Translations under genes and position numbers: made by a program | Part shown: piece by piece, positions 1 to 64,000 of the stretch | Layout: every line of letters starts with the position of its first letter | Numbering within the stretch: position 1 is the stretch's first letter | DNA from: Candidatus Forterrea multitransposorum CG_2015-17_Forterrea_25_41 | GTDB lineage: Archaea; Iainarchaeota; Iainarchaeia; Iainarchaeales; CSSED10-239 | DNA length: 64,000 nucleotides | Assembly: GCA_009392915.1 (NCBI GenBank) | Contig: CP045477.1 | Coordinates: 192,001 to 256,000 of the forward strand | Reading direction: 5' to 3' | Notes under the pieces: generated by a model | Told to the model about the DNA's origin: nothing | Seen by the model: the letters and a program-made list of their open reading frames with translations, nothing else | The model's database searches: none

Positions 1-142
1 CTTCTTGTTTTTCTTCTGGTAATTTAAGATATTTAGAAACTCCTTTCATTCCATAACCTACCATTAAACAATGTTCAAGGTTTGCTTTTTCTTTAATATG
101 TTTGTTTAATATTTCTATAGTTTTTTCTTTTGTATTGTTCAT
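1..142 (-). CDS. HD-superfamily hydrolase-like protein, N-terminal fragment (gene runs off the left edge)
   Basis: Not in the ORF track because it is truncated. The reverse complement from the ATG at 142..140 reads MNNTKEKTIEILNKHIKEKANLEHCLMVGYGMKGVSKYLKLPEEKQE. The opening pattern L.KH...NL..H...M resembles N-termini of small HD/HDIG phosphohydrolases. This is a short, recollection-based call. Confidence 0.4.
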   Translation of the reverse strand, partial: MNNTKEKTIEILNKHIKEKANLEHCLMVGYGMKGVSKYLKLPEEKQE

Positions 143-154
143 ATTTTAAAACCT

Positions 155-3100
155 TTAATTTTGATATTTATATCTTACAATAACAATTCCAGAACCACCA
201 TTTCCACCATTTGCTGATGAATTTGTTGCTGATCCGTTTCCACCATTTCCTGTGTTTGCAGCAGCAGAAGATGCATCTGAGTGAGCATCACCACCTTTAG
301 CATAAGTGTTTCCCCAAATGGTCATACCAGGACCTCCATTAGGTACTGTTCCAGGTCCTCCCGCTCCTCCTCCTCCACCAGCTCCAACATTAACAACAGA
401 GGTTGCACCAGGATATCCAAATCCTGTATTAGGATACCCATCATTTGTACTTGGTTGTGTTGCACTTCCACCATTTGCAGGCACTGCACTATAAAGGTTT
501 GCACCTCCACCTGAACCACCTGATGTACCATCTCTGGAAGGATTATCTCTTGATCCTCCACCACCACCACCATATGCAATTAAATTTTTAAATACAGAAT
601 TATTTCCATTATTTCCTGTAAAGTCTTGATTTGTAGAACCTGTTCCTCCTGCTCCTACAGTAACAGTAATATTTCCAGTACTTGAAAGTGTGTAGTCTTC
701 AACATATACAAGACCTCCAGCACCTCCTCCTCCAGGATTTCTTAAAGTATTTGTTCCTGCTTTTCCAGCACCTCCACCACCACCAACAACTAAAACATCT
801 ACTTTTCCCTCTCCTAATGTTGTTACATTAAATGTTCCACTTGATGTAAAAGTATGATATTTATAGTCTCCAGAAGTTGTAACTGTTCCTCCTGTTGCTT
901 CTAAATATCCTTGATTTATTGTTAAGTTTATAGATGCTCCTGCTGTTTGATATTGATCATTTACTATTAAAGTTATCTTATGTTCTCCTGATGATAGATT
1001 AGTTGTTGAAAAGTTACAAGTTGAACTTAAAGTTCCATCTATATTTGAATCCCAATAACATGAATGGCTTCCAGATGGATTTGTAATTGTTGAATTAAAA
1101 GTTAGGTTTTCGCCATAATTATGTGTTGATGAGTTTGAGGGAGTATCAATTGTAACTGATATTGGATTAGGTATGCTACGCATAAATATCCAAGATATAC
1201 CTACAATTCCAATTTCTTCAACTCTTAATAAAGGAATTGTACCATCGGGATCAAATGAAGAAATACTGACTGATGTAAAATCTCCACTTGTTCCTGTTAC
1301 AACTGTTGAATTATTAATTATTAAATTTCCTGAATTTGAAGAATAAGATGCAGCAGTAGATCCTAATCCATAATAGACTCTTAATTGGTTTATGTCACTA
1401 GGTCCATTCCATGTATTCATTGTAAGTAATCCATTATCTGCAGGTCCACTATAGAAAAATGATAAAAATTCAGGTCTTCTTGTATAACTTGCAAAATTAA
1501 CATTTACTCCATCATTATAATGTGTATAATAATCTAGATTATAACCATATGTAGATAGATCTGTAGTTAATATACGGTTACCATTCCATGCAGGATAAGA
1601 TGAGTCATAAGTATTATCTGTTGAAAATGAAGAATACAACATCCAACCTCCTCCATTATCTTCCATATTACAATAAATTTGAGTTGGAACTCCGTCTTTT
1701 AATATCCAATAAACTCCGTTTGTAGCACTTGGATTGTTATTTTTAATATACATTGCAGAAGGTGCTGCTTTTTCTGAAGAACTTCCATCTAAATCTATAA
1801 TTGTTATTGAAATATTTTTATCTATAGTTTGTTCTTGATCAGTAACAGATAATGTTATTGTATGTTCTCCAACTGTTAAACTACTTGTTGAAAAATCACA
1901 ATTACTTGATAAACTTCCATCTATAGATGATACCCAAGAACAACTATAACTTCCGTTTTCATTTTCTATTTGAGAATTAAAATCAATTGCTTCTCCAAAA
2001 CTGAATGTTTGTAAGTTTGTAGGAGAATTAATATTTATTGTAAGTTCTTCAACATATTCATTTTTAGTATTATCATAAATTGCTTTAATTTCATTTAAAT
2101 TTAAACTTCTGCCATATAGTCTATAGTCTGAAATCATTCCTTTAAAATATCTTGTATTTGTAGAATTTATTCCAAATTTAACTCCTCCACCTTGTGTTTC
2201 ATAACTATAAATTTCTTCTAATGTTTTTTCTAAGTTTCCATTAATATAACCTTTTAAAGTTTTTAATGTTTCATCATATGTAACTGTATAATTAATCCAT
2301 TTATTTTCTTCAACAGGATCTGAAAGCTCATAAGTTGAATATCCTCCATCTAAATCTCTCCATCTTATTTCCATTTTTTTATCAACAGGATTAATACTAA
2401 CTCTAAGATTATTTTTTTGAGACCAAAAGAAACTTTCATGTTCTAAACTTTGATTTTCTGTATAATATATCCATCCATTTATTGTAAATGAACTATAATC
2501 ACCTACATTTGAAACATTAATATAATCATTAGCTCCATCTAAATTTAATTTAGAACTACTATTCCAATTTGCAGTTCCAACAATACTTCCATTATTAGAA
2601 TTTCCTGAATAATCGTATACTGTGCTTCCTTCTCCTTCATCTATTTTCCAATATCCAATTATTTGATAATCAATACAGTCAAGTACATTATAGTTATTTG
2701 TTTTAATAGGTTTTACAATTTCTCTCCCTTTATCTGTATTTAATTTTAATATATAATTTTCTTCAGGAGCACATACAACATCTATTTCTTTAGTTTCTTT
2801 TTTTTCAATAGTTATTGGTTCTTCAAAAAATATATTTTTATTTAAATATTCTGTATCAACAGCATCTGATGCAATAAAATAACTAGTTAATACTAAATCT
2901 TGATTAATATTGTTGTTTGAAAGTACAATACTTTGATTTACAACTTCTTCAATTAAGATTTCATCTCCAATTCTTTGTATCTCAATTATAGGAATATTAT
3001 TATTTTTATCCACAACACTAAATCTTAATTCTTCAAGTCCAGGCATAATATCAATGTAGTTATAAAAAAGAATATTATTATTATAATCAATATTATAAAG

Positions 3101-3463
3101 TAGACTTGTTTCTTGTCTATTAATTATAAGTGATCCTATTTGGCTTTGTGTTTTTAGATTTTCAATACTTCTTTTATTTTTAATTTCTTGTCTTAAATAA
3201 AGATTACTTGAGTTATTATCAACTGTAATTGGGTCACTTAAATCTAAATAAACTTCTTTATAGCTTCCAACTTCTGAATCTTTTAAATCTGTTAAAATAT
3301 CATTAATATATGCTAAGTTATCTCTGTTGTTTTTCATTCTTTGTGAATCTTCTAGAGTTCCAAAATAATTCATTGCAAAATAAATAAATATACCTAAAAA
3401 TATAATACTTACAAAAAGAATTGCTATTCCTGAAAATAAAGATGTTACTCCTTTTTGATTCAT
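155..3463 (-). CDS. Pilin-like (class III signal peptide) multidomain adhesin: LamG + 2 PKD/Ig-like + fibrinogen-like + C-terminal Gly-rich domain
   Basis: The N-terminus MNQKG/VTSLFSGIAILFVSIIF is basic-Gly followed by a hydrophobic helix. LamG/ConA-like motif: GYWKIDEGEGSTVYDYSGNSNNGSIVG...LDGANDYINV...FTINGWIY. PKD-like modules: SYSCSWVSSIDGSL...GEHTITLSVTDQEQT and SHSCYWDSNIDGTL...GEHKITLIVNDQYQT. Fibrinogen-like motif: NGVYWILKDGVPTQIYCNMEDNGGGWMLY. C-terminal domain: FTSSGTFNVT...VDVLVVGGGGGAG... Its start overlaps the stop of the upstream gene by 1 nt (TAATG). Confidence 0.85.
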   Translation of the reverse strand: MNQKGVTSLFSGIAILFVSIIFLGIFIYFAMNYFGTLEDSQRMKNNRDNLAYINDILTDLKDSEVGSYKEVYLDLSDPITVDNNSSNLYLRQEIKNKRSIENLKTQSQIGSLIINRQETSLLYNIDYNNNILFYNYIDIMPGLEELRFSVVDKNNNIPIIEIQRIGDEILIEEVVNQSIVLSNNNINQDLVLTSYFIASDAVDTEYLNKNIFFEEPITIEKKETKEIDVVCAPEENYILKLNTDKGREIVKPIKTNNYNVLDCIDYQIIGYWKIDEGEGSTVYDYSGNSNNGSIVGTANWNSSSKLNLDGANDYINVSNVGDYSSFTINGWIYYTENQSLEHESFFWSQKNNLRVSINPVDKKMEIRWRDLDGGYSTYELSDPVEENKWINYTVTYDETLKTLKGYINGNLEKTLEEIYSYETQGGGVKFGINSTNTRYFKGMISDYRLYGRSLNLNEIKAIYDNTKNEYVEELTININSPTNLQTFSFGEAIDFNSQIENENGSYSCSWVSSIDGSLSSNCDFSTSSLTVGEHTITLSVTDQEQTIDKNISITIIDLDGSSSEKAAPSAMYIKNNNPSATNGVYWILKDGVPTQIYCNMEDNGGGWMLYSSFSTDNTYDSSYPAWNGNRILTTDLSTYGYNLDYYTHYNDGVNVNFASYTRRPEFLSFFYSGPADNGLLTMNTWNGPSDINQLRVYYGLGSTAASYSSNSGNLIINNSTVVTGTSGDFTSVSISSFDPDGTIPLLRVEEIGIVGISWIFMRSIPNPISVTIDTPSNSSTHNYGENLTFNSTITNPSGSHSCYWDSNIDGTLSSTCNFSTTNLSSGEHKITLIVNDQYQTAGASINLTINQGYLEATGGTVTTSGDYKYHTFTSSGTFNVTTLGEGKVDVLVVGGGGGAGKAGTNTLRNPGGGGAGGLVYVEDYTLSSTGNITVTVGAGGTGSTNQDFTGNNGNNSVFKNLIAYGGGGGGSRDNPSRDGTSGGSGGGANLYSAVPANGGSATQPSTNDGYPNTGFGYPGATSVVNVGAGGGGGAGGPGTVPNGGPGMTIWGNTYAKGGDAHSDASSAAANTGNGGNGSATNSSANGGNGGSGIVIVRYKYQN

Positions 3464-3993
3464 TATTCTTCACTTTTATTAAAATCTAATAATTCTATTT
3501 CTATAATTATTTTATTTTCATCAAGATTATAATCTTGATAACTAAAAACATAATTTGTTTGTCCTTGATTTAAATTAATTAAATTACAATCTATGTTTAT
3601 TTGGGAATTATTGTTTATTGTTTTTTTAAAATAGGCTCTATTTGATTCTTTACTAACTTCAATATCTTTTATTGTAACTAATTGATCATCTCTAATCTCT
3701 GAGTTAAAGATTATTTCTCCTCTGATTTCATTTTGATTACAATCAATCTCTAAGACTTCTGGATTATATATTGTAATTTCTTTTGCTGAAAATCTAGATT
3801 TTGAAATTTCTTGAAAAGTATTTGAAATTAAATCTATGTTTTCAATCATTTGATCAAAATTATATTTTTCTTGATTTTTTTCAATAGTATCTTGCACCAT
3901 ATAAAGTATGCTTGAAAGAATGGCTATACTTACAAATATATATAGAAAGTATGAAAATAAATTTGCTGCTCCTTTTTCTTTTCTTAAAAACAT
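3463..3993 (-). CDS. Small pilin-like protein (class III signal peptide)
   Basis: The N-terminus MFLRKEKG/AANLFSYFLYIFVSIAILSSILYMV is followed by a ~140-aa polar domain. It lies between two pilin-like adhesin genes and is translationally coupled to the downstream one. Confidence 0.7.
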   Translation of the reverse strand: MFLRKEKGAANLFSYFLYIFVSIAILSSILYMVQDTIEKNQEKYNFDQMIENIDLISNTFQEISKSRFSAKEITIYNPEVLEIDCNQNEIRGEIIFNSEIRDDQLVTIKDIEVSKESNRAYFKKTINNNSQINIDCNLINLNQGQTNYVFSYQDYNLDENKIIIEIELLDFNKSEE

Positions 3994-4005
3994 ATTTTAA
4001 AACCT

Positions 4006-6414
4006 TTATTCTATATTTAAATTTAAATTTTCAGTAATAGTTTGTTCTTGATCTGTCACTGATAATGTTATTGTGTGTTCTCCAACAGACAATGTTGAAA
4101 TATTAATATCACAATTATCTAAAGAATATTGATTATTATATAGTTTTGAAACATCTTCTTGATCTATTGCTTCATCAAAAATTAAAATATCATCCATTTT
4201 ACCATTAAAAAAATGATCATAAGTTCCAACAACTCCATTATAAGCTATAGCAGCACCAATTGCAACTGGCAAGCTATTTGATATTGATCCATAAGTTCCA
4301 ATAGGAACACTAGCATCAAGAATTCCATTAATATAAAAATTTAAATCTTGGTTGTCTTTATAAGACATAATAACATTATACCAATTATTTTGAGCATATA
4401 GAGAACCACAATTACTACAACTTTTATAGTTACTTTGAGCATCATCAATACCAGAATAAATATCCCAATTACTAGAAACATTATTAATCATTAATTGCCA
4501 ACCTGCATAACTTCCTCCGGCACCTCTTCCTCTAGTATTAATTATTCTTTGATATCCAGAACCAGTAGGATTTATCCATGTTGATACAGTAATTTCATCT
4601 AAATTTGAACTAATATTATTATCTAAAGTTGCATAGCTTGAAGTTCCATTAAAACTTAATGCATTATTTTCTCTTCCAAATCTGTCTGTTGTTCTAGTTA
4701 CATTAAATAAAGTTCCGTCAATATTCCCTATATTATCATAAATAGTATCTCCTGTAGTTTCTTCAAATCTATATTCTGCATATGGTTTTTGATATGTTAA
4801 ATTTCCATCAATTGATGATGCCCAAGAACAAGAATAATTTCCTACATTATTTGTAATATTTGTATCTATTTCTATATTATCTCCTAAAGTATATACATTT
4901 GAATCAATATTTATTTCTGCATTTAAAGATGGATTTTCTACAGTTATATTTTTTGTTTCAGTAATAGTTTGTTCTTGATCGGTCACTGATAAAGTTATGG
5001 TGTGTTCTCCAACAGACAATGTTGAAATATTAATATCACAATTATTTGAAGAATATTGATTATTATATAGTTTTGAAACATCAGAACTAGAAATTCCATT
5101 ATTAAAAATAATAATATCATCTAACTTTCCATTAAAAAAATGATTAAAAGTTCCATACACTCCATTATATGCAACTGATGTCCCAATTGCTGTTGGTAAG
5201 CTGTTTGTTATATTTCCATATGGATCTAAATTTACACTTTCATCTAATTGTCCATCAACATAAAAATTAAGATTATTATCTTCATCAAAAGACATAACAA
5301 AATGATACCATTTTCCAAGTGTCAAACTATTTCCACAAGTGTTACAACCAGTAAATGGACTTGTTGAAGAATCAACTCCTGAATAAAGATAAAAATTACT
5401 AGTTGTATCATTAATTAATATTTGCCATCCTTCAACATCTGAAGCTGCAGATCCTCTTGTGTTTATAATTCTCTGATATGTACTAGATCCATTTGATAAA
5501 AACCATCCTGATATTGCAAATCTATTAAGTTCTTGACTTATATTATTATCTAATAAAACATAGCTTGAAGTTCCATTAAAGCTTAAAGCCTTATTTTCTC
5601 TTCCAAATCTATCTGTAGTTCTTGTAATGTTATATCCATTACCATCAATATTACCTATTAAATCATAAATTATATTTCCTGAAGTTTCATTAAAATCCCA
5701 TCTTGCATAAGGTGTTTTACTTGGTATTAAGTTTCCATCAATTGATGATGCCCAAGAACAAGAATAACTTCCAACAGGGTTATTTACTTCTGATGTGAAA
5801 TTAATTGGTTCTGAAAATAAGAAAGAAGTTGCTTCTATTGGATTTGAAATATCTATAGTTGTCACAGTTTCTATTGGATTTAGATTTGGTCTTTCTTTTT
5901 GAAGATTTAATTTTTCAGAAGAATCAATTTCTCTTAAAAAACTTATTTTGTTTCTACTTATTTTTTTAATATAAATAATTGTTTTTGTGTTATTAAGATA
6001 TATTCCTTGTTCTATATCTATTCCATTGATGTCTAAACCAACAATTAATTTTTCAAATTCTCTAAAAGTATAAATTTCTCCTTCTCTAATTAATTGTCCT
6101 TCTTTATAATAATTTCCAGAAATATTATGAAATATTTCTATTTTATCTAAATTAGAATCTGCTTCAAAACTTAAACCATCAAGGTCTATTACAAAAGAGA
6201 CAACAGATCCATTTGAATTTTCTAAAACTTCTTGTATTTTTCCTTGAATTTCTTCAATATACATTCTAGATTCTTCAAATTTTTGTTGTGAATTATTTCT
6301 TTCAATTGCAGGAACAACTCCTTGATAAATAAGTCCTACAACAGCAACAATAATAAATATAACTAAGATATAACTTAAAATTTCAGAAGCTCCTCTCTGA
6401 TTTAGTCTTTTCAT
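4006..6414 (-). CDS. Pilin-like (class III signal peptide) adhesin with a tandemly duplicated PKD-like + LamG module
   Basis: N-terminus: MKRLNQRG/ASEILSYILVIFIIVAVVGLIY. Two LamG-type modules: ARWDFNETSGNIIYDLIGNIDG...ALSFNGTSSYVLLD...FAISGWF and AEYRFEETTGDTIYDNIGNIDG...ALSFNGTSSYATLD...ITVSTWI. Each module is preceded by SYSCSWASSIDGNL and followed by CDINISTLSVGEHTITLSVTDQEQTIT. Confidence 0.85.
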   Translation of the reverse strand: MKRLNQRGASEILSYILVIFIIVAVVGLIYQGVVPAIERNNSQQKFEESRMYIEEIQGKIQEVLENSNGSVVSFVIDLDGLSFEADSNLDKIEIFHNISGNYYKEGQLIREGEIYTFREFEKLIVGLDINGIDIEQGIYLNNTKTIIYIKKISRNKISFLREIDSSEKLNLQKERPNLNPIETVTTIDISNPIEATSFLFSEPINFTSEVNNPVGSYSCSWASSIDGNLIPSKTPYARWDFNETSGNIIYDLIGNIDGNGYNITRTTDRFGRENKALSFNGTSSYVLLDNNISQELNRFAISGWFLSNGSSTYQRIINTRGSAASDVEGWQILINDTTSNFYLYSGVDSSTSPFTGCNTCGNSLTLGKWYHFVMSFDEDNNLNFYVDGQLDESVNLDPYGNITNSLPTAIGTSVAYNGVYGTFNHFFNGKLDDIIIFNNGISSSDVSKLYNNQYSSNNCDINISTLSVGEHTITLSVTDQEQTITETKNITVENPSLNAEINIDSNVYTLGDNIEIDTNITNNVGNYSCSWASSIDGNLTYQKPYAEYRFEETTGDTIYDNIGNIDGTLFNVTRTTDRFGRENNALSFNGTSSYATLDNNISSNLDEITVSTWINPTGSGYQRIINTRGRGAGGSYAGWQLMINNVSSNWDIYSGIDDAQSNYKSCSNCGSLYAQNNWYNVIMSYKDNQDLNFYINGILDASVPIGTYGSISNSLPVAIGAAIAYNGVVGTYDHFFNGKMDDILIFDEAIDQEDVSKLYNNQYSLDNCDINISTLSVGEHTITLSVTDQEQTITENLNLNIE
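4030..4155. repeat. 126-nt near-identical intragenic repeat, copy 1 (pairs with 4957..5082)
   Basis: Manual alignment gives 121/126 identical positions to 4957..5082. It encodes ..VSKLYNNQYS..CDINISTLSVGEHTITLSVTDQEQTIT. All five differences are synonymous on the coding strand. Confidence 0.9.
4957..5082. repeat. 126-nt near-identical intragenic repeat, copy 2 (927 nt = 309 codons from copy 1)
   Basis: See copy 1. A more diverged third copy (~55 nt, tagtttgttcttgatcagtaacagataatgttattgtatgttctccaac) lies at about 1825..1880 in the neighbouring adhesin gene. Confidence 0.9.
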
Positions 6415-6513
6415 AATTATTCTTTATTTTTAAATATATTTTACTAATATATTATATATGAAATCTTTATAAACATATTTAATCTATATTATATATACAA
6501 TACAAAATATTGT

Positions 6514-6586
6514 GGTCCGAATAGTGTAGTGGTTAGCATATGGGTCTGTGGATCCCATGACTCGGGTTCGAATCCCGGTTCGGACC
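6514..6586 (+). tRNA. tRNA-His (GUG) with genome-encoded G-1
   Basis: Manual cloverleaf. Acceptor GUCCGAA/UUCGGAC, with an extra 5' G (6514) pairing with discriminator C73. Anticodon loop CUGUGGA. T-arm UCGGG-UUCGAAU-CCCGG. It is a GC-rich island in AT-rich sequence. Confidence 0.9.
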
Positions 6587-6727
6587 CTCTTTATTCTTTT
6601 AAATTGTTTTAAAAATTATTTTTTCTATTTTTTTAAAAATATTTTTATATGTTTTGCCATTCATTTGTTTTTTTAAAAAAACAATCTATTTTTAAATCAT
6701 ATGATTTACTATATTTTTAAAATATAA

Positions 6728-6734
6728 AGGTGAT
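6728..6734 (+). promoter_or_regulatory. Shine-Dalgarno-like motif (AGGTGAT) 5 nt upstream of the rbcL ATG
   Basis: It matches the GGAGGUGAUC-type anti-SD complement. Similar GGTG/GGAGG motifs precede many genes here (8956, 10176, 33111, 35364, 36374, 40842, 49474, 63925). Confidence 0.5.
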
Positions 6735-6739
6735 ATATA

Positions 6740-8188
6740 ATGCACGAAGATCTTTTTAACACCCTAAACCCACATCAAAAAGCATATATTAATTTTGAAA
6801 TTCCAAATGTTAAAAATGGAGAATATATGTTATGTGCTTTCCATTTAAGACCTGGAGGAGATTTAAATATCTTACAAGCAGCTTGTGAAACAGCAGCTGA
6901 ATCTTCAACTGGTACAAATTTTTTAGTAAACACAGAAACTCCTTTTGCAAGAGAGATGAATGCTTTAGTTTATAAATTAGATTTAGAAAAAAGTTTAGTA
7001 TGGATAGCATATCCTTGGAGACTTTTTGATAGAGGAGGAAATGTTCAAAATATCTTAACATACATTGTAGGAAATGTTTTAGGTATGAAAGAAGTTTCTG
7101 CAATTAAACTTTTAGATGTTTGGTTTCCACCAGCTATGCTTGAACAATACGATGGACCTTCCTATACTTTAGATGATATGAGAAAATATTTAGATGTTTA
7201 TGATAGACCAATTTTAGGAACAATTATAAAACCAAAAATGGGTTTAACTTCAGCAGAATATGCAGAAGCATGCTATGATTTCTGGGTTGGTGGAGGAGAT
7301 TTTGTTAAAAATGATGAACCTCAAGCAAACCAAGATTTCTGTCCATATGATAAAATGGTAAAACATGTAAAAGAAGCTATGGATAAAGCTGTAAAAGAAA
7401 CTGGTCATAAAAAAGTACATTCTTTCAATGTTTCAGCTGCAGATTATGATACAATGATTGAAAGATGTGAAATGATTGTTAATGCAGGTTTTGAAAAAGG
7501 ATCTTATGCATTTTTAATAGATGGAACTACTGCAGGTTGGATGGCAGTTCAAACTTTAAGACGTAAATATCCTGATGTTTTCCTTCATTTCCATAGAGCA
7601 GGACATGGAGCATATACAAGACCTGAAAATCCAATTGGTTTTTCTGTTTTAGTATTATCTAAATTTGCAAGACTTGCAGGAGCTTCTGGTATTCATACAG
7701 GAACTGCAGGTGTAGGAAAAATGGCAGGTACTCCAACAGAAGATATTACAGCTGCAACTGGTATTTTAAAATTAGTCTCAGAAGGACATATTTTCCATCA
7801 ATCATGGTCAACTGTTCCTGAAAAAGATTTAGATGTTGTAAAGCTTGCACAAGAGGATGAAGCTCATCATGTTATCTTAGAAGATGATAGTTGGAGAGGT
7901 CTTAAAAAATGTACTCCAATAATCTCTGGTGGTCTAAATCCAACTCTTCTTAAACCATTTATTGATTTAATGGGTGGAGTTGATTTTATAACAACTATGG
8001 GTGCTGGTTGTCATGCTCATCCAAAAGGTACACAAGCAGGCGCTAAGGCTTTAGTTCAAGCATGTGAAGCATACCAGAAAGGAATTTCTATTGAAGAATA
8101 TTCAAAAGATAGACCTGAGCTTGCAGAAGCTATTGAGTTTTTTACAAAGAAAAAGCATGTTGATAACTTAAAGAAGGAGTTTTCTTAA
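6740..8188 (+). CDS. rbcL: Ribulose-1,5-bisphosphate carboxylase/oxygenase large subunit, form II/III
   Basis: Form II-type active-site motifs: TIIKPKMGL, GGGDFVKNDEPQANQ, FHRAGHGA, SGIHTGT, TPIISGG. There is also a ~29-aa insertion (STVPEKDLDVVKLAQEDEAHHVILEDDSWRGLK) where form II has a short GGMKA-like segment. Confidence 0.95.
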   Translation: MHEDLFNTLNPHQKAYINFEIPNVKNGEYMLCAFHLRPGGDLNILQAACETAAESSTGTNFLVNTETPFAREMNALVYKLDLEKSLVWIAYPWRLFDRGGNVQNILTYIVGNVLGMKEVSAIKLLDVWFPPAMLEQYDGPSYTLDDMRKYLDVYDRPILGTIIKPKMGLTSAEYAEACYDFWVGGGDFVKNDEPQANQDFCPYDKMVKHVKEAMDKAVKETGHKKVHSFNVSAADYDTMIERCEMIVNAGFEKGSYAFLIDGTTAGWMAVQTLRRKYPDVFLHFHRAGHGAYTRPENPIGFSVLVLSKFARLAGASGIHTGTAGVGKMAGTPTEDITAATGILKLVSEGHIFHQSWSTVPEKDLDVVKLAQEDEAHHVILEDDSWRGLKKCTPIISGGLNPTLLKPFIDLMGGVDFITTMGAGCHAHPKGTQAGAKALVQACEAYQKGISIEEYSKDRPELAEAIEFFTKKKHVDNLKKEFS

Positions 8189-8247
8189 ATTAATTTTTTT
8201 AAGAAAATCTTTTTCTTTTTTTCTTTGTTTTTTGGACAAGAGGTTTT

Positions 8248-8844
8248 GTGTTTATGCAGATAGATAAAAGTAAAATTTATTTTGAAACAGATCGTTTAAT
8301 AATAAGATTATTAAAGCCATCTGATGCTTCTGATATTTTTGAAAATTATAAGGATAAAGTATATTCTAAAAATATACCTAATCTTCCTTATCCTTATACT
8401 TTAAAACATGCAAATGATTTTATTAAAAAAAATAAATCTAAAATTAATAGAAAAAAAGATCCTGGAATTGAGTTTGCAATTTTTTCAAAAGAAGAAAATC
8501 GAGTTATTGGTGGTGCTTCTTTAAACCATATTGATTTTAAAAATAAAAAATGTGAAAGCGCTTCTTGTCTTTCAAAAAAATATTGGGGTAAAAAATATAT
8601 TTATGAAGCAAAGCTTGAAATCTATAAATATGCTTTCAATATTTTAAAATTAAATAAAATTTATGCTGATGTTTTTACTTATAATTTAAGAAGTAAAAAG
8701 CATTTAGAAAAGTTAGGTTTTAAGGAAGTCGGGCTTAAAAGAAAAGATATCTTCCATAAAAATAAGTTTATAGATCTTTACAGGCTTGATCTTTTAAAAG
8801 AGGAATTTAAGTATAAAGATTTAAAGAAAAATCTTCTTTCTTAA
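8248..8844 (+). CDS. GNAT family N-acetyltransferase (RimJ/RimL-like)
   Basis: FETDRLIIRLLKPSDASDIFENY is the typical RimJ-type N-terminus. Later motifs: GGASL..IDFKNKKCE, YWGKKY, and LKLNKIYADVFTYNLRSKKHLEKLGF. The start is either GTG 8248 or ATG 8254. Confidence 0.75.
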   Translation: MFMQIDKSKIYFETDRLIIRLLKPSDASDIFENYKDKVYSKNIPNLPYPYTLKHANDFIKKNKSKINRKKDPGIEFAIFSKEENRVIGGASLNHIDFKNKKCESASCLSKKYWGKKYIYEAKLEIYKYAFNILKLNKIYADVFTYNLRSKKHLEKLGFKEVGLKRKDIFHKNKFIDLYRLDLLKEEFKYKDLKKNLLS

Positions 8845-8967
8845 TTTTTTTTTAATTTTTTAGAAAAATTTAAAAACTTTTCTAGAAAATATTTTTATTT
8901 TTTTTGTTACATTATATATTTATTAACAAAAACTATTTTTAAAAAAACAAAAAAAGGTGGTGTAACT

Positions 8968-9447
8968 ATGAAAAAATATACTATCTGGGATGAAATGAGA
9001 AGAATGCAAAGAGAGATGGATTCTTTATTTGATGACTTTGTTTATTCTCAAAAACCATATCTTCTTTCAGGTTCTAAAAAAGATGAAAATTCTTTAACTT
9101 CTTTAGAAAACTATAGAGAACCAGTTTGTGATGTTAAAGAAGATAATGATAAATATAATCTTTCTTTAGAAATTCCTGGTTCAAAAAAAGAAGATATTAA
9201 AATAAATGTAAATGATAACAACTTAGAAATAAAGGTTGAACATAAAAGTGAAGAAAAAAAAGAGGATAAAGAAAAAGGTTACTATAGCTATTCAAAAAGT
9301 TATTCTGGCTTTTATAGATCCTTCTCTCTTCCAAGAAATATAGATAAGGATAACATAGATGCAGAGTACAAGGATGGTGTCTTACATCTTAAACTTCCAA
9401 AAAAAGAAATATCTTCTTCTTTAAACAAGTTAATAGAGGTTAAATAA
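8968..9447 (+). CDS. hsp20: Small heat-shock protein, Hsp20/alpha-crystallin family
   Basis: Alpha-crystallin domain: PVCDVKEDNDKYNLSLEIPGSKKEDIKINVNDNNLEIKVEHK...FYRSFSLPRNIDKDNIDAEYKDGVLHLKLPKK. A strong SD (GGTGGTG, 8956..8962) precedes it. Confidence 0.9.
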   Translation: MKKYTIWDEMRRMQREMDSLFDDFVYSQKPYLLSGSKKDENSLTSLENYREPVCDVKEDNDKYNLSLEIPGSKKEDIKINVNDNNLEIKVEHKSEEKKEDKEKGYYSYSKSYSGFYRSFSLPRNIDKDNIDAEYKDGVLHLKLPKKEISSSLNKLIEVK

Positions 9448-9460
9448 TTTTTTTAACCTC
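9436..9460. terminator. 8-bp inverted repeat hairpin between convergent genes
   Basis: GAGGTTAA (9436..9443) and TTAACCTC (9453..9460) flank a 9-nt loop. The hairpin overlaps the hsp20 stop and is followed by a T-run. Function is inferred. Confidence 0.4.
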
Positions 9461-9462
9461 TT

Positions 9463-10002
9463 TTATTCTTTAAGTAAATAATAAATATCTTTATCTAAGA
9501 TTAAGTTATTTACTTTTCCTAATTTTTCTTTTTTAATAATACCATTTTCTTCAAGTTTTAAAATTAGTCTATGAACTTTAATCTTTGATAACCCATCAAT
9601 ATATGTAAGTTCATATTGCCTTACTTTTCCATCATTTTCTAATATCTTTTCAATAATCTTTTTTTCATCTTTAGTTAAAAGATTAAGTATGGTTTTACTC
9701 TTAACATTAATATTTTTTTCTTTTTGATTAATTTCTTCAGATAAAAGATAGTAGATAAGTAACCCTACAAACATTCCAAAGAATGCACTAATAGGTATTA
9801 GATAAAAAGAATAATTTGATTTTTCTGGTTTATTTAACATCTGTTCTTTAAGTTCATCTATAGTATAAAGATCTATTGTTGTAATATCAATAGTATTCTG
9901 ACTTCTATTTATCTTTTGTTGTGCAGATAAAAATAAAAGAGTTGAAACTATTAATAATATAAAAGATAATAAGACAGCTAAGATAATTATTTTTTTGTTC
10001 AT
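9463..10002 (-). CDS. Membrane-anchored winged-helix DNA-binding protein
   Basis: Two hydrophobic helices (IIILAVLLSFILLIVSTLLFL and ISAFFGMFVGLLIYYLL) are followed by a wHTH-like C-terminus, LTKDEKKIIEKILENDGKVRQYELTYIDGLSKIKVHRLILKLEENGIIKKEKLGK. Confidence 0.6.
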   Translation of the reverse strand: MNKKIIILAVLLSFILLIVSTLLFLSAQQKINRSQNTIDITTIDLYTIDELKEQMLNKPEKSNYSFYLIPISAFFGMFVGLLIYYLLSEEINQKEKNINVKSKTILNLLTKDEKKIIEKILENDGKVRQYELTYIDGLSKIKVHRLILKLEENGIIKKEKLGKVNNLILDKDIYYLLKE

Positions 10003-10178
10003 AATAGATATATTGTTCTTTTCTGTTTTTATTCTTTATTGTTTATATATAGTTTCAGTTAATCAAACCATAGTTTCATAAAAGAGTATATATCGTTACA
10101 CTTATAATTATCTAGTACTTTAAAGGGTTTTTTTAAAAGTTTGTTAAAAACTTTTTAAAGTAAAATTAAAAAAAAAAG

Positions 10179-10613
10179 GTGAAAAAAAATATGAATAATA
10201 AAACAAAAATAATTGCCTCTATCCTTACATTGTTTAGTTTTCTTTTAGTTTTAGGAACAGTAAGTGCATACAGAGGAGATGTAACAAAGCTAGGTCCAAA
10301 CTACGATCCTGTAGTACATGCAAATATGCAATTTGCAATTGAAGCTGGAGATTATCAAGCTTGGAATGATATTGTTTCTTTAAGAGATAATAATTCAAAG
10401 ATAACTACATATATAACAGAAGAAAACTTTGAAGAATACAGTAAAGCATACCTTTCTGCTTTATCAGGAGATTCATCTTCTTTACAAGAGTTTAGAGCTT
10501 CTTTAGGTTTAGGCCAAGGTAATCAATATAGAGGATCTAATAAAGGTTCTTTAAATGAAAACTCTAATTCTTTAGGTCAAAAGAAAATGAATAGATACAA
10601 CTCTACAAATTAG
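10179..10613 (+). CDS. Small secreted protein of unknown function
   Basis: Signal-peptide-like KTKIIASILTLFSFLLVLGTVSAYRG. The likely true start is ATG 10191, 9 nt after the SD AAGGTGA. No recognisable domain. Confidence 0.55.
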   Translation: MKKNMNNKTKIIASILTLFSFLLVLGTVSAYRGDVTKLGPNYDPVVHANMQFAIEAGDYQAWNDIVSLRDNNSKITTYITEENFEEYSKAYLSALSGDSSSLQEFRASLGLGQGNQYRGSNKGSLNENSNSLGQKKMNRYNSTN

Positions 10614-10766
10614 TTTTTTTTAATAGGTTATAAAAATTAATTAAGATTATTTATTTAATCTTTTTTTCTTTTATAAGTTCTTTTTTTAAATGTATTTATG
10701 CTTAATTATATTATTAGTTTATAATTCTATTTTTCTTTTAAGAAGAATATTTTATATGAATTTTTG

Positions 10767-10838
10767 CTTCTGTGGCTCAGTGGTAGAGCGCAACCTTGGT
10801 AAGGTTGAGGTCGCGGGTTCGACTCCCGCCAGAAGCTT
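10767..10838 (+). tRNA. tRNA-Thr (GGU)
   Basis: Canonical cloverleaf: GCUUCUG UG GCUC AGUGGUA GAGC G CAACC UUGGUAA GGUUG AGGUC GCGGG UUCGACU CCCGC CAGAAGC U. Confidence 0.92.
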
Positions 10839-10840
10839 GA

Positions 10841-10867
10841 TGCACAAAAATAACTAATTTGTGCATT
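10841..10867. repeat. Perfect 9-bp inverted repeat immediately 3' of tRNA-Thr
   Basis: ATGCACAAA (10841..10849) and TTTGTGCAT (10859..10867) flank a 9-nt loop. It could be a tRNA terminator or a recombination or binding site at a possible element boundary. Confidence 0.4.
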
Positions 10868-10995
10868 TGAAATATACTTTTTAATCTTTAATTATACCAA
10901 ATTATATGCATTTATAAATAGATTATAACGGACTTATAATCTTTTAGTAAAAGACTATATTTAAAAACATTTCTGTTATATATTATATTAGTGAT

Positions 10996-12267
10996 TTGTA
11001 TATGGATAAAGATTTTTTAAGAAATGTTATTACTGATCAATATGAAGATCTAAAAGATGTTTCTAAAACGGTTTTAAGATATGATTTAAAAGAAATAACA
11101 TCTTTTGTAGAAAATCCTGCAATTTCAATAATTTCAGGAATTAGAAGATGTGGAAAATCAACTTTTTTAGAACAAATAATTAACCTACATTATAAAGATG
11201 ATTTTTATTATTTTGATTTTTCAGATGAAAGAATTTCAAGATTTCAAACAGAAGATTTTCAAAAACTATATGAAGTATTTTTAGAAAAATTTGGAAAAAG
11301 AAAAGCATTTTTCTTTGATGAGATACAAGAAGTTCCAGATTGGAATAAATTCGTAAATAGAATGAATAAAATAGGCTATAAATGTTTTGTTACTGGTTCA
11401 AACTCAAATTTATTAAGCAAAGAATTATCCACATACCTTACAGGAAGACATATAGATAAAGTTTTATTTCCATTTTCTTTTAAAGAATATTTAGTATATA
11501 AAAATATAAATATTGACTTAGATTCTACAAAATCAAAAACCTTAATTATTAAAGAATTTAAAAATTATTTTAAATTAGGGGGTTTTCCAGAAGTTGTTTT
11601 AACAAATGACACTTCAATTTTATTAAATATTTATTCAGATATTATTTCAAAAGACATTATTGAAAGATTTAAAATAAATGATATTTCTCTATTTAAAGAA
11701 TTTTGTAATTATGTTATATCTTTATCTACAAATGAATTTACTTATAAATCATTAAAAGATAATTTTAAAATTCAAAATATAACTACTGTTTCAAATTATC
11801 TTGATTATTTAAAACTTACATATCTTGTTTATGAAGTTAAAAGATTTTCTCCTGCTTTACAGAAATTAAATAAATTTCCAAAAAAATATTATTGTATTGA
11901 TAATGGGTTATTAAATAAAGTTGGTTTTGGATATTCAATAGAAGAGAGTAGATTTTTAGAAAATCAAGTTTTTATTGAACTTTGGAGAAACAATTTAAAT
12001 TCTGAAATTTATTATTATAGAAATAAAGATAATAAAGAATGTGATTTTTTAGTATTAAATAACAGAAAAGTTGCTAAAGCTATTCAAGTTTGTTATGCTT
12101 TTAAAAAAGCAGAAACAAGAAATAGAGAAATTGAAGGTTTATTATCTGCTTTAAAAGAATTTAATTTGTCTTTTGGAGAAATTATAACCTTTGAACATAA
12201 AGAAAGATTAGAAATTGAGGGTAAAATTATAGAAATGATTCCTATCTATGAGTGGTTATTAAAATAA
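10996..12267 (+). CDS. AAA+ ATPase with C-terminal DUF4143-type domain (COG1373 family)
   Basis: Walker A: ISGIRRCGKSTFLEQ. Walker B: AFFFDEIQEVPDW. The FVTGSNSNLLSKELSTYLTGR block and the C-terminal ...ECDFLV... restriction-endonuclease-like fold motif are typical of this family. The probable start is ATG 11002. Confidence 0.85.
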   Translation: MYMDKDFLRNVITDQYEDLKDVSKTVLRYDLKEITSFVENPAISIISGIRRCGKSTFLEQIINLHYKDDFYYFDFSDERISRFQTEDFQKLYEVFLEKFGKRKAFFFDEIQEVPDWNKFVNRMNKIGYKCFVTGSNSNLLSKELSTYLTGRHIDKVLFPFSFKEYLVYKNINIDLDSTKSKTLIIKEFKNYFKLGGFPEVVLTNDTSILLNIYSDIISKDIIERFKINDISLFKEFCNYVISLSTNEFTYKSLKDNFKIQNITTVSNYLDYLKLTYLVYEVKRFSPALQKLNKFPKKYYCIDNGLLNKVGFGYSIEESRFLENQVFIELWRNNLNSEIYYYRNKDNKECDFLVLNNRKVAKAIQVCYAFKKAETRNREIEGLLSALKEFNLSFGEIITFEHKERLEIEGKIIEMIPIYEWLLK

Positions 12268-12272
12268 AAAAT

Positions 12273-12311
12273 GAGCGCTTTTAACCTAAGGTTTAGTTCC
12301 TGCCAGAAGCT
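12273..12311 (+). pseudogene. Degraded partial copy of tRNA-Thr (D-arm 3' side to acceptor 3' end)
   Basis: The fragment gagcgc-ttttaacct-aaggtt-tag-ttcctgccagaagct aligns with tRNA-Thr gagcgc-aacctt(ggt)aaggtt-gag...ctcccgccagaagct. There is an exact 11-nt match, gccagaagctt, at both sites (10829..10839 and 12302..12312). The anticodon loop and most of the T-arm are deleted. Confidence 0.55.
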
Positions 12312-12313
12312 TT

Positions 12314-12379
12314 GAACCGGTTTCGCTCGGTTCACGCGCAATCTTTAAAAGAGCTGGTTTCGATCAGTTAACACGCAAT
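12314..12379. repeat. Two tandem 29-nt GC-rich hairpin motifs (period 37 nt)
   Basis: R1 (12314..12342) is gaaccggtttcgctcggttcacgcgcaat. R2 (12351..12379) is gagctggtttcgatcagttaacacgcaat. They share 23/29 identical positions. A stem C-G pair in R1 is replaced by T-A in R2, a compensatory change. Confidence 0.6.
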
Positions 12380-12402
12380 GGTTCTTCTTTTTCTTCTAGA
12401 AA

Positions 12403-13170
12403 TTAAGCTTTTCTGAACAATAAAAATCCAATTGTAATTAAAAATAAAGCAATACAAATAGATGCAGCAGTAATTATTTCAGGATATTGATTATTAAAAC
12501 CAACAGAACTTGTATGCTTAATAATAATCCCAAAATATGCCCACGCAAAAACTAAAATATAAGCAATATCTCTATTTCTAACACTGGTTAAAATACCAAT
12601 AATAGAACCTACTAAAAGAATAGCAATTGTCCAAATACTTTCACTAATACCAAAACCATTCCATCCAACACTAACAAGAAAAGCTGTAATATTTGCAATT
12701 GTTGCAACTGTTATCCATCCAAAGTAAATACTAAATGGAAGGGATAAAAAGAAAAAATCTTTAGACTTATTTTCTCTTATTAGTAAATTAATTTTAATTA
12801 AACAAAATAATATACCTAGCATAAAGATTATAGATACCCATAATAAACCATAATGCCAAGAAAAGATCCATAATGCATTAGCTACAGAACTTATAATAAA
12901 ATAAATACTTATCTTGTTTAATAATTTATTTTCTTTTAAACTAATTTTTTTAAAAGTTTCAAATTGATATAAAACAAATAAACCTAATAACAAATAAATT
13001 ATACCCCAGATAGAAAAAGTAATTCCTGCAGGAGCAAATAAGTTAGGATATAGGTCAGAGACAGCCCCTGTATCAATGTTATTTATTGGCAGGGCATTAG
13101 CTAAATAATTAACTACAATCATTACTATATAGACTAATGCTACAAAAATTTTTCTTAATATAAAATTCAT
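12403..13170 (-). CDS. Polytopic membrane protein, TspO/MBR-related (tryptophan-rich sensory protein-like)
   Basis: The N-terminal block NYLANALPINNIDTGAVSDLYPNLFAPAGITFSIWGIIYLLLG and Trp-rich helices (WIFSWHYGLLW, YFGWITVATIAN) match my recollection of long TspO-like proteins. The family assignment is uncertain. Confidence 0.5.
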   Translation of the reverse strand: MNFILRKIFVALVYIVMIVVNYLANALPINNIDTGAVSDLYPNLFAPAGITFSIWGIIYLLLGLFVLYQFETFKKISLKENKLLNKISIYFIISSVANALWIFSWHYGLLWVSIIFMLGILFCLIKINLLIRENKSKDFFFLSLPFSIYFGWITVATIANITAFLVSVGWNGFGISESIWTIAILLVGSIIGILTSVRNRDIAYILVFAWAYFGIIIKHTSSVGFNNQYPEIITAASICIALFLITIGFLLFRKA

Positions 13171-13316
13171 AATTATTTCTTAAACCAAAACATATTTATA
13201 TGTTATTTCTTAAATATTTTTTTAAAATTAATCTACAAATATTTTTTAACTTAAGTTTTTAGCTAAAATTTTAATAATTAATATTTTTTAAAAATACATC
13301 TCTATTTATATTTTTT

Positions 13317-13784
13317 TTGTTTTATTTCTTAATTATGGCAACAAATAAAGCTGTAAAAGCAATAATCTTTAATAAAGATAATCAAATGTTAATTTTAAAA
13401 AGAACTCCTCTTTATAAAAGAAAAGGCAAAATTAATGTTTTAAAAAAATATGCACATTTAGATAAAAAAAATATATATGATCTCCCTGGTGGAAGACTTG
13501 AAATAAATGAAACTATCAAAACTGGCCTTAAAAGAGAAGTTTTTGAAGAAACAGGACTTAAAATTAAAATCTTAAAAAAAGTAAGTTCTTGGGAATTTAT
13601 TTCTTTAGATAATAAAAAAGTAGAAGTGACTAATTTTCTTTGTGAAATTAAAAAGAATACTTCAAATAAAATAATTTTAAGTCAAGAACATGATAATTAT
13701 AAATGGGTTGATCTTAAAAATATTAAAAGATATAGTTTTAAAGATAAAAGTTTTTTTGATTCTTTAAAATTTTTATCTAAATAA
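13317..13784 (+). CDS. NUDIX hydrolase
   Basis: Nudix box: GGRLEINETIKTGLKREVFEETGL (G-x5-E-x7-REUxEExGU). The likely start is ATG 13335 (MATNKAVKAIIF). Confidence 0.85.
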   Translation: MFYFLIMATNKAVKAIIFNKDNQMLILKRTPLYKRKGKINVLKKYAHLDKKNIYDLPGGRLEINETIKTGLKREVFEETGLKIKILKKVSSWEFISLDNKKVEVTNFLCEIKKNTSNKIILSQEHDNYKWVDLKNIKRYSFKDKSFFDSLKFLSK

Positions 13785-13814
13785 TTTTTTAAAGAAAAAA
13801 AAAGAAAAGAAGAA

Positions 13815-16013
13815 TTATCTATATGTTTCATCTATATAGCTAATATCTTCTCCAATAACAACTTCTGTTTCTTCTTGACTTGTAAAGTTATATGTCTTTA
13901 ATAAATTATTAGTTATAGTATACAATTCATCTCCAATATATAAACTTCTAGCAATAGATCCATAGTAATATCTATTTTTCTTTGTGTGATCAATAGTTGT
14001 TATTTTACTAATACCATCTTTATCTGCTTTTAAAACAACAAATCCAAACTCAGAAGATGATGTATTATATCTTTCAGTAATAGGAAGTACAACTAAATTA
14101 TTCTTTGAAATATATAAGAATGCTTTATGATCGTAAGATACTTGTGTATTTGAATAACTTGCACTTGAAACCCATTTTCCAACTTCTTTAGGATTTGAAA
14201 AATCACTTACATCAAACAAAGCAACCTTAACTCCAGAATTATTAGTTCCACCCCATTCATTAGCTTCAGTTTCTTGACCAATACCTAATATTAAATTTTC
14301 AGATATTGGATGAAGATAATCAGAGTAACCTGAAATTTTTAAATAACCTAGAACTTTTGGTTTTGTAGGGTTTTCTAAATCAATTACAAAGAAAGGATCA
14401 ACTTGTCTGTATGTAACTAAATAAAGTTTATCTCCCATAAATCTAGCACTATATATTCTTTCATTTGGTGCAATTTCATCAACAATTCCAACTTCATTTA
14501 AAGAACTATTTAAAACTGTAACTGCATTTTTTGAAATAGTAGAATATCCGTTGTAATCTTGATAAGTTGTTGCAACTCTTAAATAACCTTCTTCTTCATC
14601 TAATGAAAATTGATTTAAAAGTTTTCCTTTAACTTCTCCTTGTGATATACTTCCAAAGCTACCATCTAAAAGAAGTTCAATTCTGTTAATGTATGTTTTA
14701 TCATATTGATTTCTTTCTTCTTGATAATATTTATCAGATTCTTCTTGTATTAAATTATATAATTCTTCTTTTTCTTCTTTGTCAAGAGTTTGATAGTAGT
14801 TATTTAATATTTCAATTAATTTTTCAGAATCATTTAAATTACTTTCAATTTCTTTAGCTATATTTGTAGGATATACTTTTTCATAGATTGATTCAAAAAC
14901 TAAATCTTTTGAATAGTTATTCCATCCAAATCTAAAGAAAGGATAATACATATTTTTTTCAGTTACAACATATAGGTTATTATTACTCATATATATTGTA
15001 TTTGAATTATCAAGTATGATTTCTATACTATCAATAATTGAAGATTCTTTTTCTAAATAATTAAGTGAAGTTAAATTATACATTACTTTAGATTCTTCAC
15101 TAACATCTCTTGGCATAATTATTTTAGATTCAAAATTACTTACAACATCATTTTTAATTTCTTTAACAGGCATTATAAATCTATCATAATAGATGTTAGG
15201 GTTAAAATCATATAGATAATCATTAGTTATAATATATACAATTCCATCTTTCATTCTTGATTGATAGTAGTTGCCTTTAATTTCTACGCTGTTAAGTTTT
15301 GAAAGAGAATTTTCTTCTATTCTATAAGTTTCAACAACAGTAAATGGTATATAAGTCATTTGAGGATAAAGATAAGAATATTGAGTAAATTTACTTTCTA
15401 CAATATTTTTTTCAATTATTACATATAAAAGGTCTTCTGTATCTAAGAACATTCCTTTAATTGTTAAATATTCTGCATTTTGATCATTAATTTTAACAGT
15501 ATATTTTTCTTCATCAGCTATAGGAACATCAACATCATTTATTACTGTTATTGTTTTGTCTTTTGCAATAAATATTTGTTTTCCATTAGTTTTTACAATA
15601 TCTCCTTCATCTATACCAGAAACTTGTACATTAGTTTGAGAAAAATCATTTTCAGCTCCTGTTGATTGAACAGAACTATCAGTTGCCATAATAGGCATTG
15701 ATTCTTCCATGGTTTTAGACATATCTCCTACTCTAATACTATTACTTGAATTAGTGGTAGTTAAAAGAGTTAATAGTTCTTGGGAGGTAATTGTTACAAA
15801 TGGTGATTCTTCATTTGTTTTAAAATCACTATATGTTAAATTTTCATAGTTTTTTTCTGTTGATTGATCACTAAGATATTCATCTTGGTTATCATCTATT
15901 ATTTTATTTTTTAAAATATTTTGATTAATTACAAGTCCAACAACTAATAGTGCAAGAACAAGTATTATAATCCCTAAAAATAAATTTGATTTATTTTTCA
16001 TATATCTTTTCAC
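13815..16013 (-). CDS. Secreted beta-propeller domain protein (COG4880 / Beta_propel family)
   Basis: N-terminal TM/signal LFLGIIILVLALLVVGLVI. Family-typical blocks: VSGIDEGDIVKTNGKQIFIA, YQSRMKDGIVYIITN, and SARFMGDKLYLVTYRQVDPFFVIDLENPTKPKVLGYLKISGYSDYLHP. Confidence 0.85.
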   Translation of the reverse strand: MKRYMKNKSNLFLGIIILVLALLVVGLVINQNILKNKIIDDNQDEYLSDQSTEKNYENLTYSDFKTNEESPFVTITSQELLTLLTTTNSSNSIRVGDMSKTMEESMPIMATDSSVQSTGAENDFSQTNVQVSGIDEGDIVKTNGKQIFIAKDKTITVINDVDVPIADEEKYTVKINDQNAEYLTIKGMFLDTEDLLYVIIEKNIVESKFTQYSYLYPQMTYIPFTVVETYRIEENSLSKLNSVEIKGNYYQSRMKDGIVYIITNDYLYDFNPNIYYDRFIMPVKEIKNDVVSNFESKIIMPRDVSEESKVMYNLTSLNYLEKESSIIDSIEIILDNSNTIYMSNNNLYVVTEKNMYYPFFRFGWNNYSKDLVFESIYEKVYPTNIAKEIESNLNDSEKLIEILNNYYQTLDKEEKEELYNLIQEESDKYYQEERNQYDKTYINRIELLLDGSFGSISQGEVKGKLLNQFSLDEEEGYLRVATTYQDYNGYSTISKNAVTVLNSSLNEVGIVDEIAPNERIYSARFMGDKLYLVTYRQVDPFFVIDLENPTKPKVLGYLKISGYSDYLHPISENLILGIGQETEANEWGGTNNSGVKVALFDVSDFSNPKEVGKWVSSASYSNTQVSYDHKAFLYISKNNLVVLPITERYNTSSSEFGFVVLKADKDGISKITTIDHTKKNRYYYGSIARSLYIGDELYTITNNLLKTYNFTSQEETEVVIGEDISYIDETYR

Positions 16014-16180
16014 CTTTACTTTTTTATGTAAAATTATTATTAATAAGTATTCTATGCTCTAAAGTCAATATAAACCCTATTTTTTAGTTAGGTTATTTCC
16101 TTTTTATAGTTTATTTTAATTTTAAGTTATTTTTATTTGTTAAAGATTGTTTTTTAAATTATTTGTAACATTTATATTCT

Positions 16181-17008
16181 ATGCATTTTTATATTATTGA
16201 GTTTGTTATAATAATTTTATTTATACTTACTTTAATTCATTTTAGAAAAAATAAGCGATTTTTAATATTTTCATTTATTTTTGCATGTCTTTTTGAAATA
16301 TTTGGAGTCTTTATTTCAGGTTATCTTTATTCTAATGATTTTTTAATAAATATTTATGGTGTTCCAATTTTTATAATTTTATCTTGGGTTATTATTCTAA
16401 CCACATCTTATAACTTAATTTCAACTATAACAAATCATAAATTAACAAAAGCTATTTTAGTATCATTATCAGCAACTGCTTTAGACTTAGTTTTTGAAGC
16501 ATCAGCTGTTTTTCTAAATTTTTGGACTTGGAAAGTAACAGTTCCAAATATTTTAGTAAGTATTGATCCAGCTAATTTTATTGGATGGATGATTGTAAGT
16601 TTTTGTTTTGTTTACTTATATGAGCTAAATTATAAAGCAGGTATGCTTTTTTCTTTTCCTTTTTATGTTTTTTTAGGGATATCTTATAAAATAATATATG
16701 ATTTAATTTTTAAAAATAGTAATATTGATCCTTTTTTCCCTTTCTTTCTATTATTTACTTTTGTTTTTGTTTTGGCAGTTTATTTATTATATAAAAATTA
16801 TAAATTTTCTAAAAATAATCTTTGGTGGTACTCTTTTCTTTTAAGAGTGCCTTTTTTGATATTTGGAGTTTTCTTTTCAATAAAATTTAAACTATTTATT
16901 GATAATTATATTTTACTTTTTATAGTCATGGGACTTTTAATAGAAATTGTTTTCTTATATCTTAGTTTCTCTTATAAATATAATAAATTTAAAAAACATA
17001 TGAAATAA
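16181..17008 (+). CDS. Polytopic integral membrane protein (possibly DUF422/carotenoid-biosynthesis-protein-like)
   Basis: About 8 hydrophobic helices. ALDLVFEASAVFLNFWTWK is weakly reminiscent of DUF422. Coding is likely, function is uncertain. Confidence 0.5.
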   Translation: MHFYIIEFVIIILFILTLIHFRKNKRFLIFSFIFACLFEIFGVFISGYLYSNDFLINIYGVPIFIILSWVIILTTSYNLISTITNHKLTKAILVSLSATALDLVFEASAVFLNFWTWKVTVPNILVSIDPANFIGWMIVSFCFVYLYELNYKAGMLFSFPFYVFLGISYKIIYDLIFKNSNIDPFFPFFLLFTFVFVLAVYLLYKNYKFSKNNLWWYSFLLRVPFLIFGVFFSIKFKLFIDNYILLFIVMGLLIEIVFLYLSFSYKYNKFKKHMK

Positions 17009-17075
17009 AATTCATTTATAAACCTTACTTCTCATATTTATATATACAATATAATTTTGTGAGAGGTAAATTAAT

Positions 17076-17441
17076 ATGAATTCAAATAAACAAAAAAAAA
17101 TTAATTTTTTAATTAAAATTAATACTTATTTTTTAGCTGCTTTGGTGCTTTATGCAGGAATAAATAAATTATTTATAAATGGAATTGATGGTGTTATTGG
17201 TATGCTTACAGGAGCAGGTTTCTTTTTACCAGTGTTTTTAGCATGGGTTTTAGTTATTTCAGAAATCGGTTCAGGTATAATGCTTTTTACTGGTCTTTAT
17301 AAAAAGTATGTTGTTTTAGTTCCAGCATTTATAATGATTGTGATCACTTTTACAATAGCTTTTGGTAATTGGCAAAGTATGATACAACATTTATTAATAG
17401 CATCTAATTATTTACTTATAGGTTGTATTTCCTCTAAGTAA
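17076..17441 (+). CDS. DoxX-like small membrane protein
   Basis: Four predicted helices. LYAGINKLF...WVLVISEIGSGIMLFTGL resembles the DoxX family topology and motifs. Confidence 0.55.
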   Translation: MNSNKQKKINFLIKINTYFLAALVLYAGINKLFINGIDGVIGMLTGAGFFLPVFLAWVLVISEIGSGIMLFTGLYKKYVVLVPAFIMIVITFTIAFGNWQSMIQHLLIASNYLLIGCISSK

Positions 17442-17532
17442 TTTTCTTTTTTTTATTTCTTTATTTTTTGGACAGAATCTATTTAAAAACCTTTAGAAAT
17501 ATAATTATTTCATAAAACGGAGTTGATATTTT

Positions 17533-18126
17533 ATGGTTGTTAAACAAAATGATTGGATTGAAGTTGAATATACTGGAAAGCTTAAAGACGGTAATATTTT
17601 TGATACTTCAAAGGGAAGAGAAACCTTAAAATTTAAGGTTGGAACTGGTATGGTTATTCCTGGTTTTGATGCAGCTGTAATAGGTATGGATGAAAATACT
17701 GATAAAGATTTTACTATCCCTTTTGCAGAAGCTTATGGACCAAAAAACACAGAAGCAGTTGAAATCCCTAAAACATCTTTTAAAGATGTAACTAATTTAG
17801 AAAAGGGTAAAAGTTATAATTTTATGACAGATATGGGTCCTATAAAAATTGATGTTGAAGAAGTTTTAGATGAAAAAATTAAGGCAACAGTAAATCATCC
17901 TTTAGCTGGTGAAGACTTAACTTTTGAAATAAAACTTGTAAAAATTTTATCTCCAGAAGAAGCTAAATCTTATGAAGATGCATTAATTGCTCAACATCAA
18001 AATCATGAACATGCTCATTCTGATAAAGAAGGTTCTTGTGCATGTGGAGATCCTGATTGTGAATGTGATGATGATTGTGATTGTTCAGATTCAAAAGATT
18101 CATGTGGTTGTGGACACGATCATTAA
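17533..18126 (+). CDS. slyD: FKBP-type peptidyl-prolyl cis-trans isomerase, SlyD-like, with Cys/Asp/His-rich C-terminal tail
   Basis: VEYTGKLKDGNIFDTS..., VGTGMVIPGFDAAVIGM, an IF-insert region, and VNHPLAGEDLTFEIKLVKI. The tail is HQNHEHAHSDKEGSCACGDPDCECDDDCDCSDSKDSCGCGHDH. Confidence 0.9.
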   Translation: MVVKQNDWIEVEYTGKLKDGNIFDTSKGRETLKFKVGTGMVIPGFDAAVIGMDENTDKDFTIPFAEAYGPKNTEAVEIPKTSFKDVTNLEKGKSYNFMTDMGPIKIDVEEVLDEKIKATVNHPLAGEDLTFEIKLVKILSPEEAKSYEDALIAQHQNHEHAHSDKEGSCACGDPDCECDDDCDCSDSKDSCGCGHDH

Positions 18127-18153
18127 TTTTTTTAAAATAAATAGGATATATTT

Positions 18154-18684
18154 ATGAATAAGTTTCTACATTTATTTAGAAAATTTTCTGCATATATCTT
18201 ATTTATTTCTACTTTACTTTCTTTTATTTTTTCTGAAAATGAATTTTTAAGTATTTTATTTGTATCAATTGCTTTCGTTGCTTTTTTTAAAATAAATATT
18301 TTTGAATTATTTAAAAATAAAAGATATTTATCAAAATTAGAATTATTCTTCTCAATTTTATTATTTGTAAAAGTAATTTTATTATTTGATGTAAATATTT
18401 TTTATAAATATTTAAGTTATTTTTTTGGTTTTTTCTTTTTAATAGTTTATTTTTTATTTTTTTCAAATACACAAAATATTACTACAAATATCTTAGGTGT
18501 TAAGAAAGATAAGGCTTCTCAAGAAGATGATCTTGAAGATTATGACAATTATGAGGATGATTCTCAAGAAGTAGAAGAAGATTCTGATTTTGAGTTAGAA
18601 GATGATTTTGAAGAAGATGAAGATAATTTAGAAGAAGATGAAGATGATTTAGACGAAAATGAGGATATTTCTAAAAAACATTAA
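18154..18684 (+). CDS. Membrane protein with extremely acidic C-terminal tail
   Basis: Four hydrophobic segments, then QEDDLEDYDNYEDDSQEVEEDSDFELEDDFEEDEDNLEEDEDDLDENED. No family recognised. Confidence 0.5.
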   Translation: MNKFLHLFRKFSAYILFISTLLSFIFSENEFLSILFVSIAFVAFFKINIFELFKNKRYLSKLELFFSILLFVKVILLFDVNIFYKYLSYFFGFFFLIVYFLFFSNTQNITTNILGVKKDKASQEDDLEDYDNYEDDSQEVEEDSDFELEDDFEEDEDNLEEDEDDLDENEDISKKH

Positions 18685-18745
18685 AAATAATTCCTTTATA
18701 TTTTTTTTGCTTCTATATTATATTATACTTGTTATTAAAAAAAAA

Positions 18746-18827
18746 GCAGGGGTTCCCGAGTGGTCAAAGGGGCACGGCTAAGAACCGTGTGCTTAGTGCT
18801 TCGCAGGTTCGAATCCTGTCCCTTGCA
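18746..18827 (+). tRNA. tRNA-Leu, class II (long variable arm), anticodon read as AAG
   Basis: Acceptor GCAGGGG/CCCUUGC (one G-U pair). Anticodon stem CACGG/CCGUG with loop CUAAGAA, so positions 34-36 are AAG. 13-nt variable arm. T-arm GCAGG-UUCGAAU-CCUGU. Confidence 0.85.
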
Positions 18828-18843
18828 TTATATTTTTTTAAAT

Positions 18844-18917
18844 GCTCGAATAGTGTAGCCCGGTAATCATATCAGACTCTCACTCTGATGACGGGGGTTC
18901 GAATCCCCCTTCGAGCA
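18844..18917 (+). tRNA. tRNA-Glu (CUC)
   Basis: GCUCGAA UA GUGU AGCCCGGUAA UCAU A UCAGA CUCUCAC UCUGA UGAC GGGGG UUCGAAU CCCCC UUCGAGC A. Confidence 0.9.
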
Positions 18918-18972
18918 CTTATAATATTTTTTAAAAATCTATTTAATAACTTAAATTTGTAATTACTTAATT

Positions 18973-20421
18973 TTGTGTTTTATTATGATTTTCAAACAAT
19001 CAAAGAATCAAATTAAAAGAGATTTCTCTTTTTCTGTAAAAGATGGGATTTTTTGGGTACTAATGAATTCTATAGCTATAATTTTTTTAGTTCCATATTT
19101 AGTTTCTTTAGGTGCAAATTCTTTTCAAATAGGTCTTTTAAATTCATTTCCTTTATTTATAACTTCTTTTTTAGTTTTAATATCTTATAAACTTTTAAAA
19201 ATATTTAAATCTAAAAAACATGCAGTTGTAATTTTTTTAACATTACAAGCTTTAATGTGGATTCCTCTTGCAATGGCTTATTTCTTTTTTCCAAATTCAA
19301 TTACTATTTGGATTATAATTTTAATTTATACAATAATAACTGCTTTAGGAACAATTATTCATCCAATTTACATGGACTGGATAAGAAAACTTTTTCCAAC
19401 AAAACAAATGGGTTCTTATATTGCAAAAAAAAATATAATTTTAGAGTTTGTTTCAATTTTTCCAATTTTTTTAATAGGTTATATTTTAGATGTTATTTTC
19501 AAATCAAATACTTTTATTGGTTATTCAATAATTTTTGTATTTGCAGGAATATTTAGATATTTTTCAACAAGATTTTTAAATAAAATGAGTGAAACAGAAG
19601 ATAAAGAAGCTATTTTAAAACTTGTAAAAGAAAAAGAAAAAATTCCTCTTTTAAAATCTTTTAAAGATGAAGTTATAAAAGATAAGTCTTTTTTAAAGTT
19701 TTTAATTTTTATCATTCTATCATATATTGGTATTCACTTAGCAACTTCTTATGTTTCTTATTTTGTTTTAAACTTTTTAAATTATTCTTCTACTCAATAT
19801 GTTCTATGGAAAATTTCTTTTATTTTAGGAACTGTTTTAAGTTTAAGTTATTGGGGTTATATTTCAGATAAATATAGTCCTGTAAAAGTTTTACAAATAA
19901 GTACTTTATTTATGCCTTTATTTTTAATAATTCCTGCATTCTTTTATTCTAGTTATTCTTTAATGATTTTTTCAATTTTTGTTGGAGGTGTTATTTTTGG
20001 TGCTTTTAATTTAGGGGTTTTAGATTATCTTTTTAAAAATATAAAAAGAGATTTAATAGGTCATAGTTCTTATTTTTTAATAATACAAGCAAGTTCAATT
20101 TTTATTGGAACTCTTCTAGGTTCTGGAATAATTTATTTAGCAACAAAATTTTATTCTTCAGAATTCAAGGCTTTAATATTTTTATTTGTATTTACAATAT
20201 TTTTTAGATACATAGCATTTTTCTATTCTTTAAAGCTTAAAAAATTAGAAAGAAGAGATCTTAGATTTTTTAAATATGTTATTTTTCAAAGACCTGTTCT
20301 TTATGGTTTACTTCAATTTACTCATCTTTCACATGAAGAAAAAAAATTACTACTTGATTTAAAATTAAAATCTGAATTTAAAAAAATTAAATCAAAATTA
20401 TTTAATCAGAAAAAACAGTAG
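18973..20421 (+). CDS. MFS-type transporter
   Basis: About 12 hydrophobic helices with a central cytoplasmic loop (NKMSETEDKEAILKLVKEKEK), which is the major-facilitator layout. The likely start is ATG 18985. Substrate unknown. Confidence 0.6.
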   Translation: MCFIMIFKQSKNQIKRDFSFSVKDGIFWVLMNSIAIIFLVPYLVSLGANSFQIGLLNSFPLFITSFLVLISYKLLKIFKSKKHAVVIFLTLQALMWIPLAMAYFFFPNSITIWIIILIYTIITALGTIIHPIYMDWIRKLFPTKQMGSYIAKKNIILEFVSIFPIFLIGYILDVIFKSNTFIGYSIIFVFAGIFRYFSTRFLNKMSETEDKEAILKLVKEKEKIPLLKSFKDEVIKDKSFLKFLIFIILSYIGIHLATSYVSYFVLNFLNYSSTQYVLWKISFILGTVLSLSYWGYISDKYSPVKVLQISTLFMPLFLIIPAFFYSSYSLMIFSIFVGGVIFGAFNLGVLDYLFKNIKRDLIGHSSYFLIIQASSIFIGTLLGSGIIYLATKFYSSEFKALIFLFVFTIFFRYIAFFYSLKLKKLERRDLRFFKYVIFQRPVLYGLLQFTHLSHEEKKLLLDLKLKSEFKKIKSKLFNQKKQ

Positions 20422-22924
20422 CTGTTTTTCCTCCATCCCATGTAATTCTTGGTCTTATTTTTAGAAGCATTACTTTTTCGGAGTTATCATCAATCATTAT
20501 TGCATATCCTTGTTCTTTTGGCATTTGTGCATAATATTTATCCATAGGTATATTTAGATAACTAGGTCTAATTGATGAAACTGCTTGAATATCTTCTTGT
20601 GCTGTCATTCTCATACTTAAGAAAAGATCACATTGAGAGATTGTTTCAGAATGTAGTTTATTTGGTCTTTGGGTTGCAAGGATTAATGAAAGTCCTGGTT
20701 GCCTTCCAACTCTTATCCATTGCAATAAAACATCTAAAGCCATACTAGGTCTGTCTTGAGGCATAAACATGTGTGCTTCATCTATTACCATCCAGACAAT
20801 AGGCATTTCACTTGTTTTTCTTTTTCCTTCAAGAAGATTTTTTTCTTCTTCTTTTCTATAAAGCATTCTTTCTTCATATAGTCTTTTTCCTAAAAGTCCA
20901 ACTATAAGTTCTTGAACTGATTCCATTCCAATTGCTTGTTTATATGTTGAAACATCAATTGTTGTAATTGTTCCTGGCTTTGCAAATTCTTTCATAGTTG
21001 TTCCTGATTTTGAAAAAAGACCCCATGATTTTGCAATTTTCATTCTATTTATTAAAGAGTCTTTAATTTCTTTTGTTGTTTCTGAATCTGTTAAAGCTAC
21101 TTTAATAATATCATCAATATCATAAAGATTTCCAAGTTTTTGTTTTAAAATATCAATACTTCTTGACAGAAGTCCAGATTCTGGATCTCTCCAAGTTAGT
21201 CTAAAAAGACCAAGCCAGTCTTCTAAATCTACTTGTGAAGATCTTATTGAAAAAGGTGAATCAAAAGGTATTTCTTTTTCTTTATAAAAATCTTGTTTTC
21301 CTGCAGGAATCATATTTCTAATACCAATACCATCTGCCTTTAAATCCCATTTATCTAATAGTTCTTTAGGTACTTCTTTATTTGGATAGTTCATGGTCCA
21401 AAAAATACCTACAGTGTCAATAACAATTACAGAAAGTCTATCTTTAACATCAAAAGGTTGTCTTGCAAATTCTTCCATAACAACAGATAGAGTATAACTG
21501 TTGTGTATTATTATATTATTTGCAATAAAATTATGGTTTTTTAAAACTGTTATGTCATAAACTTCAAATTTTCCTTTTAAATGATTAATTTCTTTAATCT
21601 CATCCCAATAGATATCTGATGTTGCTATTTTTTCAAGTTCTTTATTATTTTCTTTTTTTGCAATAATTAATAATTTTTCTCTTGAAGGTGCATAATTTAT
21701 TGATGATCTAATTGCTTTTGGTGTTTTATAATTAAATTCTACACCAATATTTTTCCATCCGTTTAAAGGTTTAAAATTATTCCAAATTTCTTTAGGAATT
21801 GTATCAATATTTGGATTTTTAATTTTATTTTTATATTTTAATGTTTTTTTTTCTTTTTCTCCAATAAATCCAATTTCTTTAATATATTTTTCTACATCTT
21901 GTTCTAATATTTCAAGTTCATAACTATCTCTTTTTTTAGTTTTCTTTTTTCTAATTTTTGAAAGTATTTCTAGTTTTAATAAGATTCCTTGAATCTGTAG
22001 TATCATTTTTTTAGAAGAAGATGAGTAACTTATTCTACATCTTTTTTCTTTTTCAAAATAAATTGTTCCATCACAACTAAACATTCTATTTAAAAATAAA
22101 GCAAGGTTTTCTTTTTTTTGTTTAAATATAATTTCTGGAATTTCTTTTTGATATGATAATTTATTATACATTCCAATTTGTTTAATATATTCTTTTAAAC
22201 TTCCTTTCTGGTATGGATTTTCTTTTCCTTTTTTCCATATAACTTTGTAATTATATTTTCCTATTTCTTTTAAGTCTAGTTCTTTATCAAATAATTTTAT
22301 TGAAGATCTAAAATCATTTACAATTTTGTCATCACCATTACAAAAAAGTACAACTCTATTTGAAAGATGCCCTTCTGCAAGAAGATATGCAATTAATTTA
22401 ATATTTTCTTTTTTTAATTTATCTTTACCTATATTATTTAATTTTCTAGGTGTTGCAATTCTTGACTTTACTTTAAGATCTTTTGCTTCTTTCCAACCTT
22501 CTAAAGTAAGTAATGGATGTTCTAAAGTTAATTTTATTTCTTTTCCACTTCTAAGTTTAATTTCTAAAAGTTCATTTACTTTTCTTTTAAAAAAGTTTTC
22601 TTTTTTAGCTTTTTCTATTTTTAAATTATCATTAATAGACATTACTTTAAGATTTGTATTTTCTAAATCTTTTATTTCAATTTCTCTTCCATCTTCTAAA
22701 GCTATTAAAGTGTCTCCAGTTACACATTTTCCGCCGCCCCTTTTTCCGCAGATAATCATTACATGTGATCTTGAAAGATCCATTAATACTTTTTTACCTA
22801 AAACAGGGTCATCTCCTCCAGAGACAACTACTTTTCCTAAATATCCAGTTGCTTTTTCTTTGTATTTATCAAGATCGCTTTGTTTTCTTCCAACTACAAT
22901 ATTATCTGTAAAATCTAAACTCAT
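20402..22924 (-). CDS. HerA-like (DUF87/COG0433, FtsK-HerA superfamily) ATPase interrupted by an intein
   Basis: The spliced Walker A would read ICGKRGGGK-SYTLSVVMEE. Walker B: WMVIDEAHMF. HerA-typical block: LATQRPNKLHSETISQCDLFLSMRMTAQEDIQAV. C-terminus: KIRPRITWDGG. The exteins are 66 + 365 aa. Confidence 0.85.
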   Translation of the reverse strand: MSLDFTDNIVVGRKQSDLDKYKEKATGYLGKVVVSGGDDPVLGKKVLMDLSRSHVMIICGKRGGGKCVTGDTLIALEDGREIEIKDLENTNLKVMSINDNLKIEKAKKENFFKRKVNELLEIKLRSGKEIKLTLEHPLLTLEGWKEAKDLKVKSRIATPRKLNNIGKDKLKKENIKLIAYLLAEGHLSNRVVLFCNGDDKIVNDFRSSIKLFDKELDLKEIGKYNYKVIWKKGKENPYQKGSLKEYIKQIGMYNKLSYQKEIPEIIFKQKKENLALFLNRMFSCDGTIYFEKEKRCRISYSSSSKKMILQIQGILLKLEILSKIRKKKTKKRDSYELEILEQDVEKYIKEIGFIGEKEKKTLKYKNKIKNPNIDTIPKEIWNNFKPLNGWKNIGVEFNYKTPKAIRSSINYAPSREKLLIIAKKENNKELEKIATSDIYWDEIKEINHLKGKFEVYDITVLKNHNFIANNIIIHNSYTLSVVMEEFARQPFDVKDRLSVIVIDTVGIFWTMNYPNKEVPKELLDKWDLKADGIGIRNMIPAGKQDFYKEKEIPFDSPFSIRSSQVDLEDWLGLFRLTWRDPESGLLSRSIDILKQKLGNLYDIDDIIKVALTDSETTKEIKDSLINRMKIAKSWGLFSKSGTTMKEFAKPGTITTIDVSTYKQAIGMESVQELIVGLLGKRLYEERMLYRKEEEKNLLEGKRKTSEMPIVWMVIDEAHMFMPQDRPSMALDVLLQWIRVGRQPGLSLILATQRPNKLHSETISQCDLFLSMRMTAQEDIQAVSSIRPSYLNIPMDKYYAQMPKEQGYAIMIDDNSEKVMLLKIRPRITWDGGKTATVFSD
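21500..22726 (-). mobile_element. Intein (409 aa) with LAGLIDADG homing-endonuclease domain, inserted in the P-loop
   Basis: It starts at Cys67 (GGGK/CVTGDTLIAL) and has block B LTLEHPLL. LAGLIDADG motifs: LIAYLLAEGHL and FLNRMFSCDGTI. The C-terminal splicing block is VYDITVLKNHNFIANNIIIHN/S. Codon positions were checked against the DNA (TGT at 22726..22724, AAC-AGT at 21502..21497). Confidence 0.9.
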
Positions 22925-23601
22925 ATTTTTTCTTTTTTATATTTTTTTAAAAATTCTTTAATTGTTTTTATTGTTATATATCCTGATGCTAATATAATTA
23001 ATATAAATATTATAACTATTAGTACATATGCAATTGATCTTAAATTTATAAAGAAAATAAATAATATTTTAATTAAGTGTGTTTGTATAATTGCTCCTAC
23101 CATTATTGAAATTAAAGCTATGTAAAATAATTTAATATCTTGTTTTGTAAAGAAAATAGCTCTTATCTTATATTTATCTTCTTTAATGATTAAATTATTT
23201 AAAAATATTTTTACAATTAATAATAATGTTTTTATTCCAAGTGTTGAAAATATAATGTATGATATAAAAAATAAAAATTGAGGTATTAATTGAACTAATA
23301 ATTTTACTTGACCTAAAAATGAAGATGTTAATAGTTCAACATGAATATATGCATATTGTATACCTATTGTTAAATAAGCAAATGGTGTGAAAAAAAGATC
23401 TAATGAATTATTAAATATTTCATAAATTGTTTGTTTGAAATAAATTGCACTTGTAAGAGATAAATTTTGTATAAAGTTTGATCCTTCTGTAATTAGGATG
23501 TCTCCTCTTGAGGCATAGATAAAAGCAATTATAATTCCAATAATATATGAAATTCCAAAAGTTGAAGCAATTACTCTATAATAGTTATCTATCTTTACCA
23601 T
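22921..23601 (-). CDS. Polytopic membrane protein translationally coupled to the HerA-like ATPase
   Basis: About 6 hydrophobic helices. Its stop overlaps the ATPase start (ATGA, 22921..22924). No recognisable family. Confidence 0.6.
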   Translation of the reverse strand: MVKIDNYYRVIASTFGISYIIGIIIAFIYASRGDILITEGSNFIQNLSLTSAIYFKQTIYEIFNNSLDLFFTPFAYLTIGIQYAYIHVELLTSSFLGQVKLLVQLIPQFLFFISYIIFSTLGIKTLLLIVKIFLNNLIIKEDKYKIRAIFFTKQDIKLFYIALISIMVGAIIQTHLIKILFIFFINLRSIAYVLIVIIFILIILASGYITIKTIKEFLKKYKKEKI

Positions 23602-23720
23602 ATTATTAAATATATTTAAGAAAATAGTTTAAAAGACTATGGTTTTTAAGTATTATGTTGGTTTTATAAAAATATAGGTTTTTAATATATTTATTGTTTA
23701 TTTAAATGAGATAATTAGAT

Positions 23721-24161
23721 ATGAAAAGAAAAATTAAAGATTTAAGAAATAAAAAAAATACTGCAGAAAATCATTCTGGAGTTTTAAGAATAAAAAGTGA
23801 AAGATTTAAAATTGAAAGAAATTTAGCTTCTCAAAAACCTCTTGCTATGGAATATAAGTCTGAATATAAGCAAGGATGTTTATTTATTAAGAAAATTTTA
23901 GATTATAAACAAAAAAATAAATTAATATTTTTTACTGGAAAACAAGCTGGTGAGATTTTAAAAAAATATCCAAAACTAGATTCTCCAGAAGCTATAAAAA
24001 GTATATTGATTGCAAGTTCTAATCCTAATTTAAATATTAAAAAAATAAATTCTATAGTTTCTGAAATATATAGTAAAAAGATCTCTGAAAAAGAAAGAAA
24101 AGATATTATTTTTACAATGATCAGAAGTATAAAAATAGAAAACTATGAATACCTTTTATAG
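23721..24161 (+). CDS. Hypothetical basic protein
   Basis: A 146-aa ORF with no competing frame. It is Lys-rich and has no motif I recognise. Confidence 0.45.
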   Translation: MKRKIKDLRNKKNTAENHSGVLRIKSERFKIERNLASQKPLAMEYKSEYKQGCLFIKKILDYKQKNKLIFFTGKQAGEILKKYPKLDSPEAIKSILIASSNPNLNIKKINSIVSEIYSKKISEKERKDIIFTMIRSIKIENYEYLL

Positions 24162-24205
24162 TTTTTATTTTTTAAAAAAATAAGAAAAAAAAAGAGAAAG
24201 AAAAA

Positions 24206-24490
24206 CTATTCTTGTTTAATTTCAGTTTTCTTCATTCTTTTTGGTATTACAAAATAACTTTTAGCTTTACAAACTGAACATTCAGCTGTATAAACTGGTT
24301 TTTTATTTTGTTTTTTAACAGGTTTGATTAATTTTGCTTTTCCACCATAACCTGACTTATGTTTAGCTTCATTTTTTCTAGTACCAATAGACATAGCTCT
24401 TGCTTTTCTAGGTTTGAATGCTTTTAATTTTTGTTCTGTATGTTTTTTACATTTTTTACAATATCCTTTTACTGTTTTTGGAAGGTTCAT
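24206..24490 (-). CDS. rpl44e: 50S ribosomal protein L44e (eL42)
   Basis: KTVKGYCKKCKKHTEQKLKAFKPRKA...GYGGKAKLIKPVKKQNKKPVYTAECSVCKAKSYF is the CxxC...CxxC zinc ribbon and conserved core of eL42. Confidence 0.92.
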   Translation of the reverse strand: MNLPKTVKGYCKKCKKHTEQKLKAFKPRKARAMSIGTRKNEAKHKSGYGGKAKLIKPVKKQNKKPVYTAECSVCKAKSYFVIPKRMKKTEIKQE

Positions 24491-24599
24491 AATTATTCAC
24501 TCTTTTTTTATAAATTTTAATTTTTAAATAAGTTGTTCACTCTTACTCTTATATAATATATATAAGCAAGCTTTAAAAACAAATTGTTTTTTAAAGAAT

Positions 24600-26504
24600 T
24601 TAAGAAAAGAACTTTAAAATCTCTTCTTTGTATTCTTTTGTTTTTATAAATTTAATATTTTTAGGAATATGTCTCTTATAATTATCCCATTCATACCTAG
24701 AATCTAGATAAAAAACAACTCCTCTATCTTTTTCACTTCTAATTACTCTACCTGCACTTTGTATTACTTTCTGAATTGCTGGTTGAATATATGCATATTG
24801 CCATCCTTTTTTATAAAGTTTATCATAATATTCAATTCTAGCTTTAGTATAGATTTCTAATTTTGAAAGAGGTATTCCAATTATTACAGCTCCTAAAAGT
24901 AAATTCCCAGGCAGGTCAATTCCTTCTGAGGCTTTTCCACCCATTACTGCAAACAAACAAGATCCTAAAAGTCTAGATCCATCTTTAAAATCATTAATCA
25001 TTTTTTCAAAATCATCAGTTGTACTTTCTTCTAATTGATATATTTTAGGTTTATTTATTTTAATATATTTCTCAATATCTCTCATCATTTCAAAACTTGG
25101 AAAGAAAACAACTGTATTTCCTGGTATGGAGTTAACTATTTGTGAAGTAATATCTCCTATTTTTTTATATTCATCAATATTTCTATTTGTAAATTTTGTT
25201 GTAACATTATTAATTAGAATATCTAGTCTATTTTCTTTTAAAAAAGGGGAATCATATTCTTTTAAAACAGAATTATCTTTAATTCCATATATTTCTTCAT
25301 ACATAGAAAGAGGAGTTAATGTTCCTGACATTATAACAGATGAAAAGCAATTTTTAAAAACTTCTTTTGTAATTGTTGAAACATCTAAAGCATTATTTTT
25401 AAGAGTTATTACATTTTTTTCAATTTTTATATATTTTACAAAATCTTTTTCTTTTATTAAAAACCAACTTTCAAGAAAAAGAGCAACTGTTACAAGAGAA
25501 GATCTAGTTTCATTTTTCTTTTCAATATAGCTAATTCCAGCTTCTTCAATTTCTATTATTTTTTCTTCAATATCTTTTATATGTTTTTCAGAAATTATTT
25601 CATTTTCTTTTACAAATTCTTCTTTTTCATATAGACTTTTTTTATCTTTAAATTTATTGTGTGCTATTTCTTCAAGTTTTAAAACAAATTCTTTTAAGAA
25701 ACTTTCAACATTTTTTTCATCAATTTCTTCTGCTTCTTTAATAGCTCTATTTATTATATTAAGATTAATTGTTTTTGAAAGAAGTTTAATTATTCTTTCT
25801 TCTAAGTTATGTGCTTCATCAACAATAACTATACAATCTTTAATATCTACATTTATTTCTGCAAGGAAAGTTGAAGATATTTTCTTTGAAAATAAATGAT
25901 TATAATCTGCAATTATTATTTGACAAGTTCTTGCAAATATTTTTGAAAACTCATAAGGACAAAGAGGTGCTGGTTTTCCATGTAAATTTTTAAAATCATA
26001 TGAGATATTTCGTGAATTTTCTGCAGAAAGAATTGTAAGACTTCTATTTTCTCTTTCAATTAATTGTTCTGTAATTTCTCTTTCTGTTTTATTTGCAGGT
26101 CTTACATTATTATAAAAAGGACATTGTTTATTCATACATGCATTTTTACAAACTTCATAAAATCCAGCCTTTACTTGTGAAATTCCAGGTTCAATACAAA
26201 GGTTTCTTTTTCCTACAAAATCAATTGCTTTAACTCCTAAATTATACTTAAAATTTATTTCTCTAATAACTTCTAAAGCAATTTTATGTTGAGAGGTTTT
26301 TGGTGTTAGAAAAAGTATTTTTTTATCATGTTCAATTGCATAGCTAATGGCTGCTGAAAGAGAGGCATCTGTTTTCCCAGTTCCTGTTGGTGCATGTAGA
26401 ATAATGTTTTTTCTATTTTCAAAAGCTTCAAGTATGTCTATAATGATTTGTTTCTGTCCTTCTCTAAAGGATGAATGTCTAAAGTATATTTTTTTAAGCA
26501 CCAT
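24600..26504 (-). CDS. xpd: XPD/Rad3-type (DEAD_2) Fe-S DNA helicase
   Basis: Walker A: HAPTGTGKT. Fe-S cluster cysteines: NLCIEPG...VCKNACMNKQCPFY...LCPYE. DEAH box: VDEAHNLE. C-terminal motifs: SGTL, GKASEGIDL, and QSAGRVIRS. Confidence 0.9.
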   Translation of the reverse strand: MVLKKIYFRHSSFREGQKQIIIDILEAFENRKNIILHAPTGTGKTDASLSAAISYAIEHDKKILFLTPKTSQHKIALEVIREINFKYNLGVKAIDFVGKRNLCIEPGISQVKAGFYEVCKNACMNKQCPFYNNVRPANKTEREITEQLIERENRSLTILSAENSRNISYDFKNLHGKPAPLCPYEFSKIFARTCQIIIADYNHLFSKKISSTFLAEINVDIKDCIVIVDEAHNLEERIIKLLSKTINLNIINRAIKEAEEIDEKNVESFLKEFVLKLEEIAHNKFKDKKSLYEKEEFVKENEIISEKHIKDIEEKIIEIEEAGISYIEKKNETRSSLVTVALFLESWFLIKEKDFVKYIKIEKNVITLKNNALDVSTITKEVFKNCFSSVIMSGTLTPLSMYEEIYGIKDNSVLKEYDSPFLKENRLDILINNVTTKFTNRNIDEYKKIGDITSQIVNSIPGNTVVFFPSFEMMRDIEKYIKINKPKIYQLEESTTDDFEKMINDFKDGSRLLGSCLFAVMGGKASEGIDLPGNLLLGAVIIGIPLSKLEIYTKARIEYYDKLYKKGWQYAYIQPAIQKVIQSAGRVIRSEKDRGVVFYLDSRYEWDNYKRHIPKNIKFIKTKEYKEEILKFFS

Positions 26505-26795
26505 TTATTTTCTTAATTAATATTTTGTTTTCTTTATTTTAAGTAAAAGAAGATATAATATATTGTTTCTAAAAGAATATATATCTTTTGTAGGTTCTTG
26601 GCTTTTATAAAATAGTTTATAAAAGTTTCTAATGTATTAATTATCTGTAAAATATATAAATATATTTTATTTTAAGGTATGAATTAAAATGAATAATGTA
26701 AGGGAAATAATTAATTTTCATACATATTTTTTTAAGAATAAAAATTGATTTTTTCTAAACATTTGTCTGGTAAAAAGAAATAAAAAAGAAATTTT

Positions 26796-27746
26796 ATGCC
26801 AATTTTAAAAAATAAAAATAAACCTTTAAAAGGAAATTTAACACAAGGAAGATATAGAGAAAAGCTACCTTTAAAAAAACCAGTTAACTTTAAAAAAATG
26901 AAATCTCCTGGTGAGTTGTTTAAAGGTAAGTTTTCAAAATCTGTTGTAAAGTATATTTATCAACTTTATCTTGGAAAATTAAATTTAACATCTAGATCAG
27001 GGATAAAGACATATCCTTTTGCAACTAAACAAGAATTAACTAAATCTTTTGTTTTTCTTAAAAATAAACTTAAAGAAAAAAATATAGATATTTTTAATAA
27101 TTCTGGCCAGAAACTACATTTTATTTTTCCTCTTTCAGGTATGAGTCCTGTTGGTTATTTTTATAAAGGAATTATTGAACAGTTAATGCCTAAGGCAAGA
27201 ATTACTTTTTTAAAAACTATTGGAAATCGCAGAAATGTTCCTGGCTATGATTTAGTAAATCTTAAAAAGTCAATTAATAAATATGATGAATTATTTTGTG
27301 TGATTGATTATTTTGAAAAAGGTAGTACATTAAGATTAATTGAAAATAATTTAAAAGAAATTAATCCTAAGTTTGATTTAATTGGAGTTAATTCTCCAGA
27401 ATCAAGGATAGATCTTGAATCTTATAATATTATAAATAATAATAAAAATTTATTAGATATAATAGATAATGAATATAATAATAGTAATAAATTTATTAGT
27501 AAAAGTACTTTTAGAGAGAAGATGTCACCTCAAAAACCTTTAACAAGATCTTTTTATAAAGATATTGCTCAAATAAATACAAATAGATTAATAATTCCAA
27601 ACTATCAAGCTTATAAAATAGAAGCTTTAGAAAAAGGATTTTTTAATGAAAAAGTTTTTAATGCTTTAAAAGAAATGGATAAAGCACAAAAGTATACCTA
27701 TTATTATTTAGGAACTAGATTTATTAGTAATGTTTTAAAAAAATAA
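26796..27746 (+). CDS. Hypothetical protein (weak phosphoribosyltransferase-like motif)
   Basis: A 316-aa ORF. ELFCVIDYFEKGSTLRL faintly resembles a PRTase PRPP-binding loop. This is not a confident call. Confidence 0.5.
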   Translation: MPILKNKNKPLKGNLTQGRYREKLPLKKPVNFKKMKSPGELFKGKFSKSVVKYIYQLYLGKLNLTSRSGIKTYPFATKQELTKSFVFLKNKLKEKNIDIFNNSGQKLHFIFPLSGMSPVGYFYKGIIEQLMPKARITFLKTIGNRRNVPGYDLVNLKKSINKYDELFCVIDYFEKGSTLRLIENNLKEINPKFDLIGVNSPESRIDLESYNIINNNKNLLDIIDNEYNNSNKFISKSTFREKMSPQKPLTRSFYKDIAQINTNRLIIPNYQAYKIEALEKGFFNEKVFNALKEMDKAQKYTYYYLGTRFISNVLKK

Positions 27747-27761
27747 AAAAATATTTTAATT

Positions 27762-28574
27762 ATGGACTTTAAAAAAATAAAAAATATAGCAATTTATTAT
27801 TTCTCAGGAACAGGAAACACTTTGTTTATTTCTGAAACTTATAATAAATATTTTTTACTTAAAAGTAAATCTGTAGATTTAAAACCTATTGAAAATATTG
27901 AAATTGTTTCAAGTCAAGGTAAATATGATATGCTTGTAATTGCTTTTCCGGTTCATGCTTTTAAAGCTCCTAAGTTAGTTGAAAAGTTTATAAATAATCT
28001 TCCATCTTCAACAACTAAAAAACCAGTATTATTACTTGCAAGCTGTGGAGGAATGCCTGGATCTTCTTTTAGTATATTAAATAAAATTTTAATAAAAAAA
28101 GGATATTATATAGCTTCAAATTTTTATTATTCAATGCCAGATAATGTTTCTTTTATGTTTTCAAAAGACTTAATTTCAGAAAAAGAAATTATGGATAAAA
28201 TTGCTTTAGCAAAAGATAAATCTTTTAAAGATTTTACAAATCTTTATTCTGGAAAAGAAGAGGTTATTAAGTCTAATATTTTTAAAAGATTATTTTCAAA
28301 TATTGTTTTTTATTTTTTATCTAAATCTTTAAAGAAGAATAAATGGGTTGTTGATTATAATAAATGTATTTTTTGTGAAATTTGTTCTAAAAATTGCCCT
28401 ACTCAAAACATTACTGTTAAAAAACAGAAGAGAGAGGTTAAATTTTCAGATAAATGTATTATGTGTACAAGGTGTTATAATCTTTGTCCAGTAAATGCTA
28501 TTAATTATAAGTCTGAAAAGACTAAAGATTTTAAGAGATATAATATTTTTAAAAAGGAACTTATATCAAAATAA
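27762..28574 (+). CDS. EFR1-family ferredoxin (flavodoxin-like N-domain + 2x[4Fe-4S] domain)
   Basis: Flavodoxin-like loop: IAIYYFSGTGNT. Two cluster motifs: CIFCEICSKNCP and CIMCTRCYNLCP. Confidence 0.8.
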   Translation: MDFKKIKNIAIYYFSGTGNTLFISETYNKYFLLKSKSVDLKPIENIEIVSSQGKYDMLVIAFPVHAFKAPKLVEKFINNLPSSTTKKPVLLLASCGGMPGSSFSILNKILIKKGYYIASNFYYSMPDNVSFMFSKDLISEKEIMDKIALAKDKSFKDFTNLYSGKEEVIKSNIFKRLFSNIVFYFLSKSLKKNKWVVDYNKCIFCEICSKNCPTQNITVKKQKREVKFSDKCIMCTRCYNLCPVNAINYKSEKTKDFKRYNIFKKELISK

Positions 28575-28605
28575 ATTTTAATAAAATTAGTAAAGTGATT
28601 AGATT

Positions 28606-30342
28606 ATGAAAAAAATATTATTAATACTTTTAATAGTAGTTCTTTTACTACCTTCTTTTACATTTGCAAGGTCTTTATCCATAGATAATTATTCTATAGA
28701 TTATGTGATTAATACAGATGGACAAGTAAATGTTTCAGAAAAATTAACTTATACTTTAGAGAGGTGTTATACAGAGCTTTATCTTCAAAGACCAACTTCT
28801 CTACAAATACTAAATGCAAGTGGTTCTTGTGATGGAAAAGAATGTTTTTTTAGACATGACTTAAAAGATACCCCTTCAGGAGATCAAGAACTTGTTTTAA
28901 AAAGTAATTATTGTGATGAAACTGTAAATATTAATTTTGAATATTCTTTAACAAATGTTATAAATCAACTACAAGATGGTTATTTTCAATTTTATTATCA
29001 ACTTTATGGAAAAGAGACTGATTATTCTACAGATTTAAAAATATCTTTAACAATACCAAATAGTTTTGATAATACAGAATATTTTCTTCATTCAAAAGAT
29101 TATAACTTAAATGTAGTTAATAATCAATTGTTTTTTTCAAAGAAAGTTTTGCCAAAAGAACCAGTAGAGATTAATATTTTAATGCCTAGTAATTATCTTG
29201 TAAAATCTGATAAAATTAAATTAGATTCAACAACTTCTAATAATGTTAAAAATTTGGAAGAAAATTGGGAAAATGAGTATGATAAATATATAAAATCAAT
29301 AACTCCTTTATCTACATTTAATCAAATAATTATAATTTTCTTATATCTATTAATACCTTTTATTATATTTTTCTTAATTTGGAAAAAACATTCAAAAGAA
29401 TTTTCCAAAGAAGAAGTTGGTTTCTTTGAAGAATATTATAGAGAACTTCCTGATAATAAAGATCCTTTGTTTGCAAATTATTTTGTAAATGAAAAATTTT
29501 CTCAAAATTGGTTTTCATCAGGAATAATGTATCTTGTATGGAAAGAAAAATATTTGCTTGATAAGGAAGAAGATAATTATTTTTTAACAAGAACAGAAAA
29601 AGAAATTTCTCTTCCAGAATATGTTTCAAAGATTGATCAATTTATTTTTAAATATTTCAAAAATGATAAATTTAATGTTTTAGATATTTCTAAAAGTTTA
29701 AAAGGTCGTAATGTATTAAATGGAAATATTATAGATAATTATAAAAGATCTACTCAAATGTTAAATGATTTTAGAAAAATGGCAACAGAAATTGAGAAAG
29801 ATTATGATACTAAATTCTATAAGAACAAAGAAATTTATAATAGGAAAGGAAAAAAGTTTGCAAGTATTTTTTCAGGGTTTTATTTAATTGGTATTTTTAT
29901 ATATACTATGATAATTATAAATAGAATGCCACTTTTATTTATTTTTCTTATGTTAGTATTTGTAGCTACTTTATTTTTAATTAATTCAAGAGTATTTGGT
30001 AGATTTACAAAAGAAGGAAGAATAATTAATCTTAAATGGACTGGTTTTAAAAAATATATTACTGATTTTTCAGATATTAAAAACCATCCTCCAAAGCATG
30101 TTATTCTTTGGGAAGAATATTTAGTTTATGCAACTTCTTTTGGTATTGCAAGAACAGTTTTAAAAAATATTAAATCTTTAAATTTAGAAACTTTTAATAA
30201 TAATTCAAGACTTGGTGTCTATTCTTCATTTATTGTTTCAAATAGTTTTTCAAATTTAAATACTCTTTCATCAACTTCTTCTTCAGGTTCAGGAGGAGGT
30301 TTTGGTGGAGGTGGTGGTGGCGGCGGTGCCGGTGGAAGATAA
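28606..30342 (+). CDS. DUF2207 domain membrane protein
   Basis: Signal peptide, then an N-terminal extracellular domain beginning SIDNYSIDYVINTDGQVNVSEKLTYTL. TM helices follow, and the family-typical Gly tail is SSSGSGGGFGGGGGGGGAGGR. Confidence 0.8.
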   Translation: MKKILLILLIVVLLLPSFTFARSLSIDNYSIDYVINTDGQVNVSEKLTYTLERCYTELYLQRPTSLQILNASGSCDGKECFFRHDLKDTPSGDQELVLKSNYCDETVNINFEYSLTNVINQLQDGYFQFYYQLYGKETDYSTDLKISLTIPNSFDNTEYFLHSKDYNLNVVNNQLFFSKKVLPKEPVEINILMPSNYLVKSDKIKLDSTTSNNVKNLEENWENEYDKYIKSITPLSTFNQIIIIFLYLLIPFIIFFLIWKKHSKEFSKEEVGFFEEYYRELPDNKDPLFANYFVNEKFSQNWFSSGIMYLVWKEKYLLDKEEDNYFLTRTEKEISLPEYVSKIDQFIFKYFKNDKFNVLDISKSLKGRNVLNGNIIDNYKRSTQMLNDFRKMATEIEKDYDTKFYKNKEIYNRKGKKFASIFSGFYLIGIFIYTMIIINRMPLLFIFLMLVFVATLFLINSRVFGRFTKEGRIINLKWTGFKKYITDFSDIKNHPPKHVILWEEYLVYATSFGIARTVLKNIKSLNLETFNNNSRLGVYSSFIVSNSFSNLNTLSSTSSSGSGGGFGGGGGGGGAGGR

Positions 30343-30388
30343 ACCTTTTAAAATAGAAGGTATATATTATTATTAAAAATAAATGTAG

Positions 30389-32806
30389 GTGTATGAAAAT
30401 ATGAATAAAGACAAATATATTTTATGGTTTAAAGAAATTTCAATTGAAGATGTTCCTATTGTTGGAGGAAAAAATGCATCTTTAGGAGAAATGTATAGAA
30501 ATTTAACTAAAAAAGGAGTTTCAATTCCTAATGGTTTTGCAATAACTGCTGATGCTTATAGATATTTACTTGAAAAAGATAAAATTTCACAAGAGATAAA
30601 ATCAACTTTAAAAGATTTAGATGTAAATAATTTAAAACAACTTTCAGAAAAAGGTTCTAAAATAAGAAAAATGATTAGAACTGCAGAAATTCCTCAAGAT
30701 CTTGAAAAACAAATTATTGATTCTTATTATACTTTATCAAAACAAGAGAAAACAAAAGAACTTGATGTTGCTGTAAGATCTTCTGCAACTGCTGAAGATT
30801 TGCCTGATGCTTCATTTGCTGGACAACAAGAAACTTATTTAAACATTAGAGGCCCTGAAGAGCTTTTAGATGCTTGTAAAAAATGTTTTGCTTCACTTTT
30901 CACAAATAGAGCAATAGCTTACAGAGTAGAAAAGAAATTTGATCACACAAAAGTTGCTCTTTCAATAACTGTTCAAAAAATGGTAAGAAGTGATTTAGCA
31001 TCTTCAGGTGTAATGTTTTCAATAGATACAGAAACTGGTTTTAGAGATGCTGTAGTTATTAATGGTGCTTATGGTCTTGGAGAAAATGTTGTTCAAGGTG
31101 CTGTTAATCCTGATGAATTTATGGTTTTTAAACCTACATTAAAACAAGGAAAGAATGCTATAATTTCAAAAAGACTTGGTGAAAAAGCAATTAAAATGGT
31201 TTATGATACTCAAGGTAATAAACCTGTTAAAAATATAAATGTTGATATTAATCATAGAAATCAATTTTGTATAACTGATAAAGATGTTATTACTTTAGCA
31301 AAATGGGCTTGTATTATTGAAGATTATTATTCTCAAAAAGCAGGACACTATAAACCAATGGATATGGAATGGGCAATTGATGGTGTTACTAAAAAAGTAT
31401 ATATTGTTCAAGCAAGACCAGAAACTGTTCAATCAAATAAAAATTTAAGTCAAATTGAAACCTATTCTATTTTAGAAGAGAAAGAAGCAATAGTTACAGG
31501 TATTTCAATTGGTCAAAAAATAGCAACAGGAAATGCTTCAATTATTAAAGATGTAAAAGATATTAATAAATTTAAAAAAGGAGATATCTTAATTACAGAA
31601 ATGACAGATCCTGATTGGGTACCTATTATGAAAATTGCTTCAGGTATTGTTACAAACAAAGGAGGAAAAACTTGTCATGCTGCAATTATTGCAAGAGAAC
31701 TTGGAATACCTTGTATTGTTGGAACAATAGATGCTACTTTAAAAATAAAAGATAAGTCTCCAATAACAATTGATTGTTCATCAGGAGATTATGGTTTTGT
31801 GTATGAAGGAACTTTAAAGTTTAAAAAAGATGTTCAAGATATTAAAAAAATACCTATAACAAAAACAAAAATAATGTTAAATGTTGGAAATCCAGAACAA
31901 GCTTTAGAACAATCTTTCCTTCCAGCAGATGGTGTAGGTCTTGCAAGAGAAGAATTTATTATTAATTCTTGGATAAAAATACATCCTTTAGCTTTAATTA
32001 ACTATAATAAAATAAAAGATAAAAAAGTAAAAGAAGAAATAGATAAGTTAACAATAGGGTATAGTAATAAAGTAGATTATTTTGTAGATAAATTATCTCA
32101 AGGTATTGCAAGAATAGCTGCTGCTTTTTATCCTAAAAAAGTTATCTTAAGAACTTCTGATTTTAAGACAGATGAGTATGCAAATTTAATTGGTGGAAAA
32201 GAATATGAACCAATTGAATCTAATCCAATGCTTGGATGGAGAGGTGCTTCAAGATATTATCAAGGAAACTATAGAGAAGGTTTTGCTTTAGAGTGTAAGG
32301 CTATTAAAAGAGTTAGAGAAGATATGGGTCTTACAAATTTAGAAGTAATGATACCTTTTTGTAGAACACTTGATGAAGCTAAAAAAGTAATTGCTGAACT
32401 TAAGAAAAATGGTTTAGAACAAGGTAAAAATGGTCTTAAAGTTATTGGTATGTGTGAGATTCCTTCAAATGTAATTTTAGCTGAAGAATTTTTAAATATC
32501 TTTGATGGTTTTTCAATAGGTTCAAATGACTTAACACAATTAACTTTAGGTCTTGATAGAAATTCAGAAATTGTTGCAAGTATTTATGATGAAAGAAATC
32601 CTGCAGTAAAGGAACTTATTACAAATGTTGTAAAGATTGCAAAAAAGAAAAAGAAATACATAGGTATCTGTGGACAAGCACCTTCTGATTATCCTGACTT
32701 TGCTGAGTTTTTAGTATCTATTGGTATTGATTCTATGAGTTTAAATCCAGATACTTTAATTAAGACAAAAATATTAGTTGCAAACAAAGAAAAATCTAAA
32801 AAATAG
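30389..32806 (+). CDS. ppsA: Phosphoenolpyruvate synthase (pyruvate, water dikinase)
   Basis: ILWFKEISIEDVPIVGGKNASLGEM, RSSATAEDLPDASFAGQQETYLN, the phosphohistidine region GGKTCHAAIIARELGIP, and the C-terminal PEP-utilising domain GFSIGSNDLTQLTLG. The start is GTG 30389 or ATG 30401. Confidence 0.95.
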   Translation: MYENMNKDKYILWFKEISIEDVPIVGGKNASLGEMYRNLTKKGVSIPNGFAITADAYRYLLEKDKISQEIKSTLKDLDVNNLKQLSEKGSKIRKMIRTAEIPQDLEKQIIDSYYTLSKQEKTKELDVAVRSSATAEDLPDASFAGQQETYLNIRGPEELLDACKKCFASLFTNRAIAYRVEKKFDHTKVALSITVQKMVRSDLASSGVMFSIDTETGFRDAVVINGAYGLGENVVQGAVNPDEFMVFKPTLKQGKNAIISKRLGEKAIKMVYDTQGNKPVKNINVDINHRNQFCITDKDVITLAKWACIIEDYYSQKAGHYKPMDMEWAIDGVTKKVYIVQARPETVQSNKNLSQIETYSILEEKEAIVTGISIGQKIATGNASIIKDVKDINKFKKGDILITEMTDPDWVPIMKIASGIVTNKGGKTCHAAIIARELGIPCIVGTIDATLKIKDKSPITIDCSSGDYGFVYEGTLKFKKDVQDIKKIPITKTKIMLNVGNPEQALEQSFLPADGVGLAREEFIINSWIKIHPLALINYNKIKDKKVKEEIDKLTIGYSNKVDYFVDKLSQGIARIAAAFYPKKVILRTSDFKTDEYANLIGGKEYEPIESNPMLGWRGASRYYQGNYREGFALECKAIKRVREDMGLTNLEVMIPFCRTLDEAKKVIAELKKNGLEQGKNGLKVIGMCEIPSNVILAEEFLNIFDGFSIGSNDLTQLTLGLDRNSEIVASIYDERNPAVKELITNVVKIAKKKKKYIGICGQAPSDYPDFAEFLVSIGIDSMSLNPDTLIKTKILVANKEKSKK

Positions 32807-32807
32807 A

Positions 32808-32833
32808 TTTTTTTCTTTTTTTCTTTTTTTTTT
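32808..32833 (+). terminator. Oligo-T tract after ppsA (archaeal-type terminator candidate)
   Basis: tttttttctttttttctttttttttt lies directly after the TAG stop. Similar T-tracts follow rbcL (8190-8230), lemA (34042-34070), 38192..39550, and the first giant gene (49379-49400). Confidence 0.4.
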
Positions 32834-33121
32834 ATAATATAAAATTATTTTTTAAAAATAAAAATAACTACTTAATTTTCAATAATTTATCTTTACATAA
32901 TTATTTTTTGATTTGTAAACCATTATTAGAATATGGTTTGAAATACAAAAACATTCTTTTTAAATTATATTTGATTTACTCTATAATTCCTAAAAAAGAC
33001 TTTTTTTAGAAAACCAAATTAGATTGTAAAAGTAACTGTCAAACAGTCATTTTTTTTCTTTACAATTTAATAAAAACAAGTACTTTCAAACTAGTAAGAT
33101 TCATACAGTGGAGGAATAACT

Positions 33122-33367
33122 ATGCCTAGTAAAAGACAGAAAGGAATGGTTTTAATATCCGTAATTGCAACAGCTTTGTTTGTTTTATCAAATATTTTCT
33201 TTATTACTTTAAGTAGTAATGATTTAAAACAAACAGATATAAGCTATCAAGATAGAATTTCACAATATAAGATGCCTTTTTCAACAGCTCCTTATTGTGG
33301 AGATTTAACTTGTAATTATTCTTACGGAGAAAATCCATTAAATTGTCCTCAAGATTGTTATATGTAG
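33122..33367 (+). CDS. Small pilin-like/secreted protein with Cys motif
   Basis: The N-terminus MPSKRQKG/MVLISVIATALFVLSNIFFITL is class III signal-like. The C-terminus is CGDLTCNYSYGENPLNCPQDC. The SD GGAGG lies 7 nt upstream. Confidence 0.5.
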   Translation: MPSKRQKGMVLISVIATALFVLSNIFFITLSSNDLKQTDISYQDRISQYKMPFSTAPYCGDLTCNYSYGENPLNCPQDCYM

Positions 33368-33489
33368 GATGATTTTTCTTTTTCTTTTTTTTTTATTAAA
33401 AACATTTGTTTTTATTCTTTTTTATTCATAATATAATATACTATTTATTTTAATATTAAATAGATTTCACAAAAAAGGGGGAATTAATT

Positions 33490-34041
33490 ATGGCAGTTTG
33501 GTTAATTATTTTGATCATAGTTGGTGTACTTCTTTTAATTGTGTTTGGTATCTATAATAGTTTAATAAGATTAAGAAACAGAGTTAAAAATTCTTGGAGT
33601 CAAATCGATGTTCAATTAAAGAAAAGATTTGATTTAGTTCCAAACTTAATTGAAACTGTTAAAGGATATATGACACATGAAAAAGAGACTTTAACTAAGA
33701 TTACTCAACTAAGATCTCAAGCAATGAGTGCAACTGATATGAGTATGAAAGCAAAAGCTAATAATCAACTTTCAAAAGCTTTATCAGGTTTAAATATTGC
33801 TGTTGAAAGTTATCCTGATTTAAAAGCAAGTCAGAATTTTTTAATGCTTCAAGAAGAACTTTCAGGTATTGAAAATAAAATTGCATATGCAAGACAATTC
33901 TATAATGATTCAGTAATGATTTATAACAATAAAATAGAAATGTTTCCATCAAACATCTTTGCAAGCATGTTTAATTTTAAGAAAGAACAATTTTTCGAAG
34001 CACCAGAAGAAGAAAGAAAGAATGTTAAGGTTTCTTTCTAA
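33490..34041 (+). CDS. lemA: LemA family protein
   Basis: N-terminal TM, then [39 protein letters not shown]...[39 protein letters not shown], the textbook LemA pattern. Confidence 0.92.
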   Translation: [183 protein letters not shown]

Positions 34042-34108
34042 TTCTTTTTTTTCTTTTTTTTTACAAACATATAAATACTTTATTGTGTATATTTATTTAT
34101 AAGATAAA

Positions 34109-34301
34109 GGGGACATGGGGTAGCCAGGTTAACCTTACAGGCTCCAGATATTTTTTAAATTAGAAAGTAATCTGGAACGCAGGATGTTTTTTTTTAAAAA
34201 AAACAGATGATTGATATTATACAGGTTTGTTTAATTTTATATTTATATAAAATTGAAATAGGAGAAACCTGTAGACCCGGGTTCGAATCCCGGTGTCCCC
34301 A
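34109..34301 (+). tRNA. tRNA-Trp (CCA) interrupted by a ~119-nt intron at the canonical 37/38 position
   Basis: The 5' exon is GGGGACA UG GGGU AGCCAGGUUA ACCU U ACAGG CUCCAG(A). The 3' exon is (A) CCUGU AGAC CCGGG UUCGAAU CCCGG UGUCCCC A. The two halves are separated by AT-rich sequence. Confidence 0.85.
34148..34266 (+). other. tRNA-Trp intron (boundaries ambiguous by 1 nt: 34148..34266 or 34149..34267)
   Basis: The exon halves only form an anticodon stem (ACAGG/CCUGU) after this segment is removed. The intron segment aatctgga is complementary to the anticodon-loop region tccagat, as expected for helix formation around a bulge-helix-bulge site. Confidence 0.75.
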
Positions 34302-34340
34302 TATCTTTCTTTTTTTATAAATTTTAAATTTTGATTATAA

Positions 34341-35324
34341 ATGATTTTTAGCTATTCTTCTTTTTTTAGTATTAAGCATGAAGATTTAAAAATAAATTTT
34401 GATCAAAATAAAGCTTGTTCTTTAGATGAATATCTTTTTTTAACACATGCACATACAGATCATGTTTGTAATACTTCTCAAAAGACTTTTGCAACTAAAG
34501 AAACTATTTCTCTTTTAGAGAATAGATATGATAATAATAAATTTAATTTTATAGAACTTGAATATAATAAACCATATTTTCTTAAAGCCGATTTTAAAGT
34601 TACTGCTTTAAATGCTGGACATATTTTAGGCAGTTCAATGTTTTTATTTGAAACTAATGATACATCTTTACTTTACACTGGAGATTTTAACACTAAAGAT
34701 TCTATTCTTTTAAAAGGTGCAAAACCAGTTATTGCAGATTATTTAGTTATTGATTCAACTTTTGGAAGAGAAGAGTTTTATTTTAAAGAAAGAAGTTTAG
34801 TTTATGATGATTTATTAAAAAAAATAAAACAAGATCTTTTTGAAAATAAATTTATAATTCTTGCAGGATATTCTTTAGGTAAAAATCAAGAAATAATTGC
34901 TTTTTTAAATAAATATCTAAATATAACTCCTTTAGTTGATAAAGAAACATATAGGTATTCTAAAATATATAACACCCATAATAATAATTTAAATTTTATT
35001 CTTTTAGATCATAATATTTATTCTTCAAATGTTTTAGTTATGCCTTTATCTTTAATGAATAGAAATTTAATTAAAAGTTTAGAACATCAAATCTATAAAA
35101 AAATATCTCCTTATGTTCTAACAGGTTGGAAATATTCAAGAGGAGCAAATCTTGTAAATGTTTCTGATCATTGTGATTTTAATTCTTTATTAGATTTTAT
35201 AAATGTTGTAAATCCTAAAAAAGTATTTACAATTCATGGTTTTACTAAAGATTTTGCAGATAGTATTAATTATAAGTTAGGAATTGAGGCTCAATGTGTT
35301 TCTTCCTTAAATAAAAAACTTTAA
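34341..35324 (+). CDS. Metallo-beta-lactamase-fold hydrolase (beta-CASP-like nuclease candidate)
   Basis: HxHxDH motif: LTHAHTDHV. Also NAGHILGS, YTGDF, and the late motif VSDHCDFNSLLDFI...VFTIHG, which resembles beta-CASP motif C. Substrate unknown. Confidence 0.7.
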   Translation: MIFSYSSFFSIKHEDLKINFDQNKACSLDEYLFLTHAHTDHVCNTSQKTFATKETISLLENRYDNNKFNFIELEYNKPYFLKADFKVTALNAGHILGSSMFLFETNDTSLLYTGDFNTKDSILLKGAKPVIADYLVIDSTFGREEFYFKERSLVYDDLLKKIKQDLFENKFIILAGYSLGKNQEIIAFLNKYLNITPLVDKETYRYSKIYNTHNNNLNFILLDHNIYSSNVLVMPLSLMNRNLIKSLEHQIYKKISPYVLTGWKYSRGANLVNVSDHCDFNSLLDFINVVNPKKVFTIHGFTKDFADSINYKLGIEAQCVSSLNKKL

Positions 35325-35370
35325 ATAAATCTTTTTATATTTCTTTAGATATATATTTATATTAGGTGAA

Positions 35371-36285
35371 ATGATTATGGATTCTTATAAAACAGATTTT
35401 TATAGAGAAGTTAGAGTTAATAATTTGAAGACATATATGTTATTTTTCTTTTTTTTTATATTTATAGGGCTTATAGGTGTTGCTTTATATTTTATATTTT
35501 CTGACTTAGGTGTTGGTATTTTATTTTTTGCAGGGCTATTTGCTATAATATATGCTTTAGTTGGATATTTTGCAGGAGATAAAATTGTACTTTCAACCTC
35601 AAGAGCAAAACCAATAGATCCAAATAATAATCCAAAACATAAGCAATTAGATAATTTAGTTGAAGGTCTTTCTATGGCTGCAGGAATTCCAAAACCAAAA
35701 GTATATATTATTCAAGATAAATCTCCAAATGCTTTTGCAACTGGAAGAAATCCTGAAAATTCATCAGTTGCAGTAACCTCTGGGCTTTTAGAAGTTTTAA
35801 ATAGAGAAGAGCTTGAGGGTGTAATTGCTCATGAACTTTCTCATATTAAAAACAGAGATATAAAAGTTATGACAATGGCAACTGTTCTTTTTGGTCTTGT
35901 TATGATGGTTTCAGATATTGCTTTAAGAGGAATTATTTTTGGAGGTGCTTCTGGAGGAGGAAATGATAATAAAAGTCCTGTTCTTTTAATTATTGCTATA
36001 ATTTTTGTAATTCTTTCTCCTATTATTGCTGCAATGATACAAATGTCAATTTCAAGAAAAAGAGAATATTTAGCAGATGCATCAGGTGCACAAATTACAA
36101 GATATCCTAAAGGACTTTCAAATGCTTTAAGAAAAATTTCTGGAGTTAATATTCCTGTTTCAGGTGCTTCAAGAGGGAGTGCTCATCTTTATATTGCAAA
36201 TCCTTTTAGAGGTAAAAGTTTTTCTGGAATGTTTGCAACACATCCTCCTATTGAAGAAAGAATAAAAAGACTTGATGCAATGTAA
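35371..36285 (+). CDS. htpX: HtpX-like M48 zinc metalloprotease
   Basis: PNAFATGRNPENSSVAVTSGLL, HELSHIKNRD (HExxH), REYLADASGA, and THPPIEERIKRL. The likely start is ATG 35377, 8 nt after the SD AGGTGA. Confidence 0.9.
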   Translation: MIMDSYKTDFYREVRVNNLKTYMLFFFFFIFIGLIGVALYFIFSDLGVGILFFAGLFAIIYALVGYFAGDKIVLSTSRAKPIDPNNNPKHKQLDNLVEGLSMAAGIPKPKVYIIQDKSPNAFATGRNPENSSVAVTSGLLEVLNREELEGVIAHELSHIKNRDIKVMTMATVLFGLVMMVSDIALRGIIFGGASGGGNDNKSPVLLIIAIIFVILSPIIAAMIQMSISRKREYLADASGAQITRYPKGLSNALRKISGVNIPVSGASRGSAHLYIANPFRGKSFSGMFATHPPIEERIKRLDAM

Positions 36286-36384
36286 TTTTTTTAAAGGAAA
36301 TATATTTTCTTAAATTATGTGTGGGCATATACTCCACATTACTTTTTAAATTATTCTTAACTAAATATATTTGGTGATTATTAA

Positions 36385-36606
36385 ATGGCTAATATGACTT
36401 TAAGTATACCTGATGATCTTTTAAAAGAATTAAAAAAACACTCTTATATTAAATGGAGTGAAGTTGCAAGAATTGCTTTTGAAGAAAAGGTAAGTGCTTT
36501 AGAAAGAATAGATGTTTTTAAAGAATTTCAAGAAGCTGAAAGAGATTTTAAAGATGGAAAAAGTATTTCTTTAGAACAATTAAAAAAGGAACTTGGTAAA
36601 AAATGA
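36385..36606 (+). CDS. Ribbon-helix-helix (CopG-like) small protein
   Basis: MANMTLSIPDDLLKELKKH... is a typical RHH beta-strand plus helix start. Its stop overlaps the next gene's start (ATGA, 36603..36606). Confidence 0.5.
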   Translation: MANMTLSIPDDLLKELKKHSYIKWSEVARIAFEEKVSALERIDVFKEFQEAERDFKDGKSISLEQLKKELGKK

Positions 36607-37673
36607 TTGAAGAAGAAATTGTAAATTTAATTTCAAAGATTTATGAAAAAAACCAAAGTGTTGTATCTATTTTTAAAGAAAATAATTTTTCTTTACAAAA
36701 GTCATTTTATAATCCTGAAGAAAATATAATTAATCCTATTGTTATTGAAAAAAATCAAAATTTATCATTTTTAGGAGTTGATTCTGGTTTTGTAAATAAA
36801 CAATTTAATTTTGCAAATTTAATTATTATTAAAGAAGCAGGAGCTTTATTTAATTATAAAGATTCAAAACTTTCTTCTGTTAAATATTTTCCAAAAATAT
36901 ATAATATTGCAAAACCATATCTTACAACTTCTTCTTTAGAAATTGAAGAAATTATTTGGAATACTTCTATTCTAAGGCTTAAAAAAGAACTTTCTCTTTC
37001 AAAAAAAATTATGGAATCTGAAAAAGTAAATTTTTCTTTAATAGATGGTTCTATTATTCCTCAATATTTATCTAAACCTTCAAAAGATTCAAAATATTAT
37101 AAAGATTATTCTTTTCTTTTATCCTTATTTTTTTCACTTTATGAAATTTCTAAAAATAAAAAAATATTTTTAGTAGGGTGTGTTGAAGATTCTAGAGCTG
37201 ATAGATTTTTTAATATTTTAAAAAATAATTATTTTAAAGATAAAATAAATTTTGATCTTTCAGATTCTTTTTTAGTATTTTCTCTTCTTTCAAAAAATCA
37301 AAGAACTTGTGTTTTTAGATATACTGATGATTTAAGAGAGCATCCTATCTTAAAAGATTTTCCAAAAGAAATTGTTGATAATTTATATGTTTGTTATTTA
37401 AAGCTTTCAGAAGAGGATTATCCTTTAAGAATAGAATTTATTTATTTTAAAGAATTTGGAATGTCTTTAAAAGAATATACAGATTATATAATTTCAAATA
37501 TTGCGTCTATCTCTTCTTTTAATAAAAGATATATATATCCTGCACCATTAATTGAAGCTGATTTACAGAGTAGACTAAAAATACAAGAAATTGATTTATT
37601 GGTTAGAAATTTTCTTGAAAAAACTAAAAAGTTTGGTCTTAAAGTGCCAAGAAGAGAAGCAAGGTCTTTTTGA
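36603..37673 (+). CDS. nurA: NurA-domain nuclease-like protein
   Basis: The N-terminal catalytic-type motif FLGVDSGF and the second motif FSLIDGSIIPQY resemble the NurA DGS motifs. Size (356 aa) fits. This is a motif-level call only. Confidence 0.6.
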   Translation: MIEEEIVNLISKIYEKNQSVVSIFKENNFSLQKSFYNPEENIINPIVIEKNQNLSFLGVDSGFVNKQFNFANLIIIKEAGALFNYKDSKLSSVKYFPKIYNIAKPYLTTSSLEIEEIIWNTSILRLKKELSLSKKIMESEKVNFSLIDGSIIPQYLSKPSKDSKYYKDYSFLLSLFFSLYEISKNKKIFLVGCVEDSRADRFFNILKNNYFKDKINFDLSDSFLVFSLLSKNQRTCVFRYTDDLREHPILKDFPKEIVDNLYVCYLKLSEEDYPLRIEFIYFKEFGMSLKEYTDYIISNIASISSFNKRYIYPAPLIEADLQSRLKIQEIDLLVRNFLEKTKKFGLKVPRREARSF

Positions 37674-37754
37674 TTAATATATTTTAAATTTTCTAAACAT
37701 TTATAAACTTAATGTGTTACTATTTTATTATATTTTAATAATTATTAAAAATAG

Positions 37755-38174
37755 GTGATTAAATTGAAATTAAAAAAATTAAGTTTTATATTTATTTTAT
37801 TTGCTTTTTTAGTTTTTTCTGCAATTAATGTTTCTGCAGATATAACTACTAGAAGTCTTCCAACAATATATAAAGTTACAGGAGATATTGATATTCCTTC
37901 TCCAGGAACTAATTATTATTTTTTAGTAACATCTGTTAAAAACGGAACTACTTTATATCCTGTTTCAAAAACTCAATGTGCACAATATACTGTTTTGAAA
38001 GATCAATTAACTCAAGGTATGTTTATTGGTCCAATATCTTCAGAAGTTACAGGTTATAATAATAAAAGTTTTACTTTAAGATTAATGATACAAAAGTATA
38101 GTAGTCAAAGTTTATGTCAAACTGGAAATAATTCTATTAGTATGACAGGCAATTTAGGAGAACTTTATAGTTAG
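37755..38174 (+). CDS. Small secreted protein, unknown function
   Basis: Signal peptide: KLSFIFILFAFLVFSAINVSA/D. There is no ATG start. The candidates are GTG 37755 or TTG 37764, after the SD AGGTGA at 37753..37758. Confidence 0.5.
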   Translation: MIKLKLKKLSFIFILFAFLVFSAINVSADITTRSLPTIYKVTGDIDIPSPGTNYYFLVTSVKNGTTLYPVSKTQCAQYTVLKDQLTQGMFIGPISSEVTGYNNKSFTLRLMIQKYSSQSLCQTGNNSISMTGNLGELYS

Positions 38175-38191
38175 AGGGGGTTAGTTTATTT

Positions 38192-39550
38192 ATGAAGTCA
38201 AAATTTATATTTTTAATATTTTCTTTAGTTTTATTATCTGGATTTATTTTTTCTGCAACTCCTGCAGATCCACCAGTAAGCAATACAGTTTTTAGTGTTG
38301 ATATCGTGCTTCCAAATCCATATTATGGATTAATTGTTGCAGATGCATCTAATCTTGCAAATCCAGATTCTGTTTCAACTCAATCAATACTTAATAATGC
38401 TGTTGTATTAAGTAAGATTGGGGCTAGTAATCCTGGTGCAAACAAATTTTTAAAAATTAATTCTACTGGAAATTCTCTTGAATGGGCAACTGTTGAAGGT
38501 GGTTCTAGTTCAGGAGATGGTGTAGTTTATACTGCAACAAACCCTATAAGTATTTCAAATAATGTTATAAGTTTAAATGATTCTGGAATAACTACTTTAA
38601 AATTAGCAAATAGTGCTGTTACTTCTGATAAATTATCAGAAAATTCAGTTACAACTACTAAATTAAATAATTCTGCAGTAACTAATACTAAAATTGCAGA
38701 TGGTGCAGTTAATAAAGATAAAATTGCAGTTAAATCTGTAGATCATGCAAGACTTGAAGTTTATCCTTTAGATAAATGTCCTGCTAATAATGCAACTATA
38801 ATTTATAGAAATAATAGATTAGAATGGTCAAATTCTATTGAATGTGGATCTGACATGTTTATTACAGGGGATATTTCTTCTACAAGAACACAAACTTATT
38901 ATCCAGCTCCATTTAATCAATGTGTAAAAGATGTAACTCACACTGTATCAGGAACTTCTTGTACAGGTGCATCTTGTCTTGAAGAATGGAGTCTTTTTAG
39001 AAGTGGAGGAAGTAATGCTGTTAATAATACTGTAAACAATATTAATGGTACAAGATCTGTTACTTTTAATGCTTCTGAAAATAATTTATATGCTTCAAGT
39101 TATGATATAAGATATAATTTATCTCAACCATCAACAGGGAAATCTGCAACTAGAATTAGAAATAGTAGTTATAATGGTTTTAATGCAATTTCTAATGAAG
39201 AAAATACTTGTGCTCCAGTAGTTCCAAGTTCTTTAAATGTTTTAAGATTTCCATCTGATGGATGTATTGATTATTTTGAAGTTAAAGCATTAGTTAGTTG
39301 TGTTGGTTCTTGTAATTATGTAATGTATGTAGATAATCTTCCTCATTCAGAAGGTTCATTTACTGGTACTCAAACAATTACTGAGAATGTATATGTTTCA
39401 GACATAATACATAATAATCCTAAAGTGAAATTTAAGATTACAAATACAGGCCCTGCTGGACTTGTAGGTCTTGAAAGAATTACACCTGAGGGTACACTTC
39501 AAATTACACTTCCACAAATGGTTGATGGACTTCTTTGTTCACAAAATTAA
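38192..39550 (+). CDS. Secreted protein with tail-fibre-like short tandem repeats and a Cys-rich C-terminal domain
   Basis: Signal peptide: MKSKFIFLIFSLVLLSGFIFSA. Five consecutive ~10-aa repeats: SGITTLKLANSAVTSDKLSENSVTTTKLNNSAVTNTKIADGAVNKDKIAVKSV. About 12 Cys residues follow downstream. Confidence 0.65.
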   Translation: MKSKFIFLIFSLVLLSGFIFSATPADPPVSNTVFSVDIVLPNPYYGLIVADASNLANPDSVSTQSILNNAVVLSKIGASNPGANKFLKINSTGNSLEWATVEGGSSSGDGVVYTATNPISISNNVISLNDSGITTLKLANSAVTSDKLSENSVTTTKLNNSAVTNTKIADGAVNKDKIAVKSVDHARLEVYPLDKCPANNATIIYRNNRLEWSNSIECGSDMFITGDISSTRTQTYYPAPFNQCVKDVTHTVSGTSCTGASCLEEWSLFRSGGSNAVNNTVNNINGTRSVTFNASENNLYASSYDIRYNLSQPSTGKSATRIRNSSYNGFNAISNEENTCAPVVPSSLNVLRFPSDGCIDYFEVKALVSCVGSCNYVMYVDNLPHSEGSFTGTQTITENVYVSDIIHNNPKVKFKITNTGPAGLVGLERITPEGTLQITLPQMVDGLLCSQN

Positions 39551-39852
39551 GATTAATTTCTTAATTTCTTTTTCTTTTTTTTATTTTTTTTTCTTAATTA
39601 AATACCTTTTTAAATAGTTAGGTGTATATTATATCTAAATAATATATTTATTTTTAAGGTTATTAAGATATAAAAAGATCTAATCTCTTTAATAACAAAT
39701 TTTTATATCTTTTTTAAAAAAATATATTACTTTCATGTAGTTGTTTAAAAACTACATAACTTGGTTTGATTTTCAAACCAAAAAAACTATTTCTTATGGG
39801 AAATTTAAACCGAAGCTCTTTTAATACTTTCATGACATTATCATGATATATT

Positions 39853-40317
39853 ATGACACAAAATGACAATATCACAAAACAGATATTTTTAGAAAAGTTA
39901 TTAAAACAAGATACCAAAGAGCTGGGTTTGAATGATCTTATTCAGATCCAAGAGAAGTTTAACGATCCGTTGATACTTTCTGTAATATTACATCAACTTT
40001 TAGAAGAAAGAAAAAGAACAAACGAGATATTAAAAGATCTTTATGAAAAGTATGACTCTTTACAATTTTCTATTAAGAATAGTAAAGAATCTAGTAATTT
40101 AAATCAAGATCAAGATACAATTAATATCTTACCAGAAATAGATGATAAGATAATTTCTTTTATAAGAGCAAATCAAAAAGTTGATGCAGAACAAGTACAG
40201 GAAGCATTTAATTATAAAGGATCAAATGCAGCTTCTCAAAGACTTAATAGACTAGTAAAAGAAGGATACTTACGAAAAGTTCAAGCAGGAAGAAAGGTAT
40301 ACTTTATTGTAAAATGA
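39853..40317 (+). CDS. Winged-helix DNA-binding protein with N-terminal helical region
   Basis: C-terminal wHTH-like KIISFIRANQKVDAEQVQEAFNYKGSNAASQRLNRLVKEGYLRKVQAGRKVYFIV. It sits immediately upstream of a repeat-rich 540-nt intergenic region. Confidence 0.6.
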   Translation: MTQNDNITKQIFLEKLLKQDTKELGLNDLIQIQEKFNDPLILSVILHQLLEERKRTNEILKDLYEKYDSLQFSIKNSKESSNLNQDQDTINILPEIDDKIISFIRANQKVDAEQVQEAFNYKGSNAASQRLNRLVKEGYLRKVQAGRKVYFIVK

Positions 40318-40483
40318 TTTTTCCCCTTAAAAATCATTTCCTTTAAAAAACCCCTTTAATATAGAAAAACTGTAAAAAACCCCTTTTTTACATTTTTTCA
40401 AAATTTATACCTTTTTTCCTTCTTTTAAAAATAAGTTTTTGTCTTTTATTTTAGTCATTTAATTTCCCTCTAAAAAACTTTAA

Positions 40484-40690
40484 AAAAGATTGTAAGGAAA
40501 ACTTTTTTGTTTCTTTCCTTCTTCTTTTCTGCCCTTTAATTATAAAAATACTTATTAAAAAAAAGATTGTAAGGAAAACTTTTTTGTTTCTTTCCTTCTT
40601 CTTTTCTGCCCTTTATTAAAAAATACTTATTAAAAAAAAGATTGTAAGGAAAACTTTTTTGTTTCTTTCCTTCTTCTTTTCTGCCCTTTA
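40484..40690. repeat. Three tandem direct repeats (period 77/75 nt) with an identical 55-nt core
   Basis: The core aaaagattgtaaggaaaacttttttgtttctttccttcttcttttctgcccttta occurs at 40484, 40561 and 40636. The linkers are attataaaaatacttattaaaa and ttaaaaaatacttattaaaa. The core contains the imperfect inverted repeat AAGGAAA...TTTCCTT. Confidence 0.9.
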
Positions 40691-40857
40691 TTTTTAACTT
40701 AAAAAACTAAAAAAACTATTTTTTTTAATTTTACAACTCTTTTTAAATATTTTGTATATATAGATTTAATACTAATGAAATTGCTTTTTAACCTATTAAG
40801 CAATCAATTTAGCTACATTATAATTTTATATTAAAAAGAAGGAGTTGACTTAAAAAT

Positions 40858-41193
40858 ATGAAACTAGAAAAAATTGGTGCATTTGCTTTTCTTGGTGGTA
40901 TCTTAATTTCAATTATTTTTGGACTTATTTACAATATTAACCATCCAGTATGGCTTTCAACTGTTTTAATTATTTTAGGATTAGTTGTTGGTCTTTTAAA
41001 CATTGAAGATAAAAACATATCTCTTTTCTTAATTGCATCCATTACATTTATTGCAACTAGTAACTCAATAAATGCAATACCTGTTATAGGAGATGTATTA
41101 AGAGGAGTTTTAGTTAATTTAGTATACTTTGTAGCTCCAGCTGCATTAGTAGTTTCAATTGTTGCAATTATTAGAGTTTCAAACTCTAAATAA
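40858..41193 (+). CDS. Small 3-TM membrane protein
   Basis: Good SD (AAGGAG, 40842..40847). Three hydrophobic helices. Preferred over the antisense ORF 40929..41228. Confidence 0.55.
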   Translation: MKLEKIGAFAFLGGILISIIFGLIYNINHPVWLSTVLIILGLVVGLLNIEDKNISLFLIASITFIATSNSINAIPVIGDVLRGVLVNLVYFVAPAALVVSIVAIIRVSNSK

Positions 41194-41362
41194 TTCTTTT
41201 TTTTTCTTTTTTTTAAATAAAAATACATTTTTTATCTATAAATAATGAATATTTAAATATTTCTATTTATAGTATATTTAAAGTATATATAAAAAACTTT
41301 ATATAGTAATAAATATATAATATTTATATAATATTTATAAATTTATAAATAAAGAAATAAAT

Positions 41363-44300
41363 ATGGTTAAAGATAAAAATAATTTAGGCTCAAATGAAAA
41401 CAATGAAAATAAACAAAATATTTTTTCAAGATTTTATAATTATCTTGAAGATAAATATTCTTCTTTATCAAACTGGCTTACAGAAAAAGGAATACCATTA
41501 AATAATTTAAATAATTATTTAGAGGAAAAAGGACTTCCTGCTTTTGCAATAGTTGCATCTATTTTATTATTATTAATCTTTATAATTGTTTTCTTAATTA
41601 TCTTTTCTTTTTCCAGTCAATCAACATTAATTTTTTCTGTTAAAGATTATTCTGGACTTTCAATCAATGATGCTTTTTTAAAAATTACAAATAGTTCAGG
41701 TAAGGAAATCTTTTCAGGAACTGTAAATGATACTGATGTTAAAAAATTAAAATTAAAATTAGGAGAATTATATTCTTTTAAATCAACTAAAGATGGATAT
41801 CCTGATTTTTCAAAATCAATAACTATTACTGATAAAGATCAAAAAGTACAAATTACTTTTTCAGAATCAATTGAGTATGGTATATTAAGAATAAAATTAA
41901 TAGATAGAGATAATAAAGGAATAATTACTTCAGGAACTGCGATCGCAAGATATTCAATTAATAATGCTCCTGAGTCTACAGAAAACATTGTAAATATTGC
42001 AAATGAACATTTTATTACTTTAGAAGTTCCAATGAATAAAGATATTGAACTTTTAGTTAGTGCAGATGGTTATGAAGATTTTAAAGAAACAAATTTTAGA
42101 ATAACTTTAGAAAATCAAGAAAAAGTAATTGAAATGGATATTTCTTCTTTATCTTTTGAAGGTAAAAGTCAAGTTACTTTTGTTGTTTTAGATACAGAAC
42201 AAAATCCAATTGATGGTGCTTTAGTAAGCATATATAATCTTGGAGATGAATTATTAGATTCAAAAAATACAATTGATGGAAGAGCTTTATCTTTTATTGA
42301 TAGTGGTTCTACAATATCTTATAAAGTTGAAAAAGAAGGTTATAGAACATTTGTAAGTGATCCTGAAGTTTCTTTTAGAATTACAAAATCTGAAATAACT
42401 TATAATGTTACTTTAGAAGAGGGTGGAAATTTTTTAGATGTGTTTGTAAAATCTGGTTCTAATTTTTTAGCTCTTGGAGATGTTGCAATTACTGTTTATG
42501 ATTTAAATAATAATATTATTAATTCTGGAAATACAGATGATTTAGGAAATTTAAAATTAACTGGTCTTTCTGATAAAGCACCAATTGTTGTAACTGCTTG
42601 TAAAGAAGATTTCCTTTGTGAAAATTTAACAGTAGATCTTTTAGAAAAAAGTTCAGTTGAGTTTACTTTAGAAAGAATAGATGTAACAAATAGTGCTATT
42701 CTGTCTGTTTTTGTTGTTGATGAAAAAAATTTACCGATCTCAAAAGCTTTTATAAAAATCTATCAATTACTTGAAGATGATAAAGAAGTTCCATACAACA
42801 CATCTCTTCAAACTGATCTTACAGGTTCTCTTTCAATACCTCTAAGAGTTGGAGATTCTTTTATAGTTTATTCATTAGTTGGAGAAGTTCAATATTTTGA
42901 AGAAATTACAATTGATGCTTTAAGAGAAAATAAAATAATTTTTGTAATGGATAATGCTTCTAAAATAATTAAATTAGATCTTTATGATGAAAATGGTTTT
43001 AAACTTACTTCAGGTTCTTTACTTGTAAAAACAAAAGATGGAACTGTTCTTTTTGATGGTAATTTATCTGAAACTGATCAAATAAGTTTTATTTCAGAAG
43101 GCTATAAAGATTTATATGCTGAATACACAGATGTTAATGGTAATAAATCTTCAATTAATTTTAATGCTGATGAATCTGAGTCAGATGGATATATAAGACT
43201 TGATTTTAATAAAGAAGTTAATTTAACAGATTATCCTGTAATTGAGTTTTCAGGAATTGTAGATTCTAAAGGAGTTAAATCAAATTTTGTAACAATAGGT
43301 AAAGAATATTATTTAATTTTTGATGTTTTATTCCCAGAAAATACTTATAAAGGACAAGTACATATTAGAGCTGGTGATGATACTCAAGTTGATGTTGAAG
43401 AAATGAGTTATGGTATAACTGGTTTTTCTGCAATGGATATTTATGATTTTAAATATGGTACAACATATAATAGTTCTCCTCTTCCAGGTTTAATGAATAT
43501 TGATCTTTTAAATGAAGGTTCTTCTCAAGTTTTAAATAAATGGCTTGAACTTAAATGGAATAGTGATCTTCCTTTAGGTAATAAACAAATCAAAGTAAAA
43601 ATAAATGTTATAGATGATTCTTATTCAAAATTAACTTTTAAATATAGAACTTTATTTGAAGAAAATAAATTATACTATAGAGATCCAGTTGACTCTTTAT
43701 TAAACCAAAGTTATTCTTCATCTCAAAAAGGTGCTTTATATGCAGATACAAAAGAAGTAAATATTGATGTTTATAATGTTCCTTTAGATTGTGAAGGTTC
43801 TCAATGTTTGTCATATACTTTTATTGATTCAAAAGGAAATGAATTTTCAAAAAATGATTTCTATGCTGTAAGAGATGAAACTTATTTTTTAAAAGTTAGT
43901 CTTTATTCTTTAGATAATAAACAATTAGATCTTTTAGCAGAAACTTCAAAAAGTTTCCCTTTAATTTCATTTGGTTCTTTTTCAGATAATCTTTATCAAA
44001 ATGAAATAATAAATGATAATTCTTTATTTGAAATTTCAAGAGATGGTTTTTTACTTTCTGAAAATTCTTTAAAAAATATTTATCTTTCATTTATCTCAAA
44101 AGATATTGGTGCTGCATATATTGATCTTAAAGCAACAGATGTTATTTTAGGAAATGAAATTTTAAACAATAGATTAAGTTTTAATGTTTATGATAAAAAA
44201 GAAATGAATGTTTTAGTTTCTCCAAGTAATTATGTTGATTATGGATCAAATTTTACTGTTGATGTTTTAGATTCAGTTTCTCTTGAACCTATTACAGATG

Positions 44301-47300
44301 CTTTTATTTCTTTTTATGATGTTAGAGATACTTTTATTTCTTCTTTAAAACCAAGTAATTCAAATGGAAGGAATGGAAAATATACTATTACAAATAATTT
44401 TAATACTTCAACTGTTAAAATGGTAGTTGAAAGATATGGTTATCTTCCTTATGAAACTGAAATTTATATTATTGATAATACTTTATTAAATGCAATTCCT
44501 TCAGAAATAATTTTTAATTTAGGTCTTGACCAAACAGCATCAACTTCAAATTTTAGTTTAGAAAACTTAGGTAATTATCAAGCAACAAATGTAAGGTTTG
44601 GAGAACCTATTTGGATTGAAGGTAGTGCTGGTATTTATCTTGAAGGAAGAGGTAATCCAATAATTAATAAAAACTCAACTCAAAATTATCAATTGTTACT
44701 TACAACAGAAAATGATGTTGAACTTAAAACAGCATATGCACATCTTCCAGTATATGCATCTGTAGGTCCTAGAGAAGTTACAAAAATATTAAATGTTAGA
44801 ATAAATAAAGGTTTAATGTTAAATGAATGTGTTGAAATTACTCCTTCTGAAGTTTCTTCTTTTGTTGGACTAAATGTTTCTTCAAATTATGCAGATCCTT
44901 TTAATACTCCTTTTGCAGATTATGATTATACTTCAAATACTTCAAATAATCCTATGCTTGCACCTTCTCAAAGTTATTCTAATTATGAAGAATATTTAAA
45001 TTCAAGTGGATATAACATTACTGATTCAACAGATAATGGTTATACTTACACAGATTCTAAAAATTATACTTATCATGCAACTTCTCCTGCTCTTAATTCT
45101 CAAATTACTGAAAACACAACTTATTTTACAATTAAAAATAATTGTTCTCAAGCTATAACTTTTAATCCTCAAGCAGTTTTAACTTCTTCATCATCAAATA
45201 ATAATTTAGAAGTTTCTCTTGCAAACATAACTGTTCTTCCAGGAGAAGAAAAAGTTTATGATGTTATTTTAAAAAATTCATCTGAACTTAAAAGAAAAAC
45301 AACATATACCTATAATGTTTTATGGCATAATAATTATTATTCAATAGCTCCTTCAGTTTTAAATGTTGATCTTTTAGATTTAAGTAGAGCTTTATGGGTT
45401 ATGCCACAACAAATAAATATTCCAATCTCTCAAGTACATCCTCAACAAGCTGCTGAAAATTATACTAGATTTTTTATTAAAAATATAGGTGCTGTTCCAA
45501 TAACTGATATACAAATAAGTCAGTATCCAAAAATGGTGTCTTCTAATATTAAAATAACTGAATATCCAAGACAAGTATCTGTTTTAGAACCAGGAAAAAC
45601 AATTCCTGTTGATTTAAAATTTTCAGTAAATATTAATAAATCTACATTAGATAATGCCTTTATACAAGTAACTGGTAAAGCTGTTGGTATTAGTGAACCA
45701 ATTACTTCAACAACACAATTAGTGTTTTCAATTTCTTCTCCAAATTGCTTAAAAGTAAGTAATAAAAATATTAATTTTGATTTAGAAGTTGGGGAAACAA
45801 GAGCAAGAAATATTACAATTACAAATCAATGTTCTGAACCTGTTACAATAGTTGGAATTGATAAAAAACAACAAGGATATTATCAAGCATATGGGGATAA
45901 TTCTTTTAGAATAACTCCTGCTTCTGGTAATCCAATAATTCCTGTTAACATGTCAAATTCTTATAGAATAGAGTTTACTGCAAATTCTTTAGGTGGTTCT
46001 CCAAAAACACCAATGATACTTCAAGGTAGATTAATGAATTCAGGTAATCCTGTAACTTCAGAAGAGGTTTTAGTTTCAATAACTATAGATGATATAATGG
46101 TTGGAGAAGAAGCTGAAAGAAATATTTCTATTTTATCTTCTCTTCCTTCTTGTGAAGATCCACAAAATATTAATTCATATAATAGACCATTAATTTCAAT
46201 TAAAGATTGTTCTGAAACTTCAGGATATTGTGATGGAGAATCTTCAGCTGAATTAATTTTAAAAAAAGTAAATGAACTTCAAAATGAAATTAAACAATTT
46301 TCTGCACAAACACAATCAAAAGTAATTGATACTGGTTGTACTCTTCAAGATGCATATAGTGGTTTTTGTAAAATATCTGAACTTGGTGGAGGAATTGATC
46401 CTGTTGAGTTTTCTTTCTTTATGCAAAATGATAATGTTACACCTGATTTAATTAAATCTATTTTAACAAAATCAAATTATTCTTTTAAAAATTATTTTGT
46501 TGAAACAAATATTTTTAATAAAGAAATTAAAACTATAAATCAATATTCTTCTTATGGGGTATATGCTGGTGGAAATAAAATATTTGTATCTCCTCACCTA
46601 TCAGGTTGTGGAAAATATACAGTAGAGATTGATGGTTATGTTGCTGCAAGTCCAGATTATATTTATCCTGAAAGAGCATATTATTATATTAATGTTGTAG
46701 AAAAAGATACTAACACTATTCATTGTGAGAAAAATATTGTAAATTATTTAAATTATCTTCCATGGGATCTTTCTTTTAATAAAAACCAAAGAGCAGGAAC
46801 TTGGCTTACTTTATTTACTGGTGATGAAAATTTATCAAAAGCTTTAATTAAAAGTGTGGGTAAGTTTAAGTCAGATGAAATTGATTTAAGATATGTTTAT
46901 AATAAAGATGTTTTATCTACAAGAAATAGTACTTTAAATGTTTCAACTGGAGAGATTTCTGAAAATAAAGAAGCTCTTGCAAAAATTTCTTTTAATGATA
47001 CTTCTTTAAGAAAAAGCTCTTCTCCAGAACAAATAGATATTACTTTAAATTCTCTTTATAATTCTCCTGAAGGTAAAACTTCTGAGTATGCTGTTAAAGA
47101 TTTTTCAAAAGTAATTTCTTCAATGATTTCAGATAATGATTATTCTGCAAAAGTTTGTATTTCTGAAGATAAAACATATATGCTTGTTTTAGATGTTATT
47201 TCAGCAGGAGATTTAACTTTTGTTGATAAAGAAGTAAGTCTTCCTTTAAAGGATGGAGCTTCATGTTCTTTATTAAAAGTTAAATCATCAGTTCCTGAAA

Positions 47301-49378
47301 CTTTAAAGATTACTTCTGATTCTTTAGAGTTTGCAAATATTGGTTTTAAGAAAAATAAAGATGATACTCTTCAAGAGTCATTAGATATTAGTGTTATTGC
47401 AAATAAAGATTCTAACTTTTATATGTGTGTAACTCCAAATTCAGAGACTGCTATCTCAAGTCTTGTTGATAAAAAAATAACTGTAACAGCAACAAGTATT
47501 TATTCTGCAAGTGGTAGTATTGGAAATAGAAGCACAACTTCAGAAGTAGCTTTCTCTTCATGTGCAATCACACCTGAAGATTATCTTTTAGGTATTTATT
47601 CAAATATTTTAACTGAAAATAATAAAGCTGAAGATGATAGAATCTTACCTCAAAATTATACAGCTATTGTAGATTGGGATAAACAATATAATCCTGAAGA
47701 AAAAGAAAAATTATGTTCAACTTTACAAAAGATTGTAAATAGTAAAAAGTATAATGGAGAACTTTTCTTTGATTATGAAGTTTTAGGTTGTGAGATTGAA
47801 GATTCTTCACAAGAAAGAGATTCAAGAATAAGTAAAGGATTACATAATGCTGGACAATATTTCTTTTCTTGTTCAGGAGCTTGTGGACTTTGTTATGGTC
47901 TTTCAGGACTTATAATGCCTACACAATTTGTAGGTGCAATTGTTGATTGTTTAGGTTTCTCTTGTTTATTACCTTCATTAAATATATTTGCATCAAATCT
48001 ATCTAATGGAGAAGGTGGAATATCTTGGCTTTTAGATGAATTTTTTGGATTATTATTAAATGATGATGTTAGTTTCTTTTCAAATATTACAAGTGAGATT
48101 GAAACATGGGTAAGTGGTGTTTTAGGTGTTGGAGGAGCTGCAACAAGTGGAGCTTTAAAAGCTAATGCTGCTTCTGCTGCTGTACCTTTAGATCAAGTTA
48201 CTCAAGACTTAGTTTCACAATCTAGTTATGATCCTACAACACAACAAATATTAGATGATTTAGCAAATCCATCAACAACACCTGCTCCTGTAAATCCATC
48301 AACAACTTCTGGTGTAATTAATGGTTCTACTGAATTAAAAAATTTAAATAGTCAATTAAATAATTTAAATAGATATTTAAGTGGTAATGACAATATTAAA
48401 TTACAAACATTTTCAAACCCACAAGAAGCAGGTAGATTTAGTGATATCCTTAGAAAAATGAATCAAACATCTGGATCTAACTTTGATAAATTGAGATCTT
48501 TATCTACTCAAGAGTTTGATGATTTTGTAAATATTCTTGAAAAACAAAATTTTACAGGTAAAAATAGTCATTTATTCAAAAAAGACTTACTTATTAAAAG
48601 ATTAAAAGATGCTAAAGTAAATGATTTCAAATCAGTTTCAGCTGCAACTTCTTCAAGTGCAGCAGCTACATCTAGTAGTGCAGCTTCAGTTGCTGATGAT
48701 TTCTATGATTACCCTAAAGCAGATTATGATCAAGCAATTAAAAATTTTGATAATGATATTAAAATGCTTGATGATTCAATAAGTAATCTTGAAAATCAAA
48801 AAGCAGCAATTGAAACTAATGCAAAAAGATCATCTGCAAATCCTAAAAAAGCACTTCGTTATAAATCAAAAGTTGATGCTCAAATAAAAGCAATAGATAG
48901 TCAACTTGATGAACTTAAAAAAAGTAAAGATGCTCTTTCAAGTGTTAAATCTAAATTTGCTTCAGCTAAAAATGTAAATGGTACTTATAAAGTTCCAACT
49001 TCTGCAATTGATGATTTATCAAATAATATTCCAAAACAAGCAAAACTTAGCAAATTATCTAAATTTGCAAAAATTAAAGGTGTTGCAAAAAGCTTTGGAA
49101 GAGGCCTTCTTTGTGGTGCTACAGGAAATGCTGCAGGAATATATTCTTTAAAAGAAGAAGGTAAAACAGGACTTAATAAATCAATAGAGTTTTTAAGTAA
49201 AAATGATTTTGAGAAAAATATATTCTATGTTTCAGAAGTTGATATGTTATCTCCAGAAAATGATCAAGAATACGAAACAAGATATACAATTAATATAAAA
49301 CCTTATATCTCTCAAGATCAAAGTATTATTTCTTCAATTCCTACAAAAAGAATTGATTCTTGTACTATAGAAGAATAA
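41363..49378 (+). CDS. Giant surface protein A (2671 aa): N-terminal cytoplasmic motif + TM anchor, CarboxypepD_reg/PEGA-like beta-sandwich array, Cys-rich hydrophobic hairpin and coiled-coil C-terminal region
   Basis: An uninterrupted 8016-nt ORF. N-terminus: FSRFYNYLEDKYSSLSNWLTEKGIPLNNLNNYLEEKGLPAFAIVASILLLLIFIIVFLIIF. At least 6 repeats end in ..K(D/E)GY..F.. (KDGYPDFSKSITI, ADGYEDFKETNFRI, KEGYRTFVSDPEV, RYGYLPYETEIYI). Later IKNNCSQAITF and TNQCSEPVTIVGI sandwich starts. C-terminal FFSCSGACGLCYGLSGLIM...FVGAIVDCLGFSCLLPSL, followed by heptad-like segments. Confidence 0.9.
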   Translation: MVKDKNNLGSNENNENKQNIFSRFYNYLEDKYSSLSNWLTEKGIPLNNLNNYLEEKGLPAFAIVASILLLLIFIIVFLIIFSFSSQSTLIFSVKDYSGLSINDAFLKITNSSGKEIFSGTVNDTDVKKLKLKLGELYSFKSTKDGYPDFSKSITITDKDQKVQITFSESIEYGILRIKLIDRDNKGIITSGTAIARYSINNAPESTENIVNIANEHFITLEVPMNKDIELLVSADGYEDFKETNFRITLENQEKVIEMDISSLSFEGKSQVTFVVLDTEQNPIDGALVSIYNLGDELLDSKNTIDGRALSFIDSGSTISYKVEKEGYRTFVSDPEVSFRITKSEITYNVTLEEGGNFLDVFVKSGSNFLALGDVAITVYDLNNNIINSGNTDDLGNLKLTGLSDKAPIVVTACKEDFLCENLTVDLLEKSSVEFTLERIDVTNSAILSVFVVDEKNLPISKAFIKIYQLLEDDKEVPYNTSLQTDLTGSLSIPLRVGDSFIVYSLVGEVQYFEEITIDALRENKIIFVMDNASKIIKLDLYDENGFKLTSGSLLVKTKDGTVLFDGNLSETDQISFISEGYKDLYAEYTDVNGNKSSINFNADESESDGYIRLDFNKEVNLTDYPVIEFSGIVDSKGVKSNFVTIGKEYYLIFDVLFPENTYKGQVHIRAGDDTQVDVEEMSYGITGFSAMDIYDFKYGTTYNSSPLPGLMNIDLLNEGSSQVLNKWLELKWNSDLPLGNKQIKVKINVIDDSYSKLTFKYRTLFEENKLYYRDPVDSLLNQSYSSSQKGALYADTKEVNIDVYNVPLDCEGSQCLSYTFIDSKGNEFSKNDFYAVRDETYFLKVSLYSLDNKQLDLLAETSKSFPLISFGSFSDNLYQNEIINDNSLFEISRDGFLLSENSLKNIYLSFISKDIGAAYIDLKATDVILGNEILNNRLSFNVYDKKEMNVLVSPSNYVDYGSNFTVDVLDSVSLEPITDAFISFYDVRDTFISSLKPSNSNGRNGKYTITNNFNTSTVKMVVERYGYLPYETEIYIIDNTLLNAIPSEIIFNLGLDQTASTSNFSLENLGNYQATNVRFGEPIWIEGSAGIYLEGRGNPIINKNSTQNYQLLLTTENDVELKTAYAHLPVYASVGPREVTKILNVRINKGLMLNECVEITPSEVSSFVGLNVSSNYADPFNTPFADYDYTSNTSNNPMLAPSQSYSNYEEYLNSSGYNITDSTDNGYTYTDSKNYTYHATSPALNSQITENTTYFTIKNNCSQAITFNPQAVLTSSSSNNNLEVSLANITVLPGEEKVYDVILKNSSELKRKTTYTYNVLWHNNYYSIAPSVLNVDLLDLSRALWVMPQQINIPISQVHPQQAAENYTRFFIKNIGAVPITDIQISQYPKMVSSNIKITEYPRQVSVLEPGKTIPVDLKFSVNINKSTLDNAFIQVTGKAVGISEPITSTTQLVFSISSPNCLKVSNKNINFDLEVGETRARNITITNQCSEPVTIVGIDKKQQGYYQAYGDNSFRITPASGNPIIPVNMSNSYRIEFTANSLGGSPKTPMILQGRLMNSGNPVTSEEVLVSITIDDIMVGEEAERNISILSSLPSCEDPQNINSYNRPLISIKDCSETSGYCDGESSAELILKKVNELQNEIKQFSAQTQSKVIDTGCTLQDAYSGFCKISELGGGIDPVEFSFFMQNDNVTPDLIKSILTKSNYSFKNYFVETNIFNKEIKTINQYSSYGVYAGGNKIFVSPHLSGCGKYTVEIDGYVAASPDYIYPERAYYYINVVEKDTNTIHCEKNIVNYLNYLPWDLSFNKNQRAGTWLTLFTGDENLSKALIKSVGKFKSDEIDLRYVYNKDVLSTRNSTLNVSTGEISENKEALAKISFNDTSLRKSSSPEQIDITLNSLYNSPEGKTSEYAVKDFSKVISSMISDNDYSAKVCISEDKTYMLVLDVISAGDLTFVDKEVSLPLKDGASCSLLKVKSSVPETLKITSDSLEFANIGFKKNKDDTLQESLDISVIANKDSNFYMCVTPNSETAISSLVDKKITVTATSIYSASGSIGNRSTTSEVAFSSCAITPEDYLLGIYSNILTENNKAEDDRILPQNYTAIVDWDKQYNPEEKEKLCSTLQKIVNSKKYNGELFFDYEVLGCEIEDSSQERDSRISKGLHNAGQYFFSCSGACGLCYGLSGLIMPTQFVGAIVDCLGFSCLLPSLNIFASNLSNGEGGISWLLDEFFGLLLNDDVSFFSNITSEIETWVSGVLGVGGAATSGALKANAASAAVPLDQVTQDLVSQSSYDPTTQQILDDLANPSTTPAPVNPSTTSGVINGSTELKNLNSQLNNLNRYLSGNDNIKLQTFSNPQEAGRFSDILRKMNQTSGSNFDKLRSLSTQEFDDFVNILEKQNFTGKNSHLFKKDLLIKRLKDAKVNDFKSVSAATSSSAAATSSSAASVADDFYDYPKADYDQAIKNFDNDIKMLDDSISNLENQKAAIETNAKRSSANPKKALRYKSKVDAQIKAIDSQLDELKKSKDALSSVKSKFASAKNVNGTYKVPTSAIDDLSNNIPKQAKLSKLSKFAKIKGVAKSFGRGLLCGATGNAAGIYSLKEEGKTGLNKSIEFLSKNDFEKNIFYVSEVDMLSPENDQEYETRYTINIKPYISQDQSIISSIPTKRIDSCTIEE

Positions 49379-49487
49379 TTCTTTTCTTTTTTTATTTTTT
49401 TAGTAAAAAGAAATATATAAAAATATAAACATCTTATTTATATTAGTTAATATAATATATTAAAGATATAATTGGTGTTATCTAATC

Positions 49488-51167
49488 ATGTTAAGAAATA
49501 AAAAAGGATTTAATTTATTTACTGCTTTAATCTCATTGATGCTTTTATCAATAACTCTAGTTTTTATTTTTAATATGGTTCAAACTGAAGAAAATTATTT
49601 AGAATTAATAAATAATCAATCTCAAGCTTCTGACCTCTTAACAATTGCAGATATTTCAAGAGCTGATGCTTTTAATAATTTTGTTGTTTCTTTTAGAGAA
49701 CAATGGATGTCTTTTAGAAGTGATCCTCGTTCTGAAATCATACTTAAAAGAAAAGATATTATGCTTGATTGGGATGGTTTTGTAGATTATTTTGCAGATT
49801 ATATTTTCTTTGATAATAGTTTTGAAAATTATTTTGCAGATAATATGGTTAGATCTTTAAATTATACAAATCCACCAACAGGTTATGCAATAAATGTTCC
49901 TAATTATTCTCGTGATGATTTATCTAGTATTATTAAAACAGCTTTTCTTGAAGCTGGAGATGATAAAATAAAAGTTGTAAGTTGTGAAAGAGAAGATGAG
50001 GTTTGTTTAGGTACACTTTATTTTACAATTGATACTAGAAAACTTTCTGCACAAGAATATGAAAAACTTCCAATGATAACTGTTAAAAGAAATGTTGATG
50101 ATGAAGTTATTCAAAGACCAGTTTTTGCAAAAAGAGCATACAGGATATATATTCCCTGGAGAGGTTTTCAAGCTTTAAGGACTGTTAGAAATTTTGCACT
50201 TGATGCTGATCTTGAAAAAGGAGAAACAACAGCTCAAATTATTGAATATTCAAAAGATTCAAGAGGTTTTTTAAACCCCTATATTCATTATACTCTCAAT
50301 AGTGCAAAACTTGGTGTTTGTGATATTGATAGTTGTGCTCTAAGAAAAGATTTATTTAAAACTGTTGAGTTTAATGGGTTTACTGGAGATGCATGTTCTA
50401 ATCCGCCTGGAGTTAGTAATGTTTCTGACAATGGAGGAATTACTGGATCTTTTACTGGAGAAGTTTCTCTTTCTAATAATCATAGTTACAATATTCAAGA
50501 TATAGATGGAACTGTAAAACCTATATATAATGATTTAGTTAAAACAACTATAGAAAACAATTTAGAATATAGAACTGATATAATACATGCAGGAAATAAT
50601 TTGCCATCAATCTCTTCTTCTTCAATTTTAGATGATGAATGTCAAATGTCTTTAACAACTGGAAATTTTTCAATATGTGATATACGTGTAAGACTTCCTT
50701 CTCCAAAAGTTACAAAAGAAGTTATTTCTGTAGGAACTGTTTCAGAATCTTTAAGTAGTTTATCTCAAGTTTCATTCAATCCTTCTGGTAGTTTTAATAA
50801 AGCTTCAAACTTAAGTCTCTCTATTGATGATGATTTAAATATTAATGTTTTTGATCAAGAAAGTACTATTCCTAATGAAACTGATAATCAATATCTATCA
50901 TGTACAACAATTGACTATATTGATTTATTATTTAAATTTGAAGAACAAGATGAAAAGTATATTTTTTCTCAAGATTCTAAAAATATTTATATTTTAATTC
51001 AAGATAGATTTTCAGATTATACTTTCTTTAATTCATTTGGAAGCGTTCCTAACTTTAGTGGAGGATATTTTCAAAAAAGAGAACTTCCTTCATTTACAGG
51101 AGGACAAGGTTGGACTTGTAAAAGTTATGAAGCAAATGAAGATGATGCAGCATGTGTTGCAGGTTAA
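49488..51167 (+). CDS. Large pilin-like protein (class III signal peptide), 559 aa
   Basis: N-terminus MLRNKKG/FNLFTALISLMLLSITLVFIFNMV. The rest is polar with scattered Cys residues. It is embedded between giant genes A and C. The SD GGTG is at 49474..49477. Confidence 0.75.
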   Translation: MLRNKKGFNLFTALISLMLLSITLVFIFNMVQTEENYLELINNQSQASDLLTIADISRADAFNNFVVSFREQWMSFRSDPRSEIILKRKDIMLDWDGFVDYFADYIFFDNSFENYFADNMVRSLNYTNPPTGYAINVPNYSRDDLSSIIKTAFLEAGDDKIKVVSCEREDEVCLGTLYFTIDTRKLSAQEYEKLPMITVKRNVDDEVIQRPVFAKRAYRIYIPWRGFQALRTVRNFALDADLEKGETTAQIIEYSKDSRGFLNPYIHYTLNSAKLGVCDIDSCALRKDLFKTVEFNGFTGDACSNPPGVSNVSDNGGITGSFTGEVSLSNNHSYNIQDIDGTVKPIYNDLVKTTIENNLEYRTDIIHAGNNLPSISSSSILDDECQMSLTTGNFSICDIRVRLPSPKVTKEVISVGTVSESLSSLSQVSFNPSGSFNKASNLSLSIDDDLNINVFDQESTIPNETDNQYLSCTTIDYIDLLFKFEEQDEKYIFSQDSKNIYILIQDRFSDYTFFNSFGSVPNFSGGYFQKRELPSFTGGQGWTCKSYEANEDDAACVAG

Positions 51168-51297
51168 ATTCACTTTTTAATGTTAATAAAAAGGTATTTA
51201 AATGTATAAGCACTATAATTATATAACAAATAACATAGTTTTTAAAAGATTATGTTATAAAAATATAATATATTATAATATATACGAGAGATGATTT

Positions 51298-54200
51298 ATG
51301 GGTCTTAGATCTTTTTACTTTAAACAAGAAGAAAAATATTTTAATTTTCTAGACAGGATGGAGAAAAAAGGAATTAATCTATACAAAATAATAGATCCTT
51401 TAGAAAAGAATGGTATACCTACTTTTTTAGTATTTAATATATTTATTCTACTTTTAATTTTATTTTTAGTTTATTTATTTGTTGGACAAACTCCATTAAC
51501 TGATGAAAACTACACTTTAACTTTTGTAAATTCTCAAGACCAGCCAATCTCAAATCAAGCAATTGAAATTCTTCTTAATAACAATAGAAAGATTTTAACA
51601 ACTAATGAATTTGGAATTTCAGAAATTACTGATGTTGAAATTAAATCTTATGATTTAGAAATAAGTAGTGAAAAGTATACTCTTGAAAATCCATTAACTT
51701 TAGATTTTAAAGAAAACACTTCTCATAAAATATTTTTAAAATCAAAAACTTCTGTTTTATCAAAAACTATATATTTTAAAACAAATAATGAATTATATAA
51801 TTCTCCATTAACAATTTCAAATATTTCTTGTTCAAATAATTCTCTTTATACAAAAAATAATCTTCAAACAAATGATGGTTCTTTAACTTTAGATGATATT
51901 CCTACAGATTGTGGATATTTAGAAGTTGCTATTGAATCTTCAACAATTAATGCTGTTGGTTCTTTAGAAGTTTCAGAAGACTCTCCTTCTGGAGATATTG
52001 ATTTAAGTTTTGAAGGTGTTGAAACTGGAAGTGCAAAAATAATTATTCTTGATAAAGATTTAAAAGTGCCTATTCAAAACATAAGTATTTCTATTCTTAA
52101 TAATCAAAGTCAAATTGTAACTTCTTCAATAACAAATGCAAATGGTATAGCATCTTTTGAAGAAATAAATGTTGGAACATATAATCTTTTAATCTATGAT
52201 GAAGAAGAAAGATACAAGCCAGTAACTGAAAATGAAAGTTTAGAACTTGTAGTATATGATTCTGTTTTAGAAGAAAAAGAAGTTCTTTTAGAAAAAGCAT
52301 TCATTGGTAAATTAAATTATAAAATTATTGATACTCAAAGTAAAGAAGCTATTGAAAATGTAGCTGTAACAATATACAAAGGAAATGATATTTTAAAAAC
52401 AATTAATTCAAATAAAGAAGGCGATGTTTCTTTTGGTGTTGAAGAAAATATTTCTTATAAAGTTTTATTTAATCATCCTAATTATATAATAAGAACTGAA
52501 AATAATCAAAGAATAAGTGAATCTATTAAACAAATTGCCTTAACTCCAATAACAAATGAAAATTTAAGAAGTTTAGTTATTACTGTTGTTGATGATTTTG
52601 CAAAACCTGTTGATTTTGCAACCATAAGATTATGGGATGATACTGAAGATATTATTCTTAGAACAATAACAGCTGATATTTATGGTAAAGCTGTTTTTAC
52701 AAATTTAGATTTAGGTAAAGAATATAGACTTGATGCAACTAAAGATCAATTTACTTCAAATCCTACAAATCCTTTTAGAATCTCAGAACAAGAAATAACT
52801 GAAGAAACTATAAAGATGAGTATAGGTGAAGGAACTTTTAATATTAATTTAGTTTCTGAGTATGGAGAGTTCTATCAAGGAAATGTATATGTTTATGATG
52901 CAACAAATGATACTTTAATGCAAGATAAAACCACAACAACAAACCAAGATGGTTTTACAATAATAAAGATTAGAGCTGATAAACAAATTTATTTTGTTAT
53001 TGATAATTTAGATTCTAAATTTATAACTCCAAAGTATTCAACAAATGCAAATGAAATAAATACTTTAAATTTTACAATTCCAGGAACTGTTGGGCAAACA
53101 TCTGGTATTGAATTTTTAGGTTTTTATAATGCTGAAGGAGAAAAAATAAATTCAGTGGCTGCAGGTATGCAAGTTACTGCTAAATATTTATTAAATGTTA
53201 CAAAAGAATATTCTAAAGCAGTTGCACATATAAGAACTGGAGAAGTTCCAAGTCCTTTATGTTCTTCAAACACATATAATGTTTTAGAAGATTTAATTTT
53301 TATAAAAGATGTACGTTATGCAAAATCTGATAAGATCGGTTCATTAACTTTTACTCCATGTAATGGAGAAGGTATTGATTTTTCAAATAAAACTTTAAGA
53401 AATGCAAAATGGTTTAATTTAACTTTAAATAATCCAATGCAAGGAAGTTATTTAATTGAAGCAGATGTTGTTGTTTTAGATACAGCTTTTGCAAATCAAG
53501 CTTTAAACTATAGAGCAGAGTTTTATCAAGGTTCAAGTATTATAAGATCACCTGTTGATTCTTCTTATAGTTCTTCAACAAGTAAACAAAATTTATATGC
53601 TCAAGCAAAACAAGTTCAATTATTTTTAGGAACTCAAAATCAATGTACTTCACTTATGTGTTATGCATTTATTATGACAAATACACAAAATAATTTATCT
53701 AGAAATATAATTGATAGTTATAAAGCTAAATTAAATAATGATTATAGACTTTCATTTAGTTTAAATGTTTTAGATGGAAAAATTGCACCAAACTCAATGC
53801 TTGTAATCTCTTCAGGTAGTTCTGTTGATTTAGATGGTTATTCTATTACTTCAGGAACTGGTTCTCTTTTAGTTGGAGAGGATTATGATGGAATTGATTT
53901 AGGTTCTTTAGTTTCAAATGATTTAATAACTGGAGAGCTTGCTTTTAAAGTAATAGATGATGTTTCTGATGTTTTAGACTTTTCAATAGTTTCTAATGGA
54001 GAAGTTGTATTCTCTAAAAAAATATATCTTGAAATTGATCCTGCAAAAGAAATGTTTGTAGAGTTTGTTCCAAGAAAAATTGTTCCTTTTGTTTCAAATG
54101 ATTTACTTGTTGTTGTAACTGATGATTCTAATAATTTTATTTCAAATGCAATTGTTGAACTTTCAATTAATGATAGAAGTTTAACTGTAGGTTCAACTAA

Positions 54201-57200
54201 TCAAGAAGGATTATTTGGTCATGTAATTCCAGCAACTGATCTTGGAGATGTTTTAAAGATTGTTGTAAAGAAAGATGATTATAAAACAGTTAAAACAGAA
54301 ATTGTAATTGATGATAAATTAATCACAACAATTCCTGAAAAAATTGATTTAACAATTGATTCTTCAAAATCAATAAGAGAAGTTTATAATTTTAGTTTAT
54401 ATAATGAATCTTATGTTCCTTTAACAATTGTTTCTGCATCAGCATTTACTGATAATGAATTTGTTGATCTTGATTTAGGTATTGAAGAAAATATCATAAA
54501 TGGTGTTTCTCAAAATGATATTTCTCTAACAGCAACATTAACAGATAAAGGTATTAATCTTTATAATCAACAAACAATTAATACAGAAGTTGCAATTAAA
54601 ATTAAAAGTGAAGAAATGAATAAAACTTGGGTTATTACAGTTCCATTAACTGTTAGAATAGTTTTAGGAAATTCTCTTGATTCTCTTGAATGTTTAAAAG
54701 TTCTACCTCTTGAAGGAACAATTAGAGCTAAATCTCAAGAAACAAAAACTTTAGATTTTACTTTAGAAAACACTTGTACTTCAAAGAATGTTTCTGTTGA
54801 TTTAGGAACTATTAATGCAATGGTTGATTGGGGTAATGAATCTGAAACTGGACTTTTATCAATTGTTGTTTCTGGTAAAGAATATATTTTAGAAAACTTA
54901 ACTGAAACTGAAATATTATCAACTCTTTTAAAGAAATCAAAAACAACTTTACAATTAAAGTTTAAAGCGCATAAAATAGTTTCAGATGTTAAAATACCAA
55001 TTATTTATTTTACTTCAAAGAAAGGAAATATTAATGGTGTTGATGAAGTTAAAACAAGACTTCCCTTAAAAACAATTATTAATGATTATTCAGAATGTAT
55101 TGAGATCCCAAGAGAGACAATTCCTGCTCTTGCATGTAATTGGTATTCTGGACTTAATAACTATGGTAATTATTATGGTGGAGTAAACCAAGGAGGAGCT
55201 TTCAATAATCCTTATTATGGTGGAAATAATTTTAATGCAACATATAATCCTAATAACCAATTTAATTCTAGAAATTACTATCAACAAGGTTCTGGTTATG
55301 TTACACAACAACAAGGTGTTTTTAATCCAAATTATAATTTAGTGGGACAAACAAATTATACAGGAAATCAAAATTCTGTGTTTAACCCTTATAATTTCCC
55401 TTCCTCACAATATCAAAATACTTTTGGAAATTATGATAGTTATAATTTTACATCAGGTTATCCTCAAGGTAACTATGGAAACATGGGTTTTACAAATAAC
55501 ATGAATTGTCCAACAAGACCATTTTATATTAAAAATAATTGTTCTGAAGCTGTTGATATTAAACTTGATTCAATATATGGTTTAACAATTGCAACAGATA
55601 AAGAATTTACAATAGAACCTGGAGATACAGAAGAGATTAGTGTTTTAGGTGGAGAGTCTATGGGTACTTTTAAAATACCTGTAAATGCAAAAGCATCTCT
55701 TGCATCTAATGAAAATTATTCAACAATTGGAGATGTTTTATTTTCTTTAACATTACCAATTAGTTTTATGTCTTCAAATTGTATACAAGTAACTCCTCAA
55801 AAATTAGATTTTTCAAATATTATTGATCCTAACTATCAACTTGTAAAAGTAATTAATACTTGCTTTGCACAAGGATACAGAATAGTTGAAGTTAATTATC
55901 TTGATTTAATTTCACTTGACTTTGATGGTGTATCTTTCTTAAATGTAGGAGATATGCAAGGAAGAATTCAACCAATTAAAGTTGATACTTTAACAAATAC
56001 AACTACAAATGAACCAATGGAAGTTTGGGAAATTGCATTAAGAAGAAATCCTGAAATTGAAAATACTAAGTCTGTAAAAGAGTATATGAATAAATATTCT
56101 GATTATTCTTTAGCTGCTGGTGTTATTTCTTCATTTAGAAAAATATTAATTGATGTTGAAGACGCAGTTAACTTAAAGTTTTCTTTACAAGTTGGACTTC
56201 AACCACCAACAGGACAAGCTTCACTTATCTATAATAATATAGGTATGGAACTTAAGGATAATTTCCAATGGTTAATTTTAGATAATCCTGATAATATAGG
56301 TCTTTTAAAAGATTTATTTGGTGATGAAGCTATTAGTGATGAAGAAATTTCATTTATTGATACTTCTGTAAAATTAACATATACCCTTGATCCTAATAAC
56401 AATGCAGTTATTATTAATGTTCCTGAAGGAGAACTTGCTGCAGATAAATTCACACAAATTGATCAAGACCCTACAAGTAAAAGATGTTTCTATGGATATG
56501 TTAAAGATTTCCCTATAACTGGTATTGTAGATACTTCATATATACAAAACTCTGGTAAATATTATTTAAATAATAAATATGATCCATTAGATGTAAGTCT
56601 TGAATTTATTACTAGAAATAAAAATATCTTTAAATTATGTTTTGAAAGACCAGTTGAATCATTTGATAATATTTTAGCTACAAATGATAATTACAATATC
56701 TTAGATTTATTTAAAACAAGTAAAGATTCTCTTACAAACCAAAACTTTGAGATTTGGAGAATTTTAGATACTACAAATAAAGGTAAATACCAAGGTAGTA
56801 CTTTAATTGGTGTAAAAGCTGATGTTTCAACAAAAGAAGTTGGCTCTAAAGAAGAGGGTGACTCTGGAAAAACTGATCCTTCTCAAACAACAGATGATTC
56901 TTTAGTTTGTCTTGCTCCTGACCTTTCAACAAATCTTGGACATACAGGTTCTAATGTTTATTCTCAATATGGATTTGATAAAATATTACTTGATTACTTA
57001 CCAGAAGATATTACAGATTCTTCTTGTGAAGATTATTTCTGTGATCAAGAACAATTCTATAATTTCTTAACAAAGAAAGCAGATAAATTAAAAGAAGTTA
57101 CTTCAAATAGTAATTATATAAATATTAATGGTATTTATTTTGAAAAAGAAAATAATACTATTAAAGAATCAAAAGTAAAAGTAGATCTTTGTGCAAACGG

Positions 57201-58269
57201 CGTTTGTGATGGCTTTGATGTTTCTGGTAAAGAAACTTTAAATGATTATATAAATCAAGCAAATAAAGTTTTAAATGCTGTTCCAGCAGACTTAAAGAAA
57301 ATAACAATCATTAAGACTAAAGGTTTAACTACTAATGGAAATAAAATTGTAACAATTGGTGATTATCAATATACAACTGTTGATTATTTCTTAGAAAATT
57401 ATGATTCTTTTGAGAACAAAGCAATAGTTTATGCAAACATGGATGTATACTTTGGATCTTCTCCTCAAGTATTCAGTTCTAACCTTAAGAAATTTTCTGG
57501 TAGTTCTGAAGATTTAAATAAAAAAATCTTAGCAAACTTTAATAATACTTTAACAAGTAACTATACAATTGAGTATGCTGAGGCTGTAAATATTTCAAAA
57601 CCAGGAACTTATACAACAGTTATTTCTCTTGAAAATATAGATTCTCAAAATAAAAGAAAAATAAATTTAACAATAGGTTCTAAAGTTTCTGAGATTAGTG
57701 AAGAATATAGTAAAAATATTTTATTTACATATCCAATTAATCCTGAATATACAATGAAAGAAAAGAGTGATAAATATAATGCTCCTTTCATTAAGAATAA
57801 AAATTATACTTTAATTGATTATCCTTCAGAAATTATACAAGATGGATATATCTTTAAGTTTGAGGATATGGCAAATTATGATTTTATTGATTCAAGACCA
57901 TTTTATTTCAATAAACCATATAGTTTTAAGATTATTGAAACTAATGAAAATAATACAGAGCTTGATTTAATAGAAAATAAAGCAAGTTTATTCTTACTTA
58001 AAGATAGAACAAATAAAAAGATTAGTTTGTATTCAAAACCACAAATTACAAGTCAAGATACAAAGAATAACACTGTCTTTTTAAAAACAACTACTAATAA
58101 TAATTATATGATATATAATTTACAAATGAATAATGTTTTACCAAAATTAACATATTCATCAATGAAAGATGTATTTAATGAAATTAAAAACGAGAATGTA
58201 TGTTTCAATATAACTGAAGGAACAACTCCTGAACTTATGTTGTGGCATAATCCTGAAAAATTTAAATGA
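51298..58269 (+). CDS. Giant surface protein C (2323 aa), paralog of A and D
   Basis: An uninterrupted 6972-nt ORF. N-terminus: MGLRSFYFKQEEKYFNFLDRMEKKGINLYKIIDPLEKNGIPTFLVFNIFILLLILFLVYLF. It has a beta-sandwich array (KDDYKTVKTEIVI and others), an N/Q/Y/G-rich low-complexity segment, and IKNNCSEAVDIKLD, ENTCTSKNVSVDLG and INTCFAQGYRIVEV module starts. Confidence 0.9.
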   Translation: MGLRSFYFKQEEKYFNFLDRMEKKGINLYKIIDPLEKNGIPTFLVFNIFILLLILFLVYLFVGQTPLTDENYTLTFVNSQDQPISNQAIEILLNNNRKILTTNEFGISEITDVEIKSYDLEISSEKYTLENPLTLDFKENTSHKIFLKSKTSVLSKTIYFKTNNELYNSPLTISNISCSNNSLYTKNNLQTNDGSLTLDDIPTDCGYLEVAIESSTINAVGSLEVSEDSPSGDIDLSFEGVETGSAKIIILDKDLKVPIQNISISILNNQSQIVTSSITNANGIASFEEINVGTYNLLIYDEEERYKPVTENESLELVVYDSVLEEKEVLLEKAFIGKLNYKIIDTQSKEAIENVAVTIYKGNDILKTINSNKEGDVSFGVEENISYKVLFNHPNYIIRTENNQRISESIKQIALTPITNENLRSLVITVVDDFAKPVDFATIRLWDDTEDIILRTITADIYGKAVFTNLDLGKEYRLDATKDQFTSNPTNPFRISEQEITEETIKMSIGEGTFNINLVSEYGEFYQGNVYVYDATNDTLMQDKTTTTNQDGFTIIKIRADKQIYFVIDNLDSKFITPKYSTNANEINTLNFTIPGTVGQTSGIEFLGFYNAEGEKINSVAAGMQVTAKYLLNVTKEYSKAVAHIRTGEVPSPLCSSNTYNVLEDLIFIKDVRYAKSDKIGSLTFTPCNGEGIDFSNKTLRNAKWFNLTLNNPMQGSYLIEADVVVLDTAFANQALNYRAEFYQGSSIIRSPVDSSYSSSTSKQNLYAQAKQVQLFLGTQNQCTSLMCYAFIMTNTQNNLSRNIIDSYKAKLNNDYRLSFSLNVLDGKIAPNSMLVISSGSSVDLDGYSITSGTGSLLVGEDYDGIDLGSLVSNDLITGELAFKVIDDVSDVLDFSIVSNGEVVFSKKIYLEIDPAKEMFVEFVPRKIVPFVSNDLLVVVTDDSNNFISNAIVELSINDRSLTVGSTNQEGLFGHVIPATDLGDVLKIVVKKDDYKTVKTEIVIDDKLITTIPEKIDLTIDSSKSIREVYNFSLYNESYVPLTIVSASAFTDNEFVDLDLGIEENIINGVSQNDISLTATLTDKGINLYNQQTINTEVAIKIKSEEMNKTWVITVPLTVRIVLGNSLDSLECLKVLPLEGTIRAKSQETKTLDFTLENTCTSKNVSVDLGTINAMVDWGNESETGLLSIVVSGKEYILENLTETEILSTLLKKSKTTLQLKFKAHKIVSDVKIPIIYFTSKKGNINGVDEVKTRLPLKTIINDYSECIEIPRETIPALACNWYSGLNNYGNYYGGVNQGGAFNNPYYGGNNFNATYNPNNQFNSRNYYQQGSGYVTQQQGVFNPNYNLVGQTNYTGNQNSVFNPYNFPSSQYQNTFGNYDSYNFTSGYPQGNYGNMGFTNNMNCPTRPFYIKNNCSEAVDIKLDSIYGLTIATDKEFTIEPGDTEEISVLGGESMGTFKIPVNAKASLASNENYSTIGDVLFSLTLPISFMSSNCIQVTPQKLDFSNIIDPNYQLVKVINTCFAQGYRIVEVNYLDLISLDFDGVSFLNVGDMQGRIQPIKVDTLTNTTTNEPMEVWEIALRRNPEIENTKSVKEYMNKYSDYSLAAGVISSFRKILIDVEDAVNLKFSLQVGLQPPTGQASLIYNNIGMELKDNFQWLILDNPDNIGLLKDLFGDEAISDEEISFIDTSVKLTYTLDPNNNAVIINVPEGELAADKFTQIDQDPTSKRCFYGYVKDFPITGIVDTSYIQNSGKYYLNNKYDPLDVSLEFITRNKNIFKLCFERPVESFDNILATNDNYNILDLFKTSKDSLTNQNFEIWRILDTTNKGKYQGSTLIGVKADVSTKEVGSKEEGDSGKTDPSQTTDDSLVCLAPDLSTNLGHTGSNVYSQYGFDKILLDYLPEDITDSSCEDYFCDQEQFYNFLTKKADKLKEVTSNSNYININGIYFEKENNTIKESKVKVDLCANGVCDGFDVSGKETLNDYINQANKVLNAVPADLKKITIIKTKGLTTNGNKIVTIGDYQYTTVDYFLENYDSFENKAIVYANMDVYFGSSPQVFSSNLKKFSGSSEDLNKKILANFNNTLTSNYTIEYAEAVNISKPGTYTTVISLENIDSQNKRKINLTIGSKVSEISEEYSKNILFTYPINPEYTMKEKSDKYNAPFIKNKNYTLIDYPSEIIQDGYIFKFEDMANYDFIDSRPFYFNKPYSFKIIETNENNTELDLIENKASLFLLKDRTNKKISLYSKPQITSQDTKNNTVFLKTTTNNNYMIYNLQMNNVLPKLTYSSMKDVFNEIKNENVCFNITEGTTPELMLWHNPEKFK

Positions 58270-58281
58270 TTTTTATAAACT

Positions 58282-58288
58282 AAGAGGT
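58282..58288 (+). promoter_or_regulatory. Shine-Dalgarno-like AAGAGGT 8 nt upstream of the giant gene D start
   Basis: There is only a 27-nt gap between the stop of C (58269) and the start of D (58297), which implies co-transcription. Confidence 0.45.
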
Positions 58289-58296
58289 TATGAAAT

Positions 58297-61200
58297 ATGG
58301 GACTTAAAAAGTTATACTATAATTTAGAAGATAAATATTACAGTTTTGTTGAAAGAACAGGACTTTATAAGGTTACTGATAAAATAGATAAGGTTATGCC
58401 TTCTTTTATTTTATTTATTCTTTTAATTGTAATATTAATATCTGGACTTGTCTTTTTACTACTTCCTTCTTCTCAAGTAAAAGACGGTGTTGATATTCAG
58501 TTTGAAGTGATTGATGCTGAGTCTGGTGCTCTTCTAGAGGATGTAACTTTAATGCTTACAACAAGTAAAGATATTTCTTCTATAACAACTTCTTCTGAAG
58601 GACTTACAGATTATATTAAAATTCCTAAAAATACCTCTTATCAAATAGATATTGTTGAAGATTCTTATGAAAATTTCAATGATATTTTTTCAACAAAAGA
58701 GTCTTCTGAAACTATAACTATAGCTTTAGAACCTTCTGGTGTTGAACCATTAACTGTTTCATATTCTTTTGATGTTGTTGATTCTAAAACTACTTTAATT
58801 GTAAATTCTACTGGTGCAATTTCTTTTAAATGTATGAACGGATCTTTAGCACCTAATCCAGTTAGAGTTTTAAATGGTAATGTTTCAGTTGAGGCATCTC
58901 CTGAATGTAATCTTGCAATTGATTCAATTTCATTTAATGGTTATTTATCAAAAGATAATATTCCAATAAATGCAATGACTGGAACAATTTCTTTAGAACC
59001 AACAGAAATTAATTTCCAAGATGATACTTATAAAGTTGTAATAAATGTTAAAAATTCATCTAATGAAGCTTTATCAAATATTAAGGTAACTTTTACAAAT
59101 GATTATGGTATAATTGATTCTAAAACAACTTCAAGTAATGGAAATGTAACTTTTGAAGATTTAGATTCTGGAGAATATATTGTAAATTTTTCTGATCAAA
59201 GAGCAACTCCTATATACAGTACTCTTTCAAGAACATATTATATTTCATCTGATATTACAAAATCAGAAACTTTATCTTCTGATGTTTCTGGATATATTTT
59301 TGTAAGAATAATTGGTGAAAATTCAGGTGTTTTAGAAGGAGCTGAAGTAAATTTAAAAACTTCAGAAAATAATACTATTGAAACTAAATTATCTGATGTT
59401 GATGGTGAAGTAATTTTTACAGTTTCTGAAATTAAAGATTATAATGTAGTTGTTGATGCTGAAGGTTATTTAATAACTAGAAAACTTGTTGAAGCAAAAG
59501 AAGTAATGCCAACAAACCCTATTGTTATTCCTTTACCTTTAATAACACCTGCAACTTTAGCTTCTTTAAAGGTACAAGTTACAACTTGGGAAGGAAAGCC
59601 TTTTAAGTTTGCAAAAGTTGTTTTGTATGATGCAGAAACTGGTTTTTTAACAGACTATAAACCAGTTTTAACAAACTATGATGGAAATGCTACAATAAAT
59701 ATTACTTCTGGAAAATATATTGCAAAAGCTATTAAAGGAAGTGTTACTGGTGAGTCATCAGAGTTTGAGTTTAATGTTAAATATCCTGAACTTTCTGGTA
59801 CTGTAACTATTCCAATGGGAATTAGTGAAGGTGTATTGAATGTTTCAGTTGTTGATAATGATGGTAATCCTGTTCCATATGCCATAATAGATTTATATGA
59901 TAGATATAGTTACTATAATTTCACACCAGCAGTTCCTTTAAAAAAGACAACTACAGATTCACAAGGAAATATTGAAATGGTTGTGGATGCTGATATTGAA
60001 TATTATGTTGTTGCAACTGATTTAGATGATGTTTATGGAAAAACACAATCTAGATTTGTTTATGTTGGTGCAGATTCTCAAGAGTCTCTAGAAGTTACTC
60101 TTTATCCAAGAAATAGTTCTACAACAAAACCAAGAATGGTATTTAATGGAATATATAAAGATGACTTAAAAGTTGAAGATAACTTAAAGGCTGGAGAAGA
60201 TTACAAAATCAGATATAATCTTTTAGTTCCTCAAAATAGAACTGGAGATGATGTTTTTGAAGAAATTGGTTTAATGTTAAGAACTGGTTCAACTTCAATG
60301 ATTGAAAATGATTCTTTATTTATTAAATATCTAGATGTTCCATATTTAGATAGTATACAAAAATATACACAATTTAATCTTAATGCACCTCATGAAAATG
60401 AAGGTTATTATGATGAAGATAGTTTAACTGAAGGAAACTTTAAATGGGCAAAAGCAACATTAAAAGAAGGTCCTATTAATTATAATGGTTCTTTTGGTTT
60501 CTATAATGCTTATGAAATTGAAGCAATAATTTCTGTTAAAGACACAGCTGTCTTTGGAGAAGAACTTAAAATATTTAGTTTAGGTTATGGTCTTAATGAA
60601 GATGATGAATATGAAACATATAATTCATATTTAGGACCTAATGAAGAAATTGAATATTATGATGTTTATGATCAAATAACATTTGGTGTTGGAAATGAAC
60701 TTTTCTGTTCTGATGAGTTTTGTTTCTCTTCAACAATTGTTGATGTTTCAGAAGACTTAAGATATGATGTTACAAATAATTTTGCAGCTATGCCAAATAA
60801 AGATTATAAGTATAGTTTTACATTAATTAATAATTCTCTTGAAACTAAATATTTATCTTCTAGATTTATTTTAGAAAATATTGATGAAGGTTTAGATTTT
60901 AAAAATATAAAAATCTATAAACCAGATGGAGAAGTATACACCCAAACAAATACTAATGAAAATGAATTTGATATACCAATAACTTCTTTAGTTTCAAAAC
61001 AAAAAGTAACTGGAGAAATTATTTTTATGCCTAAACTTAAAGGTACAAGAGAGTTATCTATTAAATTTATTTCTGATCAAAAAATAAAATTCATTAATCA
61101 ATTATTCATAGATGTTCTTTCAGATAAAACATTTGAAGTAGAGATTGAACCTTCAATAATTCCTTCTGCAAAGAGTTTCTCACTTGTGATTAATGCTGTT

Positions 61201-63900
61201 GATTCTAAAACAAAAATACCTGTTGAAAATAGAACAATAACAATTAAAGATAAATTTAAAGATACTATTAAAGGACCAATTTCAGTATCTGATTCAGTTG
61301 ATGAAATTGAAATAGGTAATATTCCTGCTCAAGGACCTGGAGATACAATCTATGTTTATATAACAGCTCCTGAGTATGAAACTGTTGTTGAAGAATTAAA
61401 AGCAACTGATAAATTATATAATATTATTCCAAGAAATTTAGCATATTCATTAAATATATTTGATGAAAAACAAAAAACTGAAAACTTTACAATTAATAAT
61501 TTATCTCCAATTGATTTAACTATTGATGAAATGGTTGTAAAAGGAAATGGTCTTGAAGTTGTTGATCTTCACAGAATAAATAATACTTTACTTAATAGTG
61601 TTGGTGTTATTATAAAAGGATTTGATTCAGTTTCAGATCTGCCAGATAACACAGACGCTTCAAAAGAGATTCCATTAACTATTAGTTTAAATCCAAGAGC
61701 TGAAACAATTAGAGAAGTTGTAGATTTATCTTCAACACTTCATATTGTTCTTTCAAATGGAGAAAATCAATGGAAGAGTGAGATTCCAATTAAAATAAAT
61801 ATTGGCTTTGATGGTATGATTGATAATTCTAATTGTTTAACTTTATCTCAAGATCAATGGAATGCTGTTGCTTTAAATAAAGCTGTTGATACAACATTTA
61901 TGGTTTCAAATAAATGTTCTGTAAATGGAACAAATATGCCTCTTTCAAATGGTCTTGAAGCAAGAGTATTATTTGAATCTAATCCTCAAGGTAAATTTAT
62001 TATAAGTCTTGATAATAGATCAATTGAACTTACTCATGGTAACTATAGAAGATTACTTGATACTTTTGATAGAGATAGATCACTTCCAGTAATTTTAAAA
62101 TATGAACCTGCTGGAAGAATGAAAGGAACTGTTAAAGGTACAATTGAGTTTAGATCTGTAAATAACACTGGAAGTGGAGAACAAGAATTAGTTTCATCAA
62201 TTGCATTTGAAATTGATGTTACAAATTTAAAAGATTGTGTTGTGTTTTCAAAGAGTTCTTTAAATGTTGGACAAGTTGATGACGAATTCACAATTGAAAA
62301 TGTTGCTTGTCCTGCAGACATGACTTACAGACTTTCATGTGACAATTGTCAAGGTTTAGTTGTTGAACCAAGAAATAATATTGATGTTCCTGCAAGTGGA
62401 AGTAGTGAAAATATTGTTGTAAGAAACATGGGAGCTACACCTGGTGCTTATGTTTTAAATGTATTTTCAAGTATGAAAGAATTTAGAGGTTCTGAAGAAC
62501 TTATAAAAAGAATAAAAGTATATGTAAGACCAACAGATTATTGTGTTGATCTTGAAAGATATGAGTTTGATCTTTATAGATCTGAATATTCTGAAAGTAC
62601 TGGTCTTGAACTTAATGCAACTTCATATGATACAACAAATTTAATTAATCTTTGTTATGGTCAAGAAGTTGAAGGTACTTTTAGTGTTAAAGAAGATGCT
62701 AAATGGAAGATGGCTTTAACTTCATTTTTAAGAGAAGGTTTGTATACTGGTGGTATTTCTGCTATCTTGCAAGGAAAGTTATTTGCATCAGCTGAAGATA
62801 AGGCAAATAAATTACTTGAAAGTGATGCTATAAAGAATAGCACTGATGAAAATGTAAAATCAGCTGCTGCTGCATTAGCTGCTGCTGTTGCTACTGGTAA
62901 TAAGAAAGATATTAAAGAGAAGACAACTGCTCTTGAGAATGCTGTGAATGATTCTGTTAATCCAACTTCTTCAGAAGCTACACCTGGGGAAACTTCTACT
63001 GGAAATCAAACTTCTTTGATTGATAAATCTAACCAATTAGTTACTGATGTTGAAAAATATTTAGAAGATTACAAGGTTTCTGGAAAAAATATTTATCAAG
63101 AAGTTGGTGACACAAATATAAAAAAATTAATCAATGATTTAAAAGATGCAATAAAAACTAATAAAATTGAAAAAATAGAACCTGCTTATAATGAGCTAAA
63201 ATATGTTTTTGAAGAATTTAAAAATACAAATTCTCCTGTTACTACTCCATCTGCTGGAAGTACTCCACCCGCTCAAACTACTTCCCCCGCTCAAACTTCT
63301 GATACTGATAGTTTAACTGTAAATGATGATGTTGATAATACTTGGAAAAATAGTGTTAATTTAGATATATATAGAGAGTTTGTTTTAGATAATCCTAATA
63401 AACTTGATTTTGAATCTAAATCCTATAAAGCAGAAGATTATTCTAATTGGGATACTTTCAGAGAAAAATACGATAAAAGTGTTATTACACTTAATAAAAA
63501 AATAGAAGATGAATTATTAGTGTCTGCAACAAGTCAAAATGATTTTTCTGAAAAAATAAGAACTGCAAAAGATGAATGGAAAAAAAATGTTAGAATTTTA
63601 ATTGAAGATTTAAAAGCAAAGGAGGAGACATTAACTCCTAATTTAGATGTTCAACAACAAAGACTTCAAATTGCAAGTCAAGCACAAACAGGTGCTAGTT
63701 GTAGTAAAGACGAATTAATCCCTGGAACACAAGAAAATTTATTTAATATTATTGAACCTAATGATAATGGATTTGTATATGTTTGTACAGGAAATGGTCA
63801 TTATAGAGCTTGTGATTTAAATACAAATAAATGGACTCCAATAGCAACTAATTACCCAATTTATGATCATGCAGTAGATACATGTATTGAAATAAATTAA
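58297..63900 (+). CDS. Giant surface protein D (1867 aa), paralog of A and C
   Basis: An uninterrupted 5604-nt ORF. N-terminus: MGLKKLYYNLEDKYYSFVERTGLYKVTDKIDKVMPSFILFILLIVILISGLVFLL. It has a beta-sandwich array (AEGYLITRKLVE, APEYETVVEEL) and VSNKCSVNGTNMPL and ENVACPADMTYRLSCDNC modules. The C-terminal region is Ala/Ser/Thr/Pro-rich and coiled-coil-like. Confidence 0.9.
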   Translation: MGLKKLYYNLEDKYYSFVERTGLYKVTDKIDKVMPSFILFILLIVILISGLVFLLLPSSQVKDGVDIQFEVIDAESGALLEDVTLMLTTSKDISSITTSSEGLTDYIKIPKNTSYQIDIVEDSYENFNDIFSTKESSETITIALEPSGVEPLTVSYSFDVVDSKTTLIVNSTGAISFKCMNGSLAPNPVRVLNGNVSVEASPECNLAIDSISFNGYLSKDNIPINAMTGTISLEPTEINFQDDTYKVVINVKNSSNEALSNIKVTFTNDYGIIDSKTTSSNGNVTFEDLDSGEYIVNFSDQRATPIYSTLSRTYYISSDITKSETLSSDVSGYIFVRIIGENSGVLEGAEVNLKTSENNTIETKLSDVDGEVIFTVSEIKDYNVVVDAEGYLITRKLVEAKEVMPTNPIVIPLPLITPATLASLKVQVTTWEGKPFKFAKVVLYDAETGFLTDYKPVLTNYDGNATINITSGKYIAKAIKGSVTGESSEFEFNVKYPELSGTVTIPMGISEGVLNVSVVDNDGNPVPYAIIDLYDRYSYYNFTPAVPLKKTTTDSQGNIEMVVDADIEYYVVATDLDDVYGKTQSRFVYVGADSQESLEVTLYPRNSSTTKPRMVFNGIYKDDLKVEDNLKAGEDYKIRYNLLVPQNRTGDDVFEEIGLMLRTGSTSMIENDSLFIKYLDVPYLDSIQKYTQFNLNAPHENEGYYDEDSLTEGNFKWAKATLKEGPINYNGSFGFYNAYEIEAIISVKDTAVFGEELKIFSLGYGLNEDDEYETYNSYLGPNEEIEYYDVYDQITFGVGNELFCSDEFCFSSTIVDVSEDLRYDVTNNFAAMPNKDYKYSFTLINNSLETKYLSSRFILENIDEGLDFKNIKIYKPDGEVYTQTNTNENEFDIPITSLVSKQKVTGEIIFMPKLKGTRELSIKFISDQKIKFINQLFIDVLSDKTFEVEIEPSIIPSAKSFSLVINAVDSKTKIPVENRTITIKDKFKDTIKGPISVSDSVDEIEIGNIPAQGPGDTIYVYITAPEYETVVEELKATDKLYNIIPRNLAYSLNIFDEKQKTENFTINNLSPIDLTIDEMVVKGNGLEVVDLHRINNTLLNSVGVIIKGFDSVSDLPDNTDASKEIPLTISLNPRAETIREVVDLSSTLHIVLSNGENQWKSEIPIKINIGFDGMIDNSNCLTLSQDQWNAVALNKAVDTTFMVSNKCSVNGTNMPLSNGLEARVLFESNPQGKFIISLDNRSIELTHGNYRRLLDTFDRDRSLPVILKYEPAGRMKGTVKGTIEFRSVNNTGSGEQELVSSIAFEIDVTNLKDCVVFSKSSLNVGQVDDEFTIENVACPADMTYRLSCDNCQGLVVEPRNNIDVPASGSSENIVVRNMGATPGAYVLNVFSSMKEFRGSEELIKRIKVYVRPTDYCVDLERYEFDLYRSEYSESTGLELNATSYDTTNLINLCYGQEVEGTFSVKEDAKWKMALTSFLREGLYTGGISAILQGKLFASAEDKANKLLESDAIKNSTDENVKSAAAALAAAVATGNKKDIKEKTTALENAVNDSVNPTSSEATPGETSTGNQTSLIDKSNQLVTDVEKYLEDYKVSGKNIYQEVGDTNIKKLINDLKDAIKTNKIEKIEPAYNELKYVFEEFKNTNSPVTTPSAGSTPPAQTTSPAQTSDTDSLTVNDDVDNTWKNSVNLDIYREFVLDNPNKLDFESKSYKAEDYSNWDTFREKYDKSVITLNKKIEDELLVSATSQNDFSEKIRTAKDEWKKNVRILIEDLKAKEETLTPNLDVQQQRLQIASQAQTGASCSKDELIPGTQENLFNIIEPNDNGFVYVCTGNGHYRACDLNTNKWTPIATNYPIYDHAVDTCIEIN

Positions 63901-63937
63901 TTAATTTTTATATTAAAAATAAAAGGTGTAAAAAAAT

Positions 63938-64000
63938 ATGGAAAAAATAAAAAAAAATATTAAATTTTTAGGAATTTTTTTAATAATGGCGCTTATGCTT
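63938..64000 (+). CDS. N-terminus of a further secreted/membrane protein (runs off the right edge)
   Basis: The SD AAGGTG (63924..63929) is followed by ATG 63938, reading MEKIKKNIKFLGIFLIMALML (basic then hydrophobic). Only 21 codons are visible. Confidence 0.45.
   Translation, partial: MEKIKKNIKFLGIFLIMALML

Follow-up and report, generated by a model that had tools for sequence, protein, structure and literature searches.

A close described counterpart of the locus presented here is the type IV pilus tip complex of Streptococcus sanguinis (PMC8179133, PMC9934059), in which PilA, PilB and PilC, encoded by adjacent genes, comprise one small cargo-free pilin and two large modular pilins, each a short pilin module to which a linker attaches a binding module, one of these binding modules being a ConA-like/LamG lectin; the proposed role is that of an adhesive complex at the tip. 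In type II secretion and type IV pilus systems, GspI-J-K and FimU-PilVWX with PilY1 likewise form heteromeric sets of co-encoded low-abundance pilin paralogues that prime and cap the filament and present a bulky adhesin, and GspK carries a domain inserted inside its pilin fold. The predicted adhesins and minor pilins of archaeal type IV pilus loci are class III-signal proteins with adhesin-like, lectin or Ig domains, among them the DUF2341 "PilY-like" proteins (arCOG03508) and the M. maripaludis Epd cluster (Makarova et al. 2016, PMC4858521; bioRxiv 10.64898/2026.04.22.720090). The Sulfolobus bindosome combines large class III-signal carbohydrate-binding proteins with small pilin-like partners (BasABC) in a surface assembly and not a long pilus. 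It is listed as TFF subsystem 4I (bioRxiv 10.64898/2026.04.22.720090).

We analysed a 64-kb window, meaning the whole stretch of DNA examined, from a tiny-genome DPANN archaeon (Iainarchaeota), in which three genes with pilin-type N-termini, called here A, B and C, form a conserved operon. The ORF list recovers the three consecutive minus-strand genes described in the initial annotation at 6414..4006 (802 aa), 3993..3463 (176 aa) and 3463..155 (1102 aa), and the 12-nt spacing between A and B and the 1-nt overlap of B and C (TAATG) that it reported are both visible directly in the sequence. The exact gene A and gene C proteins are present in 73 and 80 collection blocks, respectively, besides the source contig. 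The genes, their N-terminal modules and the adjoining downstream gene are as follows, in window positions.

4006..6414, minus strand: gene A, 802 aa; pilin-like N-module, then two tandem 307-aa repeats (PKD-like with nested LamG)
5890..6414, minus strand: pilin-like N-module of gene A, residues 1-175; MKRLNQRG leader, hydrophobic segment 7-39, then a helix/beta region
3463..3993, minus strand: gene B, 176 aa; pilin-like subunit without cargo, the conserved core of the trio
155..3463, minus strand: gene C, 1102 aa; modules listed further below
2939..3463, minus strand: pilin-like N-module of gene C, residues 1-175; MNQKG/VTSLF, hydrophobic segment at residues 4-37
1..142, minus strand: 5' end of an HD-domain gene (187 aa), 12 nt beyond gene C; HD at 8.1e-7

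All three proteins begin with class III-type signals, as had been claimed from the first reading: the leaders are MKRLNQRG/ASEIL in A, MFLRKEKG/AANLF in B and MNQKG/VTSLF in C (QRG/A, EKG/A and QKG/V around the putative cleavage site), and a Kyte-Doolittle scan finds in each protein one hydrophobic segment, N-terminal and spanning residues 4-39 overall. A simple pilin rule, requiring [KR][GAS] in the first 25 aa followed by 20 uncharged hydrophobic residues, was applied to the 62 window ORFs of at least 60 aa and picked five, namely the trio, 33122..33367 and 49488..51167, exactly the five such N-termini counted before. The K-[GAS] site just before the hydrophobic stretch is kept in homologues of all three families, divergent relatives included. 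A FlaFind-type pattern is fitted by C and the 81-aa ORF, and A and B have a polar +3 residue.

Failure of archaeal pilin predictors to recognise the N-termini had been named as a refuting outcome. With the curated pilin and archaellin profiles (Pfam Class_IIIsignal, Pilin_N and N_methyl, and the NCBIfam pilin models) no N-module rose above threshold, the gene A N-module having a weak match to the DUF7289 N-terminus (4.4e-4, 20.3 bits vs a cutoff of 27), and none of 20 relatives (0/20) had a pilin family match. A separate 559-aa window protein reached 16 bits with ComGF, whose cutoff is 80. Profile-profile comparison relates the three N-modules to one another, since the A module aligns with the B and C modules at 88-94% in hhalign and the C module with the B module at 93.5% across 116 columns; these alignments run 70-127 columns, past the transmembrane segment, and the helix is predicted to run on past the membrane segment for about 30 more residues, a pilin-like trait.

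The signals might also be the ordinary signal-anchors of unrelated, merely adjacent surface proteins, given that the genome is extremely AT-rich and that, at 25% GC, Lys-rich starts and Ile/Leu/Phe-rich segments are common; moreover, BLAST similarity between the N-modules is lost once the hydrophobic segment is removed. Chance composition of this sort is very improbable, because the rule fits only five of 62 ORFs, the profile alignments pass the transmembrane segment and each N-module is conserved as a unit irrespective of the cargo attached to it. We favour, as the probable explanation, that A, B and C are type IV pilin-like (class III signal peptide) proteins, A and C being modular pilins, each of the three with a pilin module of about 170 aa composed of a short basic leader ending in G, a hydrophobic helix of 22-24 residues predicted to pass into a long alpha-1 helix, and a predicted small beta domain.

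The cargo of gene A consists of an internal repeat whose two 307-aa copies are about 57% identical, each a PKD-like module split by a LamG domain.

5047..5727, minus strand: LamG/ConA-like domain no. 1, residues 230-456, within a loop of PKD-like module no. 1; Toxin_R_bind_N/LamG matches
5728..5859 and 4930..5046, minus strand: halves of PKD-like module no. 1, flanking LamG no. 1
4120..4797, minus strand: LamG/ConA-like domain no. 2, residues 540-765, within PKD-like module no. 2; best Pfam stretch 589-756
4798..4929 and 4009..4119, minus strand: halves of PKD-like module no. 2, flanking LamG no. 2

The nesting is evident when the contiguous PKD-like module 1 of gene C is used as a template: the rejoined flanks of LamG no. 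1 are identical to it at 47/82 positions with a 1-residue gap, and those of LamG no. 2 at 44/77. Gene C runs, from N- to C-terminus, through its pilin-like N-module, an unassigned region, LamG, a PKD-like module, an intelectin/fibrinogen-like module, a second PKD-like module and a TNF-like/poly-glycine tip.

2564..2938, minus strand: region of gene C, residues 176-300, with no family assignment; a Pfam search even at E<=10 gives nothing here
2084..2539, minus strand: LamG/ConA-like domain, residues 309-460; Laminin_G_3 at 3.2e-17
1790..2041, minus strand: PKD-like Ig module 1, residues 475-558, contiguous; sub-threshold PKD/Big_7/PKD_2/PKD_3
1154..1789, minus strand: intelectin/fibrinogen-like module, residues 559-770, of which only residues 561-620 (1604..1783) are detectably similar to known members
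908..1153, minus strand: PKD-like Ig module 2, residues 771-852; PKD 18.9 and PKD_4 14.6 bits, both sub-threshold
158..913, minus strand: Gly_rich_2 C-terminal domain, Pfam 873-1099, modelled 851-1102; TNF-like plus poly-glycine
1019..1837, minus strand: strain-variable cassette of gene C; in blastn, strain L001 gives no alignment to L010/L011 here, with 96-98% identity on either side

The LamG/ConA-like modules previously noted in the large proteins clear the Laminin_G_3 gathering score of 27.6 bits, with 126.4 bits in A (two copies, 1.3e-36) and 63.5 bits in C; they belong to the Laminin_G_3/ConA-like lectin superfamily (PF13385) and are putative sugar-binding modules. TafC of the Tat-dependent fimbriae (NF052521) also gave a match, but to the LamG part only and at 65 bits against an equivalog cutoff of at least 410; there is no twin-arginine motif, and the Tafi of haloarchaea depend on Tat (PMC11821415). 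As for the PKD-like modules, every trio match to PKD (PF00801 and relatives) stays below the Pfam gathering score, at 15-19 bits vs 23.5 and with several Ig-like families tied, so the label "PKD-like Ig" is reasonable, not profile-confirmed. The two modules of gene C share 42/82 residues, and homologous modules in proteins P0003 and P0035 carry precomputed PKD matches.

The fibrinogen-like motif and the Gly-rich terminal domain announced for the last protein both have a profile match above cutoff. Residues 561-620 match NCBIfam GGGWT_bact at 1.7e-13 (50.3 bits vs a cutoff of 30) and, in PDB, intelectin-1 at E 6.6e-4 over 54 residues and XEEL at 2.8e-3, while Fibrinogen_C reaches 17.1 bits, under its cutoff of 22, in a match confined to the N-terminal segment of the module. 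The terminal domain matches Gly_rich_2 (PF21722) at 2.6e-23, above cutoff; by profile and by fold similarity to solved members, it is of the phage tail-fibre TNF-like plus poly-glycine receptor-binding type.

This homology with phage tail-fibre tips, which extends to matches with tail PHROGs, suggests another origin, in which the trio would equip an integrated virus or mobile element for receptor binding and would serve the virion or the transfer of the element instead of adhesion; the nuclease, toxin and RadC genes nearby would then be part of a provirus. The surroundings are in part consistent with this, with a tRNA-His gene adjoining gene A, PD-(D/E)XK exonuclease, YhcG, HicA-like and RadC genes with PHROG matches downstream, and an integrase close to the locus in one relative. 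However, A and B have no PHROG matches, genes for a capsid, portal, terminase or further tail parts were not found around the trio, all three proteins bear cellular class III-type signals and the Gly-rich domain is merely one of several interchangeable cargo modules. Furthermore, the trio stays beside RuBisCO, at the same chromosomal position, even between species sharing only 61% identity in their B proteins, a stable vertical synteny across the phylum, and such an origin is thus extremely improbable. Downstream, the HD-domain gene (L017 13322..13885, on the source contig) and the 87-aa HicA-like gene (13900..14163) are also kept in relatives, in identical order in L002, L004, L006 and L014.

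Cargo differs between close strains. In strain L012, 97-98% identical, the blastn alignment to the window stops at 5888 and restarts at 3997, and the missing stretch is the following.

3998..5887, minus strand: whole cargo part of gene A, missing in L012

What is left there is a gene A of 180 aa, a pilin-like module alone, which ends 2 nt ahead of gene B; the contexts of this module are bare (180 aa), LamG/PKD (802 aa) and a CHB_HEX/Fn3_assoc/DUF285 cargo (560 aa). In gene C, L010/P0001 has PKD{Gly-rich}+PKD in place of the cassette and L011/P0002 has PKD{LamG}+PKD, between a shared prefix of about 539 aa and a shared suffix of about 245 aa. The gene C N-module is 53% identical in P0003 and P0004, whose cargo differs, and at least five different cargo arrays occur behind it. 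DUF2341+LamG cargo occurs in distant relatives of genes B and A (L014); DUF2341 was not found in the window trio proteins themselves. A and C are therefore modular pilins sensu Raynaud et al. 2021, provided that the N-module is a true pilin module, and because their sugar-binding and tail-fibre-like modules differ between close strains, the trio are good candidates for recognising surfaces or partner cells.

The check for genomic linkage suggested earlier was positive for one part of the machinery. A Peptidase_A24 gene (283 aa, L017 20981..21832) lies on the source contig 7.7 kb from gene C, and the same-species copy scores 2.8e-10, above cutoff, with a GGGD motif. T2SSE/FlaI ATPase and TadC/FlaJ platform genes are absent from the window and its 10-kb flanks (of a 663-kb contig), and no ATPase, platform or major pilin gene is linked to the trio in these ~84 kb or at any relative's locus. 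Type IV pili genes have been reported in reference Diapherotrites genomes (PMC8561730).

This missing linkage, together with the silent pilin HMMs and the fact that the sole hydrophobic segment of A, B and C is N-terminal with other anchors absent, would also suit membrane-anchored surface lectins or a bindosome-like assembly in place of pilus subunits. On this view the helix at the N-terminus, whether or not it is processed, would do no more than hold the proteins in the membrane, or in an envelope-embedded pseudopilus of very short length; glycans or cells would be caught by the lectin modules on the cell surface, with adhesion or the scavenging of nutrients as possible uses. In archaea, large binding proteins that form no filament do carry class III signals, reportedly so, in work by Zolghadr and colleagues of 2007 and 2011, for the sugar-binding proteins of the Sulfolobus bindosome. 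This explanation is possible but unlikely, given the K-[GAS] site retained directly ahead of the hydrophobic stretch in divergent relatives, the pilin-like extension of the helix and a conserved three-paralogue set with a cargo-free member, which suggests co-assembly over independent anchors; it also overlaps our main explanation, because the bindosome too depends on T4P-type machinery.

Returning to the pilin-like reading, the Peptidase_A24 prepilin peptidase would remove the leaders of A, B and C, whose hydrophobic N-terminal helices would bundle, B, which lacks cargo, being the core subunit, to give a minor-pilin complex at a type IV filament tip or a short pseudopilus. In A, the pilin module would bear a PKD-like Ig stalk whose loops house two LamG lectin domains; in C, the stalk would display one LamG, a lectin module of intelectin/fibrinogen type and, farthest out, the TNF-like/poly-glycine tip, a kind with which phage tail fibres recognise receptors. 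The complex may let these modules contact glycans or surface proteins on other cells or on substrates. Strains exchange, duplicate or lose cargo, plausibly via recombination at the repeated PKD-like modules, and this would retune binding specificity. The filament with adhesin subunits first proposed is thus supported in part: the data show the gene structure, the N-terminal features, the relatedness of the modules, the cargo families and their swapping, and a peptidase gene, while leader cleavage, co-assembly, tip location, the ligands and the way of recombination are what we infer.

More speculatively, and rather doubtfully, the trio could be a lineage-specific "programmable tip", a three-subunit pilin-like scaffold with which DPANN strains swap receptor-binding cassettes (Ig-loop-nested lectins, modules of intelectin type and tail-fibre tips of phage origin) and so set their attachment partners or surfaces. 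If true, it would work like phage host-range switching via tail-fibre tip swaps, and the trio would be a primary determinant of DPANN partner specificity.

Compared with known systems, the trio departs from the bindosome, whose proteins bind substrates for ABC transporters and are linked to BasEF (ATPase and platform), in its lectin, Ig and tail-fibre-type cargo and in lacking transporter linkage. The T2SS/T4P tip complexes belong to diderm bacteria, have four subunits plus a separate non-pilin adhesin and show no detectable homology to the trio, although the inserted domain of GspK parallels its nested-domain theme. Genes for the known archaeal adhesins and minor pilins, unlike the trio, stand next to those for the ATPase and TadC, and a conserved cassette of three paralogues has not been described among them; the trio lacks DUF2341, and its N-modules match none of the described pilin families. 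Against cyanophage Pam3 gp24, Bxb1 gp33/gp29, S16 gp38 and the ALK glycine-rich domain, the gene C tip forms the end of a cellular pilin-like protein, whereas the phage tips belong to trimeric fibres that dock to the baseplate by an N-terminal helix, and a chaperone gene is not evident at the trio. With intelectins/X-type lectins (human intelectin-1, Xenopus XEEL), which bind microbial glycans, and with bacterial GGGWT-domain proteins, gene C shares "Y-C-[DN]-M-x3-GGGW" and about 30 preceding residues, only ~55 of ~210 residues being alignable. Finally, the S. sanguinis system is bacterial, has an N-methyl-Phe/E5-type signal (IPR012902), lies inside the pil machinery locus and carries a single module (vWA or lectin) as cargo, whereas the trio, with no sequence homology to it in the pilin modules, is detached from the machinery and bears arrays of several domains on PKD-like stalks, with some domains nested in others, a phage-type tip and cargo that varies at the level of the strain.

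The trio of pilin-like genes belongs to an organism placed in the phylum Iainarchaeota (Diapherotrites, DPANN), in a window of ~25% GC, and sits among the following features, where L017 is the source-contig stretch to the left of the window.

6414..4006, minus strand: gene A, open reading frame of 802 aa
3993..3463, minus strand: gene B, open reading frame of 176 aa
3463..155, minus strand: gene C, open reading frame of 1102 aa
1019..1837, minus strand: variable middle cassette of gene C, from strain comparison
6515..6587, plus strand: tRNA-His, directly flanking gene A
6740..8188, plus strand: form III RuBisCO gene, flanking the gene A side of the trio
1..142, continuing into L017, minus strand: HD-domain gene, 187 aa, 12 nt after gene C
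L017, 14 nt after the HD gene: HicA-like gene, 87 aa (HD and HicA-like pair, L017 13322..14163)
L017 from 20981, 7.7 kb beyond gene C, outside the window on the source contig: Peptidase_A24 (prepilin peptidase) gene, 283 aa

The sequence shows a 12-nt gap between genes A and B and a one-base overlap (TAATG) between B and C; the initial annotation had described the three minus-strand frames, their lengths and their spacing exactly. At the N-terminus of each protein stands a short basic leader whose last residues are K/R-G, and the protein's sole hydrophobic segment comes next (residues 4-39). A simple rule, requiring [KR][GAS] within the first 25 residues and then 20 uncharged hydrophobic residues, selects 5 of the 62 window ORFs of at least 60 aa, namely the trio, 33122..33367 and 49488..51167, which are the same five class III-type N-termini counted before; that such N-termini are a compositional coincidence we consider unlikely. 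The isolated N-modules gave no pilin family above threshold in Pfam and NCBIfam at E<=10, the A, B and C module profiles returned only noise against all PDB sequences, and a Foldseek search of the PDB with the B model yielded nothing beyond Ig-like matches of low probability. The kinship of the N-modules rests on profile-profile comparison, because BLAST of the modules stripped of the hydrophobic segment found no significant similarity. Upstream, 6415..6514 is uniformly AT-rich and uninformative, and a sigma-70 promoter scan was discarded, being inapplicable to archaea. Three ORFs inside gene C at 281..579 (62-85 aa, both strands) were rejected as alternative-frame artefacts of a GGN-rich coding region.

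The large proteins had been said to carry LamG and PKD domains, and here the two parts fared differently: Laminin_G_3 is significant in Pfam for both gene A (two copies, 1.3e-36) and gene C (3.2e-17), whereas every PKD-type match in A and C falls under the Pfam gathering score, and for that reason we use “PKD-like Ig module” as a descriptive label only. The other two modules proposed for gene C held, the fibrinogen-like motif as an NCBIfam GGGWT_bact match (1.7e-13, above cutoff), whose nearest solved structures are intelectin-1 and XEEL (E 6.6e-4), and the Gly-rich terminal domain as Gly_rich_2 (2.6e-23, Pfam). Membership in the TafC fimbrial family was rejected, the match being confined to the LamG portion.

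Across relatives, conservation covers the N-modules and B and does not extend to the cargo, that is, the domains C-terminal of the ~170-175-aa N-module. In one close strain variant, gene A is a bare 180-aa module with flanks 97-98% identical, and window 3998..5887 is absent there; in another species it encodes 560 aa with CHB_HEX_C_1/Fn3_assoc/DUF285 cargo, and in the divergent relative L014, 482 aa with DUF2341 and LamG. Two strain variants with 96-98% identity in the flanking DNA agree with gene C over its first ~539 and last ~245 residues, and the middle cassette is intelectin-like in the window haplotype, a Gly-rich domain nested within a PKD-like module in one variant (L010, protein P0001) and LamG nested within a PKD-like module in the other (L011, protein P0002). 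More distant C homologues have PKD arrays with DUF285 repeats, or two Gly-rich domains with LamG and Flg_new_2 repeats. The halves of the PKD-like modules are 50-60-nt DNA repeats; genes A and C together hold four copies, 63-94% identical, which are plausible candidate sites of recombination. Identical copies of A are present in 73 blocks of the assembly collection, of B in 90 and of C in 80, and the haplotype therefore comes from a repeatedly sampled population.

The order A-B-C-HD-(HicA-like) is repeated in three divergent relatives (L002, L004 and L006, with B proteins 52-68% identical) and in the more distant L014, with the HD and HicA-like genes holding their position downstream of gene C in all four. 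RuBisCO also adjoins the trio in a species with just 61% identity in protein B. An exhaustive HMM search of 1.84 billion representative proteins found only 21 relatives of the B family; about a third of the 20 scanned against Pfam join the B-type module to DUF2341 and/or LamG cargo, and DUF2341 proteins are predicted PilY-like tip adhesins in archaeal T4P loci (PMC4858521).

Beyond the HicA-like gene lies an island (L017 14166..18138) with a PD-(D/E)XK/DUF2800 exonuclease, YhcG/DUF1016, RadC and small ORFs, in which several genes have PHROG matches and none is a virion gene; a Phage_integr_3 integrase also lies near the trio locus in L002. A provirus origin of the trio was considered and largely rejected, and is the least probable of the readings weighed here.

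The suggested check for linkage to assembly machinery located the peptidase, 7.7 kb from gene C; among all window ORFs of at least 100 aa and 10 kb on either side, as well as beside the trio in any relative, neither a T2SSE-type ATPase nor a TadC/FlaJ platform gene occurs. A Peptidase_A24 copy of the same species scores above the Pfam cutoff and has the GGGD active-site motif. The peptidase gene is directly beside SRP54, with FtsY just beyond (L017 20981..23255; L010 6465..10807), in what looks like a small “protein export” cluster. Reference Diapherotrites genomes are annotated with type IV pili (PMC8561730). The HerA/DUF87-like P-loop ATPase at 20402..22924 (minus), split by an intein with a LAGLIDADG endonuclease, was rejected as a secretion ATPase, given its DUF87/HerA identity, the intein, NurA nearby and the lack of any T2SSE match; the NurA nuclease gene itself (36603..37673, plus) is 14 kb away, not adjacent.

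The lack of a linked ATPase or platform gene is consistent with the main rival reading, a surface lectin assembly, membrane-anchored or bindosome-like, outside any long filament, which we regard as possible, though less likely. The best-supported reading, held with moderate confidence, treats A, B and C as modular pilin-like proteins of an archaeon that form a tip minor-pilin complex or a short pseudopilus. Under this mechanism, the A24 peptidase would remove the three leaders, the hydrophobic alpha-1 helices would assemble jointly, B supplying the cargo-free core, and the resulting complex, at a filament tip or as a short pseudopilus, would use Ig stalks to hold out a number of independent binding modules toward putative ligands, with the cargo presumably swapped among strains.

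Elsewhere in the window, the 81-aa ORF at 33122..33367 (plus), whose N-terminus is of class III type and whose tail is rich in Cys, has no family matches and stands alone between PEP synthase and LemA genes, and as the sole short pilin-like candidate there is a possible major pilin. DUF2207 and LemA genes are usually neighbours; here, the DUF2207 membrane protein (28606..30342, plus) and LemA (33490..34041, plus) have the PEP synthase gene and this ORF between them. The fifth candidate, the 559-aa gene at 49488..51167, split into 154 and 364 aa in a sister sample, is embedded in a giant surface protein cluster (41363..63900; 2671, 2323 and 1867 aa; CarboxypepD_reg/SpaA/Big_1-like Ig folds), which extends past the window into the right-hand stretch (L018 15642..25604) with a 964-aa gene and one of at least 2466 aa.

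Little is known of how DPANN archaea recognise partner cells or surfaces and attach to them, and very few lineages are in cultivation. This locus of three co-translated pilin-like proteins is a compact and concrete candidate for that function with clear experimental handles, given that LamG, the intelectin-like module and the phage-type poly-glycine tip are identifiable and expressible as recombinant proteins, and that the natural strain variants form an “allelic series” in which the cargo is absent or is LamG, Gly-rich, intelectin-like, DUF285 or DUF2341. Should this mechanism prove mistaken and A, B and C be no more than membrane-anchored proteins, they are still the window's best candidates for hypervariable surface lectins. 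The trio extends to Archaea the “modular pilin” concept, which came from bacterial surveys keyed to the N-methylation motif, and brings out two design features that earlier work had not stressed: an Ig scaffold that houses binding domains within a Cys-flanked loop, and a cellular pilin-like protein that makes renewed use of a phage receptor-binding fold.

A survey keyed to the bacterial IPR012902 motif shows modular pilins to be common among bacteria, and the paper makes no mention of archaea (PMC8179133). In function, the nearest precedent is PilA/PilB/PilC of S. sanguinis, one small pilin plus two modular pilins, of which one bears a ConA-like lectin; the set has been modelled as a tip complex (PMC9934059), and class III-signal proteins with adhesin-like domains were already noted inside archaeal T4P loci. 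Unlike these known systems, the trio is a conserved three-paralogue cassette, detached from assembly machinery and confined to a narrow DPANN clade, with binding domains nested in Ig loops, a tip of the phage tail-fibre type, and strain-level gain, loss and swap of cargo that include a cargo-free allele.

What the first reader, a model, noticed from the sequence alone, without database searches (positions are those of the whole stretch)
1190..1760. Fibrinogen-related-domain-like motif in an archaeal pilin-like adhesin
Seen in sequence: ...PSATNGVYWILKDGVPTQIYCNMEDNGGGWMLYSSF... closely mirrors the signature of the A-subdomain of fibrinogen C-terminal/ficolin-type domains (G.Y.I......VYCDM...GGGWT(L/V)). 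This comparison is from my memory of the family. The downstream ~150 aa are not obviously fibrinogen-like to me. Such domains are typical of animal innate-immunity lectins and only sporadic in prokaryotes. An archaeal, pilus-displayed version would be notable as a glycan-binding tip.
Basis: partly seen in the sequence, partly recalled or inferred. Interest (0 to 1): 0.5.

Follow-up and report, generated by a model that had tools for sequence, protein, structure and literature searches.

The report
Fibrinogen-like head on swappable archaeal adhesin module
The fibrinogen-like motif is real, but it is only a roughly 55-residue "head" (a prokaryotic domain NCBI already curates) on a sugar-binding-module-like beta-sandwich typical of phage tail-fibre tips, here fitted as a strain-swappable cassette into a pilin-like surface protein of a tiny DPANN archaeon.

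Summary
The motif exists as described: aa 578-613 of a 1102-aa ORF at window 155-3463, minus strand. It is not chance. It matches NCBIfam NF040941 (GGGWT_bact, "fibrinogen-like YCDxxxxGGGW domain") at 50-52 bits against a cut-off of 30. A profile of its family hits intelectin, tenascin and fibrinogen in the PDB (E 1.5e-6 to 4e-3).

It is not a full fibrinogen-related domain (FReD).
- Every FReD-type match here and in relatives stops at about position 47-71 of the 221-position Pfam profile.
- The domain has one cysteine, so the FReD disulfides cannot form.

The unit is a conserved 204-aa domain (aa 559-762). Its closest relatives (about 54% identity) are C-terminal modules of phage tail-fibre-locus proteins.

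The host protein has a predicted type-IV-pilin fold at its N-terminus. It sits in a three-gene pilin-like cluster of an Iainarchaeota (DPANN) genome. In conspecific strains this exact domain is replaced by a LamG cassette, with breakpoints inside flanking PKD-like repeats.

Most likely function, by inference: an interchangeable, probably glycan-binding adhesion module. I rate it a new variant of a known kind, of moderate interest.

The parts
155..3463 (-). Gene C: 1102-aa modular pilin-like surface protein that contains the finding
   Evidence: ORF list. Pfam: Laminin_G_3 at aa 309-460, Gly_rich_2 at aa 873-1099, weak PKD hits. NF040941 at aa 570-609.
2963..3463 (-). Pilin-like N-terminal module, aa 1-167: class III signal-peptide-like leader MNQKG, a hydrophobic stretch, one long helix and a beta head
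   Evidence: AF2 model pLDDT 86.4, with helix 3-61 and then nine strands. Paralogous to the N-termini of genes A and B at 21-24% identity. This is the conserved part in L013, L014 and L095. No pilin family model passes its threshold.
2084..2539 (-). LamG / concanavalin-A-like domain, aa 309-460
   Evidence: PF13385, 63.5 bits.
1796..2047 (-). PKD/Ig-like repeat 1, aa 473-556. It holds the left breakpoint of the cassette swap.
   Evidence: Weak PKD hits. Nucleotide repeat families D4/D5. Alignment to L095 breaks at window 1837.
1625..1789 (-). FReD-superfamily 'head', aa 559-613: a short helix, a beta-hairpin ending in YCNM, and the GGGWMLYSSF strand
   Evidence: NF040941 at 50-52 bits. PF00147 positions 11-47. 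Family profile versus intelectin, tenascin and fibrinogen. DSSP elements H16-22, E29-35, E38-45 and E53-59 of the model.
1178..1624 (-). Beta-sandwich body of the same domain, aa 614-762, ending in ...GISWIFMR
1100..1837 (-). Strain-variable cassette, aa 543-788. In conspecific contigs it is replaced by a PKD repeat with a nested LamG_3.
   Evidence: blastn of window against L095: flanks 97.7% and 93.7% identical, interior unrelated. Translation of the L095 gene C.
908..1159 (-). PKD/Ig-like repeat 2, aa 769-852. It holds the right breakpoint.
   Evidence: PF00801 at aa 783-848, 18.9 bits, below threshold. Repeats D4/D5.
167..847 (-). Gly_rich_2 C-terminal domain, aa 873-1099
   Evidence: PF21722, 83.6 bits. 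phrog_2295 E=1e-42 and phrog_863 'tail fiber assembly' E=2.4e-13.
3463..3993 (-). Gene B: 176-aa pilin-like protein with no added domains
   Evidence: ORF. N-terminus MFLRKEKG followed by a hydrophobic stretch. Aligned with gene C's N-domain. Conserved in L013, L014 and L095.
4006..6414 (-). Gene A: 802-aa pilin-like protein carrying two PKD-plus-LamG_3 cassettes
   Evidence: PF13385, 126 bits, two stretches. The added domains (window 3997-5888) are absent in L013 and L095, where gene A is 180 aa.

Best explanation
Window 1178-1789 (minus strand, aa 559-762 of a 1102-aa protein) encodes one compact all-beta domain.

Its first ~55 residues are homologous to the N-terminal segment shared by fibrinogen-related domains, intelectins and fibrillar-collagen C-propeptides. 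NCBIfam curates this element for prokaryotes as NF040941 GGGWT_bact. The remaining ~150 residues form a beta-sandwich of the carbohydrate-binding-module type, not FReD subdomains B and P.

The domain family occurs mainly as the C-terminal module of proteins in phage tail-fibre loci.

Here it is one of several binding-type modules (LamG, this domain, Gly_rich_2) separated by PKD-like spacers. They are grafted onto a type-IV-pilin-like N-terminal module, in a three-gene pilin-like cluster next to RuBisCO in an Iainarchaeota (DPANN) genome.

Shown: the homology limits, the fold, the phage relatives, the organism, the pilin-like fold, and the replacement of this exact domain by a LamG cassette in conspecific strains with breakpoints in the PKD repeats.

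Inferred: the protein is processed by the prepilin peptidase and displayed on the cell surface or on a pilus. The domain binds an external ligand, most likely a glycan. Cassette exchange changes binding specificity between strains.
For: - Motif and homology.
- Discrete 204-aa domain conserved end to end, with 435 homologs and many stand-alone proteins ending at ...WIFMR.
- Exhaustive scan: 5185 clusters; full-length matches are nearly always C-terminal.
- Profile-profile: only the head is shared with five other GGGWT subgroups.
- Phage context: Peptidase_S74, T4 gp13/neck and LamG neighbours; a T7-like tail and terminase; six IMG/VR loci; PHROG hits.
- Organism.
- Pilin-like module. A Peptidase_A24 gene lies about 8 kb beyond the window edge on a contig whose sequence matches the C-terminal part of gene C (aa 544-1102) at 100% protein identity.
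- Cassette swap and variable added domains.
- Precedent for modular pilins with lectin modules: PMC8179133, PMC9934059.
Against:
- No pilin family model passes its threshold (DUF7289 23.4 bits against 27 for gene A; UpsA E=0.14).
- No pilus ATPase or platform gene was found among the window ORFs scanned against Pfam; five ORFs of at least 100 aa were not scanned.
- The domain is internal here, not at the distal end as in its phage relatives.
- In conspecific strains gene C carries a TAA at codon 168, so the added-domain region may not always be expressed.
- The genome-collection scan used a single peptide pattern, so its zero hits say little about cellular distribution.
Confidence: 0.72

Rival explanations
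1. It is a complete but divergent fibrinogen-related (ficolin-type) lectin domain that binds acetylated glycans through a P-subdomain-like pocket.
For: - The head is significantly FReD-like.
- The domain length of about 204 aa is close to a FReD's roughly 220.
- All subgroups end in a hydrophobic strand plus Arg/Lys. From my memory, this resembles the ...MKIRP end of FReDs and the ...LLFYR end of intelectin-1.
Against: - PF00147 matches never extend past profile position 47-71 of 221, here or in ten relatives.
- PDB profile hits cover only profile positions 19-83.
- The model is all-beta after one short helix.
- The domain has a single cysteine, so neither FReD disulfide can form (sequence).
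Confidence: 0.04
2. The domain is a structural, oligomerisation or folding module rather than a ligand-binding one. It would act as a trimerisation nucleus, as the collagen C-propeptide does, or as a tail-fibre assembly element.
For: - Weak COLFI similarity of the head, and Foldseek hits to the procollagen C-propeptide trimer.
- Relatives sit directly after Peptidase_S74 chaperone-domain proteins.
- The adjacent Gly_rich_2 part matches a PHROG annotated 'tail fiber assembly'.
Against: - The COLFI hits are below threshold and cover only the head.
- The family is typically the extreme C-terminal module of long phage fibre-like proteins, the usual position of receptor-binding tips (established knowledge).
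- In conspecific strains it is exchanged for a LamG lectin-type module, which suggests functional equivalence with a binding module.
Confidence: 0.15
3. The protein is not a pilus subunit. It is a membrane-anchored or S-layer-associated surface protein that keeps its N-terminal helix as an anchor, or it is a remnant of an integrated viral tail-fibre gene.
For: - No pilin HMM passes its threshold.
- No assembly ATPase or platform gene was found among the window ORFs scanned against Pfam; five ORFs of at least 100 aa were not scanned.
- The C-terminal half has strong PHROG matches.
- A phage-type integrase lies several kb away in L095.
- Archaeal class III signal peptides are also used by non-pilus surface proteins (established knowledge).
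Against: - Three tandem paralogues share a leader, a hydrophobic helix and a beta-head module. One of them, gene B, is a bare 176-aa pilin-sized protein.
- The AF2 model has the pilin 'lollipop' shape.
- The cluster is syntenic next to RuBisCO in genomes whose RuBisCO is only 91% identical to the window's, so it is chromosomal and not a recent prophage.
- A Peptidase_A24 gene is nearby.
Confidence: 0.2
4. The motif is a chance resemblance in an AT-rich, low-complexity ORF.
For: The window has 25% GC, and Asn/Ile/Ser-rich proteins give many spurious similarities.
Against: - The curated HMM hit is 20 bits above its cut-off, E=1.7e-13.
- The motif is invariant or nearly so across homologs from unrelated contigs of 34-55% GC.
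Confidence: 0.01

Closest known systems
NCBIfam NF040941 GGGWT_bact (fibrinogen-like YCDxxxxGGGW domain)
   Same: The head at aa 570-609 matches nearly the whole 46-position model at 50-52 bits against a cut-off of 30. All relatives tested also match.
   Different: The model covers only the ~45-residue head. It says nothing about the 150-aa beta-sandwich body that defines this particular family. Its name refers to bacteria, whereas this copy is in a DPANN archaeon and its nearest relatives are phage-encoded.
Fibrinogen-related domains (Pfam PF00147; ficolins, tachylectin-5A, tenascin, angiopoietin)
   Same: The N-terminal helix, the beta-hairpin ending in YC(D/N)M and the GGGW(T/M)L strand are shared.
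   Different: There are no B or P subdomains and no FReD disulfides. The fold of the remainder differs. The Ca2+ and acetyl-group pocket that makes FReDs lectins has no counterpart here.
Intelectins / X-type lectins (PDB 4wmq, 4wmo)
   Same: These are the best PDB sequence hits of the family profile (E 1.5e-6). Like this domain, they share only the FReD-like N-terminal part and have a divergent body (the structural description of intelectins is from my own knowledge).
   Different: Foldseek gives TM of only 0.24-0.27. The intelectin body contains helices and Ca2+ sites, whereas this one is a plain beta-sandwich.
Beta-sandwich carbohydrate-binding modules (CBM29, CBM35, CBM16, CBM22, CBM61; also reelin and MAM domains)
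   Different: Identity is 9-14% and no CBM sequence family matches. No known CBM carries a FReD-type head.
Modular type IV pilins (Streptococcus sanguinis PilB with a vWA module and PilC with a concanavalin-A-like lectin module; PMC8179133, PMC9934059)
   Same: An N-terminal pilin module has functional binding modules grafted behind it. A small cluster of minor-pilin-like genes is present. The added domains include a LamG/ConA-like lectin module.
   Different: Those pilins are bacterial, and the survey in the paper read does not mention archaea. Here there are four added modules plus spacers, totalling 1102 aa. The modules resemble those of phage tail-fibre-locus proteins and are exchanged between conspecific strains.

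Membership tests
NF040941 GGGWT_bact | Score at or above the curated cut-off (30 bits) over the 46-position model | tested here: met
   50.3 bits on the whole protein and 52.3 bits on the excised region, model positions 2-45.
Fibrinogen-related domain (PF00147) | N-terminal A-subdomain signature: a helix, a hairpin ending in YCDM, and the GGGWT strand | tested here: met
   PF00147 positions 11-47 aligned, at 17-19 bits here and 25-35 bits in relatives. Family profile versus tenascin, fibrinogen and angiopoietin gives E 4.5e-5 to 5e-3.
Fibrinogen-related domain (PF00147) | Pfam gathering score (22 bits) reached, and a match spanning the ~220-residue profile including the B and P subdomains | tested here: not met
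   17.1-19.3 bits, below 22. Coverage ends at position 47 of 221 here and at 46-71 in ten relatives.
Fibrinogen-related domain (PF00147) | FReD fold of the whole domain on structure comparison | tested here: not met
Fibrinogen-related domain (PF00147) | Conserved disulfides: helix Cys to YCDM Cys, and the P-subdomain pair | tested here: not met
   Only one Cys (Cys598) lies in aa 559-762. The helix position is Ser-Ala.
Fibrinogen-related domain (PF00147) | Ca2+ site and acetyl-group binding pocket in the P subdomain | tested here: not met
   No region aligns to profile positions above 71. The body has a different fold.
Type IV pilin-like proteins (archaeal class III signal peptide) | A short charged leader ending in Gly/Ala, then about 20 hydrophobic residues | tested here: met
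   MNQKG|VTSLFSGIAILFVSIIFLGIFIYF in gene C. KG|AANLF... and RG|ASEIL... in genes B and A.
Type IV pilin-like proteins (archaeal class III signal peptide) | 'Lollipop' fold: an N-terminal helix of about 50-60 residues carrying a beta-sheet head | tested here: met
   AF2 on a six-sequence alignment gives pLDDT 86.4, helix 3-61 and nine strands at 68-164. No fold search was left to confirm it against solved pilins.
Type IV pilin-like proteins (archaeal class III signal peptide) | Match to a curated pilin family model | tested here: not met
   Only sub-threshold hits: DUF7289 at 23.4 against 27 bits (gene A), UpsA at E=0.14 (gene A), and nothing for gene C.
Type IV pilin-like proteins (archaeal class III signal peptide) | Prepilin peptidase and assembly machinery in the genome | tested here: inconclusive
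   A Peptidase_A24 gene lies on contig L001, whose overlap with gene C (aa 544-1102) is identical at protein level, about 8 kb beyond the window edge. No T2SSE/T2SSF-type ATPase or platform was found among the window ORFs scanned against Pfam; five ORFs of at least 100 aa were not scanned. The rest of the genome was not available.
Type IV pilin-like proteins (archaeal class III signal peptide) | Incorporation into a filament | not testable with these tools
   This needs proteomics of sheared filaments or immunogold/cryo-ET.
Carbohydrate-binding modules (beta-sandwich type) | Beta-sandwich/jelly-roll fold | tested here: met
Carbohydrate-binding modules (beta-sandwich type) | Sequence membership in a CBM family, or demonstrated glycan binding | tested here: not met
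   There is no Pfam or NCBIfam CBM hit at E<=10 on the excised region. Binding is not testable here.

The most novel reading that the evidence does not exclude
A DPANN archaeon displays ligand-binding modules of the kind found in phage tail-fibre-locus proteins on type-IV-pilin scaffolds. It diversifies them within one species in two ways: by recombination between PKD-like spacer repeats (GGGWT/beta-sandwich cassette versus LamG cassette; added domains present versus absent in gene A), and by a nonsense on/off polymorphism placed exactly at the junction between the pilin module and the added domains (GAA/TAA at codon 168). This would be a strain-level host- or surface-recognition switching system analogous to phage tail-fibre diversification. 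The FReD-like head would then be an ancient, portable folding or framing element shared by animal lectins, collagen propeptides and phage tail-fibre-locus modules.
Probability: 0.3. Interest if true: 0.7.

Novelty: new variant of a known kind. Interest (0 to 1): 0.45.

Why it matters
How DPANN archaea recognise and attach to partner cells or surfaces is largely unknown. A chromosomal pilin-like cluster whose binding modules are exchanged between conspecific strains gives concrete candidates for specificity determinants. Those modules have their closest relatives in phage tail-fibre loci.

For the FReD field, the result sharpens what 'prokaryotic fibrinogen-like domains' are. At least in this family, and in five other subgroups compared, only the ~55-residue head is shared, and it sits on different bodies. 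Such hits should therefore not be read as ficolin-type lectins or as evidence of transfer of whole animal FReDs.

Tried and rejected
- **Pfam PF00147 on the whole protein.** No hit at E<=10; only a sub-threshold hit on the excised region. I rejected 'full FReD'.
- **AlphaFold database search (afdb50).** The library was unavailable, so annotated AFDB neighbours were not seen.
- **BFVD viral structure search.** It gave only weak partial matches, TM below 0.4, and was uninformative beyond showing cyanophage proteins annotated as fibrinogen/collagen NC1 that share the head.
- **GTDB genome scan for the family.** Zero confirmed hits. It used a single peptide pattern, so I do not read this as absence from cellular genomes.
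- **Metagenome scan.** Only nine short loci, which added little.
- **Recent horizontal transfer from phage.** The domain region is 30.7% GC, against 22-26% for the gene's N-terminal part, while the phage loci are 34-55% GC. The small excess is explained by amino-acid composition, so there is no evidence of recent transfer.
- **Literature searches for prokaryotic or phage FReD-like domains**. I found nothing specific, only a table entry for 'fibrinogen-like coiled coil protein' among phage host-recognition genes (PMC3909814).
- **Pilin HMMs**. No significant hit.
- **Pilus assembly genes in the window**. None found among the ORFs scanned; five ORFs of at least 100 aa were not scanned.
Full report
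**Observation**

The quoted peptide is present. It is aa 578-613 of a 1102-aa ORF on the minus strand (window 155-3463; motif at window 1625-1732). The finding's span 1190-1760 equals aa 568-758. The window has 25% GC.

**Is the resemblance real?**

Yes.
- NCBIfam holds a curated model for exactly this element, NF040941 GGGWT_bact, "fibrinogen-like YCDxxxxGGGW domain". It matches aa 570-609 at 50.3-52.3 bits against a cut-off of 30 (E=1.7e-13).
- Pfam Fibrinogen_C (PF00147) is seen only on the excised region and below threshold: 17.1-19.3 bits against 22, profile positions 11-47 of 221.
- A 10-sequence profile of the domain's own family hits PDB sequences of intelectin-1 (E=1.5e-6), XEEL, tenascin, fibrinogen beta, angiopoietin and ficolin-3. 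It always does so through profile positions about 19-83 only.
- In ten relatives PF00147 passes its threshold (25-35 bits) but covers only profile positions 5-57, or 71 in one case.

The head is therefore homologous to the N-terminal part of the FReD, intelectin and COLFI domains. Nothing after it is.

**The unit**

- A search with aa 555-775 returned proteins aligned over 81-94% of the query. Many are stand-alone proteins of 197-265 aa that end exactly at ...GI(A/V)GISWIFMR.
- The domain is thus a discrete 204-aa unit, aa 559-762.
- A profile search gave 435 hits.
- An exhaustive HMMER scan of 1.84 billion representatives gave 5185 clusters at E<=1e-3 and 50 at E<=1e-30. Full-length matches lie almost always at the extreme C-terminus of the protein. 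Many giant proteins match only the head, up to 15 times.
- By hhalign, the family shares only the head (54-86 columns, probability above 99%) with five other GGGWT-bearing subgroups. It shares its full length with one subgroup.
- All subgroups nevertheless end in a hydrophobic or aromatic strand plus Arg/Lys. From memory, this recalls the ...MKIRP end of FReDs and the ...LLFYR end of intelectin-1. I treat this as a lead only.

**Structure**

- AlphaFold2 on a 52-sequence alignment gave pLDDT 95.8 and pTM 0.91. The model has one short helix (model residues 16-22), a hairpin (29-35 and 38-45), the GGGW strand (53-59) and eleven more strands.
- Foldseek against the PDB agrees. CBM35/Xyn30D score E about 2e-4 with target TM 0.5. 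Intelectin-1 scores E 3.8e-3 with TM 0.27. The procollagen C-propeptide scores E 4e-3 with TM 0.35. No fibrinogen or ficolin is in the top 50.
- BFVD gave only weak partial matches. The AFDB library was unavailable.
- The domain has a single cysteine, and the FReD helix cysteine is replaced by Ser-Ala. The FReD disulfides are therefore absent.

Conclusion: a FReD-superfamily head on a CBM-like beta-sandwich body, not a FReD.

**Where the family lives**

- The closest relatives (about 54% identity) are phage-encoded.
- P0018 lies between LamG_3 proteins on a 79-kb contig that also carries Peptidase_S74, T4 gp13 and T4 neck-protein genes.
- P0001 lies directly after a Peptidase_S74 protein.
- P0020 (LamG plus this domain) lies two genes downstream of a Phage_T7_tail protein, with one small ORF between, and near a T7-type terminase.
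- Six IMG/VR contigs carry the family.
- The head matches phrog_1325, phrog_10681 and phrog_15727, the last annotated 'virion structural protein'. Gene C aa 755-1097 (PKD plus Gly_rich_2) matches phrog_2295 (E=1e-42) and phrog_863, 'tail fiber assembly'.
- Other full-length family members mostly have no signal peptide.
- The GTDB scan found none, but it used only one peptide pattern.

**The host protein and organism**

- The RuBisCO at window 6740-8188 is 99% identical to that of Candidatus Iainarchaeum sp. STF1_257 and 91% identical to that of Iainarchaeum bin_363. Neighbouring genes fit a DPANN archaeon.
- Gene C reads, in order: a pilin-like module (aa 1-167), a linker, LamG_3 (309-460), PKD-like repeat 1 (473-556), the GGGWT/beta-sandwich domain (559-762), PKD-like repeat 2 (769-852) and Gly_rich_2 (873-1099).
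- Upstream are gene B (176 aa, pilin-sized) and gene A (802 aa, a pilin-like module plus two PKD/LamG cassettes).
- All three start with a short charged leader ending in (K/R)G followed by a hydrophobic stretch. Their N-domains align at 21-24% identity.
- AF2 of gene C aa 1-170 gives pLDDT 86.4, with one helix at 3-61 followed by nine strands. This is the pilin 'lollipop' shape.
- No pilin HMM is significant. No assembly ATPase or platform gene was found among the window ORFs scanned against Pfam; five ORFs of at least 100 aa were not scanned.
- A Peptidase_A24 gene lies about 8 kb beyond the window edge on a contig that encodes the C-terminal part of gene C (aa 544-1102) at 100% protein identity.
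- The architecture corresponds to the 'modular pilins' described in bacteria, such as S. sanguinis PilB with a vWA module and PilC with a concanavalin-A-like lectin module (PMC8179133, PMC9934059).

**Strain variation**

This was the most informative by-product. The three-gene cluster is syntenic next to RuBisCO in related genomes, but only the pilin-like modules are conserved.
- In L014, gene C is 355 aa (N-domain plus two PKD repeats). Gene A carries repeats that look to me like DUF285-type repeats; this was not tested against a family library.
- In conspecific contigs L095-L098 (97-98% nucleotide identity), window 1100-1837 (aa 543-788) is replaced by a PKD repeat with a nested LamG_3. That span covers the end of PKD1, the whole GGGWT domain and the start of PKD2. 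The flanks are 97.7% and 93.7% identical.
- The breakpoints fall in PKD-like repeats that are conserved at nucleotide level within and between genes A and C: repeat families D4 and D5, with up to 87-94% identity.
- The added domains of gene A (window 3997-5888) are absent in L013 and L095.
- Contig L001 starts at aa 544 and contig L013 ends at aa 256 of gene C. I infer that the assemblies break at this variable locus.
[quoted passage not shown] The remaining 1020 codons stay open.

**Mechanism (inferred)**

- The protein is probably processed at Gly5 and displayed on the cell surface or incorporated into a filament through its pilin module.
- The GGGWT/beta-sandwich domain is one of several interchangeable ligand-binding modules. 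Three points favour a glycan-binding role:
  - its CBM-like fold;
  - the usual position of the family as the distal module of proteins in phage tail-fibre loci;
  - its allelic replacement by a LamG lectin-type module.
- The FReD-type binding site cannot be invoked, because the P subdomain is absent.
- A structural or trimerisation role remains a reasonable rival.

**Verdict**

- It is a new variant of known kinds: an NF040941-headed domain, and a modular pilin.
- Interest is moderate, driven mainly by the phage-like, strain-swappable cassette architecture in a DPANN archaeon.

Noticed in passing
L095 10502-10504 (also L096, L097, L098); corresponds to window 2957-2959, codon 168 of gene C: Four conspecific contigs from different samples carry TAA where the window has GAA (Glu168). 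The position is exactly the end of the conserved pilin-like module, and the remaining ~1020 codons of the frame stay open. This could be a recent knockout, an on/off polymorphism or read-through.
   Followed up: partly
window 3997-5888 (gene A added domains) versus L013 1303-1845 and L095 8926-9468: Gene A is 802 aa here, with two PKD-plus-LamG_3 cassettes. It is only 180 aa (bare pilin-like module) in assemblies that are 95-99% identical. In L014 its added domain is instead a repeat that looks like a DUF285-type repeat by eye (not tested against a family library).
   Followed up: partly
window 932-1076, 1814-1958, 4027-4086, 4797-4846, 4954-5013, 5727-5776: PKD-like repeat segments (the ...GEHTITLSVTDQEQTI... 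and ...CSW.SSIDG.L... stretches) are conserved at nucleotide level, up to 87-94%, within and between genes A and C. In gene A and in L095 gene C, LamG_3 is nested inside a PKD-like repeat.
   Followed up: partly
L001 start (gene C aa 544) and L013 end (gene C aa 256): Two independent assemblies break inside gene C. One break lies exactly at the left cassette breakpoint, which suggests population heterogeneity at this locus.
   Followed up: no
window 20402-22924 (-): An 840-aa HerA/FtsK-like ATPase is interrupted by an intein that carries a LAGLIDADG homing-endonuclease domain (Intein_splicing 108 bits, LAGLIDADG_3 55 bits).
   Followed up: no
window 41363-49378, 51298-58269, 58297-63900 (+): Three giant ORFs (2671, 2323 and 1867 aa) have only small CarboxypepD_reg, SpaA or Big_1-type Ig-like hits near their N-termini. 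They are probably giant surface proteins and are otherwise unannotated.
   Followed up: no
window 6740-8188 (+): A RuBisCO large-subunit homologue sits directly beside the pilin-like cluster. It is 78-84% identical to homologues in MAGs labelled as CPR bacteria (SR1/Absconditabacteria, Peregrinibacteria) as well as to those of DPANN and methanogen archaea.
   Followed up: no
L014 3466-4263 (-): In the related Iainarchaeum genome, a 265-aa RCC1-like repeat protein follows the short gene C where the window has the added domains of gene C. It is possibly another added-domain variant encoded as a separate ORF.
   Followed up: no
proteins P0126, P0127, P0128: Giant proteins of 3100-4500 aa contain 14-15 copies of only the GGGWT head segment (profile positions about 57-127). 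Their origin and context are unknown.
   Followed up: no

What the first reader, a model, noticed from the sequence alone, without database searches (positions are those of the whole stretch)
10767..12312. Intact tRNA-Thr and a degraded tRNA-Thr 3' copy bracket a single COG1373 ATPase gene: possible relic of a tRNA-targeted integration
Seen in sequence: the 3' end of tRNA-Thr (..ctcccgccagaagctt, to 10839) recurs 1.46 kb downstream as ..ttcctgccagaagctt (to 12312). Upstream similarity extends through gagcgc / aacct / aaggtt blocks, i.e. a decayed copy of about two thirds of the tRNA. The bracketed segment starts with a perfect 9-bp inverted repeat (10841..10867) and contains only the DUF4143-type AAA+ ATPase. 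Established: integrative elements that target tRNA genes leave a direct repeat of the tRNA 3' part at the distal junction. No integrase is present, so if this is an element it is a remnant. An exact GC-rich 11-mer match is unlikely by chance in such AT-rich DNA (rough expectation below 0.05 for the window).
Basis: partly seen in the sequence, partly recalled or inferred. Interest (0 to 1): 0.6.

Follow-up and report, generated by a model that had tools for sequence, protein, structure and literature searches.

The report
Gene cassette inserted at tRNA-Thr
A 1.57-kb piece of foreign DNA carrying one candidate anti-virus ATPase gene is inserted right after a threonine tRNA gene of a tiny DPANN archaeon; a relative has the site empty, and the "degraded tRNA copy" at its end is a conserved repeat that ends many such cassettes in related genomes.

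Summary

- **Repeat.** tRNA-Thr(GGU) lies at 10766-10837. Its 3' end recurs at 12298-12312 with 14 of 15 bases identical.
- **Empty site.** A close relative (L032) has tRNA-Thr followed 6 nt later by the TspO-like gene. Window 10839-12408 is therefore an insertion that starts exactly at the tRNA 3' end.
- **Other occupants.** Other relatives carry, at the same tRNA, elements with a self-splitting SSV-type ("suicidal") integrase. In L031 these have perfect 48-nt att repeats.
- **The second copy is not random decay.** Window 12268-12312 belongs to a conserved ~45-nt motif, GAGCGC-TTTT-MAC..GGTT...TTCC.GCCAGAAGCTT. A profile built from 10 copies in other contigs hits it at E = 2e-15.
- **Cassette arrays.** The motif ends small, co-oriented, integrase-less cassettes carrying ATPases, HicAB, NYN, Fic, a deaminase and surface proteins. 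The arrays start at tRNA-Thr.
- **The ATPase.** It matches PADLOC candidate defence family PDC-S01 and is under purifying selection, so it is live cargo, not a relic.
- **Not shown.** How the cassettes move is inferred. My best guess is an integrase acting in trans.

The general mechanism is known; the motif-bounded cassette arrays look like a new variant. Interest is moderate.

The parts
10766..10837 (+). tRNA-Thr(GGU), intact. It is the attachment site (attB/attL) of the island.
   Evidence: ARAGORN; Rfam tRNA 74.2 bits. The same tRNA is followed by integrase elements in L002-L004, L027 and L031 and by an empty site in L032.
10816..10838 (+). Core repeat, copy 1: T-loop to 3' end of the tRNA, GGTTCGACTCCCGCCAGAAGCTT.
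   Evidence: Hit by positions 24-46 of the motif HMM, E 6e-5. Homology with L004 and L032 ends at 10838/10839.
10839..12408 (+). The whole inserted segment relative to the empty site (1570 nt).
   Evidence: blastn of L032 (reverse strand) against the window: 1-572 = 10264-10838 (95%) and 579-1396 = 12409-13227 (91%), with only 6 nt between the blocks in L032.
10840..10866 (.). Perfect 9-bp inverted repeat, ATGCACAAA N9 TTTGTGCAT, at the left end of the cassette.
   Evidence: Read. The same hairpin directly follows ..GAAGCTT in L014 and is present in L015-L018. Function not tested.
10940..10968 (+). Conserved palindrome TCTTTTAGTAAAAGA plus an A/T-rich TATA-like box: the likely operator and promoter of the ATPase gene.
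   Evidence: Read. Related palindromes lie upstream of the orthologs in L005, L011, L013, L014, L015 and L019. The role is inferred.
11002..12267 (+). AAA_14 + DUF4143 ATPase (COG1373 type, 421 aa; Walker A GIRRCGKS at residues 46-53). This is the cargo gene.
   Evidence: Pfam AAA_14 8.8e-36 and DUF4143 2.4e-22. PADLOC PDC-S01 5.2e-105. dN/dS 0.09-0.14 against close orthologs; no stops; same length in all.
12268..12312 (+). Cassette-end motif AAAATGAGCGCTTTTAACCTAAGGTTTAGTTCCTGCCAGAAGCTT. Its last 23 nt (12290-12312) are core repeat copy 2.
   Evidence: the repeat finder D10 and D18. HMM from 10 copies in other contigs, E 2.3e-15. Homologous copies in L019-L026 and L031.
12313..12346 (+). Hairpin element, copy 1: TGAACCGGTTTCGCTCGGTTCACGCGCAATCTTT.
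   Evidence: the repeat finder D1; unique to this place in the window. The same element follows motif copies in L021 and L022. 8-bp stem with 2 compensatory pairs. Absent from the empty site.
12351..12383 (+). Hairpin element, copy 2: GAGCTGGTTTCGATCAGTTAACACGCAATGGTT.
12384..12411 (+). Decayed, core-like distal end (..CTTCTAGAAATTAAGCTT). It abuts and overlaps the last codons of the TspO-like gene and is probably the oldest att scar.
   Evidence: Alignment of the right junction with L032. The similarity is weak, so this part is inferred.
12403..13170 (-). TspO/MBR-like membrane protein gene: the host flank on the right.
   Evidence: ORF. The same right-hand flank, next to the Beta_propel gene, is seen in L027, L030 and L032. 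Sources name homologs tryptophan-rich sensory protein.

Best explanation
Window 10839-12408 is DNA integrated at the 3' end of the tRNA-Thr(GGU) gene of an Iainarchaeota (DPANN) archaeon.

**Content of the insert**
- A left-end hairpin.
- The ATPase gene's own operator and promoter.
- An intact AAA_14/DUF4143 ATPase of the PADLOC PDC-S01 type: an AAA+ ATPase fused to a predicted PD-(D/E)XK nuclease, and a candidate single-gene anti-virus system.
- A ~45-nt terminal motif.
- A gene-less stub of two hairpin elements and an older scar.

**The terminal motif**
It derives from the 3' two thirds of a tRNA-Thr: GAGCGC, a TTTT insertion, AACC, an internal deletion, then the 23-nt T-loop to 3' end. It serves as the right-hand attachment scar (attR-like).

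**Proposed mechanism (inferred)**
- A tyrosine recombinase of the SSV-type 'suicidal' family (PF16795) recombines a circular form of the cassette with the tRNA 3' end. In relatives this family integrates whole elements into this very tRNA.
- The integrase is supplied in trans by a co-resident or incoming element.
- Each new integration restores the tRNA and pushes earlier units downstream. This builds the arrays seen in relatives.

**Shown:** the insertion, its exact left boundary, the empty site, the alternative occupants, the motif family, cassette modularity with breaks in the core, and selection on the ATPase.
**Inferred:** that the 45-nt motif is itself a working recombination site, that the integrase acts in trans, and that the ATPase defends against viruses.
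For: - **Empty site.** L032 has tRNA-Thr, then 6 nt, then the TspO-like gene. Its flanks are 95% and 91% identical to the window.
- **Left boundary.** L004 is 95% identical to window 5888-10839, diverges at 10839/10840 and carries an integrase ORF instead.
- **Full element at the same tRNA.** L031 has tRNA-Thr, then Int(C), then 9.1 kb, then Int(N) reading through a perfect 48-nt copy of the tRNA 3' part. Motif-bounded HicAB, 111-aa and NYN cassettes follow.
- **Split integrase.** The integrase ORFs of L002 and L003 are open through the tRNA 3' half with no start codon, and all 75 homologs but one carry PF16795.
- **Same cassette at another tRNA-Thr.** L019 has tRNA-Thr(CGU), an ATPase (84% identical in protein), the motif, two small ORFs, the motif again and a second ATPase. 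Three 28-nt copies of the tRNA end are 93-100% identical.
- **Motif family.** Copies in L020-L026 close cassettes holding Fic, NYN + deaminase, SDR + RibD_C, HicAB, an Lnt-like gene, surface proteins and further ATPases. Cargo is on the same strand, and the motif starts within about 12 nt of the stop codon.
- **Independent profile.** An HMM built without the window hits 12268-12312 at E 2.3e-15.
- **Modularity.** The NYN cassette is 94% identical in L031 and L021 but has different upstream neighbours, and the break lies inside the core. The window and L014 cassettes (ATPase 97% identical in protein) share homology from 10831, inside the core, up to 12285.
- **Live cargo.** PDC-S01 at 5e-105; dN/dS 0.09-0.14.
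- **Precedent.** Excision of elements with a split suicidal integrase by a related incoming integrase is documented (PMC8371274).
Against: - No integrase or integrase fragment lies in the window or in any motif-bounded cassette, so no link between motif and integrase has been demonstrated.
- The motif lacks 18-19 nt of the tRNA part that true att sites of this family keep, including the 3' half of the anticodon arm. [quoted passage not shown] The motif may therefore be non-functional for them.
- ATPase orthologs also sit at non-tRNA sites. L011 and L013 have no repeats. L005 has a perfect 99-nt direct repeat and no motif. L015-L018 use a different repeat.
- No circular form, and neither the motif nor the integrase, was found in IMG/VR.
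- The arrangement is the same in all 24 contigs read for this genome, so there is no sign of current mobility.
Confidence: 0.8

Rival explanations
1. Remnant of a full element. A complete suicidal-integrase element once integrated here. Deletions later removed Int(C), Int(N) and most cargo, leaving the ATPase and a decayed attR.
For: - Full elements with 48-nt att repeats occupy this tRNA in relatives.
- The motif can be derived from the tRNA 3' part by one deletion between GGT repeats and one TTTT insertion.
- The triplet before GAGCGC is ATG or one step from ATG in 10 of 11 distinct copies. That would fit a decayed start codon.
Against: - The same indel pattern recurs in about 20 copies with unrelated cargo, so it was inherited as a unit and not produced locally.
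- Cassettes as small as about 565 nt (HicAB) have clean motif boundaries.
- tblastn finds no integrase fragment in any cassette.
- The ATPase cassette has the same left end to the base in the window and in L014.
Confidence: 0.25
2. Integrase-independent shuffling. The 40-45-nt motifs and the tRNA 3' end act only as short homologies. Cassettes loop out and re-enter by host homologous recombination, or by the low-specificity recombination described for some archaeal integrases.
For: - Motif copies within an array are near-identical direct repeats.
- L005-L010 show a perfect 99-nt direct repeat of local sequence around the ATPase ortholog at a non-tRNA site. That looks like a single-crossover (Campbell-type) product.
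Against: - Breakpoints fall at the same few bases of the core in independent comparisons.
- 23 nt is short for RadA-dependent recombination.
Confidence: 0.15
3. The motif works as RNA. It would be a tRNA-like 3' UTR element or terminator placed after cargo genes, and its resemblance to tRNA-Thr would serve RNA processing rather than DNA recombination.
For: - The motif always lies on the cargo strand, a few bases after the stop codon.
- The neighbouring hairpin element keeps its stem through compensatory changes.
Against: - The motif has no stable fold: z-scores -0.02, -0.38 and 0.40 against shuffles.
- It lacks the 5' strand of the T stem, so no T arm can form.
- No Rfam match at E up to 10.
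- Homology between arrays breaks inside it, and it marks an insertion boundary against an empty site.
Confidence: 0.08
4. The ATPase moves itself. The AAA+/PD-(D/E)XK protein would be the mobility enzyme of a one-gene element that makes long target duplications.
For: - Orthologs at 67-97% protein identity sit in at least 7 different genomic contexts.
- Two are bracketed by direct repeats of local sequence: the window and L005 (99 nt, perfect).
- An ATPase is the last gene before the motif at about 7 of the 19 or so boundaries examined.
Against: - Cassettes without any ATPase have the same boundaries.
- L011 and L013 show no repeats.
- No transposase-like chemistry is known for this family.
- The family is classed as a defence candidate (PMC12988326).
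Confidence: 0.05
5. Chance similarity: a GC-rich 11-mer recurring by accident.
For: The ungapped 15-mer alone reaches only p of about 0.08 window-wide.
Against: plus the homologous motifs in relatives.
Confidence: 0.01

Closest known systems
Integrated elements with SSV-type 'suicidal' integrases (SSV1, pTN3, pT26-2, TKV elements; Pfam PF16795) in archaeal tRNA genes
   Same: - Integration at the 3' part of a tRNA gene, with a direct repeat of that part at the far end and tandem occupancy of one tRNA.
- In the relatives L031, L027 and L002-L004 the integrase gene is split by integration, exactly as in this family (PMC8371274).
   Different: - The window unit has no integrase halves.
- Its repeat is a 45-nt internally deleted derivative, not the 48-nt perfect tRNA copy.
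- It is only 1.5 kb and carries one gene.
- The host is a 25% G+C DPANN archaeon. The 2021 review does not mention DPANN at all (0 occurrences).
Integrons and CALINs (clusters of attC sites), including those reported in Archaea (PMC9668308)
   Same: Arrays of small, co-oriented, mostly one- or two-gene cassettes, each closed by a conserved repeat right after the stop codon. Cargo is rich in toxin-antitoxin and accessory genes. Most arrays have no integrase next to them.
   Different: - The repeat is not an attC. It has no long imperfect palindrome and no stable single-strand fold. Its 3' half is a tRNA-Thr 3' end.
- The array is anchored at a tRNA gene, not at an attI next to intI.
- The ATPase cassette brings its own promoter.
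- The only recombinases seen nearby are of the SSV type, not IntI.
Tandem genomic islands and tRNA gene fragments left by integrative elements in prokaryotes
   Same: One intact tRNA followed by one or more partial 3' copies that mark the ends of successive insertions.
   Different: Here the partial copy is a stereotyped, shared derivative carried by many unrelated cassettes. It is not a set of independent exact duplicates.
PADLOC candidate defence system PDC-S01 (AAA ATPase + PD-(D/E)XK; COG1373)
   Same: Near full-length match at 5.2e-105. Same two-domain make-up. Reported as very common and enriched in Archaea (PMC12988326).
   Different: [quoted passage not shown] Here the gene is seen as the cargo of a defined, tRNA-targeted cassette.

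Membership tests
Site-specifically integrated element at a tRNA gene | Intact tRNA gene at one junction | tested here: met
   tRNA-Thr(GGU) at 10766-10837; ARAGORN and Rfam 74 bits.
Site-specifically integrated element at a tRNA gene | Direct repeat of the tRNA 3' part at the distal junction | tested here: met
   12290-12312 against 10816-10838: 19 of 23 bases identical by hand count of the sequence, with the last 15 nt at 14/15. Motif HMM E 2.3e-15. The repeat is imperfect and internally deleted.
Site-specifically integrated element at a tRNA gene | Empty site in a related genome | tested here: met
   L032 has the tRNA-Thr and the TspO-like gene 6 nt apart. Flanks are 95% and 91% identical to the window.
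Site-specifically integrated element at a tRNA gene | Integrase gene inside the element | tested here: not met
   tblastn with 75 integrase homologs finds only the tRNA-encoded peptide in the window. Pfam on the single ORF gives an ATPase.
SSV-type suicidal-integrase element (PF16795) | int gene split into Int(C) next to the tRNA and Int(N) reading into the distal att copy | tested here: not met
   Absent in the window. Present in the relatives L031, L027, L002-L004 and L025.
SSV-type suicidal-integrase element (PF16795) | att repeat covering the tRNA from the anticodon arm to the 3' end | tested here: not met
   The window motif lacks 18-19 nt of this stretch. L031 has the full 48 nt.
Integron / CALIN | attC sites: imperfect palindromes (R''-L''...L'-R') that fold as single strands | tested here: not met
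   The motif folds no better than shuffles (z -0.02, -0.38). Only a 4-6 bp AACC/GGTT hairpin is present. No dedicated attC model was run.
Integron / CALIN | Array of at least 2 repeats less than 4 kb apart bounding co-oriented cassettes | tested here: inconclusive
   Met in the relatives L019, L021, L022, L026 and L031. The window has one full motif plus a decayed one.
Integron / CALIN | IntI-type integrase with its specific extra domain | not tested
   No IntI was seen in any locus read. No dedicated search was made.
PADLOC PDC-S01 / COG1373 ATPase | Match to the family profile over its full length, with AAA_14 + DUF4143 domains | tested here: met
   PDLC04787 at 5.2e-105, residues 24-421. 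Pfam domains.
PADLOC PDC-S01 / COG1373 ATPase | Protection against viruses | not testable with these tools
tRNA gene or pseudogene (for 12268-12312) | Cloverleaf recognised by tRNA models | tested here: not met
   No ARAGORN call and no Rfam tRNA hit at E up to 10. The 5' strand of the T stem and most of the anticodon arm are missing.

The most novel reading that the evidence does not exclude
Iainarchaeota (DPANN) genomes may carry a tRNA-anchored, integron-like gene-capture platform.

- The 3' end of tRNA-Thr would act as the entry site.
- A stereotyped 40-45-nt, internally deleted derivative of tRNA-Thr, often followed by a conserved hairpin element, would be the cassette-borne recombination site.
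- Suicidal SSV-type integrases of passing elements would supply the enzyme in trans.

Small defence, toxin-antitoxin and surface-protein cassettes would then be collected, reordered and exchanged without carrying an integrase themselves. The window would hold a one-cassette instance.
Probability: 0.3. Interest if true: 0.75.

Novelty: new variant of a known kind. Interest (0 to 1): 0.5.

Why it matters
- **A clean case in a hard group.** DPANN archaea have very small genomes and few described mobile elements. This is a documented integration hot spot with an empty site, a cassette-occupied state and integrase-occupied states of the same tRNA.
- **Wider host range for suicidal integrases.** The family best studied in hyperthermophiles operates in these 25% G+C DPANN archaea.
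- **A route for accessory genes.** Defence and toxin-antitoxin genes in these genomes travel as small cassettes closed by a shared tRNA-derived repeat. If that repeat is a working site, it is an integron-like solution built from different parts.
- **A tractable context for PDC-S01.** It also offers a handle on how the very common but untested PDC-S01 ATPases spread.
- **Annotation.** The 45-nt motif is a usable marker for finding such islands.

Tried and rejected
- **First alignment of the second copy.** I read it as a 13-nt deletion of the T arm. Copies in L019 showed that the last 23 nt align without gaps, so I dropped it.
- **Known RNA families.** Rfam at E up to 10 finds nothing at 12268-12400.
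- **Viruses and plasmids in IMG/VR.** No motif match and no relative of the integrase.
- **The ATG in AAAATGAGCGC as the start of a very short Int(N).** The frame differs from the integrase frames seen in L002/L003 and P0122. L019 copies have an in-frame stop. No Int(C) follows any core. Not supported, but the ATG-like triplet remains unexplained.
- **attC-like folding of the motif.** None found.
- **Origin of the L015-L018 repeat in tRNA-Thr(UGU).** The acceptor stem does not match.
- **Relics in relatives.** No remnant of the ATPase in L027 or L030, and no second ATPase copy in the window.
- **Exact look-up of the 423-aa ORF.** Not on record, because the gene callers start at the ATG two codons later.
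- **NCBIfam and PDB sequence searches for the ATPase.** No hits.
Full report
**1. What is in the window**

The window is 25% G+C. It matches a 663-kb JGI metagenome contig (L001). The closest GTDB genomes are Candidatus Iainarchaeum MAGs, which are DPANN archaea.

ARAGORN and Rfam place tRNA-Thr(GGU) at 10766-10837. Its last bases, TCCCGCCAGAAGCTT (10824-10838), recur as TCCTGCCAGAAGCTT at 12298-12312 on the same strand. Between the two copies lie three features:
- a perfect 9-bp inverted repeat (10840-10848 / 10858-10866);
- a palindrome plus a TATA-like box (10940-10968);
- one ORF (11002-12267) with Pfam AAA_14 and DUF4143 domains.

**2. Is the repeat more than chance?**

- CCAGAAGCTT occurs only at these two places, where shuffles expect 0.05 matches.
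- The ungapped 15-mer alone is not compelling: 8% of whole-window shuffles reach its score.
- The gapped alignment back to GAGCGC scores 37. That is above all 150 shuffles (maximum 36), and only true tRNAs score as high elsewhere in the window.

On sequence statistics alone the case would be suggestive. The comparative data settle it.

**3. Empty site and alternative occupants**

- *Empty site.* L032, a contig from a close relative, carries the same upstream 144-aa gene and tRNA-Thr (95% identical to window 10264-10838). Six nucleotides later comes the TspO-like gene (91% identical to window 12409-13227). Window 10839-12408 (1570 nt) is therefore an insertion that begins exactly after the tRNA 3' end.
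- *L004.* It is 95% identical to window 5888-10839. It diverges at 10839/10840 into an integrase-like ORF.
- *L027 (sister species).* The interval between tRNA-Thr and the TspO-like gene holds Int(C), a methyltransferase and small ORFs. A decayed 5' half of the motif lies next to the TspO-like gene.
- *L031.* It shows the full pattern: tRNA-Thr, then Int(C), then 9.1 kb of cargo, then Int(N) reading through a perfect 48-nt copy of the tRNA 3' part. Small cassettes follow, each closed by the motif.

The integrase ORFs are open through the tRNA 3' half and lack a start codon there. All 75 homologs but one carry PF16795, and many gene calls begin inside a tRNA. These are SSV-type 'suicidal' integrases, whose att site lies inside their own gene (PMC8371274).

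**4. The 'degraded copy' is a conserved motif**

The closest ATPase next to a tRNA is in L019. Its layout is tRNA-Thr(CGU), an ATPase (84% identical in protein), GAAAAGCGATTTTCACTAAAGGTTCAATTCCCGCCAGAAGCTT, two small ORFs, AAAATGAGCGCTTTTCACTAAAGGTTCAATTCCCGCCAGAAGCTT, and then a second AAA_14/DUF4143 ATPase.

A metagenome scan with a degenerate pattern found seven more contigs, several with 2-4 copies. The flanking GAGCGC was not part of the search pattern, yet it is conserved in most copies. An HMM built from 10 copies outside the window hits the window only at 12268-12312 (E 2.3e-15) and at the tRNA 3' end (E 6e-5).

The last 23 nt of the motif equal the T-loop, T-stem 3' strand and acceptor 3' strand of tRNA-Thr. 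The part before them can be derived from the tRNA by a TTTT insertion after GAGCGC and an 18-19-nt deletion between GGT repeats (by inspection). The same indels occur everywhere. The motif was therefore inherited as a unit, not produced by local decay.

**5. Cassette arrays**

The motif closes co-oriented units, starting within about 12 nt of the stop codon. Cargo seen:
- Fic;
- NYN + deaminase;
- NYN;
- SDR + RibD_C;
- HicAB (a unit of only about 565 nt);
- an Lnt-like gene;
- PadR to ABC transporter to ATPase;
- giant surface proteins;
- a GNAT acetyltransferase (in the L015 array, which uses the different repeat described in section 10);
- several further AAA_14/DUF4143 ATPases.

In L021 the last motif borders housekeeping genes.

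Modularity is direct. The NYN cassette is 94% identical in L031 and L021 but has different upstream neighbours, and the homology break lies inside the core. The window and L014 cassettes (ATPase 97% identical in protein) share sequence from 10831, inside the core, through the identical left hairpin, to 12285.

None of these cassettes contains an integrase fragment. L025 begins with a genuine Int(N) + 47-nt att scar and continues with motif-bounded cassettes. Both kinds of unit therefore share one array.

**6. The hairpin element**

TGARCYGGTTTCGCTCRGTTNACRCGCAATGGTT follows motif copies in L021 and L022 as it does in the window. In 'long variants' it sits between the motif's 5' half and its core (L021, L014, L030, L031). 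Its 8-bp stem is kept by two compensatory pairs. It is absent from the empty site, so it is element DNA and not the native tRNA trailer. Its role is unknown.

**7. The cargo gene**

The ATPase matches PADLOC PDC-S01 at 5.2e-105. PDC-S01 is a candidate single-gene defence system: an ATPase fused to a PD-(D/E)XK domain. It is very common and enriched in Archaea, and the 2026 survey says validation is pending for most such candidates (PMC12988326).

All seven orthologs compared are 421 codons long without stops. dN/dS is 0.09-0.14 among the close ones, and Walker A is intact. The gene is functional cargo.

Orthologs at 67-97% protein identity sit in at least seven different contexts. The gene is therefore frequently relocated.

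**8. Mechanism**

*Shown:*
- insertion at the tRNA 3' end;
- alternative occupants of the same site;
- a shared tRNA-derived end motif;
- breakpoints in its core.

*Inferred:*
- Cassettes are integrated, and perhaps excised, by a suicidal integrase supplied in trans. This is known for split-integrase elements (PMC8371274).
- Each new integration restores the tRNA and displaces older units downstream.

*Main weaknesses:*
- The motif lacks part of the tRNA stretch (including the 3' half of the anticodon arm) that genuine att sites of this family retain.
- No circular form was seen, and neither the motif nor a relative of the integrase was found in IMG/VR.
- The arrangement is the same in all 24 contigs read for this genome.

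*Rivals:* a worn-down full element, homology-driven shuffling, an RNA role for the motif, and self-mobility of the ATPase. They are weighed in the rival list. Chance is excluded.

**9. Comparison and novelty**

tRNA-targeted integration with a 3' repeat is textbook, and SSV-type integrases are well described. What I did not find in the held literature is twofold:
- this family in DPANN archaea (the 2021 review does not mention DPANN);
- arrays of integrase-less cassettes closed by a stereotyped, truncated tRNA-derived repeat.

The arrays resemble integrons in layout (PMC9668308), but the repeat is not an attC and the anchor is a tRNA. I rate this a new variant of a known kind. The window itself holds only a one-cassette instance, so interest is moderate.

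**10. Loose ends**

- The perfect 99-nt direct repeat around the ATPase ortholog in L005-L010, next to a diversity-generating retroelement.
- The different repeat family in L015-L018.
- The ATG-like triplet before GAGCGC.
- The function of the hairpin element.

Noticed in passing
window 34113-34300 (+): Probable intron-containing tRNA-Trp(CCA) missed by ARAGORN and Rfam. Acceptor GGGGACA/TGTCCCC, T arm CCGGG-TTCGAAT-CCCGG, anticodon loop CTCCAGA, then an AT-rich insert of about 125 nt that holds a C-box-like CAGATGATTGA.
   Followed up: partly
L005 5729-5827 and 7278-7376 (same in L006-L010): In a related genome the ATPase ortholog (87% identical in protein) is bracketed by a perfect 99-nt direct repeat of local sequence. 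It sits between a diversity-generating retroelement (bAvd + RVT_1) and a HicAB pair, with no tRNA and no motif. The mechanism is unexplained.
   Followed up: partly
L015 5493-5521, 5862-5890, 7278-7306, 7898-7926 (same in L016-L018): A second family of cassette-end repeats, TTTTCACTTTAGGGYAAGAAYGC.TCCTCTGGAGCT. It shares the 5' half (GAGC.TTTTCAC) with the tRNA-Thr-type motif but has a different 3' half. It bounds NYN, ATPase and GNAT cassettes near radA.
   Followed up: partly
window 12313-12383; L021 9772-9803 and 10506-10539; L022 3527-3560 and 7347-7377: A conserved 29-34-nt hairpin element. Its stem is kept by compensatory changes, and it is always next to or inside the cassette-end motif. 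Function unknown.
   Followed up: partly
window 13228-13779 (NUDIX gene 13317-13784): The NUDIX hydrolase gene between the TspO-like and Beta_propel genes is absent in L032 and L027. A second small indel therefore lies 0.8 kb from the tRNA-Thr island.
   Followed up: no
window 12403-13170 (-): The TspO/MBR-like membrane protein has homologs at about 60% identity in Firmicutes, Patescibacteria and Woesearchaeota. This suggests cross-domain transfer of the gene. Its last codons overlap the decayed att-like AAGCTT.
   Followed up: no
P0122, P0126, P0132, P0139, P0141 (integrase homologs): Many public gene calls for these integrases start inside a tRNA gene, for example MVERNLGKVEVAGSIPARSL. The tRNA 3' half is read in different frames in different integrases. 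So split Int(C) halves are being annotated as whole proteins, and several different tRNAs are targeted.
   Followed up: no
window 6740-8188 (+): A RuBisCO large-subunit homolog (482 aa) lies 2.6 kb upstream of the tRNA-Thr. It is conserved in synteny in L027.
   Followed up: no
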